A DNA stretch of 63,998 nucleotides, counting the filler, from Diploschistes diacapsis (lineage: Eukaryota): assembly GCA_023645945.1 (NCBI GenBank). It is 8 parts of 8 records of this genome, joined end to end, with 100 filler letters (N's around TTAATTAATTAA, not from the genome) between each part and the next. Parts side by side here need not be neighbours in the genome. Positions count along the whole stretch, not along the records: positions 20,901 to 48,497 come from JALAIB010000160.1; 7 more parts are not named here. One strand, written 5' to 3'. A model generated the notes under the pieces. That model did no database searches. It saw only the letters and a program-made list of their open reading frames with translations, and had not been told where the DNA came from. This document shows, one piece after another, positions 1 through 63,998 of the stretch (positions are counted from its first letter, which is position 1; every line of letters begins with the position of its first letter). The translations under genes and the position numbers were made by a program.

Positions 1-1885
1 GATGTGGCGGGGGTGGCGGTGGTGGTGTCGGCTGTTTCTTGGGTATTATTGTTAGTGGTGTCAACGGTTTCTTGGGTATTATTGTTAGTGGTGTCAACGG
101 TTTCTTGGGTATTATTGTTAGTGGTGTCAGCGGTTTCTTGAGTGTTGTTGTTGGTGTCGTCGTCGTCGGCGGCCATCCAGACTTCGTAGCCGCCGTTGTT
201 GATTTCGTCTTCTTTTGCGGCGTCTTCTTTCTTTTCTGGGATTTTACCCTCTGTAGCAGCTCGTTCGGTGCCGGCGTCCACTTTGTCCTCGGGCTCCCAA
301 GTTCCTTCAGGAGAGATGCCCAGTGTCATCTCTAGTCGTGGATTCTCCTCGTCGTAGGATGTGGCAAGCTGGTAGTCTTTTCCGCGACGGAAGCGGCGAG
401 CTTTGACGTCGTGGGAGCGGAGCACGAGGCCCGTGGACAAGCGAAGCCATTTGCGAAAGGGAAGGCTTGGGAGGTATGTGTTTAGCAGCTGCTTGATGGG
501 GCTGATTGCTGTCGGCTCGTTGGCGAGAACATCGGGTTTCTCTTTTGCTTCCGCCGTCGCAGATTTGGCATTTGGTAGCATGAAGAGATAGCGGTGCTTG
601 TGCGGCGGTCGTGCGACGGTCCAAGGCGAAGCCTCTTCAATGTCTTTTGTTGAGGCGTCGTAGGTACGCGGCTCATTGGAGATGTCTAGGCGAAGGGCAT
701 CGGCAAATTTGGTACCCAGGAAGCCGTCAATACGGATGCAGGAGGCGTCTTGAAACGTATCTTTGAGCTCTTGGACAGCATCCGGTGTGAGGAAGCGCGG
801 AGCCATGAACTGGAGGAGAAAGTCAATCTCGGGTGGTGTCAGCGATTCGTCGTCTGGGTCTGCCGGCTGCATTCCCTTTTCATCGGCTGGGTCCTTGTTG
901 TAGTCTGGATAAGGCGTAGGCTGTGTCCTCGGTAGGTCAAAGTCATCCTTCGTTTGTAGCTGGCTCAAACTACTCGAAGCCGCGAGTTCCTGCTCCGTAC
1001 CTTCCCTGTACCCTTCTTCTCCTTCCTGTGGAATGTGATACCACCCACTTATTGCAAGCCGCACTCTTCCTTTGTCAAGGTCAGGGTCGCCAGATGAATA
1101 TACCTCTTCGACGTCGTGAAAACTCTCGCCAGGCTGCACGGCAAAGTAGCTAAGCTGGTTCCAGGCTGGCGGTATGGAGAGACTCGAGTCTGGATCTGGA
1201 ATCTTCGCTTGAGGACCCTTGGCCTCTTTCATGCTTCTCATAGGATATAACCGCAGTGCTCCACCCCAATCTTCCTGCCACGGATTCTCTGGGTCAGTCA
1301 GGTAAAGTATATAGCTAACCCTCCGGCTGCCAATGACATCGTCATGGCAGAGCAAGTGTGAGCCTGGCGTGTAAATGTTGATTGCCATGTCCGTCTTCTT
1401 CCCCGAGAGTGGTCCCGAATCCGTTATCCCAGACAGGTATCTCCGGAATTCCTGCGAGTACATGGCATTGCGAAGCTCAAACAACGACGGGAGCTGCTGT
1501 ACAGACTCCTCGTCCAGTCCATCGAGATTGGCAAGGTCTCCTGATTGGTGAATCTTGTAAATATCGGTTTCCTTTGGGGTAAAGGAGATCTTCTCGATGA
1601 TTTCCCGGCGTACATTGCGCAAAAGTTCGTCGTCGATGAGCTGAGGGATGACACCATGTTTGTAGCTTTATCCGACATTAGTCTTTGGCTTCAGTGGTTG
1701 GTTGAATATTCTTACGGCGCTGATTCAGAATATGCGGCAATATTCCTATTGGCCTCGTCGGTCTCGAAGAGATTGTCTCGGAATTTGGCGCGCACCGCGC
1801 CATTGGCGTCTAATTCTTCCTTTGGCTTCTTTGCAATTGGCTGCTCAGCAGCTTCTACATCATTCTCGAGCTTCCGCTTGCTCAT
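1..1885 (-). CDS. TPA1: Prolyl hydroxylase Tpa1/Ofd1 (2OG-Fe(II) oxygenase); 3' end runs off the window
   Basis: ATG at 1885 (MSKRKLEND...), intron 1666-1715, then a long open exon absent from the ORF track: YKHGVI...KETDIYKIHQSGDLANLDGL...HLLCHDDVIGSRRVSYILYL...WGGALRLY...SFHDVEEV...RLAISGWYH...PPHKHRYL. Confidence 0.93.
31..160 (-). repeat. 33-bp coding tandem repeat (about 4 copies) encoding DTTNNNTQET(V/A) within Tpa1
   Basis: Unit gtttcttgggtattattgttagtggtgtcaacg repeated head-to-tail, in frame on the minus strand. Confidence 0.9.
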
Positions 1886-2274
1886 TGTGTGGGAGGTTTT
1901 GTTGTTAAGAATAATCGAGGGAGCATTGGTGGCTTAAATGAGGAGTCGAAATTCAGGGTCCTCGATGGGCTGGCGAAACTCCGTCTAAACCCCATGAACT
2001 CAACGTACTTGTACTTACAGACGGTAATCTTCATGCCCACGCTCTTCGTCAAAGTAACTTCCTCCTTCCTCCCTAAACCCAATGGCAGCTATTTGGGAAC
2101 TCCTGATTGGGCGATAAGATAAGGAAAGGGGAGCAGCTGACAAGTTGCTGCACACCCAAACAGTGTATTCTTGAATGGTAGCCACTGTTTTGTTCCGGAT
2201 TCGTTCATATCAAACCTTTGGTGCTCACATACATCAGTCTACGGATACTAGCAAACATCCCCCGAGACGTTGAC

Positions 2275-4500
2275 ATGGCAGAACTACTAGGTGCTATATC
2301 AGGAATTGTGGGAATCGCTGGACTTGCTGTTCAAATCGTTGACAATACGAAAAAGCTGCGAGAGTTCTGCTCCAAGCTCAAACATGCAAACGCGCATATG
2401 GAGGACCTGCTCGATGAGCTTGACCTTCTTGCTACTCTCATTGCCCAGTTCAGCCACGTAGAGGGCCCAGACCTGCTATCAGTTCCGAGTGACATACAAA
2501 CACCTACAAAATGCTGCCAGAAAGCTGCAAGAATTATTTGTCGATACTGGACAGCGTCAGCAAAAGCTCGTCCCCAAGTCATAGGCGTATCATACGGTCA
2601 GGTCTGAATTTCGTACTGCAAGAGCGACAAATTGAACAAAGCCTCAAGACGCTGGAGCGTGCTAATCCATGCTTCTTCTAGCCCAGCAGTATCTGATTCG
2701 GTATGCACCGTGTCTCCTATAGGTTGGCATGTTACCGATGTAATAGCGAACCAGTTTTCAACTCAGAAAATCCAGCAAGTCGGGGGAAGCATTCCCAAAA
2801 TGAGATCAAGTGTGTAACTCCCGGTCAAGCTAAAACTCCAGATCTAAGGACAAGGTGACATCTGCCACGAAAATGCAAGACTTTCGTATCGTCCTGCTGG
2901 TTGCTTCTTGGTAAACCTGATAGTGACTGTCTCTCCACAGAAACAAGGACGTTGAGTCTCAACTTCTCGCCGGCGGCCTAGACATAGAGTAATTATGGCT
3001 TCGAGGTGCTGCAGAATCGGGCATTCGGGCGTCCACAATTTTCTCTTCCGGACGTACAGTATTATTCCAAGAACTAGTGCTCTCTGGATTGCTTGTGCGC
3101 ATGGTGACCAGGAAGAAGTCGAATTCTCTTCTGTAAAGGGCTTGTTTCACCGTTTGATGTGACCGTAGATGGTACTTCACTGTTGTATGTAAGCGAAGTC
3201 GAACCCCATTCGCCCTAGTAGATACGAAATCACTGACGAGCTTGTTTTTAGATATCAGCGGCATTTCACCGTTCGAGCATATGTAAGTTGCTTCTAAAGA
3301 ACGGTGCGGATGCATCTCCAGTAAATTGCATCTTTGACCGCAACACAGGAGAGTTGGCGAAAAGGTAAGTCACTGTTGCATCTATATAGTAGAGAAGCTA
3401 ACAGATTATAGAACTCCATTCCAATTTCTAGGTCTCAAGATAGTAGAAACTATCGGTGCCTATGAGGTATTGGAGCTGCTCGACCACCCGGAGTTGACAC
3501 AATAATGCCCGCAATGATCCGACGTGCTAGACACTATCAAGACTCTCCTGGATCATGGCAGTCATGTCGCCTTTGATGGCATAACTTTCGCATCTTATAA
3601 TAGTGCTTTAGCGCAATTTATCTTTGCACATGAAGAGGTAGGCTCATACTGTCTTCGTTACCTGGACGATGCAGATATGAACGATGTCTGCTGGGCTGCA
3701 GATATACTTTGTGCGCGCTGGGTAGGCACTGCACTTAAACGCTATGGAGTTCAGCAAACACACTTCACTAAAACCAGACCAGAGACTGCTGGATAGACTG
3801 ATGCATGTTGTCTTACGCAACCTACTGAACCTGCTGTTCAAATCCAGTAATGCCCAGTCACTTCTTGGCAGACTTTCCAAGCCGTCTACAGCGCATGCTG
3901 TCCACGCTTCTCCGCCCAGACGCGCAATTGCTCTGGCCAACAGGGATGGATTTAAGAAAAACGGAAGTCACATTGGAAAAATGACGGCCCAACACAGCTG
4001 TGGACGTTGTTCCGTAAATATTTCTTATCTGATTACTCGGTTGCATGCTTGCAGCACGAAATGGATGTCGACGTACAGGTCTGGCTTACGGTGTTGAGAG
4101 ATTATGGAATGGATACTGTCGATTACGTACAGAAAGAAAACATACATATCTCGATATGTCCTGCATAACGCGTACCAACATCGACCCGGAGTTTAATGAG
4201 GAGCAAGGATTAGCAGTTTGCAGGTTCGGTGCCCATGCAGTTGAAGTCATCCTCGAATTTACTCTCGAGGCGAATGGCAGGGAGATTTCCCGTTGACGTG
4301 AGGCTGCGACCAGCAAGTTGGGAAGTCGTACTTGCAAAGAGATCCAAAAACATAGAGAACGATATAAGCTTGCCCGGCAAATGGATACAATGATTGTATT
4401 TGAGGAGGACCCTGCAATGGAACGAAGCACCATTTCGTGCTATGATAGCTCTTCTGTCTGAGTTGGATGATGGTGTGAGTGAGTTATGTTTATAGTAGGA
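2275..4500 (+). pseudogene. HeLo-like/fungal STAND N-terminal domain plus ankyrin-like protein, apparently disrupted
   Basis: MAELLGAISGIVGIAGLAVQIVDNTKKLREF...LLDELDLL N-terminus; downstream fragment LRTYSIIPRTSALWIACAHGDQEEV and an ankyrin-like DVTVDGTSLLY; frame breaks and stops not readily explained by introns. Confidence 0.6.
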
Positions 4501-5139
4501 CCTTTCTAGGATGTAGTTTGTGAAGCTAATACAAACGCTAGACAACGGCCCAAGCTAAAACATATCATATTTGAGCTGTTACGAAGATCTTTATATCTCG
4601 AAATCCAAAAGGCTTAAAGGGAAACGAATACTCAGCCTCTGGTATCTCACCGGGTTTTCACTATCAATCTGATATCATGGTTAGCACTCAGAGACCGGAC
4701 GTTGGGGATCTCATGTAGCCTTGCGCATGTACTGTTCGGTCTTTAGTCCTACATTCCAGATGGTAGAACCTTTATCAGGAGCACTTCATCTCGTTGAGCT
4801 AGTCTCCTCTCACTGAAAAGTATGCTTAAATAGAAGTTAGATACTCAAGCAGGACCAAATCTCAGATCATATGCCAGATACCACCCCATATCGAAGAAAT
4901 ACCGAACAGAAGCTTCTTTGCCAATCGGCAGGGATGCTTCTACCACCTCTTCCGAATTCCACCCCGAAGCTTGCCGACTAGAGCATCCGTCCCATTCGGT
5001 CGAGCATCTGGAATTGTCCTTCCAGCTCCCGCCCCCTCTTTATACCTCCCCGCAGGCTTCCCACTTGTCACACACCCCCCCAACCTTTTTCCACAACCTA
5101 CTCATTTTCGACTACAACGCACAGCACAGCACAGCACCT

Positions 5140-5239
5140 NNNNNNNNNNNNNNNNNNNNNNNNNNNNNNNNNNNNNNNNNNNNTTAATTAATTAANNNNN
5201 NNNNNNNNNNNNNNNNNNNNNNNNNNNNNNNNNNNNNNN
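5140..5239. other. Artificial contig spacer
   Basis: N44-TTAATTAATTAA-N44 (stop codons in all six frames). Confidence 0.99.
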
Positions 5240-8200
5240 TTATAATATAGCTATATAAAGTCGATCACTTGATTCTTCTGTTAGAGATGCAACGCCTGAC
5301 TTTAATTATCATATATAAGAATCTATTCGATTTCAATAATATTAAATAGTCGGTTTCCGATTATAAAGGGGTCGTTAATCTAAAATAGAAGATATTAAAA
5401 TTGATTCTTTTATTATTATCGTCTCTAAAGATCCTCGTTAATTCTTTCGAAGATAGTTTTGACGTCGGTGTCAATCTAAATATCCCGATCACTAAAACGA
5501 AGTTTATCGCAGAAACGTAGAAATCTATTATTGGAAGTCCGATTACTGCTTCCTACGCGCGCCGTATGTTAAGTTTTACGTTAATATTCGGAATGATATC
5601 ATGTTTTTATTTCACGATTAAAACATACGTTTTATTATCAATTCGTAAAAAGGCGATAATATTATTTTATACCGCGAACCGCGTCGAGGGTATTTAGTCC
5701 TCGTAGAGTGCTGTAAAAGCGGCCGAAGAAAACCTTAATATAAAATTTAAAAAGGGGATTATACGAAGATCTAATTTAGAACTTATATTTCTCGATAAGA
5801 TATTTAAAGTTATCGGATATAGAAACGAAAGTTTAGAACTAAAAAAGAAACTTTAAAAGATCTTAAAATTTAATTGTAATAATAGCGGAATCCGTAAATC
5901 CCAGTTTCGTTCGTTGGCCGCGACGAAGTTTAACGCCGTTAATACAACATTGGCATTTATAGGAATAATTTAACCGAGAACATTAAAAGGGATTTCTAAT
6001 ATCGTGTCGATTATGGCGGCTATCGGTACACGAAACCTAAAGAGAGATTTATAATTAATAATTAATTAAAAAATTGGAACGAGTTTGGTGCTGTAATGTT
6101 CATGTGTATTCATACAGCAACTACCATTATATCAGTATATATTATCGGAAACTATCGTTAGTGACTACGATCCGCGAATTATTTTGTATTTTTCTAGATG
6201 GGAAACTAAATTTATTTTCGTTGAAAATTGATGCTGATCGCGAAGAAGCGAATTGTATTAAGAAGTTGATTTATTTGTCCGAATCTATCATTTTTTTTAT
6301 ATTTTTATCTTATGTAACTCTGTCTTTTTATCGGTGTACTTTTCTGTCGTTTTCGTATATTTATATATTATGTTTTAACTTAAGTGGTCTATCGGCCGAA
6401 TATAAGTTTCCGTTTAATCGAGGTTAAGAACGAAGAAATAGGTTTTACGTTTACCGATCTATTTTTCGATTTTAACGTAATAAATAAATATGTTTTCCGC
6501 GAATTTATTTCTTTTTCAATTCGTGACTGTTTTTTGTTGCACGTTTAAATATTTCTTATCGATTCCTTCTAAGTTCCGTAAACTTTTATAAACCTTTAAC
6601 TTCTCGATAGACTAAGAATGAGTTCCGCGATCCTCGAGATTGTTACCCGGACGATTAAAGTTAAAGGTTTTAAGTAATAGTCGACGGGGGGACTTTTTTA
6701 TAAAGTTAATTATAAGGAATGGCAGATTTCGTAATTATTAAAAGTTTTATATTTGCAAGATTTTCGTTAGTCGAAAAAAAGCGCTCGCTATCTTATTCCC
6801 GGTGTTGTAAGAGTGCGTTATAATAAAGAAGAAGATAAACTGGATTAGCTTTTTTAATGCTGCGAAGTCCGGTAAAAGAAGGATCGTCCCGTATAGGAAA
6901 TTTTGATCGCTGGCTTCTGGTTCGATATAAAAAATTATTTTAAATTCCCATTCGTTGATTATATTTTTAGCGACTTCGGCTAAGTTATAAAAACTAAAAT
7001 AATAAAAGATTACTTAAGAAATTATTAAACACCGTACTAGTATTATAAAGAGGAAAAAAACGTAAACCGAAGATCAGTATTAAAAGATATAAACTAAATC
7101 TTTTTAAATTCACGAAAGCGTGGAAATCTATAACGAAAATATAAAAACTCTTTGCGTGTCGAATTCGTATTATAATTTCGAATATAAGTTAAAATCGATT
7201 CGGGTTAATGATATTAAACCGTCGACCGCACGGCTGAGAAATTATCAAAACTGTAAAAACGGCGCTTGTAATTTTAAAAAAAAGATAATTTAAATATAAT
7301 ACGACATCTACGATTTATGGCAGCATACGGCTTATGCCGGAATCTCCTTTTACGAGGAGTTCCATCCAGAAAAATACGTATATAATAATTATTCTAATAA
7401 CACGGCATCCACGACTAGAATGCGTCGGATTTAGGTTAATTTTACGGATAAATTACTTTTATACCGGCGGAACGTTTGTTAAAGAATCTCGAATTTTATT
7501 CGCTATCACGATTCATTATCGGATCTTAGCTGAGCTTTAAAGAAGCTTACAGCTCTAAAGCTTAACTTAATCTTCGAAGACTGCCTATTTTTAAGAAATT
7601 AGAAAACTAATAGCTATTTACCTCCTGAATCATATACGAAAGCTCTATATACGTTTTTACGGACGGTTATTTAAATGTTTTAGAACCTTAAAACGTAGTT
7701 TGAATCGAGATAATCAATATTAAGCTCGATAATAGAATCGTCGAATAACTATTACCGTTTATAAATATTTATATAATTAAGTCTCGATCAAGTTTCTAAC
7801 ATCTTAAATAATAAATTTAACGTAACGATTAATAATATTATTACCGATAATAATGGCAGTGAATATAGTCTTATTATCAATGGTCGTCCGGTAAATAAAC
7901 GTGGGGTGACATTAATATCACGCGGTCAGCATTTAATTATAGAGTTACCGAATAAGCGATACCGTTTGTAAATATCTAGGACTTTAAACTTTTTTTATTA
8001 GTTTTTAAAGGCGAACGAGGAGCACAGTAAAACGGAGACCCACGTTGGTTATAATTATAACGAAATAGACCTTACTTAAAGAACTAATGGCCGTCTATTA
8101 GTTCATGAAATAAGTTCTGTACTACTTCTTATAAAATTAGTTATCGAGCGACGCGATAATAAGGATTATTGCAATATTTATCGAAAAAATATAGTCAAAG

Positions 8201-10364
8201 GAGCGGGAAAAATACATTATAAAGAAACACATTTTTGGCCGCAGATGCACGAATGCCCTAACTGTCAAATAAAGTTTGATCGCCGAGATAGCCTTAAAAA
8301 CCATGTGAGTTGTAATTGTGCCATTAAGCTGCGAGGAGATAAAGAATATTGTACAGTTTATGAAAAAAAATTGTTTAAGTATTATGGGTACTTTTATTAT
8401 CGGAGTCAACATCTTGGGCTAAAGGACAATAAAAGGTATTTAAAAGGTAAGCGCATTTAGACATAAAAAGACATTGCGGAATTGAAGAATATAATAATAA
8501 AAAGGAGAATAGGTACGCCTTTCTCTATATTTTTAAGAACGGATAGAACAGTGCAGCGGAAGATTAGTAAGTTTTTAGAAATTAAAGTCTGTGTCGATTG
8601 CAGGAAAAGTTATTTGATAAATAAAGGGCACGATTGTTTAAAACGCTGTCCGAGTTATGAAAAGATTTATACAACGTATAAAATGCTGCGTAAATATAGA
8701 AGGGAAAATCATTCGGAAAACTTAAAAAAGCGGGACATTTTTTCGAAGGAGTATATTAGAGAGATTGGAAAGGAAGTAGAGAATGATGGTTTTATTGAAG
8801 GCTATAAGTTAGAGCACCTTCAACGACTGATCGATCTTATTAAAGAAAAGAAACCCTGGAAGGAAGTAAAATGTATTATGAATTAGATGCTCGATTCGCC
8901 TCGGAGTGTTAGAGCACTCCAATCAAGATATAAAAGATATAAATCTAATCCTTAATTCACATAGAATAGCTATAATAAATATAGTGGAGATTTAAATCTA
9001 CCGTTAATATATTTTTTTAACTTAATATCGTATAGGGGCAAAGCTTGAAGGAATATCGAAAACTCTTCTCCTTAAATATACTATACTGGTTATATGTTTA
9101 AGATTATGTTATTGGAGTTCGTGGCTTCGTAAAAAGAGGTTTAAAATTCCTTACCCGCCGATGGTTGTATTTATCATAAAGAAATATTTCTGTAAGGTAG
9201 ATATGCGGGCTCCGTTACTGTTTGGGTAGATTATTGGTATTAGGATCATATATACGCGACGCACGGAAATGCTTACCTAGCCATTGCCGCGTTGCAGCTC
9301 TTCACCGGGTAAAGCTATTGACAAGTTTCTCTCTAGGTCGGTACAAGACTGAATAATCTCGATTTATTAAGACGTATAGATCATTTATATATTATTTCCG
9401 TTTTCTATCGGCTATAGTTTCTTTAAATATTATTATCCGTGCGAGGCGACCACGCTTTAGAAATACGTAAGATAAAGTTTTAAGAAGATCCGTTTTGACA
9501 TCATCCTCGGCTCGTTCCTTGCCACGAATAAAAATTTTCTAGTTCCTTCGTCTTCGAATCTATTTATGCTAGTATTACTTTAATATTTTTTAATAAGATT
9601 AACGTAATAAAAACGCGTTTTATTCTTTACGGTCTTGATTTAGTATAACTAGCCGAGGATCTTACCGGGTCGTAACTTCTTTCTTTACGAGAAGGCTCGT
9701 TGAAAGACCCTTTTCTCGGAACTTTATAAAGGATTAGAAATATTCGACGTGATCGTGTTAAGTTAGCTCGTTTAAGAAAGCGGATCTTTTATTTACGAAA
9801 GAAATATTAACTATATAATTTTGGCCGTATATTTAAATATCGGTTTACGTGATATATTACGATCGTTCGATTTCGGTATACCTTTTTATATCATTCGTGA
9901 ATTAATGACGGCCGGTAGTTCTATCGGGTTCGAAATATTTACCGTTAACCTTTTTTTTAAAAATAACGTCGTATAACATAAATAATCGTTTTTTTAAAAT
10001 ATCCGGAACGTTCTAAGATAACTTTAAAAAATACGATCGAAACTTTTCGTAAATAAAAGTTCTTCTAACATACCGTTCTATATCGTAACATTTCGTAAAA
10101 TAAGCGAATAAAGTACCGAATCGTTCTATCGAAGAAGAAGCTCGTTATCACTTTCGAAGATTTATTAATCGTTCAGCTGTTGTATCGAATCGATTTTAAA
10201 CAGCGCTTTATCTGCGAGGTTATAACGAGAAGGAACTGCGTATTATTAAATAGCGGTATATTATATTGGTTAATAGACGTTCCGTACGTGGTATTCTTCG
10301 GATGGCGGTTGTTTTTCACCCAGCGCTGATTAAGACGATATATCGCTTTTTATCCATCGTTAGA
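5240..10364. repeat. AT-rich, RIP-degenerated contig (relic repeat/TE or duplicated genes)
   Basis: Very AT-rich, TpA-rich and CpA/TpG-poor while CpG is retained; ORFs broken by TAA/TAG. Confidence 0.8.
8245..8886 (+). pseudogene. RIP-damaged C2H2 zinc-finger gene remnant
   Basis: HECPNCQIKFDRRDSLKNH, and CPSYEKIYTTYKMLRKYRRENH (C>Y and H>Y changes consistent with G>A/C>T RIP). Confidence 0.55.
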
Positions 10365-10464
10365 NNNNNNNNNNNNNNNNNNNNNNNNNNNNNNNNNNNN
10401 NNNNNNNNTTAATTAATTAANNNNNNNNNNNNNNNNNNNNNNNNNNNNNNNNNNNNNNNNNNNN
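10365..10464. other. Artificial contig spacer
   Basis: N44-TTAATTAATTAA-N44. Confidence 0.99.
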
Positions 10465-11921
10465 CCCCCACCTCCATCCTGGCCCGCACATTGACCCGCA
10501 AAAGATGTCCCGTCACCCGCCCCACATCTAGAACCACGAGTTCGAACCCTTTAACCCCCTGTCCGTCCGGCAGCGACGCGGGAGCAGGAGCAGGCGACGT
10601 CAGCGTGAAGCTGCGCACGAGGTCGTCGTTCAGCGACGCCGGGTCCGCGTCGTTCATGTGCGCGTAGCCGGCGCCCAGCTCGGCGGCGAAAGACAGCACA
10701 ACGTGCTGCCCTCTCTTCCACGACACGGGCACGTCCGTCGCGAATGCCAGGCGGGCGACGGTCGGCGTCAACTTCGTGCGGGCGGTGAGCGTGGCGGTGG
10801 CGAGCGGCTTGGCGGCAGCGGCACCCGAGATGGAGATTGTCTTGGCGGATTCTGTGGCGAGGGGGCGCACGGGCGGGTTGTAGGGGGAGGGGGAGCTGAG
10901 GTCGGCGGCGGCGCGGAAGGCGAGGGAGGAGCGCACGAAGAGGGCTTTTGTGAGGGTTAGTACGATGACGAGGTTGGAGCGCGGGATCAGCGCCGCCGCG
11001 GCGGGGCTGACGTGGATCTCGGCGGAGCATGTCGCGTATAGGGCGTCGCCGGTGGTGAAGTCCGGGATCACGATGCCGGTTAGGGGCGTAACGTGCAGGT
11101 TGCCGAGGGTTTGGTAGAGTCGGTTACCGCTGTATTCGGGGTATGCGAGCTGGGTGGAGGACGGAGTGGAGGAAACGATGCGGATGAAGCCGCGCGGGCC
11201 GCCGCGGTAGTTGGTGCTGAGGTGGGTGCCGGAGGCGGAGGAGGTGAGGAAGAAGAGGTCTGCTTTGGAGATGAGGGAGAGCGCGGAGGGTGATAGGGGG
11301 AGTGAGGACGGTTCTGGTTGGGGGAGGGGAATTGTTGGGCGGATATGTTTTGCGTTTAGGTACTTGGGACAGTTGGCTTGCTGTTGTTAGCATGATGACC
11401 GTTTGCGGAGAGTCGCAGGTGCGCTTACACAGACTAGATTCTACTTGTAAAACCATCTGACCGTGAGCCGTAGTCTCTCCTTCGACGCCGTTCAATGCCG
11501 CTCCTGCTACTTTTCCAGAGAGCTTCACCCGCTGCCTGGTTTCAAGATCAATTCCCAAAGCACTGATAACTTGTCCTCCCCCAAAGATCTTCCCATTATC
11601 TGTGCTACCCCTGCAAGCTTTGATGACCGGATCATGCCTTCGGTCAACCACCATGTTGACGCCGAGCATAGCCTGATTCATCACGCTTATGAACCCCTTT
11701 TCGCCACCCCAGAGGGTCGTCCATGGCCTTCCGCTGGAATCAAGCGTGCCAACGGCGAGTAGTGGCGATGAGCTTAGAATCATCGCTCCAGCTGGTCTAA
11801 GATAGGGACTTGTAGGGTTATCGAAATATGGAACGGACATGAGAGACTGCATGCGGATATTGCCAGCGTGCCATTGTGTAGGATCAAGGTCCTGTGGACG
11901 AGATAGGACTTCGGAGGCCAT
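10465..11921 (-). CDS. Pyridoxamine 5'-phosphate oxidase-like / FAD-binding oxidoreductase; 3' truncated by contig end
   Basis: WHAG..MQSLM, LLAVGTLDSSGRPWTTLWGGEKGF, LGIDLETRQRVKLSG, intron near 11378-11428 then NCPKY, NYRGGPRGFI, YPEYSGNRLYQTLGNL, PDFTTGDALY, LNDDLVRSFT. Confidence 0.85.
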
Positions 11922-12569
11922 CCTGCTCTGTGCGAAAGGAATGCTACTCAACTGCAATTATAGACATGAAGCGGAAGAAAGAGACTTGCAGAACAAAAAG
12001 ATATAGGGACTAGAATTGGAATCGAGAAACCCACTCTCAGGATATAGATTGCATAAATAGGTAGACGGCTGCTTTCGCCCCTTAAGGCATCGACAACGTA
12101 AGTCTAGAAGAGAATGACAAATCAAGGATAAAGCAAGCTCGAATAAGCGAGCCCCTCGAGTCGAGTCAAGAAGGCGTTCTCGCAACGCCATTCCAAATCG
12201 TTTGAAACCCAGTCCACCTGACTCTCATATATCGCATATATCTACTACATGTATCTTGAGTCTACCTTACGTGCCGTTTCCGTTGCGTCTCTAAAGCGGA
12301 GAAAATGGCTGATTACTAATGCACTGCTCCACCATTCGATAGGAGCAAGTCCAGTTCTGAAAGACAGACGGCATCTTAAGAGAACAACGGTATTGAAAGC
12401 TAGGACTAACTCTGTAAGAGTATCAAACATAATACTAAGTCCTCTCAATGAAAAGGTCGCTCGAGACCATATGGGTGCTGGACACGAATCAGGCTTCCAA
12501 TCTTCAGCTTCCCCAGAAGTATCCTGAGGCAAGGCGAAATAACGAGTCGTCGGCCTGAGTATCGAAATC

Positions 12570-15014
12570 CTAGAGAGTATATAAAGACTCCGGGTTCTCC
12601 TTATCTGTCAGATCCAACCATTCCTGGTTCTCTGCCTTAACATAGGAAGGTTGAGCCCTGATTGCGGCATTCTTCTTGTTCTTATGACGGCAGTACACCC
12701 AGATGAACAAGAGATCGCATATACACAACACCCAGCAAACGATGATTGTGAGCTCAGCTGGTCTGTAATTCGGAGCGTCCTTTGTTTGAAAGGTTTGGGG
12801 GCCTGTTGAGATTAGTGGCTGTAGCGTCATTGACGGAAGTGGCTCAGTCAAAAGAGATTCTAGGGCATGTTACTCACCGATAATGTTGCCCACGCAGTAT
12901 GCAATCAAGTACATGGCGGCACAAGTTGTCTTCTTGGTATATCCAGCAATGTTGGAAGATATGAGCGATAACAACGCAACAAAAGGAGCAGGACTAGCCT
13001 GCGTTAGGTAGTACCCAATCAGCCGGCCAACTGAATTGCTGATAGGTAGTGCAATGATGAGTACCACCCCAAGTATCGCGAACACTAGGAAAAAAATACT
13101 AGTGAAGATTCTTTGTCCCAACCTGTCCCCGAGATAGCCGCTAACAAGGAGTGTGATCACTTCCACGGCTCCACCGGGAGTGCCGTACAACAGACTTTGT
13201 ATTTCAGTGAATCCAAAGCTCTCGATGAGAATAGAGAAGAAATTAGATATTCCACCGTTAGGGATGTTAGCTGAGAAAAGTCAGCACTCGAACACTGGCT
13301 CAGCCAAGACCATTTACCAATAAGGGCATATACAACAAATGCCCAGACCAGAGGATCCAAGAGTGCTTCTTTGAATTGATATAATTTGAAATGCTTATTT
13401 CCGATGCCCTGTTGATTGCTTCTTACTCTCTCAACTGCGAGAATGCGCTCCTCTTTGGTTAGAAATTTGGCATTCAGCTGGTTGTCCGGCATTACAAAAA
13501 GGAATACAATGCCGATAATAGTTGTTAAAAGGCCGTTGAGCAAGAAAATAATCTTCCAAGGTGCCATGGTAAAGCCATGCTCAATAGCACCGGTAGCGAT
13601 TCCATAGGCAACTAGGCCTCCAAAGATTTGGCCAAAGCCATTGAAGCTTGCAAACGGTTAGCAACTTAAAGACAGAGCATATGCACGGATGAATGAAAAT
13701 GTTGTCACTAATGGTATGATCACATTGTCTGGACCATACACATAAAGCTTTGTAGAGGAAGCTTGCGGATTGTGATTTCAAGAGTTTGCGGACGAATCCA
13801 GCAATGTTCGTCCCAATTCAACATGCTTGCAAATGGTAAAATGAATATTGAAGAAACTGCCAGAGTTTCTGGTATGGGGAGAAAACAGGAAATTTAACAA
13901 CTCACCTAAACCATATTCCAGTTCGTGCCCCCTGCTCCTTCTTCGTGTACCACTAGGAACTCGTGAGTCGACAGCAGAGCAGATGTCAATTAAGACATAC
14001 TTGAGAGGTAAAAAGGGCAAACCCAGGGGTAACTGCAGCCTCGAAAACCCCAAGAAAGAAGCGTATTGCAACTGCTCCGGAAAAATTATAGACAGTAGCG
14101 AATAGGCAGAGCACAATCCCCCACATGATAATATTGAATGCAGAGTACTTCGCCAATGGCAGTCTTTGCAGGAGCCTGTTAGTCGGATACTCCCACGCCA
14201 GATAGCCTGCGGTACAGTAAGCTTAATTATGCGGGAGTTGGCGCACGCGGCGATGAGGTATACCAAAGTAGAACATTGAGGACAGCTATAGGAATATTAG
14301 CAAAATCCCCAGGCCATATTTAAATGCACAAAGTAAGAAGTGTTGTTCTTGCGATCGACGCTGGATTGACAGCTCTAGTCGATCACTAAGTCTCGCTCGC
14401 GCCGTGTTCATGCTGTGCTCATAGGAGCTTCACTTGTCGCGTTTGAACTGGTTTTAAACTCTCATCCGGGACGATCCAAGCTTCACTTAGTGTTAATGTA
14501 TATATAATGTACGGCACATAAGTAGCAATTTCTGTGCCGTTCCCCTCCGCCAGGTTTGACGCAAACTTCGAAAAGGAAACCCACATACCCATTGGTAATT
14601 GTCTCCCACTAGATGAATATCTTTTTGGATACCGGTTATGCTAGCATAAGACAGAGTTGTTTCTCCATGATCGTTAGACCAAGTTTCAAGATGGTTTGAC
14701 TATCGTACTGTCTAAGTAGTTCAGCCCGTATATCACGCAGAGAAGCTGCTTGAGCGTAAGCCACTCTGTGCTTGCCAGCAGAGAATCAAGCGAACCGGCA
14801 GAATGTGGATATCTATCTTTCTGAGCAATCTGCGATTAGTTGCTTCATCAAGCACGATACGCTCCCCTTCGTGGCCTATGAAGGCTTTCATGGCCTCGTC
14901 CGCGTCTAGCCCATGCCTGAAGATCACCTCCGAGGCAGTCTTTTTCTCGTCATTTTGCAGGCCTACTTCCTTCTCCTGGACGACAGGGTCGGCCCCGATG
15001 CGCTGATCCGCCAT
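12570..15014 (-). CDS. Allantoate permease-like MFS transporter (DAL5/anion:cation symporter family), multi-exon
   Basis: LLRKIDIHILP, LNYLDKTTLSYA, WEYPTNRLLQRLP, RFFLGVFEAAVTPGF, WYTKKEQGARTGIWFS, SNIAGYTKKTT, GPQTF, DLTDKENP; canonical GT-AG introns. Confidence 0.9.
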
Positions 15015-15582
15015 TGTAAATAGGTTGACTGTTCAGTGGATGTTGGAGCATTGAACAGTACGAGAAGCAAAGAAAACCGGGCCTGAGGGCAGAATATACG
15101 TACAGTTCCGCCATGATAACAAGGATCGTGCTTCTTATCGCAAGAGGCAGGTGGATTCAGAATGACGTGTGCAAGCTCTGCGAAGTACGAAGTAGCGTAG
15201 AGCACAAGCAGAGTGCTATCTTAGCTTGAGCTTTGGGACGAGGCGATTCAGGAGCACCACCTGCTCCCCACCCCGGTCACATATAGTGTGTCTGCCAAGC
15301 TGTTTAGCTCATATCTAGTTCCCATAATAATTAATATACATTACATACACGAGCCACACTGCGTCACAAGCGTGCCATCTCCGATGCATCCATATAAATC
15401 ACAAAAAGTTAAGTTAATTTTAAAACAAACGCGGATTAGATCCGCCTAAATAACTATATAGGAGGCCAAATCTCTATATAGAAATGCCGTAAAAGATCAA
15501 AACTGATTAAATTAGGGCTTTAAAGCCCTCTGCGCCCCAATATAACCCCCCAAAAGCAGTCACCACACCCCCTATCCAGCCC

Positions 15583-15682
15583 NNNNNNNNNNNNNNNNNN
15601 NNNNNNNNNNNNNNNNNNNNNNNNNNTTAATTAATTAANNNNNNNNNNNNNNNNNNNNNNNNNNNNNNNNNNNNNNNNNNNN
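15583..15682. other. Artificial contig spacer
   Basis: N44-TTAATTAATTAA-N44. Confidence 0.99.
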
Positions 15683-16400
15683 ATATTATATTATCGCTTT
15701 TTTTATAGCTTTTAAATAATCTTAATTTTTAAAAAATAAATGTTTTATTTTTTTTAAACTTAACTAAATTAGTTTTAATAATTTTCTAAATATCAAGTAC
15801 TTAGATTTTATACTATTTATCGATATTAATATATCCGATTATTATACTAAATCTCGTCTTATTTATTAATTTATTTTATCGTTTAAATAATAACTTCGGA
15901 TTTACGTAGTTATAGCATCTTAATTCCTAGACGCGGATATAATTTATTCACGGTTTTTCGTTTAATTAATATTTAATAGACGTCGCGATTAAACCGTTTA
16001 ATTTAAATCCTATTATCGTTCTATTTCGGATATAATATTAAGCTAATATTGTTTCGTTTTAGAAAACGTATTTTTATTTCGTTCCCTTAAGCATAACACG
16101 GATGTTTTTTTCAGTCGTATATATAAATCTTTCGGCAGTATTATTTTAATTTAACGTATATAATACTATCGATTTCATCTAAATTCTTAAACTTCTTCCC
16201 CAATTCTCGATTAACTATATAAAATGCATTTGAGTTATACGCTTGATAATAACACCATAATAATCCACGTTATAGACCTCCCAATACACGTTCTACGTCT
16301 AATTAAAAAAAGCTTCAACCGCTCTCTCAGCTTCAAAGTAAGCAAATCTATATTTCAATAAAATTTCTATATCTTCTGCGCTAATTGTTTTAATTAACTA
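15683..16400. repeat. AT-rich RIP-degenerated repeat remnant
   Basis: Extreme AT content, TpA enrichment, sharp boundary with gene-rich DNA. Confidence 0.7.
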
Positions 16401-16562
16401 GGGTACGTACTGAAGCACTCCGCTATTTTGGCCCCGCCGGATAAGTATTCCCGAGTTCTCTCAACTTTTGAGTCCGGATGAAATATGGCGGGCTATATTT
16501 CGTGTTGTTTAACTCTCAATAACTAGACTTCGATACGACGCATAACACAAGGTCTTTGTATC

Positions 16563-17259
16563 ATGGCAGTGGCCCAGATTCCTGAACGTGGAGGTAAGCC
16601 GCTCCTCATGTCAGAAGGGCGATGTGGAATTAGTAGTGATGACCCTTCAGTGGAGATTCAGAACCTTTCACTACCACAATTAGGCTCCGTTAAGAAACAG
16701 CTGGACGACGAGCTCGAGCACCTGACAATATCATTTTCAAAACTTCGCACAGCCCAGAACAAATTTCGTGACTGCATCAAATCCATCCAGAGCGGTGTGC
16801 GTCCTGAGATAGCAGGTCAGAGGGACTACCAGACTTTGTCAATTTCAGAAATGAACTTGAATAGGCTCTACAATCTTAGTGCCACTTACGACCTCGCTCT
16901 ACGTTCCCGGAACTCTAACGAATCAAGACAAGGTCATTGTGGATGTTGGCACAGGGTTCTTTGTCGAGAAGGTAATGAGAAAAGAAACAATGTCTGACAA
17001 TATGTTGAATGACTTTGTAGTCGATCAAGGATGCCGCTTCATTTTACCGGACAAAAATTGAGGAGCTCACGAATAATCTCAAGGATCTAGAGCAAGTATT
17101 GCAAGGCAAGTCAGCGAACATTCGTGCTGTGGAGGACGGTAAGAGCCTGTTTGCAAAATTACACTTGCAAGTAGCTTCTCATCTTAAGCAGTACTTCGTC
17201 AAAAAGTCGTTCATAACAGCAGCGTCAGTGGTCAGAGCCGGCAACTTGAAGAACCATGA
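16563..17259 (+). CDS. GIM5: Prefoldin subunit 5 (Gim5/Bob1), 5 exons
   Basis: LSLPQLGSVKKQLDDELEHL, ILVPLTTSLYVPG, DKVIVDVGTGFFVEK, VLRQKV; four GT-AG introns; stop TGA 17257-17259. Confidence 0.92.
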
Positions 17260-17415
17260 GCATACTACTTTAGCTGTTTGGTAATCGGGACCCGCAGCTG
17301 CTTGAGGTGCATCGACTTCGGCCCCTAATCTATACCATCTCTGCACATCAAAGTGCACGTTCAGCGATCTATACCCCATGTATGGTTGTTGTGAGACCCT
17401 TGAATCGCGCACGAT

Positions 17416-19763
17416 CTAGGAGACGCCAACTTGGCTTAGCGTGTCAACGATAACCCTCATCTTCTGCATGAAATCTTCTAACCTCGAGTTTAATCCTTGG
17501 CCGGGGTAGATGATGGGGAAAAGATCATCTACTTTCACCATTTCAGTCGGGCTAGTTTCATGCCCTGAGCGCTGTGCGGCTGTTAGACAAGGCTCCCACT
17601 GGTCGTAGAAAACCTCTGCTTCCCATTTAGCTACTGAGCGCGAGGTCCATTTCCCCGGTCTTCTCTGGTCAACCTGGAAGTGTTCCCATCTAATGACATC
17701 GACGCCTATACCCTTCCCGTCTCTCAAACTAAAGCTCCAGACCGTCTTTTGAGAAATGGCTTCGAGATCAGGGTGCGTTTGAAAGCTGAAAGCAAGACCT
17801 GTGCCATCGACTCCGTTCGAGAACTTCATTATCGGCTCAGGTTGGACACCGAGGGCAAATCTGCGATGCTCTTCATTGATGGCGTCAGAAGAGCATTCCG
17901 GATGGACCACTAGTTTCCAGGAGAGCCCGCTCCTTATGATCAGTGTATGCTGATTGTCAAATAAGCACACAACACATACCGATGTAATCTTACTGTGCAG
18001 ATCTCTAGAGGCAAGCCACCTACGCCTGCAAAGCGGAAGCTCTTCCATTCTTTGTAAGCGATGTACCCACTACCAGCTCTCCCCGGCAGCCTTTTAACCA
18101 CCAGCTGCGTGTTGTTCTTGGCCATTATACTATTCTCTTGAAAGATAAAGAAGGCTTCATGGGAGGGTTGCACCTCGTTTACGCCTTGATCCTTACTTCC
18201 CCGTGGTATCATAAGGGTCTTGCATTGGTGGACCCTATTGAGAAGCTTGGCTTGGGATGTCCTACCCGAGTCACTCCTATCATTAAGGAAAGCCGTCAGG
18301 TTCCACTTACAGTCTGTGAAGCGAGCCATGCGTTCTCTCATCCCATAGGTTCTCAAGGAAGGGCACCACAGGCTGGTCTTTTGCTTCCTTAGGCTGCCAC
18401 CAGTACGATTGCCAGATAAAGACACCGAGCTTGCAACACATGCGTATTGCTGTCTTGTGAAAACGTGAATACGTCAACGCATCATTAACTGCAGCATTTA
18501 GTACCTCTGTGTTCAATGCCATTATATGTGGGATTTTTGCTTTCCAATCCTCTTCCCATGGTGATATCACGGCAGCTGGGATTAAGCTGGCCCATTTCCC
18601 AGGCTTGTCCGTTCTGATGTCTGTCGCGTGAGATTGTGAAGCTGGACCGGTGGCACTGAGCATAACAATGCGACTGTTCAGGACTTCTGCGGGAGGGTCG
18701 ACCATGGTGATTTTCGTCGGTGGAGTTTCCAATGCCAGCATCTCGCGAAGAATATGCTTGATCGCTTCAATTGTGTCAGAAACGCGCTGTTGGCTCTCTC
18801 CATATATTTTGAAAGCTGAGGTCTCTTTGTGAAAAACGACATGGCATCGATAGCGCCTGCGAATAGGATCGAACCGGCTATATGCCTTCCCGAGCGAAGG
18901 GAGAGGAACATCCGCAGTTGGCCAAAGGAAATACCCCTATAAAATGATTAGATTTGAAGCTGTGGCGGTTGTCCTTTACTTACAGTGCAGGGTACAACAA
19001 GTGCTGCACTAGGCTCCTGACGGAAAAGCATCACCTGTGCAGAAAGCTCCTCTTCATTCTCTCCCTTGTCCTCTTCCTCTCCCTCTCCCCTCTGTTCTTT
19101 CCCTCGGAGCACTTGGGCTGCAGACGCCGTTGTAAAGTTCCGGCCAGATTTTTGCTGCATTTCTCGTTCAAGGACATTGTTTTCCCTATATTGAACACTC
19201 CCGGAAAGCTGAGGCGCGTTGATGGGGGCTTTAACCGTGACTTTTGGTGTTTCAAAGCTTGCCTGTCCTGGATGGTTGTTTTTACCCTGACGCGCACCAT
19301 TCCGTTTCTGGTTTGCAGGTTTAATGGATCCCAGCCACATATGATCATGTTTTGATGGCTTAGTCGCTTTCGGTAACACGGCCTGGGCTATGCTTGCATA
19401 TGTAGGCATGCTCTGGTTTTGTCCAACTGCAGCCTGCGGATCGAGCGTTTTTTGCCTGATAGTGTATTTTGACCGCTCGCTACCAGGAACTTGGGGATGG
19501 GCTGTATTATAGTGAGCTTCTCCACTCGAGGAGAAACTAATTATCGGCGTTCCATTCATACTGCGCGTCCCTATTTGCCCTGACCCATTGGGAGATTGGT
19601 GATTCGACGGGCTCTGCGAGGTTTCCGCACGCACTCGGACATCTATTGGCTGTACAACATCAATTCTGGAATACCCGAAGCCACGCGAATGACTTTCCTG
19701 CTGCACTGTCTGCTTTTCGTTCCATTCTGTGGTGCTATCAGCTTTTCCAATCTTCTCCGACAT
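17416..19763 (-). CDS. Conserved-looking fungal hypothetical protein, multi-exon; start uncertain (possibly upstream near 19873)
   Basis: Low-complexity N-terminal ORF 18948-19763 spliced (gtaagt...tag) to GYFLWPTAD...FDPIRRRYRCHVVF, continuing through ORFs 18307-18741 and 17416-18048. Confidence 0.6.
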
Positions 19764-20800
19764 ACGGTCATGGTGATGATGTTAATCACGAGTTGTACGA
19801 CTTGGGCCGTCCATTGCTGTACGTACCGTCTGCGTTTCTTCTTTCGAAGCTTGAGTGGGATCAGCAGGTCCATGAAGCAGGAAAGCCCAGCGACTTACTC
19901 CATATTGCTACGTCTGAAGGGATAAGAACGCCAGCAGCAACCCAGTGTCAAGAGCACTTTGATAGTATCATGGAAAGTAAAGAGTTGTTTCAGGGAAATA
20001 CTATTCCCAATAGTTGAAGATGGCTAATGGCCTAGTCGATCATCGCTGAACTTGTACCTTTGGGAGGGGTTGAGATTTTACGGCTATCCGTAGTTGGGTG
20101 AGTCCTGTCAATGCAGTTGCAGCCTGGTGAAGAAAAGGCCACCTTCATATAGACACTACAGTGAATGAAGTATTGCAAGTTTGTATTCAGATAACCACCA
20201 TAGGCTGCTATGAGGACTCTACCAAACTTACTTTATTGAATGATACGCAAGGCGATGCATCCTGCCGAACACAGCAATATATCTGATGTTCCTAACAACA
20301 TGTGTCCGATGGGGGTCAACGGTTGGAATATTAGCTAGTTCTACTTCTGCATATCTGAGAGAATGAAACCCGCTAGAATTCAAGCGCTATACTTGAGCAA
20401 AGTATCTTTACCGAGCAGAAAAGGGGAGCAGGGGAACATGGTGCCTGCATAGTGCCACTGCTAACTCATGAATGCATCTTAAAGACATAATAATAACTAG
20501 AAAGTGTGTTTAATTGTACTATGTGATATCATTTATATATCTTAAATTCTATCGATAGTAGTAAGTATATATAATAAAGCGCCGAAAGTAGTTCGGTCCC
20601 TTCAATTTTTTTGATCGAGATTGATTAACTTTTATATTCAAATACCTTTTCCCTGATGCCAAATCGAAAATTCAAAAATCAAATACGCGCATACAGGAGA
20701 TTTTCTAGATAATTTAAAATCATGTGTCTGCCGACGTATTATGTCGCCCTCTAAGTTCTTAGGCGAAGTAGATATATATAAAAACTTAAAAGATGTTTAT

Positions 20801-20900
20801 NNNNNNNNNNNNNNNNNNNNNNNNNNNNNNNNNNNNNNNNNNNNTTAATTAATTAANNNNNNNNNNNNNNNNNNNNNNNNNNNNNNNNNNNNNNNNNNNN
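20801..20900. other. Artificial contig spacer
   Basis: N44-TTAATTAATTAA-N44. Confidence 0.99.
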
Positions 20901-20906
20901 GGCCAA

Positions 20907-21229
20907 GGCTCCGCGACAAACCTCGTAGATTTGGAGCATAGATTACTATTATGTAGATCTCCCCTGCTGGCAATAACGAGCCCGTAATCTAAGAAAATCT
21001 ACTCCAAAAAAGTGACAAAAATTGATCTACGACTGTTGTAGGATCTAAATATCTATAAATTGATGCTTTCTTTCCTCGGACCACTTTATTCTTTTCTTCG
21101 GACTTCAGCTATTTAATCCGGAGTAACATTCGGATTTCAGCGAGATCTACACGCCTGCTTCGTCAGCAGCAAAACCTACTTAACTAATTGAAATCTGCGC
21201 TCCAAATCTACTACGTTTGTTGCGGAGCC
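20907..21229. mobile_element. MITE with about 38-bp imperfect TIRs (PIF/Harbinger-like)
   Basis: Left ggctccgcgacaaacctcgtagatttggagcatagatt vs reverse complement of right end ggctccgcaacaaacgtagtagatttggagcgcagatt (5 mismatches); flanked by CAA / TAA; non-coding interior rich in AGATCT/AAATCTA motifs. Confidence 0.7.
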
Positions 21230-21343
21230 TAATGCATACTAGACGCTAAATAAAAAATATAATGGGGGGCAGAATCCCTTCTCCTTCCTCCTCATATCAG
21301 AGACAGTACTGAAACCCTATTGGCATACCACACAAGCAGCGCA

Positions 21344-21727
21344 ATGCCTGTCACCTTCACGGTCAGCCTAACCAAATAACGTACTGATAGTGAGCTGACC
21401 GACAAGTAGAACCTGTACGCACGAGATGCGGGCCTGGACACCGACTATTACCTGAATGTGCATATGCCATTGGTGGCACGACTGCTGGGGCCCAACATTT
21501 TGCTATCCTGGACGCTGTGGAAATTACCCGACGACAGTCCGTTCTCGTACGAAGCCGCGGTTACTTGGGTCAGTCTCGAGGCACGCGAAATGGCTCTCAA
21601 AACCGAGGCCGGTCAGCAGTGCAAGGATGATGTGCTCAAATTTGTGAAGAAGCCGGCATTGGTGATGTTGCGACAAGAGCTCGGATCGGGTCTGGCGCGG
21701 GATGTCGTTGACCAGCGCGATGCTTAA
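21344..21727 (+). CDS. EthD-family (dimeric alpha-beta barrel) protein, 2 exons
   Basis: Exon 21344-21361, intron 21362-21409 (gtcagc..gctgac..tag), giving MPVTFTNLYARDAGLDTDYYLNVHMPLVARLLGP...LSW...YEAAVTWVSLEA...DDVLKF; matches the EthD pattern LY..(F)D.DYY...HMPLV. Confidence 0.75.
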
Positions 21728-22091
21728 GACTGGGCATGTTACTCGTTAGTCTCAATAGAAATAGTGCTTATCGAGTCTATGGGATCTTCACCTTGCATTA
21801 TTAGGAAGGGGCTTTGAAGCTTGTGTGCTTCCTTCTACCCTGAGTATTTCCGGCACCAGCTAGTCAGCTTGGGATGATGACTGATGACTTGTCCGACTTT
21901 CGCCCTCATATCGATGCTGTCCCAGTCGTGCCCCTGGTTGGTGATTCTTACGCTCTGCATCCCGCAAGTCTGCTCGCCCTCACTATAAGGCTGATGTTCC
22001 AGGAAAGAAATCACTCGACCCTCCGCTTCTGCCTTTCACATCCTTCCGCTGCCGCTCCCCTTATCACTACTAAGGACAGTCTCTCCTCACC

Positions 22092-22904
22092 ATGCCCATC
22101 ATTGCACTTGGCCAGCTCGACTGCCCACGCATTCTCTGTCTGCATGGTGGCGGTCTCAATGCCCAGGCATTCCGTCTCCAGTGCCGTACCCTATCTCGCA
22201 CGCTTGATGGCCAATTTCGCCTAGTTTTTGCTAACGCGCCGTACGAATCGCCAGCTGATCCTAAGGCTCTCCCAGCTTACGCGTCTCTGGCCCCATTTCG
22301 CCGCTGGCTGCGCTGGAAGCCCGAACAGCCCGACCCCGGTCCAGAAGCGATCTGCGCTGCGATAAGCCTCGAGGTCGAGGCGACTATGGCTGCCGATACC
22401 ACCGCTGGGGCCTCGGGGCCATGGATTGCCGTCATGGGCTTCAGCCAGGGTGCAAAGGTTGCGGCCAGCATGCTGCTTATGCAACAGCTGCGAGCCGAGC
22501 AAGGCGTTTCAAAGTCACCATGGGCACAGGAGCCCCTGCCCAACTTTCGCTTCGGTGTCTTCCTGGCTGGACGTGCGCCCTTAGTCGCTCTGGAGCCCGA
22601 TTTGAGCGACTCGCTAGCACTGGCTGATGCCAATGAGCTCACCACGGGAGCCTTTGCTCAAGTCACTGGTGTCTACCTACGCGGCTCCGAGCACGTTCTC
22701 CGCATACCCACCATACACGTGCACGGCTTGCAGGATCCGGGCATTGAGGACCACCGTCGTCTGCTCAAGGACTACTGCCAACCAGGTACAGCTTTCACCC
22801 TGGAATGGGACGGAGATCATCGCGTGCCAATCAAAGCGGCAGATGTCGCTGCTGTTGCGGAGCAGATCCTTTTCGTGGCCAAGAGGACAGGCGTGGTGTC
22901 GTGA
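22092..22904 (+). CDS. FSH1-family serine hydrolase (CitA/AfoC/LovG-like PKS accessory esterase)
   Basis: PRILCLHGGG, PFRRWLRW, nucleophile GFSQGA, PTIHVHGLQD (Asp), WDGDHRVP (His). Confidence 0.92.
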   Translation: MPIIALGQLDCPRILCLHGGGLNAQAFRLQCRTLSRTLDGQFRLVFANAPYESPADPKALPAYASLAPFRRWLRWKPEQPDPGPEAICAAISLEVEATMAADTTAGASGPWIAVMGFSQGAKVAASMLLMQQLRAEQGVSKSPWAQEPLPNFRFGVFLAGRAPLVALEPDLSDSLALADANELTTGAFAQVTGVYLRGSEHVLRIPTIHVHGLQDPGIEDHRRLLKDYCQPGTAFTLEWDGDHRVPIKAADVAAVAEQILFVAKRTGVVS

Positions 22905-23240
22905 AGAGCCGCATCGGCTTCTGGGTGTGGCAGTTTCGTGGCGTACCACATGGACTAACAGTACCACGGCCCCCGTGGTCGGCAATTGCTCCACCGCTCA
23001 TGACATGTCTTGTTCTTGTTTAGCGCCGTCATGAATAATCTTTAAGACGACCTAAGAGATTATGGTAATAGCTCGCGACACTACGGAACGGCTCGAACAG
23101 CGGTCTACCACCACGGTCTACCACCACTGCCTAGATATTCGGTAAGTGGGGGAAGGTGAGGGAAGGCGTGGGGGACACGCGGGAATAGCCGTCTTCGACA
23201 TGCCAATCTGGGCAAGCGCTTATATAAGATTTATTAATCA

Positions 23241-23441
23241 ACGTGTTTCACCAATCACACCACAAAGTGGCTCACTACATTATAATGTAATTGCGCTAGA
23301 TAGTTTTAAGCGAGCTTTTGAGCCCCACAACCACACATGAAATTATCGTACGAAAGGTGAAAATGTTAAGAAATACATTTTACGAAGGTGCAGGGATTGT
23401 GAGCCGCTTTGTGGTGTGATCCGTTGTGTGGTGAAACACGT
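23241..23441. mobile_element. 201-bp MITE (Tc1/mariner-pogo-like ACGT ends) upstream of the PKS
   Basis: Left acgtgtttcacca-atcacaccacaaagtggctcac is inverted to right gtgagccgctttgtggtgtgat(ccgttgtg)tggtgaaacacgt; right end followed by TA. Confidence 0.7.
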
Positions 23442-24164
23442 TAGTAGATTACACAGAATAAAGGCTAGCGCTGAGGCTAAGTTGGGGTCTTTTAACATCT
23501 ATTTTTAATAACAGGATATACCCCTGCTTGAATAGTTAATCGATCATGGCGCCCATCCGAAGATCGCTTGCATACGTATATCCTAGTACTAGTACTTATG
23601 TTCATGCAATATCTTGTTCGACAACCCTAACCTTGACGAGTCAGTCTACACCAGCTTACTTGCACTATCTTGCGTGATTGAAACCATTGTATCCCGAAAA
23701 ACCCTTGTTGGCTAGTGGCCTCTTCACAACCGTTGGCGTACGTTTCTCTGCTCATGGCTTCGAACGATATGCTCCTGCACGCCTGATGGTAGGGGATAAC
23801 GAAACATCAAGGATCCCAAATCCTCTAGGATTCTGTTGAATAATGTTTTGATGCTAGGTCTGAAGCCATGATAGCTCTCTTAAAAGTGTTTGGATTAGTG
23901 GTGGATGTGATTGCAGATGCACTGACATGCATGGGGAAACGTTGTTCGAATCCTGTTGATCATTTCCACTTCAATCACTTCGAATCCTAGACGCAATGAG
24001 GAGGACAACACGGATGGGGAGCTTCTGCATTGTACTCAACCATGCCCGAAGGTTGGTGCAGTACTTCTCAGTGAAGAAGATATCAAATACCACCGCGACC
24101 CCAAACATTTTAGCCAGTAATTGTCTCTCAACAACACAGAGGCTCGCCTTGTTTCAACAGCAAG

Positions 24165-27100
24165 ATGGTTGCACCTCCTCCCCACCTAATCTTATGCGGT
24201 CCTCAAAACAATTCCTTCTCGCAGGAGCAACTGCTTAATCTTCATCATGTCTTGGCGAGTCACCACACCATTTATACGAGCCTCGAGTTGGCCGTCGATT
24301 GCGTACCTTCTCTGCTGGAAAGGGTTAGGAGGACGGATCCTACGCTGATCCTTGGGCAATCAACTGTTATCAACGGACCCCTGATCCAATGGCTGTCTTC
24401 CGGTAGACTCAACGAGCGTTCCGACACGCTCTCTAACACAGCTTCTCTGCCCCTTACAGTCTGTCTCCAGATTGCACAGTATCTTCAATCTCTGAAGTCG
24501 AAGGGTGTCTCGTCCAATGACTACCGGCATGTTCTCCAAGACCTGCAGCAACATGGTGCTCAAGGTTTCTGTGCAGGATTCCTTACTGCTGCCGCGATTG
24601 CCTTCTCTGAAAATGAAAAGCAACTGGCCGAAAACGTAGCTACCAGTGTTAGGCTGGCAGCCTGCATTGGTGCATATGTTGATGACAACTCGGCATCGGG
24701 GCCCGCAACAGTACTCTCCGCCAGATGGAAGCAAGGTGGTTCTTCCTTGTCAGAGTTAAACAGCGTTTTAAATCACTATCCAGGCGTAAGTTGTACTCCC
24801 ATTATACGCAACAGCCACATTAAAATGGCGAATGAAAGCTAACAGTAACCTCAAGGCCTACGTATCTTGCATCACGGACGAAAAATGTGTTACCGTCACC
24901 GCCTCTGCTGGTGATGAGACTTCCCTCATAGCGGCCTTGAAAGCCGTCGGAGCGCGTGTCAAGAAAGTCGACATCACCGGCCGTTTCCACAGGTTGGACA
25001 TCTACTCCGACGCTGCCCTAAAATTGACCAAGATCACCAAATCTACTCCAGGCTTGCAGTTCCCGGCCGCATCCGAGCTTAAGCTTCCCCTACGCTCAAA
25101 TGCTACGGGCGAGCTTATCACTGAGGAGATTTCTGTCACGAACCTTGCAATCGAGTCCATCCTATTAAGAACGGCCGACTGGTATGGTACTGTGCGCCAG
25201 AGTCTTGCTTGCCATCCAACTTCTTACCCATCCATCACGACTTTGGCGTTCAATGAGGCTGTCGTGCCAACGAGCCTTATGCAGGGGCAAGAGGTAAATG
25301 GTATGCAGCACATTGATCACGGCGTAACGAACGGACATAACGGTAATGGCGCAATCAACGGGCTAAAGGGCACGCCACACAGCAAGCGCATATTGAATGG
25401 CGCAGCGTCCAAGTCGGTGTCGAGCCCTACAGGCCTGACTGCAAAGTATCCATCACATGCCGTGGCAGTGATCGGCATGGCTGGCCGTTTCCCGGGCGCT
25501 GACGACGTTGATAAATTCTGGGACCTGCTAGCCTCTGGTGTCTCGATGGTCCGCGAGGCACCCAAGGAACGCCTACCTTTGCATGGCCAACGCCTTGCCG
25601 ATCGACCCATGACCACGTTCTGGGGCAACTTCATTGAGGACCCTGAGAGCTTTGATCACCGCTTCTTCAAGAAGTCGTCCCGTGAGGCTGTTTCCTGGGA
25701 TCCTGAGAAGCGAGTTCTGCTTCAGGTTGTTTACGAAGCTCTAGAGGCCGCCGGCCATTGGGGTCCTCTAGGACAGACTGCTTCCAACGACTATGGATGC
25801 TATATGGGTGTTGTTGCAAATAACTACTACGATAACGTGGCGTGTCACCCCCCCAATGCCTACTCCATGCTAGGTACCTCTCGGGCTTTCTACAGTGGCC
25901 GGATTTCCCACCAGTTCGGTTTCACTGGCCCAGCTATGTCGATCGACACTGCATGCTCGTCCTCGCTGGTTGCTATCAACGCAGCGTGCAAGGCCATTCA
26001 GGCTGGCGAATGTACCAGGGCAGTTGCAGGTGGAACAAATATCTTTACCAGTCCATATGACTACCAGAATCTCGCCGCCGCCGGCTTCCTGAGCCCCTCG
26101 GGTGGTTGTAAGCCCTTTGACGCATCGGCCGACGGCTATTGCAGAGGTGAGGGTGTGGCTGCCGTTGTCCTAAAGTCTCTCGACCAAGCCATAGCAGAGG
26201 GCGACAACGTGCTGGGTGTCATTGTTGGCTCGGCTGTCAATCAGAACCACAACGATGCCCACATCACCGTGCCCTGCGCCTCGTCACAGACGACCGTCTT
26301 CAAGAAGGTGCTTGATATGGCCGGCGTTGAGCCCTCCGAGGTCTCCTATGTGGAAGCGCACGGCACGGGAACTCAAATTGGTGACCCGATCGAAGTCCAG
26401 AGCATCCGTGATACTTTCGGCGGCGCTGACCGTAAGGATAAGCTCTTCTTCGGCTCTGTTAAAGGCCATATTGGCCACACTGAGGCCAGTGCCGGAGTCT
26501 CGGGCCTGATCAAGGTGCTGCTTATGCTGCAGCACCAATCCATCCTCGGCCAGACCGGCTTCTCGAAGTTGAACCCAAAGATTCCAGCTTTGGCTCCGGA
26601 CATGATGGAAGTGCCAACCAAAGTCCAGCCGTGGGCGGTAGACAATCGTCTTGCGTGTGTGAATAGCTACGGTGCTGCTGGCAGTAATGCGGCCGTTGCT
26701 GTGCAGGAGGCAGGCTTCTATGCGAACCCCGAGCCGAGCTCTCGCCGGGCTGCTGCTGCGAAACAGCCATTTTTCCTTTCCGCGGCATCGAAGGGAAGTT
26801 TATCTGCTTATGCTGAGAGACTGCTCGAACGCGTGACTTCGCTCAAGGCTTCTTCGAAGGATGAGAGTGGCTTGCTAAGCGATGTCCTCTTCCATCTCGC
26901 GGATAGGGGCAACCACACTCTCGCCTACACAGTGGCAAAGAATGTTACCGACTTCAACGGCCTGCAACAGATTCTCGACGACATCGTTTCCGGCAAGGAA
27001 GAGCCGCTGGAGGGTGCAGGGAACAGCACTCCACCCGTGATCATGGTTTTCAGTGGGCAGGAGAAGGAATTGGTTGGTCTTTCTCAAGCAGTAATCGACT

Positions 27101-30100
27101 GCTCTAGTTTGTTCAAGAAGCACCTTGATGTCTGCAACTTTGAGGCAGCCAGACTAGGGATTGAGGATCTGCACTCGGCCTTGACCAAAACCCAACCTAT
27201 CAACGAACTTCCCACGCTGCACGCGGCCTTGTTTGCGTCTCAATACGCAACCGCTCAGACCTGGATTGACTCTGGATTGACGGTACGGTCGCTTGTCGGC
27301 CACAGTTTCGGCCAGCTAACTGCCCTCTGTGTCGCCGGCTCCTTGTCCGTGCAAGACGCTCTAACGCTCGTCATTCAGCGTGCCAGGCTCATCCAAAAGC
27401 TTTGGGGGAAAGAGCGTGGTGCTATGATCTCCGTTCAAGCCGATCGTGCTGCTGTCGAGGATCTGATCAGCAAGGCTCAATCTGAAATTGACGACGGGAA
27501 TCTTGAAATTGCTTGTTACAACCACTCAACCAACCACGTTGTCGTTGGCACTACCGCTGCGATTGACGTCTTCGAGAAAACTATCGCCGCACAGCCATCC
27601 ATGAAGGCGAAGAGGCTGAATGTTACGCATGGATTCCACTCTGAACTGTCCGAGCCATTACTGCCGAGCCTTGCGGAGATTGCAAGAGGTCTCCGGTGGC
27701 ATAAGCCTACTATTCATGTCGAGCTTACAACAGAAGCAGCATTAGGCAAGGAACCTGGTGCGTGGCTGGTGCCCGAGCACACAAGAAAGGGCGTATTCTT
27801 CTCATCCGCTGTGGAAAGATTGTCTGAGAAGCACGGCTCCGCTCTCTGGGTTGAGGCAGGCGCCGGCTCTTCGGTCCTGTCGCTTGTCAAGAACACTGTC
27901 TCCGGTAGGGGCAATAACGTGCTGGCTCCAAGCTTCCTTAACAACGCAACCAGCGCCGTCGCCTCAGTTGCGGAGACCGTCGTTGAAATGTGGAAGGCAG
28001 GTGTTTCTGTCCAATATTGGCCCTACCACCGCTCTCAGCGTTCCAGCTACGCACACTTAAGTCTACCGCCATATCAGTTTGAGAAGACCAAGCATTGGCT
28101 GCCATTCGTGGAGCCAACTGCCACCGAATCGGCCAAGGAGCCTGCAGTTGAGCCCACTCCTAGAATCATTACACATCAGTTCCTCTCGCTGCTTGAGAAC
28201 GATGAAGGGAAGAAGGAATCGCTCTTCCTTGTCGACCCCGAGAGCAAGCGATACATGTACCTTCTCAATGGCCACATTGCTTCTAATCAGGCGCTTGCCC
28301 CAGCGTCGCTTTACGTGGAGCTACTCTCGCTCGCGACGCTGAAATTGGTTGAGGGCTCCAGCTACGATACGCACGTCACCAATATGGACGGTGTGAAAAT
28401 GGTGGGTGCGCCGATCGGCCTTGATGCGAAGAAGAATATCTTCATTCGCCTCAAGCGGCGCTCGGACGCACTCAACTATTGGGAGTTTGAGTTCTTCAGC
28501 AAGTCCAAGGCTGGCGACGAGCCACCCCAGACGCACACCCTTGGTAATGTCGGTCTGGATAGGAGGGACGACCCGCTCTTGAAGGAAACGATTATCCGTT
28601 GGAGCGCTCTGATCGACTACAACCGTTGCTTGTCACTCATGAAAGACGATACTACCGAGAGCATGTCTGGCAAGCACATTTACATCGCCCTCCAGCGTCT
28701 TATCTACTTCGACGAAATGTACCACGGAATAAAAAGCATCGCTTACCAAGGCCACCATGCCGCAGGAAAGGTTGCTGCGACTCTGGACCCAAGTCTGGAT
28801 CCCAAGTTCGCTTTGTACGATACCCCAACGATTGATGGCATGATGCAATTCGCTGGAGTGCTGGTGAACTATTTTGCCCACCCTAGCGGGAAGGAAGTCT
28901 TGCTCTGCCAGGGCATTCAGCGTGTCGTGACCGGTGGATCCTTCGATATCGCTGCCAAAGAGTGGATTGCCTACTCCCTGCTCACTGAGGACAGTGATGA
29001 GCGTACCGTCGCCGATGTCTACATCTTCGACAAGAAATCAAAGCAGGTAGTCATTGCCTTCATGGGCTTCATTTTCACTCGAACTTCCGTTTCCATGCTG
29101 CAACGTTCTCTTCGTAGCGTCAACTCCGGTGGCGCTCCTGCGCCAGCTGCTGCGCCTGCTCTGCCACTTCCCAAACCTACTGCTGCAGCTGGTAAAGCCA
29201 GTAATAAGCCGAGCAACAAGCCAAGGATCTACGAAATAATATCCAGTGTCACTGATGTCCCTGTTGAGGAGCTAGCAGATAGCGCATCCCTAGAAGACCT
29301 TGGCATTGATTCCTTGCTCGTCACTGAGGTTCTAAACGAAATTCATGATGCCCTCGGTCTCGAAATTGACCTCAACGACTTTCTCTTCTTCCCCACCCTC
29401 GGTCACGTCTGCCAATGGGCTGATAGCGCCCTCGGAAGTGGCGGCGACGCCGAATCTCCTGAGGTTCCTGCTGCAGCTGACAGCGTGGCTGCCGGCAAAG
29501 AAGTTACGGCTACAGCGGCCAATGGAGACACTTCTCGCCCACCACTTATTGAAGCCCGCCAGGTCTTCGCCGACTGCAAATCAGCCTACTCCGACTCCAC
29601 CATCGATACCGGCGCCGCCAGTTTCTGGTCAAACGTCTATCCAGAGCAGGCCGCCCTTGTCCTAGCCTACGTTGCGGAGGCCTTTGCTAAGCTGGGCTGC
29701 GACATGACCGCCCTCTCCGCCGGTGCCGAGGCTCCGCAAATCTACGGCAAGACCCTCGACCGCCACGCTAAACTCGTGGCTCAATACTACAAAGTGCTCG
29801 AGGACGGCGGATACCTTGAAGATGGGGCTGGCAAGCTCGTCCGCACGAGCAAGCCGGTCGACACCACGCCCGCTAATACGCTGTACGAGAAGATTATACC
29901 CAAGTGGCCGCAGCATGCGAACGTGCACAAGATCGTGCAGGCTGTTGGCAGTCAGCTTGCCGCATGTCTAACGGGAGAAGCAGATGGCCTGCAAATCGTG
30001 TTTGGAAATAAGGAGAACAAGAAAGCTCTTGATGACTTGTACGAGAACTGGCCTCTCGTGCGCTCCGGCTCCGTCGCTCTGGGCAGCTACCTTGAGACCC

Positions 30101-30663
30101 TATTTAGCAAGTCCATTGCACCGGCCAAGTATCGCATACTGGAAGTCGGCGCCGGCACTGGTGGTACGACACGATACATAGTACGCCACCTGCAGAAACT
30201 CGGCATTCCTTTCGAGTACGTCTTCACCGACCTATCGGCCTCGCTCATCGCGCAGGCGAAGCGCACATTCAAGGATTGCCCCGAGATGGAGTTTGCGACG
30301 CTTGATATCGAAAAGGAGCCCCCAGAGAAATGGGTGAATGATTTCCACATCATCATCTCCACGAACTGCATCCATGCAACGCACGACTTGACGGTGTCTT
30401 TAAGCTCGCTGAGGAAGTTGCTTCGAGACGATGGCGCGTTGACGCTGGTCGAGATCACGCAGAACATGTTCTGGCTTGATATTGCCGTTGGTCTGTTTGA
30501 GGGCTGGTGGCTAATGGAGGATGGCAGAACGCATGCCGTGACGCATCAGGATCGATGGAAGAAGGACATGCTGACTGCTGGGTTTGCGGATGTGGATTGG
30601 ACGGATGGACCGGATAAGGAGGCGCAGACTATTAGGGTCATCGCTGGGTTTGCTAGCAAGTGA
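24165..30663 (+). CDS. Non-reducing polyketide synthase SAT-KS-AT-PT-ACP-cMT, no terminal TE or R domain (2142 aa)
   Basis: Exon 1 24165-24785, intron 24786-24855, exon 2 to TGA 30663. SAT GFCAG; KS DTACSSS/EAHGTGT/KGHIGH; AT GHSFG/HGFHS; PT LNGH...DGMMQ; ACP LGIDSLL; cMT LEVGAGTGG; protein ends at the cMT end (..RVIAGFASK*). Confidence 0.95.
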
Positions 30664-31062
30664 GGAAGAAGGCTTGGGGAAATTGTTTTTGTGTATGTAG
30701 TTTCGAATCGGAATTTATTGGCTCTATCGATAGTCTGAAATGAGATCACGTTCTCAATTGCATACATGGATATTTGTCTTTCCTCTTCTCCTTAACAAGA
30801 CCACCTTATCGAACGGGCAGCCTATAGTATTACAAACCACGTTCGCGACAGCACACAATCAAGAGAGCTGGAGCATCGGCATGGCGAGGTGACCCCAAAC
30901 AACGGGTCATGTCAGCCGCGCGTGGTTGCCACGTGGTTGATCGACGTTTGGATGCCAAGTTAAATGCAAAGTGTTCCTGGACCAATCTACCCCGATGGGC
31001 CAATGCTCAAGAATCCACTCGCGTTCCCAGATATTGAAGCTCGGAAATCTGAGGCTAAGCTG

Positions 31063-31099
31063 GATGAAGATGAAGAAGAAGAAGAAGAAGAAGAAGAAG
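31063..31099 (+). repeat. (GAA)n microsatellite
   Basis: gatgaagatgaagaagaagaagaagaagaagaagaag between PKS and MFS. Confidence 0.9.
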
Positions 31100-31518
31100 C
31101 AGGTGCCAACTTCTGCTACGAAGGCTGAGCTAAATACTACTGCCGAGGCATCAGCTCCTGCCTGAAACAACCCCCAGCCTAACAGTAAGACTCTACCCTA
31201 GGCTATATATATATATCTATCTATCGATCGATCTATCGTGATGGCCGGCGTTAGCAAGCTGGGAGGACGCGACGCCGACGCCATGCCGAGCTGCCGAGCG
31301 GAATAAGAATAAGCTGCGCTGAGAGATGTAACGTTAATATGTAACCCTCTAACGGTCTGATGTAGGTTTGATGTAGGTTTATCGTGTCCGATGCCTTCTA
31401 TGTTCTCTTCCCGTTCTTGGGCATCTCTAGTCATTCCTTTCTTCCATTCTCTCCTTTTCTAAACTTACAGTATCATCACCCGAACGGCGGACACTCTTCG
31501 TTCCAGCAAGAAGACGAG

Positions 31519-33153
31519 ATGACTAGCACAGCAACACAAACGGAGGTCGCCGAGCCTCAACTCTCGAGTTCAAGAGACAGGGACAGACTTCACAATGCAC
31601 TACGGTCGACAGTCAGCCTTTCCGCGAGCTCTCTTGATGAAGACAGATATCCAAGCAGTTTCAGCATTCCTATACAACATCCGGGCAGTGTCGACATTCC
31701 TATGAGCAATATTGGTCTCGCTGTGTTCAATTCCACGGACGACATCCGTGGATCTGCCATCCTAAGCCCAAGAATAAGAGAACAACCGTCCGGCGAAGCA
31801 CTATTCTCTCGCCTCGTCGCTTTCGACAAGCCCAGCGACCCCCTCAACCCTAAAGACTGGTCCATGGCCGCAAAGTTCAGCGCCACTGTTATCGTATCTG
31901 GCTTCGCATTCCTATCCCCTGTCGCATCCTCCATGGTCGCGCCGGCGCTTCCCCCTCTCGCAGCCGATCTGCACATTACCACGTCTATTGAAGAGGCTCT
32001 CGTCCTTTCCATTTTCCTCTTGGCCTACGCCATCGGGCCTCTGCTTATTGGGCCTCTGTCGGAAATCTACGGTCGCGTGCCGGTCCTCCAGCTCTCGAAT
32101 TTCTTCTTCATCATTTTCAACATGGCTTGTGGCTTCTGCCAGACCCCGGCACAGATCATCATCTGCCGCTTCTTAGCCGGTATTGGGGGCGCCGCCCCGA
32201 TCAGTATCGCCGGCGGCGTGATCGGAGACTGCTGGAACGCAGAGCAGCGCGGGCGCGCTCTTGCCATCTACTCCGTCGCACCCCTCATCGGGCCTGCCGT
32301 CGGCCCCATCGCCGGCGCCTGGATCAGCCAAACCACAACCTGGCGCTGGGTATTCTGGTCCTCGTCCATCTTCAGCGTCATCATACAAGGCCTCGGCCTC
32401 ATCTTCCTGCGCGAAACCTACGCCCCTAAAATCCTCCAACTAAAAGCCAAGCGCCTCCGCCAGGAAACCGGCGACGCGAACTGGCACGTAGCGAAGGACC
32501 CCAAAGCCGACCCGGACCTGTCTCTCCTCGTCAAGCTCCGCACCAGCATCCAGCGCCCCATCATCATGCTGACCACGCAATCCATCGTCATTGTCGTCTC
32601 CCTCTACATGGCCTACGTCTACGGCATAACCTACCTCGTCCTCTCCTCCTTCGCCAGCCTCTTCACATCCCCCGCCTACTACTCCATGCCCGCCGGCATT
32701 GCCGGCCTGAACTACATCGCTCTGGGCCTGGGCTACGTCACCGGCGCCGAGCTCACCGCCCGCCTAAACGACCGCACCTACCGCAGCCTCAAGAGGAAAA
32801 GCGGCTCGGAGCGCGGCCAGCCCGAATTCCGCGTCCCCGGGATGGTCCCCTGCGCCATCCTCCTGCCCATCGGCTTCCTGTTCTACGGCTGGACGGCCGC
32901 GACGCACCAGCACTGGATCCTGCCCGACATCGGCGCCTTTCTGATCGCCGTCGGCACCGTCAGCGGCATGCAGAGCATGCAGGCGTACGTCGTCGACACG
33001 TACACGCGGTACGCGGCGAGCGCCATGGCCGCCGCCATGGTGCTGAGGAGTCTCGCCGGCTTTGGCTTTCCGCTGTTTGCGCCCATCATGTACGAGTCGC
33101 TCGGGTACGGCTGGGGGAATACGGTGCTTGCGGGGGCCGCGCGCAACTGGTGA
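31519..33153 (+). CDS. MFS multidrug transporter, DHA1 family; C-terminus atypical or truncated
   Basis: DPLNPKDWS, GPLSEIYGR, RFLAGIGG, GPAVGPIAG, WRWVFW, ETYAP, PEFR, GFGFPLFA, LGYGWGN. Confidence 0.92.
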   Translation: MTSTATQTEVAEPQLSSSRDRDRLHNALRSTVSLSASSLDEDRYPSSFSIPIQHPGSVDIPMSNIGLAVFNSTDDIRGSAILSPRIREQPSGEALFSRLVAFDKPSDPLNPKDWSMAAKFSATVIVSGFAFLSPVASSMVAPALPPLAADLHITTSIEEALVLSIFLLAYAIGPLLIGPLSEIYGRVPVLQLSNFFFIIFNMACGFCQTPAQIIICRFLAGIGGAAPISIAGGVIGDCWNAEQRGRALAIYSVAPLIGPAVGPIAGAWISQTTTWRWVFWSSSIFSVIIQGLGLIFLRETYAPKILQLKAKRLRQETGDANWHVAKDPKADPDLSLLVKLRTSIQRPIIMLTTQSIVIVVSLYMAYVYGITYLVLSSFASLFTSPAYYSMPAGIAGLNYIALGLGYVTGAELTARLNDRTYRSLKRKSGSERGQPEFRVPGMVPCAILLPIGFLFYGWTAATHQHWILPDIGAFLIAVGTVSGMQSMQAYVVDTYTRYAASAMAAAMVLRSLAGFGFPLFAPIMYESLGYGWGNTVLAGAARNW

Positions 33154-33699
33154 GATGGATGTTTAATATATAATAATGTATTAATCTTTTTTTTGGCCGG
33201 TCGCTTTTTTATGTGGCATATTCTTGAATTGCGGAAATCTTATGCGTTTGTTGATTTTGTTTCCCATGATATAGAGTGTGACCCCGTGTTGCTGACCATT
33301 TATTTTAGTTCGATAATTTTGCCCGAAAGCCCCTGGTTTGAACTATTTATTCAAGTTGCGTTATTGAATACAGTACCAATGCTGGTGTATTTATAATAAT
33401 ACATGTTAACAACTATTAATGAAATGCGGCCTTTGCGCTGCCACCACGATTCATGACAAATATACTAAAAGCTGATGAAGAAGAAAAAAAAAGATATCCA
33501 CAGCTATTAAAACAACAGAAGGCGGATTAGACAAAAACCAGAAAACGTTAATAAACATAGATAGGGGGCAGATCACCATACTATACGGAAAAATCTCAAG
33601 TAAAAGATAAAAAGGCATGGGATTGTGAATCTCGGTCGTGGGGGGGGGAGGTGTCCTCTGGAAGGACCCCCCCCTTTTCACCGACCACGGGCTATCAAC

Positions 33700-35200
33700 G
33701 TTTTTATGTTTACAGTAGCAGTGGCAGAGTCGAACCCACGACCCACAAAGGTCTGCCAGCAGTCCTCTTCGCCATTCAAACCATGTGCCGCCAACTGACG
33801 AACCCTTTTACGAGTAAGCTGGGTTGGAGTCAGCACGGGCATCGAAAGCAACGGCCGAGACGATGGATATGGCTATCGTAGCTTCAGTACTAACAGGCGG
33901 CGCGTTGGGGTTTTGAGATCACGGGTCCCGTGCCTGGTAAAAGGGGCGATGGGCTTGTAGCGACTCCTGTTGAGAACTCAGGAAACAGCACTTGTTGTAC
34001 AAAAGGTTTCGAGCACTCGTAGTTAGTTATTATATAGGCTTCCTGAAAAAAAGCTCGTCCAAGTGTATACTGGGATTCATTCAATGCTTGTCCCAGTGGA
34101 GAATATCGCGTGTTTTTTGTCGTGATTCCAGGGTAATCACGTGTGAGGCTGAAATCAAAAGTCGCAGAAGGGAGACCGATGTTGATGGTGGGCGTTTTTC
34201 TCGTCAAGTCATTAGTTAATATGATTCTGCTCGAGGAACGCAATATGAACAGTATCGTGGACAAAAGTACAAACCGTTTGTGGAATTGAAGGTGAGGTTA
34301 AAAGCCGATTGAAAAGCGTCACGTGCGGCCTTGAGTAGCCAGATATGAGGGACCCCAGAGTCCAGAAACGCTTTAATGGGCTCGCCGAGAAGATTCCGGG
34401 ACGTTGTGTCTGCCGTTATCGAAATCTCTTGCAACTTCTGTAGCAAACTTGCACGTCGTATTGTGAGCCACATGTCGGTTGCCATCGGAGCCTCCGAACG
34501 TGAGACTAGCGAAGCCGGACTTGCCAATTTGACTTCGATAGTGTGCCCCAGCTGCGTAACCCCAAGACCTGCTGGATAAGGCTCGAGTTCTTGAGATTTG
34601 TCACCAGTGAGAGATACCTGTTGCTCATATCCGTGAGGTTCATCTCGTCAGGTCGAATACCCCAGTTGGCGGGAAAAAAATCTTCAGAAACGATTCCAGC
34701 GATGAGCTGATTGGACAGCATGATATTGCCCGCCTGCGAGCTAGGAAGTCCAAGTGTGACATTGTCCCATCCAAAGTTCCCCTAACCCTGCTGCCGAGAT
34801 CCTACTCGATCAGTAGCGAATAAAGGCCGCTATCTTTCCATCAAGTTGAAATATTCTTGTTAAAAGTCCACCTCGATTATACGGGCAGGCAGCTGGAAGG
34901 TTCGAATTGCAAGCCTGTGGAACCACTGCGTTCGGCAGTGTCGCTGTCGTGGAGATGAGCAGATTCAGACACTGGGGAGGCGTGCCAATGCCGACTTGGA
35001 AAAGGTTCCACGGCCCGTCCTTGCCAAACCTGGACGCAAAATCTGTAATATTTGTTCTTCAAATCAACGGAGTCATATGTGTACTTACTAATTCGGGCAA
35101 GGTGCTATTGACAGTGGAGTAGGGTTCGAGCTACTTCCAGAAGCAAACGCTTGAGCAAGAGGCTTCTGAGCAGAAGTAGCCCGGCATAGCCATGGCATTA
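33700..35200 (-). pseudogene. Degenerate A1-type aspartic protease-like gene
   Basis: Fragments DGPWNLFQVGIGTPPQ, FLDSGVPHIWL, TLGRAFFQEAYIITNYE spread over frames with stops and frameshifts. Confidence 0.7.
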
Positions 35201-36151
35201 GGGTCCAGCTTGTCTTTCTTGAGAACGTAAAATCAGAGATTTGGGAAGCCTCTCGAGGTACTTAGCCAAAACCTATTGTCGGATGCGATCACCATGACCC
35301 AAGCATGCGAAATCGAACGAGGCGTGCGAAGGTTTACATTGCACCATATGAGAGGCTAAAGAGCATGCCATAGTCTCAAGGCATCTTACAAACAACGCAG
35401 CAGTTGGAGTCTGGGGTTATCGCTCAGAGGTGACTTCTGACAGAACGGTTGCATACAGAAACTCCGCCTGAAGGCAAGCTCTGAGTGGGTATGTACTGTA
35501 CTTGTTGGCCATCGGAGATAGAGGCAAGCACGCACAGCCTTGTCGTGTGATCTCCCTTCATGGATCAACTAATGCCTCTCGAACCTCAACAGGCTGTGCT
35601 ATTTCAGCAGCAGCTTCCATTTGTCGTTTCATGTGCCTTTTTCTTTCTATCTGCAGCAGCATCTTGATGCTCTAAATATTGACAGGCGGCCTAGTGTTGC
35701 ATTATTTCTTCGTTTTGCGATGCATAACCAACTGTACGAGTACGCATGATTTTGATTCGGTAGCCTGGCGCTGTTGTACGGCACACGTCGATGAGGCCGG
35801 TGTGCCTCCCAACTACCTCTGCAAAGCTTCGATCGTTCTCCAGAAAAACGCTATCTCCAACCCCATATGCCGCCATTTTATGAAGTGAATCCAACAATGC
35901 GAGATGCAGACTGAGGTTTCCTTGCTTCCAATCCCGCCTGCATGACTTAAATAACGTAGAGTGCTGTCTACTGCAGGGGCTGAACGTACATGAGGGCTAC
36001 TTGCCCAAGTCATGCCTTGCCGCCTGCTGCGCCGACAGTTGAGATCTGGCGAAGGATTTATGCTTAAGAAGCTCTGTAGCCGAACATCACTTTATAGCTT
36101 GGCTATCGACACTCAGATGTTCCTGTAATAAGTTAGAATACTAACCTCAAC

Positions 36152-36580
36152 ATGTTGAGAGTCATCTATTCAATCTCGTTTGTGTTCTTGTGCCTTGTTG
36201 GCTTCGGCTTAGGCAATGCATCAGTGGTAGCTGAAGAAGCATTTATTCTTGAGAGGGGCGAACCAACAGTACCGCAGAGGATAAGCGTCCCCAAAAAGCA
36301 TGGGAACGACTGAGAATCACGCTCAAATCTTTCGCCACCGGAAATAACACTGCCGGCGGCAAATGTCCTGGAGAAGCGTGCATTGACCCAGAATCATGCT
36401 TAAGTTACCATCGCCGAGCACCGACGAGACAGATATGCATCTCCCGGAATCTTTCAGCTCAGAACGTTTGGTCCAACTACCCGCTCAAAGTCCGGAATAT
36501 CGAGCCACGATGCGGACGCGGAAGCATCGTATCCTCAAGGTTGGAAACAACACATCTCAGGGTCGCGGTGGCGGTGACGT
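36152..36580 (+). pseudogene. Possible decayed small secreted pre-pro-protein
   Basis: Signal-peptide-like MLRVIYSISFVFLCLVGFGLG; in-frame TGA at 36311; same frame continues to NVLEKR-AL (Kex2-like site), then TAA. Confidence 0.3.
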
Positions 36581-39500
36581 TGGCGCCGACCCTGAACGAG
36601 AGGGCAACTGCAGGTAGTTGACATTCTGCAGTGATGCACCTGTCCTGCGACCTCAACCCTCTGCTATAACTCAGGTTTCGATTTCTTGATTACCAAAGCT
36701 CTTCGGCAGGAATGAGCGTGAAGTGATTTTTCAATGCCTCCGCAGGATTTTTTGAATAATACTGAAATCTTCTAGTGTGTCGGCGAGGTCAACCAGTGAT
36801 CTTCAGCCAGCCGTCAGACGACGAAATCGACGGCCTGCACGGATCTTCAAGCAGATTCTTTCGTTCTTTGAATATCTTCACATAGAGGCTGGGGAAGGTG
36901 GGGAGTCTGTTGTTTAGTGTCCTTGTAGCAACTTAATATGTATTTATACTTTATGAAAGCGACAGTTATCTAATAGAAGAGTATCAGTCGTTCGACCACC
37001 CAAGATGTTGCTATGTTCAAGACAAATCTGCGTAAATCAACATCGGTGAGGGTTCACTTCTCAGATCCCCTTATTGAAGGAGAAAAGTGCTCACTCTCAG
37101 CAACAAAAAAACTCTAAAATTTTGGTTTGGTGCCTTCATTCTGTGCTCTAGTCAGTCCACATTTCATTCTGGTCTTCGAAGGACAAGGAGAAAAAGATGG
37201 TACCAAATAGCACTATCTACCGATCACAAGCATAGGGGTTGACACTTACACGCAATTTCTGCGTAAAACAGCTTGCTGATGTGCACACTTCATGCAGGCC
37301 AGTTGAAGGGGACAATCCGAGTGTTTTCTCGTGGCTGATATTGATTCTCCCGCCTCTCACTCGCGACTGCTGCACTCAGTACAAAGGAATCACCCATTGC
37401 CGGCTCTTGGAGCTGGTTGAGGTGAGGATAGAGAGAACCGCCTCCGCCGCAGCGGACCAGACCCCCAATCACGACTCCGGAGTCCAGCGTACTCACTGTT
37501 GTCTTGAACCCCGACCCGATTGACCTCGGGCTGGGGCTTATTCTTTTCCGATTAATACTGTACGCTCTATCTGGCTCCTATCTGTGCATGGACCTAGCAA
37601 GTTCGACGTGATGGATGTGTTGGCTGCAAAGAATATACAGTTCTGACTCCGCTGGCATGGAGCATACATCAGCGGATCTCGCGCCCTTCTGAAGTTCTTG
37701 GATATGCTCGATTGATGTAGTACTTCGTATTGAGGCTTTGGCGGTGTTGTGTGGATTAAGAACACAACTAGACAACACCATGAGATACGTTCATTTACAT
37801 ATATCGCTATTCTCAAACCTGAAACTGCATTGTTTCGCTTTCAGATTGATCTAGGTAGGTGAGCCCGGTGTGGGAAGATGAGTGGCTTCCAATAGTGGTA
37901 GAAAGGAAATGTAGATGTAAAGAATAAAGCTGGATCTTTCCCACTTCAAGTGCAAGCTTTCAGATCAGGACCAGATCAAAATCAACGTCATGCTCATCGC
38001 AGGCCCTTCTTGTCTCTGAAAAGCCGCAGTCCCCTCCTTTAAACTTGCAATAGCATGGGCGTCAGTCTCATCAAGTGGGTTGTACCTTTTCCATTCGTCC
38101 TTTACGGCCACCAATCTACCAAGGATTCTTTACTGCAATGCTTCGTCGACTTCACCATACATTTCTGAACCATCGCGTCAATGGTATTGTTGTTCACGCA
38201 TTCAAGATCAACCGAGGAGATAAAGATCGAAACAGCTAGAACATTTTTGGGTGACACTGATCAACCTTTCAGAGGTGAATTCGTAAGCATACAAATGCAC
38301 GTCCAACGGAATGGCTTGCCGCCTTTGCCTACAGTGGCAAAGCTTTGCCGTTCATACTGGTGACTAACACAAGCGTAGATGGCCTGAACTTGAGATGGAG
38401 CAGATACGTACTATTTGTTGATCTTAGCAGAGTCCGTTGATGCGTCATCGAAAAGGCCTCCATTCGGGTTGCAAGAACAAACCCAATAACTGCAGTGATA
38501 TCGCCATCTGCACACCTTTTATGTCTTCGCGATGTCTTCAGCAATCTTTTTCCATCTGTGATAACTCGACACTTGATGACTGATTCTTGGGAAAGGAACT
38601 ACTTAGCTACCATTTTCGTCGTATCCTCGTCGTTCCTGCGGCGCACATTAGAGGGTACGGTATGCACCATCGACCTTGCGAAAACTTACTCGGAAGGAGG
38701 TACACTTACCTAGCGAGTTCTGCAGAGGGTATCTTCTTAGCCATGGAATCCTCGCCGTATCCCCGTGCAGCACGTCAATCGGATTTGGTTCTCAGCCGAC
38801 ATGGGCCTGCGTTGATGGCTTAGCGTCTTGAATGGCATGTGGCTCGCTCATCCAAAGAAAGTCCGTTGGTTGCGCTTTGCCAATACAACGATGCTTACCT
38901 CATTAGGTTAATATTCGGGGGCCGAGTCACATCCTCCTCGGATACGCAGAAGTAGGCATATAAACTTGAGAATCTGCAGCGAGGCTGTTGGGTTGCCATC
39001 AACGAGCAAGCGGACTATCTCGCCCGACAAGCAAATGTGCTAATGTTGCTTTGAGTTTGTTGACGCGACATCCTACGCATCATCTGAAGACGGAAGGGAA
39101 GATCACCATCTAATGGCATTGACCGCTTATTGATTCAGCTAGCCACAACAGCTGTGGACATCCTATGAATTAGAATAAGGACCGACAATATTGCGCTGCG
39201 CATCCTCCCTAAATTGTAAACCACCGTTTTGACTGTGCTAATCACAAGGACAAAGCAAGAACGTGAAAACTCGCATATCAATTCCTTTCTTTTACTGGGA
39301 GAATCTGCATCGGGTGCTGACCTAAACCCATGAGTTAAGCGAAGTTATGCGGTCAGAGTACTGTCGCTCAATCCCGTGGTATCTGAGGTTATTAAGCAAA
39401 CTGATCCATGGTGGTTAAGGGCTGGACAATTGGCATTGGAGAGACGCCAACGACGCCAACGACGCCATCCCATTTTTCAGCCAACGCGCGGACGTTTAGT

Positions 39501-41884
39501 TTCTTATCGCCTGATTCGAGCCTGCCACTACGTATGGGCCCTTCATCAGTGTCTCAAAAAGTTTCATCCTGAGTAAGGAACGCTTTGCGTATAACTAGTA
39601 GCTAATTGTGATGTATTGGGATAGTTTAATCAGCGATATCTCTTTTGGGGGCTTTATCAATGGAACGCCCAAGACATCTCGGAGGATGACACGGTATCTC
39701 ATCAAGGATAGTTGGTTTAGCCGTATATCTGCACATGCAGCTCACAAATAGCCGCTTGATCTTTTACACCCACTCAACGGGGTCCAAAACTCCTCAAACC
39801 AGTGCGTAAAATAGACAGTTCTAACCTTCATCCAATGATAATACATATCTTCGTAATTTTTGAAGTCTTCAAAGATAATCAAAAGAAGTTTGACACCGAA
39901 CTGGATAAGACGAAGAGGAAACCTTGGGATCCCATCACCACACAACACCCAAACATCCCTCCAGAGAACCTGAACGTTGGTCTTCGAGAACTAACCGAAT
40001 GGGCCCTGCTAATAGCCAGCCAGACTCAGATGAGTTCCTGAGTCAACAATTCAAGGTCCTGATCGAGAAAGAAAAATAAACAGTAATTCAGATCAATGCA
40101 ACGTAGGTCAAGGATAAAAGCGGGACAGTGTTTGATCACTATAACACAAACTCTCCAAAGGCACCGTACCCAAGACTTGGCCCAGTATTCAAGCAATGTT
40201 CTGATCGGATATGATCCGAGAGAAAAAGCCGGAAGGTTCAAAACATTTTTTTGGTATTTACCATGGGAGAAGCGGTTTGATGGACCTTGCAGCGTTTTGC
40301 GGAGTCAACTGTTTCTTTTGGGACGACCCCTTAGCTAGAGTAGCTTGGGCCGATTCGAAGGCACTGACATCTCTCGGAACCGTAGGACGCATGAACGCCC
40401 TTGACGGACAGATCCCACAATGCCTTCGGTCGATGGGATTGTGTCCGCTCATGAGTGTCGACCTTCCTGAAATGGTTCCAACCGAGGGAGAACCGATCCA
40501 ACACTGGCACGAAATCAGAGTCGGGGGCTTATTGTCGCAGTGGCTTGAAGGCGGAACGAAAGGCACATTGTACCCAAAGGCACCAACAGGGGAGAAGTGG
40601 ATCGTATGTCCCTGATATCTGGACTATTCCTGAACATGTTTGCTTACATCTCAAGGCCGATAAAATCACTTGACGGTTTGCGTGGATCATTTCATTAGGC
40701 GTCCCGAGTTGGGATCGTGTCTGAGGCACTGATTGAAGCCGGATACCTCGATAAGAAACCAGGATGCGATGTCGATGTCGGTGAGCGCGGGACAGCTGGG
40801 AATGATGCTACGTGAGGGTAGATACAACTTCTTGTATGCTTAACATCGTAGAACAAATTTTCTCCCCGAGTGTTTCTTGCTGAAGTTTGACCTGCGGACT
40901 CAGGTTATTACACATTTAGCTCTGCATGTGCGTAACTTGTGTGCCAGAATAGTGACAAGAATTCTGGAATCCAAATTGAACGCCATCACTGAAAAGGTAG
41001 TTTGGTGCAACAATCAAGTCAGGATCTGGATAGCAATATATGAAATTAAGCCGATAGTAGTGGCTAACGGCAACCATTGTGGTTGCAGAAGGTGATAGAC
41101 TTATGGAGCACACCTGACTCGCCTCTCTTTTTTTTCTATGGTACCTTAGCAGGTGATATGAATAATGATTTACTATCCTTAGGACTTTCGGATGTATTCT
41201 ATAATTGATCTGAAGCATCCTCGGAGATCCTGGGTGGGCATAAAAATTGGTGGACGAGGTATTCGGTGTGTAGATTATGGTTGTTAACAATATGGTACTG
41301 CATGCGTGTAATGACAGTACGAGTCAGGAGCATTTCGCATCTCGAGAGCAAAATCTATGTTTTCCTGCTCCACGGGGCCTTGTACAATTCTCTCGCTTTT
41401 GATTCGACATCATGGCCTGCTTATCTGATAGACTTCAGCATCATACGTTACTGCAAGCGAGTACACGACCGCAATTCTGTATATCCACCAAAATGGCCAG
41501 AAAATCTGCGACCTTTAGAGCTCCCTTCATGACCGAGCAGGGCCTCCGTGTTCTCTGACCTCATTGTTCGGGATTTGTAGGACCGCCCCTACCATCAATA
41601 GGATGTCTGAAATACGTCTGATATGCAGAGAACATCGTTCAAGAAATCGTGAAATGGGCGGGGACGGTTCGTACAACCGCTGTACAGGTATCCAGGGCCT
41701 GAGCGAGCGCGCTGGCGTTAGAAAACCCAAATCAGAATCGTTATTTGCCTGGCTGCGGGAAGCGTACCTAAAATGCACCTTATCAATTTTCGCTCCACTC
41801 GTGCTCATGCTCAAGTCGGTCATGAGATGTGTCGTTTGCCATATCCTCCCAATACTCCCTGCTGAAAGGCAGCCTGATCCCCCT

Positions 41885-43013
41885 TCAAAATCGTTCCTTC
41901 ATCCTCGACGCCACGATCCTTAGATTACCATACACCTTCCCAGGCGGGCTTCCTAATATTAGGCTTACAATTGCCTCACGTCCGATACGTATATTCTTAA
42001 ACCCGCCTAGCCTAACTCGGTCAACACGTGATACCACAAGCACACTCGAGACTTACAGATGGACCTTCTGGTCGGCTGGCGAGAGGTTAGCTTGAGTTGG
42101 GAATCTCGACGGAAGGGGCGCACCTAGGACAATCCGTGTCCTCGAGGCATTCTCAATGGCAAACTTCGTCTTCCCCTATCACGAGTTGAGCGTTGGACCA
42201 CCTAGGAACCCTGATATACGTACATCTTTGCCCGCGATGCGCCCAATAGCCCTCGACAAGTGCTCTCCAGTCAGGGTTTTGACATCTTTGATCTCAAACG
42301 TTTCAATATAGATATCATCGAGCCTGAGCTGGAAAGCTGCAATCAGCATAGAACAAAGGAAAGACGCGAGTGTGTAGCTCACAAGCACAATAGCATCCTC
42401 GATATCAAATCCCAAACAGAATGCCTTAACGAAATCTTCGCCTGAATCCACTTTTAGTCTGAGAGTTACAATCTTAGCAGAGCTTCCTCACCCTTTTGTA
42501 ACGCCCCCGGGTCTACCGTGTGTTTCGACGTCCTCAACTCCACCGCCCTTACTCTCGAGTGCGCATTCATGCGTACCTGCAGCAACAGGTGCTCCACCAA
42601 GGGCCCGTAGATCTTATTCCAGGATTTCCTGAGCGGCGCCATGCGATGTGCCGCTAATATAGTCAACAACATCCTTCCACAGGAAGGCAGAGACAGGGCA
42701 TACGGATGGGTATCTTGCGCGTTTCTCGGCCTAGGGGACCGTTATCGGCCTGTGTTTCGGGCGCGAACTGAGGCCGGCCTTCTTCGTCGATGTGCATGGC
42801 GCTGCTGGGGCTGTCGTCGGATGATAGTATGGCAGGTCCGAGGGGAGGAGCGCCGGGTGCGGCGTCGATGAGGAGCTCATCGCTGTCTCCTGGGCAGTTT
42901 GTTAGCGGGGAAACGTTGCTAGGTGGTCTGCGCTACTAACCTTCTGGTAGTGGAGTAGCCTGAGCTTCTGTCAGAAGATCTGGCTTGCGTAGCAGTGCCG
43001 TCGGTGCAGGCAT
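41885..43013 (-). CDS. PNO1: Pre-rRNA-processing KH-domain protein Pno1/Dim2, multi-exon
   Basis: MPAPTAL.., [82 protein letters not shown]. Confidence 0.93.
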
Positions 43014-43428
43014 GGTGTCTGTGAAGGGGAGGGTTTCGACGGTCACTAAAAAATATTGCTAGGTTTTAGGCGGGTTTTTTTGACGTTTTGTGCCGCGGAC
43101 CCCCCCCCCTTGCTGCTGATTTTGGTTCGCTTGGCGTATTTATTAACAATATGTCATGGCCTCAAGAGCATACGAGTACTTTAATGCAACATGCGAACAG
43201 GCCCAAAACCGGACGTGTTTTACAAAATACGACTAAACTCGGCAAGAGCTCCAAGACTAATGGATCTGTTCATTCAATAGGCTCGTGTCATTACCGGGTA
43301 AGAAGTATCTAACGCTTCAAGGTATCACAAGCTACGGAGACGCCTTCATGCCAAAACAACATTGCAGCACATCATACATTCAGCATACCCCACCCCCCCT
43401 TTTTTTTTGCACTATTCCAACTTCCACA

Positions 43429-45071
43429 TCAGAGCAGGAACACAGCGCCCCCAAAAGCGACGAGCATGGTACCAGCGCCGCCAAGGACTGCCACGAGGTG
43501 AAAGTCCACACCTCCTGCCATAGACCCGGCAGCGCTGGACTTGGAAGAGGTCGACGCGGCTCCGCTCCCCGTCCTGGTTGGGTTGAGATGGAACGTTGCG
43601 CTGCCCGAGAACGGCCCCAATTCGGTTGCGGTTCCCGTGTCGGTCGCGCCCGTCACGCCCCCCGGCACAACACCCGGGGTGGCCGTTGCCGACGCTGCCG
43701 CTGCCGCTGTGACGGTCGAGGGTGCAGCCCTTCCACCAGGGATCGAGCTTCCTGAGATCTCTTCGACATTCGAGCTCGAGACGTTGAACTTGGTCTGCGC
43801 GAGACCGATCTGATTGTTGTCAAGGTCGTATACGACATATGCAGAACGCAAGAACGCATCGCCAAGAACAGCGAGTCCGTCCTCGGCGCCACCCTGGAGA
43901 CCGAAGCTGCATGCTGGCGTGCCATCCGAGAAAGTGAGCGGGTTGCCATTTTGGTCCGCCGTCGGGAGGACGAGCTCGGACATGGAGACGTTGATCATAG
44001 CGCCGCCGTTACCGCCGAACCCAAAGGAGAACATCGCGGTGGGGTCGGTGCCGGCGGAGCAAGGAAGAAGAGAGCCATAATCTGGGTCCTGTACAACGCC
44101 TAGGCCATTGTTGATTTCTGTCACGAGGTCGTCGGGTAGCGCGCTAAGCGTGGTGCCAGAATCCATCAGAGCGAGGGACGGGAATGATTTTGAGGCCAGA
44201 TTGGAGGATTGGCCGTCGGCGGAGAAGGAGAGACCTGTCCAAACGACCATGAGCCGAGAGTAATTTCCGGATGGGTCCTGCTGAACAGGAAGTGTGACGA
44301 GTGGAGATGTAAATTTATCGGTATCGACGCCACCGAACAGGATGGACCCGTCGTTGGAGTCTGCAATCGTTAGCTTGGGCATCTGTGACGAGAATCAGGC
44401 AAACCCTTACCAATGTCATTGAGCCACAAACTGTAAGCCATGGAGTTAATAAGACCTTGGCTCTTCATCTGGGCCACAATGTTTGAGTATGCGTCATTCG
44501 CGTTGCCATCAATCTGCACGATAGCTTCGCCGTCTGGGTAGCCAATGCCCATGATGCCGCTCATAGGTGTATCTGTCTGCCCATCCGACGCAACACCAAT
44601 AATGGCACCAGAGAGTGAGCCACCGCCGAAAGCGACCGTATCGTTCCCAAAATCCCCCTGAATTTTAGTGCCATCGCCATACTCTGTTTGGAAGTTACTG
44701 TTGATGTCGGCGAAGGTAGAGGACATCTGGGGATTGAAGGAACCAAGCGGTTTGCAGAGAGATGTCTGCACACTGCAGAGATTGGATCCGGTGACCGGCA
44801 CCCAGAGATCACTGCTACCAGTGTCGAGTTGAACCGTCACAGGCTGTGGTGGTGTTCCGATGGTGAGATTGATAGCATATAGACCTACGCCTTCGTAGTT
44901 ACTGAGGTCCGCCGTTACACTACCGCTGGCACGCCGAGCGAGGCCATTCTGGCGTGATGACCTCGGAGTTCTTTTGAAATCCAACTGCACGACCTTGGGA
45001 GAAGCGACAACTGGACTTATGGTGTTGAGCAGGGCCAGTGCCGCGAGCGAGGTAGCTGTCGACGACTTCAT
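43429..45071 (-). CDS. Secreted, probably GPI-anchored aspartic protease (yapsin/OpsB-like)
   Basis: Signal peptide, catalytic DTGSSDLWV and DSGTT, intron 44361-44410, LGDAFLRSAYVVYDL, Ser/Thr-rich stalk and hydrophobic tail. Confidence 0.92.
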
Positions 45072-45757
45072 GGCGCAGAACTATGAGTTGCGATCGAAAG
45101 TAAAGGATGACAAGATCACGAAGCTCAGAGGCCGAGGACGGTAGTAGAGGACAAGGCTTAAGAAAGCCTGTGAGAGCATATGAAGGTGAAACGGGAAAGG
45201 TCGGTAATATGTTAGAACGGCGCAGCCTTGTAGGATTGGGCTTCACGCCAAGTGCAGCTGAGTCTCATGGGCGAGACTGCTTGCAGGATGGGCAATAATG
45301 CCAATAATCCATCGAAAGCGAGAAGCAGTACTAGTAGTGGACCACTGTCCTGGAAGAGCCAGATCGGACAGACAAGGAAAATGGGTACCTTGTCTTAGGC
45401 TCTTAGCCGTGATTCTGTGAAAGGAAAGGCGATAACCGAGCTGATGCAGGCCCAGACCACCGTAACTTGAACGGCTGTAGTACAAGCATAGTTTAGCTTC
45501 ATCAGCACTACAGCCTTCTCTTCCTGTATGTGATCGAGATGAGTTGTTACCCCACTGTCCATTTGCCTGACTGCTTGGATCAACATGCTACGGCAAGTTC
45601 TAGTACAACGCTTGGTGTAAGCAAGCTCAAAAGAGATCATCGTGTTACGTTTTACCTGTTGTCTTGGCCGCCATGTTAATCGGGCGTCTGCTGCCAACCT
45701 AACATGCAGTCATCTTTGATTCAAGAGTTTAATCCAAGAGATGCCCAGAGGGACGAA

Positions 45758-47617
45758 ATGGCACAAACTCGTCAATACCTACCACTAGATCGCAATTGCA
45801 GAGAGATTCGTGTCCTAAACGTCCAGCCGCACCTCCATGACACTGGCTACGATAACCCCGTAAGCTGCACTATGCGGCTGGTTTCGCTGCTAGGTGTTAC
45901 ACGTCCACGGTCTGAGACGATTTCGCTTGTCTCGAACACTGCTGCTAAGACGCCAGCCTCGCTATTCCTCGAAGCAATCGAGGTGAGAGTGCCAGCCGGC
46001 ACCGAACAGGCGCTTAGATGCGTTCGTCTCCACAGCGGGGCCAAAGAACGAGAGCTATAGATCGACGCCATATCCATCAACCAAGAAGATAGAAGAGCGG
46101 GCTCAGCAGGTTTCGATGAGGGGAGACGTCTACCGTTTCGCTACCGAGAATTTGATATACCTTGGCGAAGATGATGGCACAATGGCAAGAGCTCGCCTTG
46201 ACTTTATCAGCCGCTTACAAGAATACGCGGGGACACTGATGGCTTCAGAACTTTTCTTGACACTGTCCTGATAAGGACCGGCATACTTGGCGGACAGCAG
46301 ATACCTCATTCTGCGAAAGAATAAATCGTGATGCTTTGGTCAGCTTTTATTCTCGAACCTAGTTTGAGTAGCTGAAACTTCTCATGGGAGCATTCCGTCA
46401 CGCGTTGGCTGACCATATACAGGCGGCTCCGGGTCATCCAAGAGGCTATCCTTGCTCCTTCAAGCACCTTCATATGCGGACACTCTGTGCTCAATGCCTC
46501 CGATGTTCTAAGTCTCAGCATGGCTGAACTACAAAAAGTACAGCCTACCAGGTAACTTGTGGGAATGCCCAGGACTTCGCAATGCCACCTATATTGCTTG
46601 CATTGCAGCTGTGGGCGGGGCCTCGAAAGAGACATTGCGCGACGGATATCCTTCAGATATCCTTTGGCACTGTCAACCAGATTTGACGCCAGCGAGCCAC
46701 GGGATCATGGTTACGGAATTCTCGACCTATTGCGATCGTCTGCTTCCCGTCGAGTAAGTATTTCCATCTATTGCTCCAGACTGCAACAAGTCCGTAGCCC
46801 AAGTCTACCGCGACGCGACTGTATCTCGTTGATCGAGTTGAAAGAGCTGCATATTTGGAGGAACGTCTACCATCGCGGTGTCATGATACCCTAGACCTCC
46901 AAGGCTGCTCCTCTTGGACTCCTCAATGGTACCGTACTTTCGACTTTCGAGAAGACGTGTACCGGTTGCGAGAGGATTTTGATGCCTCCCTTGGAAGCGA
47001 CATATCATGTCCGGCGTTGGCTGTCGATTAGCCCGAGTTGGGGGAGAAGCTGCCGCTGCGAGGGTTTCGGGTAGCGAGCGCAAACAAAACCGCCGTGTGC
47101 ATGACGTCTAAAGTCTTCGAGAATGGGAAGTTCCTCGAGCTCTTTTCTTCAATTGACGACATCGTTGCAATCCAGCAGAAAACAGGCCATCGAATTCTTG
47201 ACTCTAACCTCGCCAAAACCCTAAATGCGGGCGTCAAGTCGAACGGCCTCATGGAGCTGCGCAACCACCCCAACGAAACAGTGCCGTACCTACGATCGAT
47301 CCTGTCGACGCTCCTTCGGATCCCGAAGAAGGCCCAGCGGCACGCAGCAGACTGTACTACCGCGGCTTTCACCACCCTTCCAACAACCGATGCTTCTTCG
47401 GCGCAAGCGACGGACGCATCGGCATTGCCGGAAGTCCTGTGAAAGAGGGCGATCTGGTGGCCGTGCTGCACGGAGCTCCGTGACTTGTCATTCTGCGCCC
47501 CTTTGTGCAATACTGCCGGTTTGTGGGCCAGTGCTATGCAGACGGTATCATATTTGGGGAAGCTGTGCTGGAGCATGGACAGAGGAGATGGTTGATGAGC
47601 TGTTTACGCTTGTTTAG
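45758..47617 (+). pseudogene. HET-domain (HET-6-like) heterokaryon incompatibility gene, disrupted
   Basis: YLPLD..REIRVL, L*IDAISINQED (W>stop), RLRVIQEAILA, ASEPRDHGYGILDL, GDLVAVLHG, FVGQCYADGI; several stops and frameshifts. Confidence 0.8.
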
Positions 47618-48497
47618 TATATGTTGGTATTTGCTTCGCGGGTATGCTGTACGAGTTAGAGCCTAAAAGTAATCAGATGGGCCATTCTTAGGGTAAAGCT
47701 AACGTTGTGGGCCCTTGTACAAAGCTAGCTACAGCGCATATATATTAATAAAGTACTTGGACCAGGTACGCATTCCAAAGCACATGGCTGGCAATTCTCC
47801 TAAGGCTATAGAAGTGCTAGGATTTGAATGCTTCCGGACACCTCGTCCATAGGCTAAGAAGACCTTTGTGTCTAGTTTTGACATACCAGGAATAGGGGGG
47901 GAAAATGGAGAAGAATTGCTGATTCCTTATAGAGCAGTTGTTCACCGAAGCATGGATTTGAAAAATCGGAACAATCCTCCCGCCATACAAAAAACTATGC
48001 GAGGTATCCACAAATCAACATCAAAGTGAAAACACCGAAGAAGCACGTAGCCAAAAAGCACAACCCGATATTAAGTCTCACCTATCAGCTCCACGACCCA
48101 AAACTCAGCCGTCGAACACCCCCACAATCTTTCTTCACTTTAAACTCAGGACCACTGCTCCCAAGCCCAAGACCTCCCCCGTACAGAGAGCTCTAAAATA
48201 AATCGAAACAAAAAAGTCCCGGAACCGCACCACCACACACCCCAACACCAACGACCCAAAAAAAAAAAACCCCCTGGCAGTAAGCCCAAGATGCTGTCCC
48301 GCCGCATGGTACTATCTCCCCCCCCTTTGTCTCTCCTCTCCGGGTGGCCCACCTACACCTGGCCCCACAAAAAAACAACCTCCATCCTGCCCCAAACCCC
48401 CATCTTAAACAAAAAAAGCCCGCCCCCCCCCCCTCCCAAAGAGGAAGAAGGAGAAACAACACCGCTGATCTGCACCGCCAGCTCTCGAGAGAAGAAG

Positions 48498-48597
48498 NNN
48501 NNNNNNNNNNNNNNNNNNNNNNNNNNNNNNNNNNNNNNNNNTTAATTAATTAANNNNNNNNNNNNNNNNNNNNNNNNNNNNNNNNNNNNNNNNNNNN
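48498..48597. other. Artificial contig spacer
   Basis: N44-TTAATTAATTAA-N44. Confidence 0.99.
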
Positions 48598-48654
48598 GAG
48601 ATTAAGAGGGTGGGGGAAGCGGAAGTGGGTAGTGGGAGCGGGAGGCGGAGGGTA

Positions 48655-48897
48655 CCTTGATGTTGCCGATCATGTCGTTCTTCACGGGCTTGAAGGCGGC
48701 GGAGCCGAGGACGTCTGGTGGTTGTTAGCTGTTGGCCGCTTCTTCTGTGGTACTATTGCTAGGCAGGACTCGCCGAAAAGGGTAGTGAGGGACTCAGCGG
48801 CTTCAAGGAAGGCGGAGGTGTCGATGGCATTGTTGCTGTTCTCGTCCATGGGGACGTCGACGAAGGAGCGCTTGATGGTGTCGAAAAAGGAAGACAT
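48655..48897 (-). CDS. Glycolipid transfer protein (HET-C2/GLTP), 5' part only
   Basis: FFDTIKRSFVDVP..IDTSAFLEAAESLTTLF | DVLGSAAFKPVKNDMIGNIK; remainder lost at contig end. Confidence 0.88.
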
Positions 48898-49867
48898 TGT
48901 TGCTCTTTTGAGATCGAAGAAGGATGTCTCACAATGGTTTTATATCTGGAAGTTATGCTATGCCCCTCGTTCACAAGCCCAGGGCATCGCTACGGTAGCG
49001 GAGGAGCGGAGGAGATCAACGGGGGGGAACCGTCAGTAGAGGTTGCTTAGGGCTTTAGTGGGGAGCTTGCCGCTTAGAACCCCACCAGACTAACTGCCCT
49101 ATATAAGCTAGATCGGTGCACCCCTGTCCACATATAGTGTGCCTGCCAAGCCGTTTAGCTCAGATCTAACTTCCAGTAAGGGCCTCCCATTTCTTACCAA
49201 AAAAAGCCACTGTTCTAGCCCTTATATCTCCGCGAAAACGTTTTTAAAATTTAAAGAAAATCCAGTAGCTTTTCAAAGCTTTAATTATTCATTTTTATTT
49301 TTCTCAAATTTTTATCATCTTTTCTGGGGGCCGTAAGACGCCAACGAATAAAGCGAGGGTATAGTTGCCGTACTGTAGCCGCGATTTTTGGTGGGGACTA
49401 CTTTTTTTAAATGTTATCCCCCAGTTAGGCACTCAAAGAACATCCGGAAAATCCAAAAAAACTGTCTCCTCTATGTATAATGCCTTAACGTTCTTTATAA
49501 TGTTTTAACTTTTCGATTTTGCATATTGCTGGGAAAGATGTATGGGTATAAAGTTGATCGGTTTTGGTGAGAAATGGGAGGGACCTGACTACTTTTAATG
49601 AGAGACGCTATCACGTGACATGGACCCTGTGTGCACACACAAATCTGTAAGGGACCTAACTTAGCGTGTAGTTGTCAGCCCTACGAGATTTGTATGGAGC
49701 TCCTGAATCATCTCGGGTGAATTAGGTTTGTCTGCTATTCATATGCTCGTCCGCTTCCCTTCGTGTTCGTTATTTGTGTACCCATATACTCTTTACTTTT
49801 TCCTTTGGAGTATAGTAATCTTTAATGCTGTAATCACACCTTTTCCGCTTCTACAGGAGTCGAGGGA

Positions 49868-52800
49868 ATGAGCGCAGAGGATGGGAGAAATGGCACAGCC
49901 GGTGATTCTACAGAATACGAAGCGACCTCCCTGCACGGGCTGCATCCTCGTTCCTATACTGCCAGCAGGCTTGTACGTAGTCTCTGAATTTGCCTGCCAA
50001 ACGAGCTAACACACTTTAGCACCATGCTTCTGAGCGCCATCTCCACCTTACAACCCGACGAACATTTATAGGCCCGATTCCAGATGCTTGGATCTCAAAG
50101 CACCGCAAGTCGTGGTACAAGTATAGACCTCGAATGTTCACATACTCGTCGAGGATAGCATCATTCAATGCAGCCAAAAGTGCGGCAGACTGGCGGCGTT
50201 TGACAGGGCTCGATAACTACGACGGGAACACGGACAGGAAATTCGGGTCGAGCTTTCCGCAGCCCGAGGATGTAAATGAAGAAGACGAGGGAAGTCAAGG
50301 AGACAATGGAAGAGATGCTGGCAAGGATCCTGGAATGACTCAACGAGAAGGCATGGAAGTACCTGGAGAGCAAAATGAGCCGATTAGCTCGGCACAAATA
50401 AACATGAAAGGAAAAGGAATAGGGGGTGCATCTCCACGAACGCTGCAGCTGCCAATAGACGCACAAAAGAAGGCAGGCCAGAGTAGTAGTTCCGAGGCGA
50501 AATCATTTGCTACAACTACCGGGACCTCCTTTGTGACCGCTCGAGAGAGTTTCGGGAGTTCTCCCCAGTCGGCTACTTCGGAAGGCTGCTGTACCGAACG
50601 AGACCCTACTGAACAGGGTCTTCCAGCCATCGAGGAAGACGAAGTCAATCGATACTCTGGGAGCACGGCCGGCCTTCTGGGCGACGTGGGTGGTGGTCTT
50701 CGAAAGTCGGGTAGCGGAGACGATTCGACATCATCACTGTTACGGCACGAGTGGGCTACGAATGCGGAGACTTCCAGTCCAACGGATAGTAGACCTATGG
50801 TAAAGATAGATTCTGCTTCTCAAAAAGACGATCAGACGCCTTCTGCTGGAGATGGTCCATCGGAGCAACGAAACCAGGACAAACAAGTCAAAAAGTCACG
50901 TTCAAAGCACGTCCTCCTCGAACTTCCAGCAGAAGCATACCAGGATGAGGCATCGGGTCAAATTATAGGACCATCATCAGCGCTAGAGGCTGAGCCAGTA
51001 TCGACAGGCCTTGTCCGATTTCATATACCCGATGAGTTGGCTCATAAAGGCCATAAAGCCAAAGGTAAGGTATTTCAAGCCAAGTCTAGAGCTTCTCTGC
51101 AAGTGTCACGAAGGACGAAGGCAGAGCCGGGTCAGTTATTGAAAGCAGAGCGCATGCTTGTACGAATCGATTCGACCAAACATGAGCTTCCTGACAACTA
51201 CAGCGAGAATGACAGCTTGAAGGCTGAGACAACCACGATCGAGAAATGGCGGGAATTCATCGTCACATGTCGAAGAAGCGGTAGTGAAGAAGGAGAATAT
51301 GTGATACAGATGAGTACGACCCGTGTAATATCGCTGTTGGACAAGGAACGTCAATCAAAGAAAAGTACACACGAGATTGTCCTACAGCAGAAGGTCACCA
51401 AGGTCAATATGTTCTCATCCCTGGACAAGACAATCGTCATCTGGGCCCCTCGGAGGAAAGAAACCAGAATCTACCTGTTTCGCCCACGTTCAAGCGCAAG
51501 CTCAGTTGAGTGGTATACATTCTTCAACTTCATCTTAGGGTGGCGAAGCCCTTCCAAACTGCGGATTCATGTGCCTGATCTAGACGTGAATCTGGAACTT
51601 AGCAACCCTTTGCAAGACGCCGACGTGCTGAGAGAACCTACAGATCGATCGCTTGCCCATGAGCAACCACATGAAAAGGTCGCGGATCTTGCCGATGGTC
51701 GGGTTGCGCGAGAAATAATCAATAGGTCTCTTGAGGTTCTCAAAAAGTCCGATTTCGAAGACGTAGTGGAAGCCTGGGAAGCAGAGGGCGAGAAAATCGG
51801 GCTGGCTTGGAAACGATATGATAGGCTTGAGTGGGTTCATGGTGCTAACGAGGAAAGAATGTATGGGTCAATGGCTATGCAAAAGACGCATGATCTTGAA
51901 CTCAGGCCCAAGCGGCACTATCCGACTCACGTTGCTAAACAACCTTCGACGATCATAGAGGAGCCTTCGCCAGTCGAAGGCTTCCTGGTCCGACAGACGT
52001 CGCAGAAAGGAACTCACAAAAGATTTGGCAAAACGTTCTTCAAGAGGCTGTATTTCTCAACGCATAACCATTTCCTATGCTTCTCTGAACCAGGAAAGGC
52101 TCTTCCTCCAAAGCCCCAGGAGCTACTTGGAACAGAGCCGTCGGGTTTGCCTCGTGCTTCAGAGATCGCAAAGATGGTGCCCTTGATATACAACATTGAC
52201 CCCTTCCCTCTCGAAGAAGGACGGGTCCGCTGGTTGTCAAATGCTCATGTGAAGCAGAAGAGGCATCACGACCAATTGGCCTATGAAGAAAAGGAACGCT
52301 CGCTCAATTTAATGCTAGAAGCAGAGGGCTACATCAACCTCTGCCATGCGGTTCAGATTCGTCGCTCAAAGTCCCCATCTCCGCCACCTCCCGAACAAGG
52401 ACAGGGAGCGCCAAACGAAGACTCCGAAGAGAATGAATCGCCGATCAGCAAACTAAGTGAGGATGAGCTTCGTGCCTTCGAGATCGTCCTGAGGAACGGA
52501 TTGGTCCTGCGCCTGCAAGCTTTCAGTAAGGAGACCCGAAAGAAATGGGTTCAGAGCCTGCGTGACATTTCCGAATACTGGAAGCTCCGAACCACGGAGG
52601 ACATGGGTATCTACAGACAGGTTCGGCAATCGAACCTTGACAACTTGAATATCGACGAGGAGATGGAGTCCTTTATTGGATTAGAGGGGCAGAAGTGGGA
52701 AGTCTCTCGATCTGTTGCCTCGCCGGAGCTTTTCCACATGTGTGGGATATCCTGCTGTCGGCAGGTTACGGTCAGTAAATATCCATGGGCCTCGGGTGCA

Positions 52801-53420
52801 CCGCTGACGGAAAGCCACAGATGTCTGGAGTGCTGTACCGCAAGCCCCGCGTACACTCATCCTTCAGGAAATGTGCGGTGATCCTATGTCATGGAAAGCT
52901 CCTGATATTCCAAAGCACACTTCGAGCTAGGGCCGGCAGGGAAGTTCCGCATATTCATCACGAGAGGGAAGGAGTAGTAGACTTGAAGGACAGCTATATC
53001 TACAGCGGCCTGGTAAGTCAAGCTCTTCGCAGACGTACATACATGGTGATTAATATGAGCTAGCTCACCGAAGGCGATCTTCTCTACCATAACCAAACCT
53101 TTGACAGCAACCATCCTGGGTATCATGCCCTACCGAGAGTCTACCGTGACGACAACTGGACCTCCATCGACGAGGATACAACCACATGCTTCGTCGTCTG
53201 GCATGGGCGGAGAAAGTCCCTCTTCAGAGCCAATGCGCAAGAGGGAGACGGCGGGCTCAAGTCGCGCCTGCGCTACGTCTCAAGCCTAGGCGTGCGGGGC
53301 CGATCGATGGTCTTCAAAGCCAGGAGTCGCGCCGAGCGTGACCATTGGGTGATGAGTATCTCGATGGAGATTGAGCGGCTCCAACAGACCGAGGACATTC
53401 GCGTTGTTGTTGGCAAATAG
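49868..53420 (+). CDS. SPO71: Spo71/Mug56 PH-domain sporulation protein, multi-exon
   Basis: SYTASRL|HHAS..HLHLTTRRTFIGPIP, SSLDKTI, LAWKRYDRLEW, HDLELRPK.HYPT, EPSPVEGFL, MCGISCCR, DSYIYSGL, VFKARSRAERDHWVMSI; stop 53418-53420. Confidence 0.85.
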
Positions 53421-53713
53421 CTTTGCTTTTAGCTTTTTTATTGATGTCTGATTTCGAGCGCGGTGTTGGTGGCTAGCATAGCGTGGCCGGCATGCCTAGG
53501 GCTTTTGGCGGTTGGTATCTTATATAGCACTTCGCTTGCTCTGCAGGAGACAGACTTCCTCCAACATAGTATAGTCATCCCGCGAACAGCTGGTATGCTT
53601 GAATTGTCCATACATCTTTTCCAACCCCACCCAAAACCTGCATCCACGCCCTCCTCGTTTTACAATCAACCCCCATGAACCTCCACCCTCCTAACCTCCT
53701 CCTTCCCCACCAC

Positions 53714-53813
53714 NNNNNNNNNNNNNNNNNNNNNNNNNNNNNNNNNNNNNNNNNNNNTTAATTAATTAANNNNNNNNNNNNNNNNNNNNNNNNNNNNNNN
53801 NNNNNNNNNNNNN
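53714..53813. other. Artificial contig spacer
   Basis: N44-TTAATTAATTAA-N44. Confidence 0.99.
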
Positions 53814-54529
53814 GGGATGGAGAGGGCTTGGTAGAGGGCTTGGCCGACGGTGGTGACGCCGACGCCGAGCGTGGCGGCGGAGGTGCTGGGGAGGGAGGAG
53901 GGCGGGTGCAGGAAGATGCCGTCTTTGACGACGCAGTGCGTTGCGAAGCAGCCGTCTTCGTGGTTGGACTGGGGGTGGTTAGCAGGGTAGTTTGGGTTGA
54001 GGGATGGGGATTTGCGGAAGGTTGGAGGGGTGAAGGAGGGATCGATGGGCTGGTCTCGTAGGAAATTCAAAGACGATGGAAGGAAAGGAAGTTGAGAGGC
54101 TTCTCTACGATGCTATGTTGAACTGGAAAAATGAAGACGTACTACGTTCCCACCGTGCGTCATACCGGCGATTCTGTCGCCTTTCTTCACCTTTGCCGTG
54201 ACTTTATCACCGACTTCCTCGACAATGCCGCAGAAGTCGCAGCCTCGTAGCCGAAAGATATTAGTCGCAAGCCTTGCATAATATAGTAGAGGGGTGCACC
54301 TACCGACTATGGCCCCTGGGTCAGAAATGCCCGCAATATGTTTCCAGTCGGCTTATCAATGTTAGCGATTACTGTCCTGTGAAATATCAAAATGAGACAT
54401 ACTTGGATTCAAAGCTACAGCTTCAACCTTGACCTTGACATAGTCGGGTCTGAGCCTGGGTATAGGGGTGTCGACCACCTTGGCAACTTTCCCTTCTTGG
54501 ACGACGAGCGCTTTCATGGTTTGGGCCAT
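53814..54529 (-). CDS. Enoyl-reductase-like medium-chain dehydrogenase/reductase (ToxD/LovC-like), 3' truncated
   Basis: MKALVV.., VKVEAVALNP|TDWKH, CDFCGIVEEVG, KGDRIAG..HG, DGCFA, AATLGVG..TVGQALY. Confidence 0.85.
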
Positions 54530-55324
54530 TGTAATCGTATGAACAACTACTTGGGTTTGGAGGTAAAGATGTGGTTATTGCGCTCTTGGATGGTAAAAGA
54601 TAGAACCTATTATAGGCTACTTCCTTTGATTCGGTGACAATATGTATCAGGTTGATTTGAAATGCGAAGACATGATTTTAAGCAGTTTTTTTATCATCCA
54701 CATCTTAAGTTGCTTACAAAGCAAAATGATACAGAATTCGTCTTGGACGGAAAGCAAAGTCTATAAAAGCGAAAAAAAAGTGGACGTAAAGATATATTCT
54801 GCGTATGGCGACTCTATTCACCTTCTGTACGGCCTCCTGCGATCGTACTTTCTCTCCCCTTTGAATCTGGCTCGACTTTAATTCTTCTCAGGGGGCAAAG
54901 TAATTCAAAAGTAGCTATATATCTGAATCACCATTTGGATGCAGATCTGCAGTGCTGACCAGGATTTGCAGGCCGCTGACAAATGTCCTCAGCAGTAGAA
55001 GCCACTTCTGCACCTAGTATCTAATCAAACCCTTTCATAGATTGGTGCTGAGTTAAAGCAGTAACTCTTTGGTAGAGGTGATTGCGGCTTATGGCTTTGC
55101 ACTGTAAGTCGTCGCTAAATATCTGAGTCGTATCTATTGCAGCTCATGACGTGTCTATGGCGATAGGAGCCTTCGAGTTGTCTTTTCTGCTATACTTAGT
55201 CCTCCGGCGCTCTTGATTTGAATTGAGACCGTGCACGGGAGGGAACAATATATAATCGCCAGTCTCAAGAGAACATGTCGTGAGCCTCAGCTTAATATCC
55301 TCATTCAGTTACTGGCGTCATGGA

Positions 55325-56227
55325 TCATAGAAGGTCAAAGTCGTCCAACTTATCGCGGTACTTCAAGATATTCCTCTTAATCTTGCTCGAGTCCACCCAT
55401 GTCACGAAATCCTGCATGTTGCGCGTCACAAGAAAAGCCGGATCAGTGACAACCTCTACGCCGCAACGGACATGTCCTTGCTCGATAAACTTCGTAGTCT
55501 GTTCAGGCGCTGTCAGTATGTGCAAGCTTGATAGAACAGCATCAAGCAGAGCTTGTGTGAATTCGCAGCTAGCTCTTACAGCTTGAACATTATCTCCCAT
55601 CTTCAGTCGTGTCATTACAACAGCCAATCTCCGCCTCGCCAAGCTGCTGACTGTGACCTTCTTCTCGACTTCGCTCAATTTCCCTCGTCCTCCAGCACCC
55701 TCTGTTCCTAGAATGCCCATATCGTAAAGCTTTTCGAGGAGAAGCGCCTCATGCTTGCGCCTTATGGGGTCCTCGGGATCCAACGCGGCTAACCGGTGCG
55801 CAAGTTTCCTAACAACCTCTGGTTAGGTTCATAGTTCCGAATGAGACCATTACTACCAGAGAATGGAAGATTTGTCGCAGAACTTACCGGAGGCTCCCGC
55901 AGATCTTACTGTACTTTGTATAATCTGACGGTTTTTGAATGGCATAGCGCCGAATGACCGCTGCATCTCGATGGCCGCCTAGAAGTGTTCATTAAAGCCT
56001 GTCCTGAAGAGTCCAGCTTGAGCGATGGTTACCGTCCTGCTTGTAGTCGTAGAAATTAACTTTTCGCAGGAGTCTGTATGAGATGTTAGACAGATTCTCG
56101 TAAGTAGAGCCTTCAACAAAGTATACTTCTGCTCGTGGTGTTTGAATTTTCGCACCCTTTTGCTAAGCTTTAGCCTCTAGATACTCTCACAAGAATGATT
56201 CAAGCCCCAAAAATTGTTTACTTACAT
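55325..56227 (-). CDS. IMP3: U3 snoRNP protein Imp3, multi-exon
   Basis: [74 protein letters not shown]. Confidence 0.95.
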
Positions 56228-56528
56228 GGCTGCGCCGTGCGTTTAAAAGCAGTGACAGTCGCGAAGTTCAGGAAGTTTGCGGAGTTTGGCCGCACTTCAG
56301 CCCTACTACAGTACGTTGCAAAAGTTATTTGAATCCGCTTGGCATTCTTGGCGTAAGCGACGATTGTCAAAGTATCGAGCATAATGGCTATTAAAATCGG
56401 TTTTTAGGTGTAAAACAGGTATCACAGCTAATTTAAAGTGATAAAACTTGAATTGTATAATATAAAGGCACCCGCGTAGGATACATAGCGAATCACTTCA
56501 CGAGCTGGGGATCTTCCAAGATCCTGGC

Positions 56529-58231
56529 ATGAACAACGACCAGTTTCGGCGACTCGTGGCCGAGAACTCATCTGCGAAGTTGAGCTCCGCCGCTCCTCAC
56601 AGAGATGCGGCAGCAACACCGGCGCTGGGGTCGCGCATCCGGTCCAGCATACCGATGACACCGCAAGTTATTGCCTCTTTTCATAAGTACAGTAGCTGAT
56701 GAAAGCTAGACGTTCCGTTGTAGGAAACTCCGGAGTGGACTTTGCGCGCCAGCTACGAGAAGCCAACGCCCCGCCGCAGAAAAAGTTCCGCTCTACTACC
56801 GCTCCCAAGGGCACGAAGCTCGCTAGCGGCTATGTCGACCGGGCGCAACTCCGGGAATCTACCGGCGAAGATGAGAAGGCGACGAGAGTCAAGTCGCTGG
56901 AGGAGATGGTCAAGCTGGGGCAGATGGAGCAGAGTACATTCGAGAAGTTGCGTGATGAGATCGTGGGCGGAGATGTGGAGAACGTGCATCTTGTCAAAGG
57001 CTTGGATCGGAGACTACTTGAGAGGGCTAGAAAGGGGGAGGATGTATTCAAAAAGCCAGAGGCCAAGAGGCCTGCAAAGAGCGAGGGCAGAGACGAGGAG
57101 AAGGTGGAGATAGAGGACGTGGAAGCTGCCTTGGATGAACTAGAAGGTCATGATGTTGTACCTGTTGCGAGGCAAAAGAAGAAAGAGGATACACCGCCTA
57201 CCCCAGTTGCAGGAAAGAAACGTACACGAGACGACATACTGCAAGAATTAAAGGCCGCCAGGCTGAAGGCTCGTGCGGAGGTGGTACCAACGCTGGGGTC
57301 GAAATTTCGCAAGCTGGGCGCGCAACTACAACCTGGCACTTCTCGAATTGAAAAGGATGGGAAGGGTAGAGAGGTATTAATAACTGTCGACGAAGATGGC
57401 AACGTGAAGCGGAAAGTCCGGAAAGCAAGGCCTGCAGCAGCGTCTGCTTTAAAGCCAGGACAGAAGAACGGTCTTCTTATGCCGGACAAGGACGCTATCC
57501 CGCTTGGGGCTGATACACCAATAATACCACAGAAACATGAGCCCGCCCAAGAACCTTCAGATGACGAAGACATTTTCGAAGGCGTTGGTGCAAAGTACGA
57601 CCCGTTAGGCGGCTCCGAAGGCTCGGACTCGGACTCCTCGAGTACCGAGTCAGGAGAGGAACCAGAAAAACCACCAAACAAAAAGCAATCCGTGCAGCGC
57701 AGTGTATCACCGCCATCCGCCGCGAATGATGCCGCCAAGAGCATGCCTCCTCCGTCCTTGCCATCCAAGCCGCGCAACTACTTCAACGAGAAGCCATCCG
57801 CCAAAACAGAGGATCATCCCTCAAACCCCTTTCAAGATCCCTCCTTCCTCGCCGGCTTACAGCGCATGTCTACTTTGGCACAGAAAACCGTTCACGCTTA
57901 TGACGACGAGGACAACGACGGCAACCAGGAAGAAGACGTTGAGGTACGGGCGCGCAAGCTGGCACGCCGCAAAGCTATGCTACAGCCGCATGACCGGGAT
58001 GCCGAGGACATGGATCTCGGCTTTGGGAGCTCGCGGTTCGAAGACCAAGAAGATGGTGAGGATAGGAAGGTCAAGCTTTCGAGATGGGAGGGTGATGGGG
58101 AGGGCGACGAGGAAGGGGGCAAGGGAAGAAGTGGGCAGGGCCAGAGGAAGAGGGGGAAGAAGAAAAAGAAAGGAGACAAGAACAGCGCGAGCGATGTGCT
58201 CGCTGTACTTGACAGGAGGGGAAGGGGGTAG
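56529..58231 (+). CDS. RED-like N-terminal domain protein (putative splicing-associated)
   Basis: MNNDQFRRL...LGSRIRSSIPMTP | RSV (intron 56663-56709), PKGTKLASGYVDRA, GGDVENVHLVKGLD, KKKKGDKNSASDVL. Confidence 0.8.
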
Positions 58232-58544
58232 CACGGTATCAGTAACGGTAGCATTATTCTCAGAGCTGATCCGTCTAGCTCATGCTATTTACCAAGTGCT
58301 GGTTTTGGCTTCGATTTCATATATAACACGCTTACGTCGGCTTTGTGGGGAATGCAACAACTTTCCTCATGGTACGGTTAAATTAGAAGCGTCATAGCGA
58401 CAAACCATTGTAGCTCATGGGCAACTTTAAGCTCTCACGATATCTGTAACTCAAAAAAACACCAACCTTAATTATTCCCCTAATCAAAGTAACACGATAT
58501 ATCCGAGCTCCAAGATATTCGAGCCCAGTCCAAGAAAGCCCACC

Positions 58545-58767
58545 ATGACCCAACGTGTACTCCCCTCCCCTCCCATCCCCTTCCCTCTCCCTATTCATAG
58601 TAACTGCCACCTATAGCTCCGTGCTAACACCCTACTCCATCCAGATCTCCTTCAAAGTCAGCGGCAAAGTGCAAGGTACCTTTCCTTCTCCTTCCTTTCT
58701 TCCTCCCCCCATCCCAACATGTCTTTACCCAAAACTTTCTAATTCTTAAACCAGGCGTCTTTTTCCG
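58545..58767 (+). CDS. Acylphosphatase, 5' micro-exons only (truncated by contig end)
   Basis: MTQR | ISFKVSGKVQ | GVFFR assembled across GT-AG introns; G.VQGV.FR is the acylphosphatase signature. Confidence 0.75.
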
Positions 58768-58928
58768 GTAATACTTCCATGGCATAAATCTACCACCTCC
58801 TCGTCCCCCCCAGCTCTCTCAGCTCCCTCAGCTCCGCCTCTCATCTCCAGTCCTCTTACTCTATCTATGTTTTCATGTTTCTCTCTACGTACCTGCCCGC
58901 CCAATCCTCATCTACGCTACCACCGCTC

Positions 58929-59028
58929 NNNNNNNNNNNNNNNNNNNNNNNNNNNNNNNNNNNNNNNNNNNNTTAATTAATTAANNNNNNNNNNNNNNNN
59001 NNNNNNNNNNNNNNNNNNNNNNNNNNNN
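58929..59028. other. Artificial contig spacer
   Basis: N44-TTAATTAATTAA-N44. Confidence 0.99.
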
Positions 59029-59246
59029 CGTATACGAAGTTCCGTATTTTTTTTAATAAGGATTATTGTATTATATATAATTAATTTATATCCTTTTAAT
59101 ATTAATTAGTACGTATCTTTTGTTTGATTATTTAAAGATCGTGATCTCGTACGACTTGAAATATTTCGAAAAAATGTCGATTGCTTCATAAATTCAATAA
59201 GATTTCAATAAAAATAATAATAAAGATTCTATATATAACGAAAAAG

Positions 59247-59911
59247 TAGGCTGGCCGTCACTGACACTGACACGGACACTGACAGTGTCAGTATCCGTGT
59301 TGTAGATTTATTAGCTGCGGTGTCCGTGTTCGTGGATTCACGGAAGTGCAGTATCCGTATTAATATTAATATTTAAAAAATTTTAATTGTAGTGTCCGTG
59401 TTCGTGGATTCACGGAAACGTAGTATCCGTATTAATGTCCGTGTTTTAATAACTTTAGTTGCGGTGTCCGTGTCCGTGTATTTATCGTAATGTAGTATCC
59501 GTGTCCGTATCCGTGTTTTAAAAAAACTTTTTTAAAAATAAAAGCGTGAGAAATAAACGTAATAATTTTAGAAATATTAAAAAAAAAAGTATTTTCGTGC
59601 TTTTACTGCAGTGTAATGTCCGTGTTAATAAATTTTCGGAAATATAGTGTTCGTGTTAATATCCGTATTTTAAATATTTTAATTGCGGTGTCCGTGTTCG
59701 TGAATTTACGGAAATATAGTGTCCGTATTAATGTCCGTATTTTAAATTTTTTAATCGCGGTGTCCGTGTCCGTGGATTTACGGAAATGTAATGTCCGTAT
59801 TAATGTTAATGTTTTAAATTTTTAACTATAGTGTCCGTGTTAGTGTCCGTGTTTTGAAATTTTTTGTTACGGTGTCCATGTCAGTGACCGTGGCACGAAA
59901 CGGCCAGCCTA
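59247..59911. mobile_element. Non-autonomous TIR element containing two 72-bp tandem arrays
   Basis: 12-bp perfect inverted ends taggctggccgt / acggccagccta; units start at 59320, 59392, 59464 and 59616, 59688, 59760, 59831. Confidence 0.7.
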
Positions 59912-60419
59912 AAACTAACTAACAACGGTTTAATAACGACGTATTAAAAAACACGTGTCTATAAAAGGTTCGAGAAATATATTATTTATAACGGATATTT
60001 CTACGAAGCCGGCGTCTCGACGTTATTTTTTAAATCGCGTTTCGTAAAATAACATTCAGCCTAAAACATTAAATAAAATATCTAATCAATAATATTCAAA
60101 AACATAAGTAAAATTAAAGACTCGGAATTTGTCGGGATATTGTTCTATATTCAAAATTTAGATTAAATTTATATTCGTTCTATTAGTTACAATAGAATTC
60201 GAAATCGGCTTCATAGCCGAACTCTCTATATTTTCCTACGGGGTTGGAAGGGAGGACCCGCATATAGCCAGACATGGGTCTATGCCTGAGGCTCGCGCAG
60301 AGAACGCCAACTTATCAACAATAAAGCATCGCAACCCAATACTGTACTGCTACCACTATCAACAAGATCTACCCGTCATCTTTTTATTCGCCCCTTGCTA
60401 CATACGCAGCTACAATATC

Positions 60420-61623
60420 ATGGGCATTCAACCCCACTTCCGTCAACACGCTACGCCTCCAGAAAGCTTCACAAACCCTCCTCTAACCCCTCCAACAGAT
60501 GAGAAGGGCCTAACTTTGGTCTCGCGTATTGTAGAGAGGATTAAGAATCGGCGGAAGGGACGCGACTTGACGACTACGCCGTGGGTCGTCTATTCGTTAG
60601 ACCTGAAAGGGTACCAGGAGCTGCAACACGAACTTGAAAGAGACGAGTCTCTCTCTAGGTTTGCACAACATAAACTCCGGTATGAAGAACCTTGATTAGG
60701 CCTTCTATCCGATTCTGATATCTAGCTAATTCTGCACGCAGATACGACTATTTCCCTTCTACCAGTCGACTTGTCATTCGAATGCCCACCCCTCTGCACG
60801 AAGGATTTATCACAAGAATTGTCGAGGAGATACAAGTCCAATTGAGGTCTATCCAAGCCAGGTCAGCAGAATTTGCAAACGAGATCAGGTTCGGAGGATC
60901 GGCATCGATCAAGTTTATAGACGAAGAGTACGGCAAGCACGATCCTGATGCGCAGTTCCGCCACTCGAAGGCCCAATTTCCAGGAGTCGTGATCGAGGTG
61001 TCGTATTCGCAGAAGAGAAAGGACCTCGAGCGCCTTGCGGACGATTATATCCTCGGATCTGATAGCGATATTCGGGTGGTTGTGGGCTTAGATATCGAAT
61101 ATAAAACTGGCAAGAAGGCAACGTTGTCTGTTTGGCGGCCGAACGTTATCACGAATGAAGCTGGGGAGATAGAACTAGTCGCCCAATTAATCGTCGCGAA
61201 CCAGGTTTGTAAACATCATTTAAATTTATATTTTATGCTAACTCGTTGTAGGTTTTCCGTGATACCAATGGCAACCCAGGCCCGTCTCGTACAGGAGGCC
61301 TTCGACTACGCCTTCGAGACTTCGCCACGGAAGGCCTGGCCGGGTCTGACCTACGCGATCCGATTATCCTCCCTACCAACAAATTATATTCGCTTCTTGA
61401 GGACGCGGAGGATGCAGCGTGCTTCGTTGGGCAGCAGAATGGCATCATCACAACTAATAAGCCGTGGATAAGAAAGCGGCGCAGGGAATCCTCACCACTA
61501 GAGGAACTCACTCAGGGAGATGGGAACCGCTTTCGCGCGGACGAGAGTAGAGCGGCAGATCAAACAACGAGGGACGATTCTTCATACAAGACCGGTTCAA
61601 CATCTGGGGGAGAAGCCAGTTGA
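60420..61623 (+). CDS. PD-(D/E)XK (Uma2-like restriction-fold) nuclease-like protein, 3 exons
   Basis: YDY..LVIRMPTPLHE, HDPDAQF, PGVVIEVSYSQ..KDL..LADDYI, IRVVVGLDI; introns near 60680-60740 and 61205-61251; stop 61621-61623. Confidence 0.7.
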
Positions 61624-61842
61624 TTTGTGCTTGAGAGATAGACTGATCAAACTGTTTCTGAATCATCCCAAATCCTTCATTAAAATTCACTGGAGAGCAG
61701 GGAACCCCAGGGTCCTCTGATAGTGAATCCTGCTTCTTCTCTGCCGCACATCCTGACAAACGAAAACTGTAAGAACAAACCCAATGGACCACTTCCGCTG
61801 ACTCCTGCCCTCCGGGAGACACAATAAGAGGATCTTTCCCGG

Positions 61843-62400
61843 TCAAGGTTCTCTCGAATCTTTTCCCTGATCTAGGACCTTAATCCTGGACCACTTGCTG
61901 TTAGGAATATCAGACAGCCTCTTTATTCTCTTGCTAGACCCATGAGCTCCGAGAAAAACAGCCTGCCTTCCTGATCCAGGATCAATAACCGTTATTTCCA
62001 CCGATCCATCTTCGTTGTAGCTAACATGCATCGAGACGGCAGACATGTAAGGAGTCCCTAAGATCAAGGACTTGCTGGTCCTCTCTAGTACCAGAAAGGA
62101 TTATAGAACAGTCACTACGCCTACCGATACCGTAGCATTTTCTACTATCCCAGCGATCAGTGCTTCCCCGAAGTTCAAATCCATTAAAAATATCTCTTTG
62201 TAGGGGGTAATAGCCAGATTTAATTAATTTACGATATATTTTTCTATAACGCTGACCTCTGACCCTTTATTAAGTAAAACCCGAATACGATAATTCTCGA
62301 TATTTACCATAGCTCCAAGGCAAGCGGCCGAATATATAATATCCCGCAACTAAGGATTCATGATCCCTAATATCTGTCCTAAATAGATGTTATATTTCTC
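61843..62400 (-). pseudogene. Retropepsin (gag-aspartyl protease)-like relic, RIP-damaged
   Basis: IRVLLNKGSEVSVI (degenerate LLDxGSE) and downstream LILGTPY; internal TAA stops and frameshift. Confidence 0.55.
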
Positions 62401-62659
62401 TAGCGGTTAAGCAAACAGATTTTAGATTAAATAAATGACTGGCGTTAGTTCCTGTCTTTCGTACCGAGTATTTTCTTCAGGTGCATGGTTTTTCAACTCT
62501 TCTTGAAACAAGCGCATGATCCCTGTCTGAAAGGCCTCTTCTAATCTTAATTTCTGTACCCCTAGCATTCTTGGTATGTGCTATTCAGCCTACTGTAAAA
62601 TTGTGTAACATATTTGGTGGCGCCCTAGTGATGCATTCTACCTAGCTCGCTGTAGCTCT

Positions 62660-63998
62660 GTTAAATACCTAGATCTCTATATAATTTATATACAAATATA
62701 TATCACTTATAAAAATACGTAGAACTATATAAAATTAAATATAAAAAAAATACAATTTTATTATTATCGTATTTATAATAACTTATAAAGTAAGCTATAT
62801 AGCCATAAAGACTATATAACAAAAAGAAATAGATACTAAAGCACCAAAAGATACTTAAAATGCTCTAAAAGCAGCTTAAAAGCGTACTTTTAGGCCCTTC
62901 ATAACTTCCCTCATGCCGTGCTCCTCCTCCTCCGCCCATTATGCTCCCCTCCGCTCCTCCTCCATCTCCGCGTCTAATCGTGGTAGTAGATGACCATAAA
63001 AGTCACCTAAAGCTCGTAAAAACTGGCCTATCAGGACCTCCCTATCTTCCCTCTTCCGCGCCAGTAACCAGGAAAGCGCTTCCTTCCGTTAATACTCTTA
63101 AACCATCGTTACGCTTAGACGGTGTTAATCTAAATATATTTATTTATAAAATAACGCGGTATTAATAATATTTTTATAAAACAAATATTTGTCTTTAATG
63201 GTATTAAGTTCTTCACGAAATCCGACGTCGTTAACGCCGCGTAAGACGCGCGAAATATCTTCGAATTCGTAATTTAACGCAATTTATTAAATAACGAACG
63301 CACGAAAGATATTCGATCTTTTAAAATAATCGTTTATATTAAAAAACTCGACGTGATAATTAACGAATAAAATTATTTATTTTATTATTACGTCGTTTAC
63401 GTCTTTACGGATCACGATAATTATATTATAAACCACGCGATCTCGCGTTATTTTTTTCTTTTTTATATCGATATTACGCGTAATAAATCTTAATTTAATA
63501 TCGCCGTTACGTTAATAATAATAACGATATTACGTAATACTTCTAAACGTTCTATTAAACGTTTAAAAATTATTCACGTATAATTAAAACGCGTTAAAAT
63601 CCGTTACGATTATTCGTAAAATATTCGCGACGATAAAGAAACGCGTCTTTTACGCCGGGAAATCCGTAAGAAAGCTATAAAACCTCCCCATAATAAATAG
63701 CGACGGTAAAGAAAGGCGAGGACGAGCGGGCGCGACGGACGCGATAAACGCGGTAAGGACAAGCGAGATAAAGACGGTAAAAAAAGCGGAAGAAGAAATA
63801 GAAAAAGAAACGACATTTTTACGGCCTAAAATAACGATAAAGATATCGTAAAATATACGGTCTTTAAAATCTAATTCGTCGTCGTTATCGATATCGACAA
63901 TTACGTTAAACGTAACCGTATCGACGATAAAGGGCGTAGAACGAATAAATAAAAAAACATTTATTATATTTAAAAAATAATTAAAAAGATAAAATTAA
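62660..63998. repeat. AT-rich RIP-degenerated sequence
   Basis: TpA and CpG rich, CpA/TpG depleted, no intact ORF. Confidence 0.7.

Follow-up and report, generated by a model that had tools for sequence, protein, structure and literature searches.

The window, by which we mean the whole 63,998-nucleotide stretch of DNA that was analyzed (filler included), holds at positions 20901-48497 the contig under study from the Diploschistes diacapsis assembly. As the original prediction had described, an EthD-like gene, an FSH1 gene, a non-reducing polyketide synthase (NR-PKS) gene, and an MFS gene lie on this single contig, all on the plus strand. The features of the locus are as follows:

20906..21230, no strand assigned: MITE-like element with 46-nt terminal inverted repeats, 85% complementary
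21344..21727, plus strand: EthD-family dimeric alpha+beta barrel protein, 111 aa; 48-nt intron at 21362-21409; H-M-P-L motif
22092..22904, plus strand: FSH1-family serine hydrolase, 270 aa; PF03959, E 5e-28
23240..23443, no strand assigned: second MITE-like element, high-copy, with terminal inverted repeats, between the FSH1 and PKS genes
24165..30663, plus strand: non-reducing PKS, SAT-KS-AT-PT-ACP-CMeT, 2142 aa; one 70-nt intron at 24786-24855
31519..33153, plus strand: DHA1-like MFS transporter, 544 aa as assembled; PF07690, E 1e-43

The contig opens 443 nt before the EthD ATG, close to the predicted 440 bp, and the left border is indeed a MITE, with arms at 20906-20951 and 21185-21230, the right one stopping 113 nt before that ATG. 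Matches to this element, mostly reaching its ends, occur on 8 other D. diacapsis contigs. The second element, which the original prediction had missed, has 41 long matches at 83-93% identity elsewhere in D. diacapsis (39 of 240 candidates scored). Scanning the 80 ORFs of at least 65 aa in 33154-48405 and the longer ORFs of the contig revealed neither a transcription factor nor an oxidase nor a second PKS domain, in agreement with the predicted absence of a regulator, an oxidase, and a partner PKS. The right flank had been taken for decayed DNA, but positions 34000-43400 are mostly single-copy and hold a PNO1 gene (~41870-42900) whose reading stays open across introns and which is the sole PF22891 locus in the D. 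diacapsis genome. A scan of the four upstream regions for CGG-N-CCG, run with no control set, gave 4 sites in two of the regions and no motif common to all four.

Products of the smaller genes

The EthD protein scores above the cut-off for TIGR02118 (36.1 bits vs 30.5) and below that for Pfam EthD, PF07110 (14.6 vs 22). It matches Sclerotinia nivalis OCU04_005625 at 74.5%, with an identical start to the spliced N-terminus, and its predicted model (pLDDT 94.7) is closest in fold to 3BF4 (E 8e-4) and 2FTR (E 2e-3), both uncharacterized bacterial proteins. The hydrolase matches S. sclerotiorum SS1G_05789 at 63%, and its triad, S118-D215-H243, is kept without exception in the 18 partner hydrolases that were aligned; a PDB sequence search with it returned no match. 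The best NCBIfam match of the MFS transporter is Bcr/CflA, under the cut-off. As assembled here, the transporter is ~30 residues short at its C-terminus relative to its two closest paralogues, which cuts the last helix, a feature that had escaped the original prediction. A Logan contig from run X1 diverges from the window at 33141, and contig depth from that run is absent over 33142-33232; such a hole alone proves nothing, and the short end is possibly an assembly fault.

A PKS that ends at its methyltransferase

Catalytic motifs were located in all six PKS domains, SAT, KS, AT, PT, ACP, and CMeT, the residues of which, including the PT His and Asp motifs, presumably serve their usual catalytic roles. 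There is no KR or ER domain, which fits the methylating, iterative non-reducing type of fungi. The PT domain is hotdog-type by its features and scores 66 bits against TIGR04532, for which the cut-off is 168. The prediction that this PKS is release-less is borne out, as it has neither an R nor a TE domain and its stop codon directly follows the CMeT, which aligns to its last residues with the CMeT of the citrinin PKS (5MPT, E 9e-82). No Pfam family for the R domain, the hallmark of group VII, was detected at the C-terminus. The possibility of a TE exon concealed downstream of the CMeT was rejected, as a profile from the tails of 19 relatives matched 3 of 3 control loci and gave no match to a C-terminal esterase on the contig or at L011, a metagenomic locus described below.

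The PKS matches S. nivalis OCU04_005623 at 61.9% over 2153 columns. In a quick tree built from search hits only, which includes no characterized fungal group VI sequence, the D. diacapsis PKS belongs to a clade of 38 rows (SH-aLRT 100), 37 of which end within 15 residues past the CMeT, whereas 71 of the 72 rows in the neighboring clade run beyond it, the full-length ones into a PF07859 esterase. The nearest sampled relatives outside the clade, at 41-49% over the PT-ACP-CMeT query, carry a C-terminal esterase, and the R-domain family is absent among the 120 nearest PKS matches listed. The Lachnellula orthologues have been automatically named methylphloroacetophenone synthase.

The terminal branches leading to the D. 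diacapsis PKS (0.45) and FSH1 hydrolase (0.49) are long, and together with the MITEs at 20906 and 23240 and the truncated MFS they would fit a cluster that is decaying in this genome and makes nothing. We regard this as very improbable, because three reading frames are intact with all of their motifs and, among the 12 listed indels relative to runs X2 and X3 (there are 96 further), the single coding one is 3 nt.

The PKS and FSH1 hydrolase as a conserved pair

It is clear from our results that the PKS and the hydrolase co-occur and have diverged in parallel. With an equally long (longest) contig as a proxy for linkage, which does not imply adjacency on megabase contigs, 17 of the 41 closest PKSs and none of the 78 others coincide with one of 119 FSH1 matches, the split at rank 41 having been set after inspection of the list. 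The other 24 of the 41 have no such length match, and two of these have FSH1 fused in the gene model. All 17 partners, the two Lachnellula fusions, and the D. diacapsis hydrolase fall in one FSH1 clade of 47 rows (SH-aLRT 100), and none of them is found among the other 75 FSH1 rows. Over 18 PKS/FSH1 pairs, the distances correlate with a Spearman coefficient of 0.895, a value inflated by shared ancestry and reached in none of 5000 permutations. The FSH1 gene adjoins the PKS gene at L011, in Claussenomyces (M1818_003260/003261), and in S. sclerotiorum (SS1G_05787/88/89), and is found at none of five loci with a PKS of the more distant type. Pairs of this kind, uncharacterized, also occur in Sclerotinia, Talaromyces, and Claviceps.

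The other two genes are less constant. Among the 12 loci recovered by a metagenome scan, L011 is the only close orthologue with flanks, and it has FSH1 and the PKS without EthD or MFS, the 10 kb to either side being occupied by unrelated genes for GDPD, lactamase-B, rhodopsin-domain, amino-acid permease, and ParA/NUBPL ATPase proteins. In S. nivalis, the locus tags of the PKS and EthD genes are two apart. No MFS gene was found beside an orthologous PKS within D. diacapsis and loci L011-L022, and no FAD monooxygenase or oxidase was found on the D. diacapsis contig downstream of its start or at L011. On these comparisons, the conserved core appears to be the PKS and the hydrolase, with EthD, present in S. 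nivalis and absent at L011, apparently an accessory. Co-occurrence of the PKS and FSH1 extends across many fungi, and the four-gene minimal pathway of the original prediction finds no support as a conserved unit, given L011 and a co-expressed unit in S. sclerotiorum of three genes with a transcription factor after the PKS.

The Sclerotinia orthologue

The S. sclerotiorum orthologue sscle_05g047250, equivalent to SS1G_05787/05788 and termed 'PKS18', is apparently the 'SsPKS17' in the main text of PMC6941272. Its cluster, 05_7, is labeled 'Aromatic polyketide/Sclerotinin' there, in silico only. The gene set had been considered not to be a characterized cluster; this stands insofar as no characterized match was found, but the orthologous cluster had already been published as a candidate for sclerotinin (PMC6941272). 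No experimental characterization of the S. sclerotiorum orthologue was found in a search that reached neither MIBiG nor most subscription journals. Like the D. diacapsis locus, 05_7 has a KS-AT-ACP-cMT PKS that lacks a release domain, next to an FSH1 gene, SS1G_05789; unlike at that locus, the next gene beyond the PKS encodes a transcription factor, and the listed transporter lies at a distance of four gene numbers. Gene order suggests that 047230 and 047240 are the EthD and FSH1 genes. The genes sscle_05g047230-047250 group together in at least six co-expression runs (PMC6941272).

These data also bear on whether the genes at hand belong to a larger pathway that shows only in part here, with regulators or oxidases beyond the contig start or unlinked and with a different end product. 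The contig opens at a MITE in an assembly of 4361 contigs, a transcription factor adjoins the S. sclerotiorum PKS, and sclerin needs oxidative steps downstream of sclerotinin. However, the pair at L011 stands amid unrelated genes, and the co-expressed S. sclerotiorum group consists of three genes in the 20 of 29 places covered, and we consider a larger pathway unlikely.

Discussion

Since the PKS has no TE or R domain, it would rely on the neighboring FSH1 hydrolase for release. We put at slightly better than even (about 0.55) the probability that this is a functional cluster in which the hydrolase frees a C-methylated aromatic acid from the PKS in trans. The SAT would prime the PKS with acetyl, malonyl extension would follow, the CMeT would C-methylate the ACP-bound chain with SAM, the PT domain would aldol-cyclize it, and the hydrolase would hydrolyze the ACP thioester. 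The product would belong to the C-methylated 2,4-dihydroxybenzoic acids, whether as a tetraketide of the methylorsellinic type or as a pentaketide acid/lactol of the sclerotinin type. We further infer that EthD may be an optional cofactor-free helper in lactol dehydration, decarboxylation, or cyclization, and that the MFS may be a local recruit for export. Characterized fungal EthD decarboxylases or dehydratases are of the MdpH1 and AurZ type. Release in trans had been part of the original prediction, and the coincidence of esterase loss with a dedicated FSH1 clade supports it, but hydrolases of the CitA type are described as titre-raising editors.

Diterpenoid-pyrone pathways include release-less SAT-KS-AT-PT-ACP-MT pyrone synthases, and the PKS may similarly release its chain spontaneously by O-lactonization as a methylated pyrone or isocoumarin, leaving the hydrolase as a CitA-like editor that clears stalled chains. 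The PT score far below its cut-off and the annotation of SS1G_05789 as citrinin/asperfuranone-type would suit this reading, although the PT His and Asp motifs, whose roles we assume, are retained. CitA, AfoC, and MppD raise titre, CitA edits acyl-ACPs, and none is described as a release enzyme (PMC8596599). The hydrolase clade nevertheless follows the esterase-less PKSs and is absent at the five other loci, for which replacement of the esterase is a simpler account than optional editing, and we hold self-release with editing to be a serious but clearly weaker possibility than release in trans. What CitA-type hydrolases do beside methylating NR-PKSs has been settled only in part, since the PKSs that they usually accompany release product through a domain of their own. 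In a clade that lacks any release domain and has its own hydrolase, two genes are enough to put release against editing to the test.

As for the product of release in trans, sclerotinin is one methylated aromatic acid that the pair may produce. S. sclerotiorum is a sclerin producer, and among its 11 cMT rows, sscle_05g047250 is the only one with a cMT and no DH (PMC6941272). As the orthologue is infection-induced and the sole listed non-reducing PKS with a methyltransferase there, its product may be a sclerin precursor. Sclerotinin A has been obtained from one strain of T. pinophilus, a species with a member of the PKS clade (P0030). A tentative extension, which we think doubtful, is that the clade is a SAM-dependent sclerotinin synthase that lost its esterase, with a CitA-like hydrolase releasing a multiply methylated pentaketide acid/lactol, so that two genes would suffice for this compound, and EthD acting as a lactol dehydratase or OAC-like cyclase. 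Against this, deletion of Malbranchea sclA, which encodes a TE-bearing PKS with no methyltransferase, abolished sclerin, and sclerotinin B is also made by an aldehyde-releasing PKS with a dehydrogenase. The Malbranchea scl locus itself looks melanin-like, with BcPKS12 as the listed homologue, Cmr1 and versicolorin reductase as neighbors, and no methyltransferase among 12 ORFs. If the extension is correct, the pair would carry out the first step toward sclerin in S. sclerotiorum, and the Malbranchea SclA assignment would be called into question; should the product be a plain methylorsellinic acid, the chemistry would be unremarkable and the novelty would lie in the split architecture alone.

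Comparison with known systems

Several published loci were rejected as matches, TsPKS2 and TsPKS3 of T. stipitatus for their R domains and the Tals depside, chaetophenol, and Malbranchea scl clusters for their different gene content; T. stipitatus tspks4 alone is reported to have given no product. The group VII systems CitS with CitA, AfoE with AfoC, and MpPKS5 with MppD resemble the D. diacapsis locus in that a serine hydrolase is clustered with an NR-PKS bearing a cMT. Unlike it, their PKSs release an aldehyde, through an R domain, and need FAD monooxygenases or oxidases, neither of which was seen at the D. diacapsis locus. The nearest sampled relatives are the SAT-KS-AT-PT-ACP-CMeT-TE/CLC synthases of group VI, such as MPAS, the ATEG_10080-type DMOA synthase, and BcPKS19-like synthases, which yield methylated orsellinic acids or methylphloracetophenone; they have their own PF07859 esterase in cis, which the D. 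diacapsis clade lacks. LovG is an FSH1-type enzyme that acts in trans to release the product of LovB, a highly reducing PKS. Group V NR-PKSs are likewise release-less and are completed by a stand-alone thioesterase acting in trans, and EthD proteins in their clusters are putative decarboxylases (PMC4591646), but these PKSs have no cMT and their thioesterase has a metallo-beta-lactamase fold, whereas the D. diacapsis PKS carries a CMeT domain and is paired with a serine hydrolase.

Organization of the cluster and its contig

The window consists of contigs strung together with N spacers, and the cluster occupies contig C669 (window 20901-48497) of the Diploschistes diacapsis assembly (29.1 Mb in 4361 contigs). 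Among public datasets, a lichen metagenome matches the DNA best and may be its source, and a second organism and a rock metagenome contain 0.46 and 0.34 of its words. Introns and homologues mark the DNA as that of an ascomycete fungus. The four-gene cluster of the original prediction is real and intact, with four plus-strand genes on this one contig. The features located are as follows:

21344-21727, +, EthD-like gene, 111 aa, intron 21362-21409
22092-22904, +, FSH1 hydrolase gene, 270 aa
23240-23443, MITE-like element, high-copy (41 long matches at other sites), separating FSH1 from PKS
24165-30663, +, PKS gene, 2142 aa, intron 24786-24855
31519-33153, +, MFS gene, 544 aa
33640-33794, ~39730-39840, ~41180-41280, short repeats within 33200-41500
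~41870-42900, -, PNO1 gene
43429-45080, -, gene for an aspartyl protease (PF00026), spread over two ORFs, beyond PNO1 on the same contig
50020-52881, SPO71 PH-domain gene, on another, unrelated contig of the window
56696-58231, RED-like gene, on another, unrelated contig of the window

The EthD splice is backed by the Sclerotinia nivalis protein, whose first nine residues are identical, and the position of the PKS intron is the same in L011, a close orthologous locus from a metagenome scan. In one contig of run X2, 11 different letters link 23236 and 23454, a hint of an empty MITE site in a relative. The DNA to the right of the cluster had been described as decayed, a description that is not supported, as this stretch contains a multi-intron PNO1 gene that is the only PF22891 locus in the assembly. 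Between the two, 33200-41500 (~8 kb, 45-49% GC, mostly single-copy) gave no Pfam match over the cut-off for ORFs of at least 65 aa. Elsewhere in the assembly, 36 contigs have ketosynthase matches; a ketosynthase, a 55% MFS paralogue and an FSH1 lie inside 15 kb at C4174:13907-28836, and ketosynthase and FSH1 are likewise close to each other on C1458 and C2979.

The PKS ends without a release domain

Pfam recognizes SAT, KS, AT, ACP, and methyltransferase domains in the PKS. On TIGR04532 the PT region reaches 66 bits (cut-off 168), and by its features it is hotdog-type. The full set of motifs for SAT, KS, AT, PT, ACP, and CMeT was located. The CMeT domain aligned with that of the citrinin PKS (5MPT, E 9e-82), and the end of the protein coincides with that of the match. 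The C-terminal 355 residues of 19 esterase-bearing relatives were combined into a profile, which had no match on the cluster contig or in L011 and was positive in three control loci (L012, L013, and L016); because it was silent on the contig and positive in these loci, a release exon hidden downstream of the PKS is excluded. The predicted absence of a release domain is thus upheld.

The C-terminal 836 residues of the PKS, used as a query, gave 489 matches, of which the best 120 were listed. In a quick tree of 119 of these and the window PKS, with the window's own record left out, the latter falls in a 38-row clade (SH-aLRT 100) with S. nivalis, four Talaromyces, two Lachnellula, Claussenomyces, seven Claviceps, and further records. 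Among these listed matches, 37 of the 38 rows end no more than 15 residues from CMeT; one of the 37, P0025, is a partial record, and many others are unspliced ORF calls, with the named gene models sharing the same end point. The exception, P0030, carries a 252-residue tail with no Pfam match. In the neighbouring 72-row clade, 71 rows run on past CMeT, with PF07859 in the full-length members. The simplest reading, on a tree rooted only at its midpoint, is that the esterase was lost in the clade of the window PKS.

The FSH1 hydrolase accompanies the PKS

The four genes were not borne out as a conserved unit; it is the PKS and FSH1 that are conserved together, sometimes with EthD. By a same-contig proxy (equal size of the longest contig), 17 of the top 41 PKS matches (P0002-P0042) were paired with one of 119 FSH1 matches, compared with 0 of the remaining 78 listed, the split at 41 having been picked after viewing the list. 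The 17 paired hydrolases, two fused ones from Lachnellula, and that of the window all lie in one 47-row clade of a quick FSH1 tree (SH-aLRT 100), and the other 75 rows include none of the paired or fused hydrolases. Across 18 PKS/FSH1 pairs, distances correlate (Spearman 0.895, reached in 0 of 5000 permutations and inflated by shared ancestry), the nearest neighbour is the same in both proteins for 12, and the FSH1 triad is unchanged in all 18. FSH1 directly adjoins the PKS in L011, in the order FSH1 to PKS on one strand, and the two also adjoin in Claussenomyces (M1818_003260/003261); in S. sclerotiorum, the PKS is split over SS1G_05787 and SS1G_05788, and the adjoining SS1G_05789 is the hydrolase. 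L011 was the only one of six loci tested to have FSH1, which was found in none of the five with a more distant PKS type. Public gene models for Lachnellula P0012 and P0025 join FSH1 to the PKS N-terminus, and these fusions are probably mis-joined neighbouring genes.

EthD and MFS are not core. At least three close EthD relatives were found at 73-74%, by a search that depends on shared words and so undercounts: OCU04_005625 of S. nivalis lies two tags from the PKS OCU04_005623, the second has a longest contig equal in size (31014) to that of FSH1 P0137, and the third is unplaced. The EthD profile had no match in L011-L022, the loci of the metagenome scan (best E 0.6; control E 2e-31). EthD identity with Sclerotinia is 74.5%, above FSH1 (63%) and PKS (62%), yet L011 is without EthD. 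The protein is over the TIGR02118 cut-off, and its fold is closest to those of 3BF4 and 2FTR, both uncharacterised EthD proteins; olivetolic acid cyclase comes sixth, as a weak match (E 0.02). AurZ, an EthD-domain protein, is listed as a dehydratase. Other EthD-domain proteins are listed as putative decarboxylases (PMC4591646).

The MFS had no match in L011-L022, and its GC3 is 0.77 vs 0.61-0.66 in the other three genes. It ends ~30 residues before its 55-56% paralogues do. A Logan contig from run X1 equals the window without difference up to 33141 and then has 86 non-aligning letters, the next X1 contig starting from 33233; over 33141-33232, the MFS frame departs from homology. An assembly fault or an allelic difference may account for the missing residues.

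The Sclerotinia orthologue and sclerotinin

The S. sclerotiorum gene sscle_05g047250 (SS1G_05787) is a KS-AT-ACP-cMT gene in cluster 05_7, labelled 'Aromatic polyketide/Sclerotinin', with T. islandicus as its best outside match (73%), and is up during infection at 12-48 h (PMC6941272). It is apparently the late-induced candidate named SsPKS17 in the main text (PMC6941272), as matched via expression pattern. The genes 047230, 047240, and 047250 carry one group number in at least six co-expression runs (PMC6941272); we infer that the first two are EthD and FSH1. The hydrolase SS1G_05789 is up 2.6-fold at 48 h (PMC5372324).

Deletion of Malbranchea sclA abolished sclerin; SclA contains a TE, lacks a methyltransferase, and has BcPKS12 as its listed homologue (PMC11766578). 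Homologues of Cmr1 and of versicolorin reductase are among the 12 ORFs tabulated for the sclerin cluster, none of which is a methyltransferase (PMC11766578 Table S2). In this, the cluster as published resembles a melanin cluster. Because BcPKS12 is a melanin PKS, the deletion may have acted on sclerin indirectly; despite this, the knockout still counts against the clade as a sclerotinin maker. An aldehyde-forming PKS with a dehydrogenase provides a third route, to sclerotinin B (PMC13459410). Sclerotinin A is reported from T. pinophilus AF-02 (PMC4749520), Penicillium minioluteum (PMC6292945), and Phialocephala europaea (PMC7426276), whose close relative Acephala macrosclerotiorum has a member of the FSH1 clade (P0131). 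No experimental study of the PKS clade was found in the openly accessible literature; in Sclerotinia the cluster has been pointed out by in silico work, and experimentally it is apparently uncharacterised.

Release, product, and relation to known systems

The most likely reading, to which we give a probability of roughly 0.55, is that the FSH1 hydrolase would stand in for the missing esterase and free a C-methylated aromatic acid. The main rival, possible but clearly less probable, is that the product lactonises spontaneously and the hydrolase edits; CitA is needed for high titre, and editing has been proposed for it (PMC8596599). It is improbable that the visible genes represent an incomplete pathway, and a decaying cluster is very improbable. 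Among products, a methylorsellinic-type tetraketide is tentatively the foremost candidate product; a sclerotinin-type pentaketide follows as a possibility, a pyrone is unlikely, and something other than these three is more unlikely still. The cluster works much as a TE-bearing methylorsellinate synthase divided between separate proteins would, yet by the criteria for those synthases it falls outside them, and it likewise falls outside the citrinin/azaphilone group.
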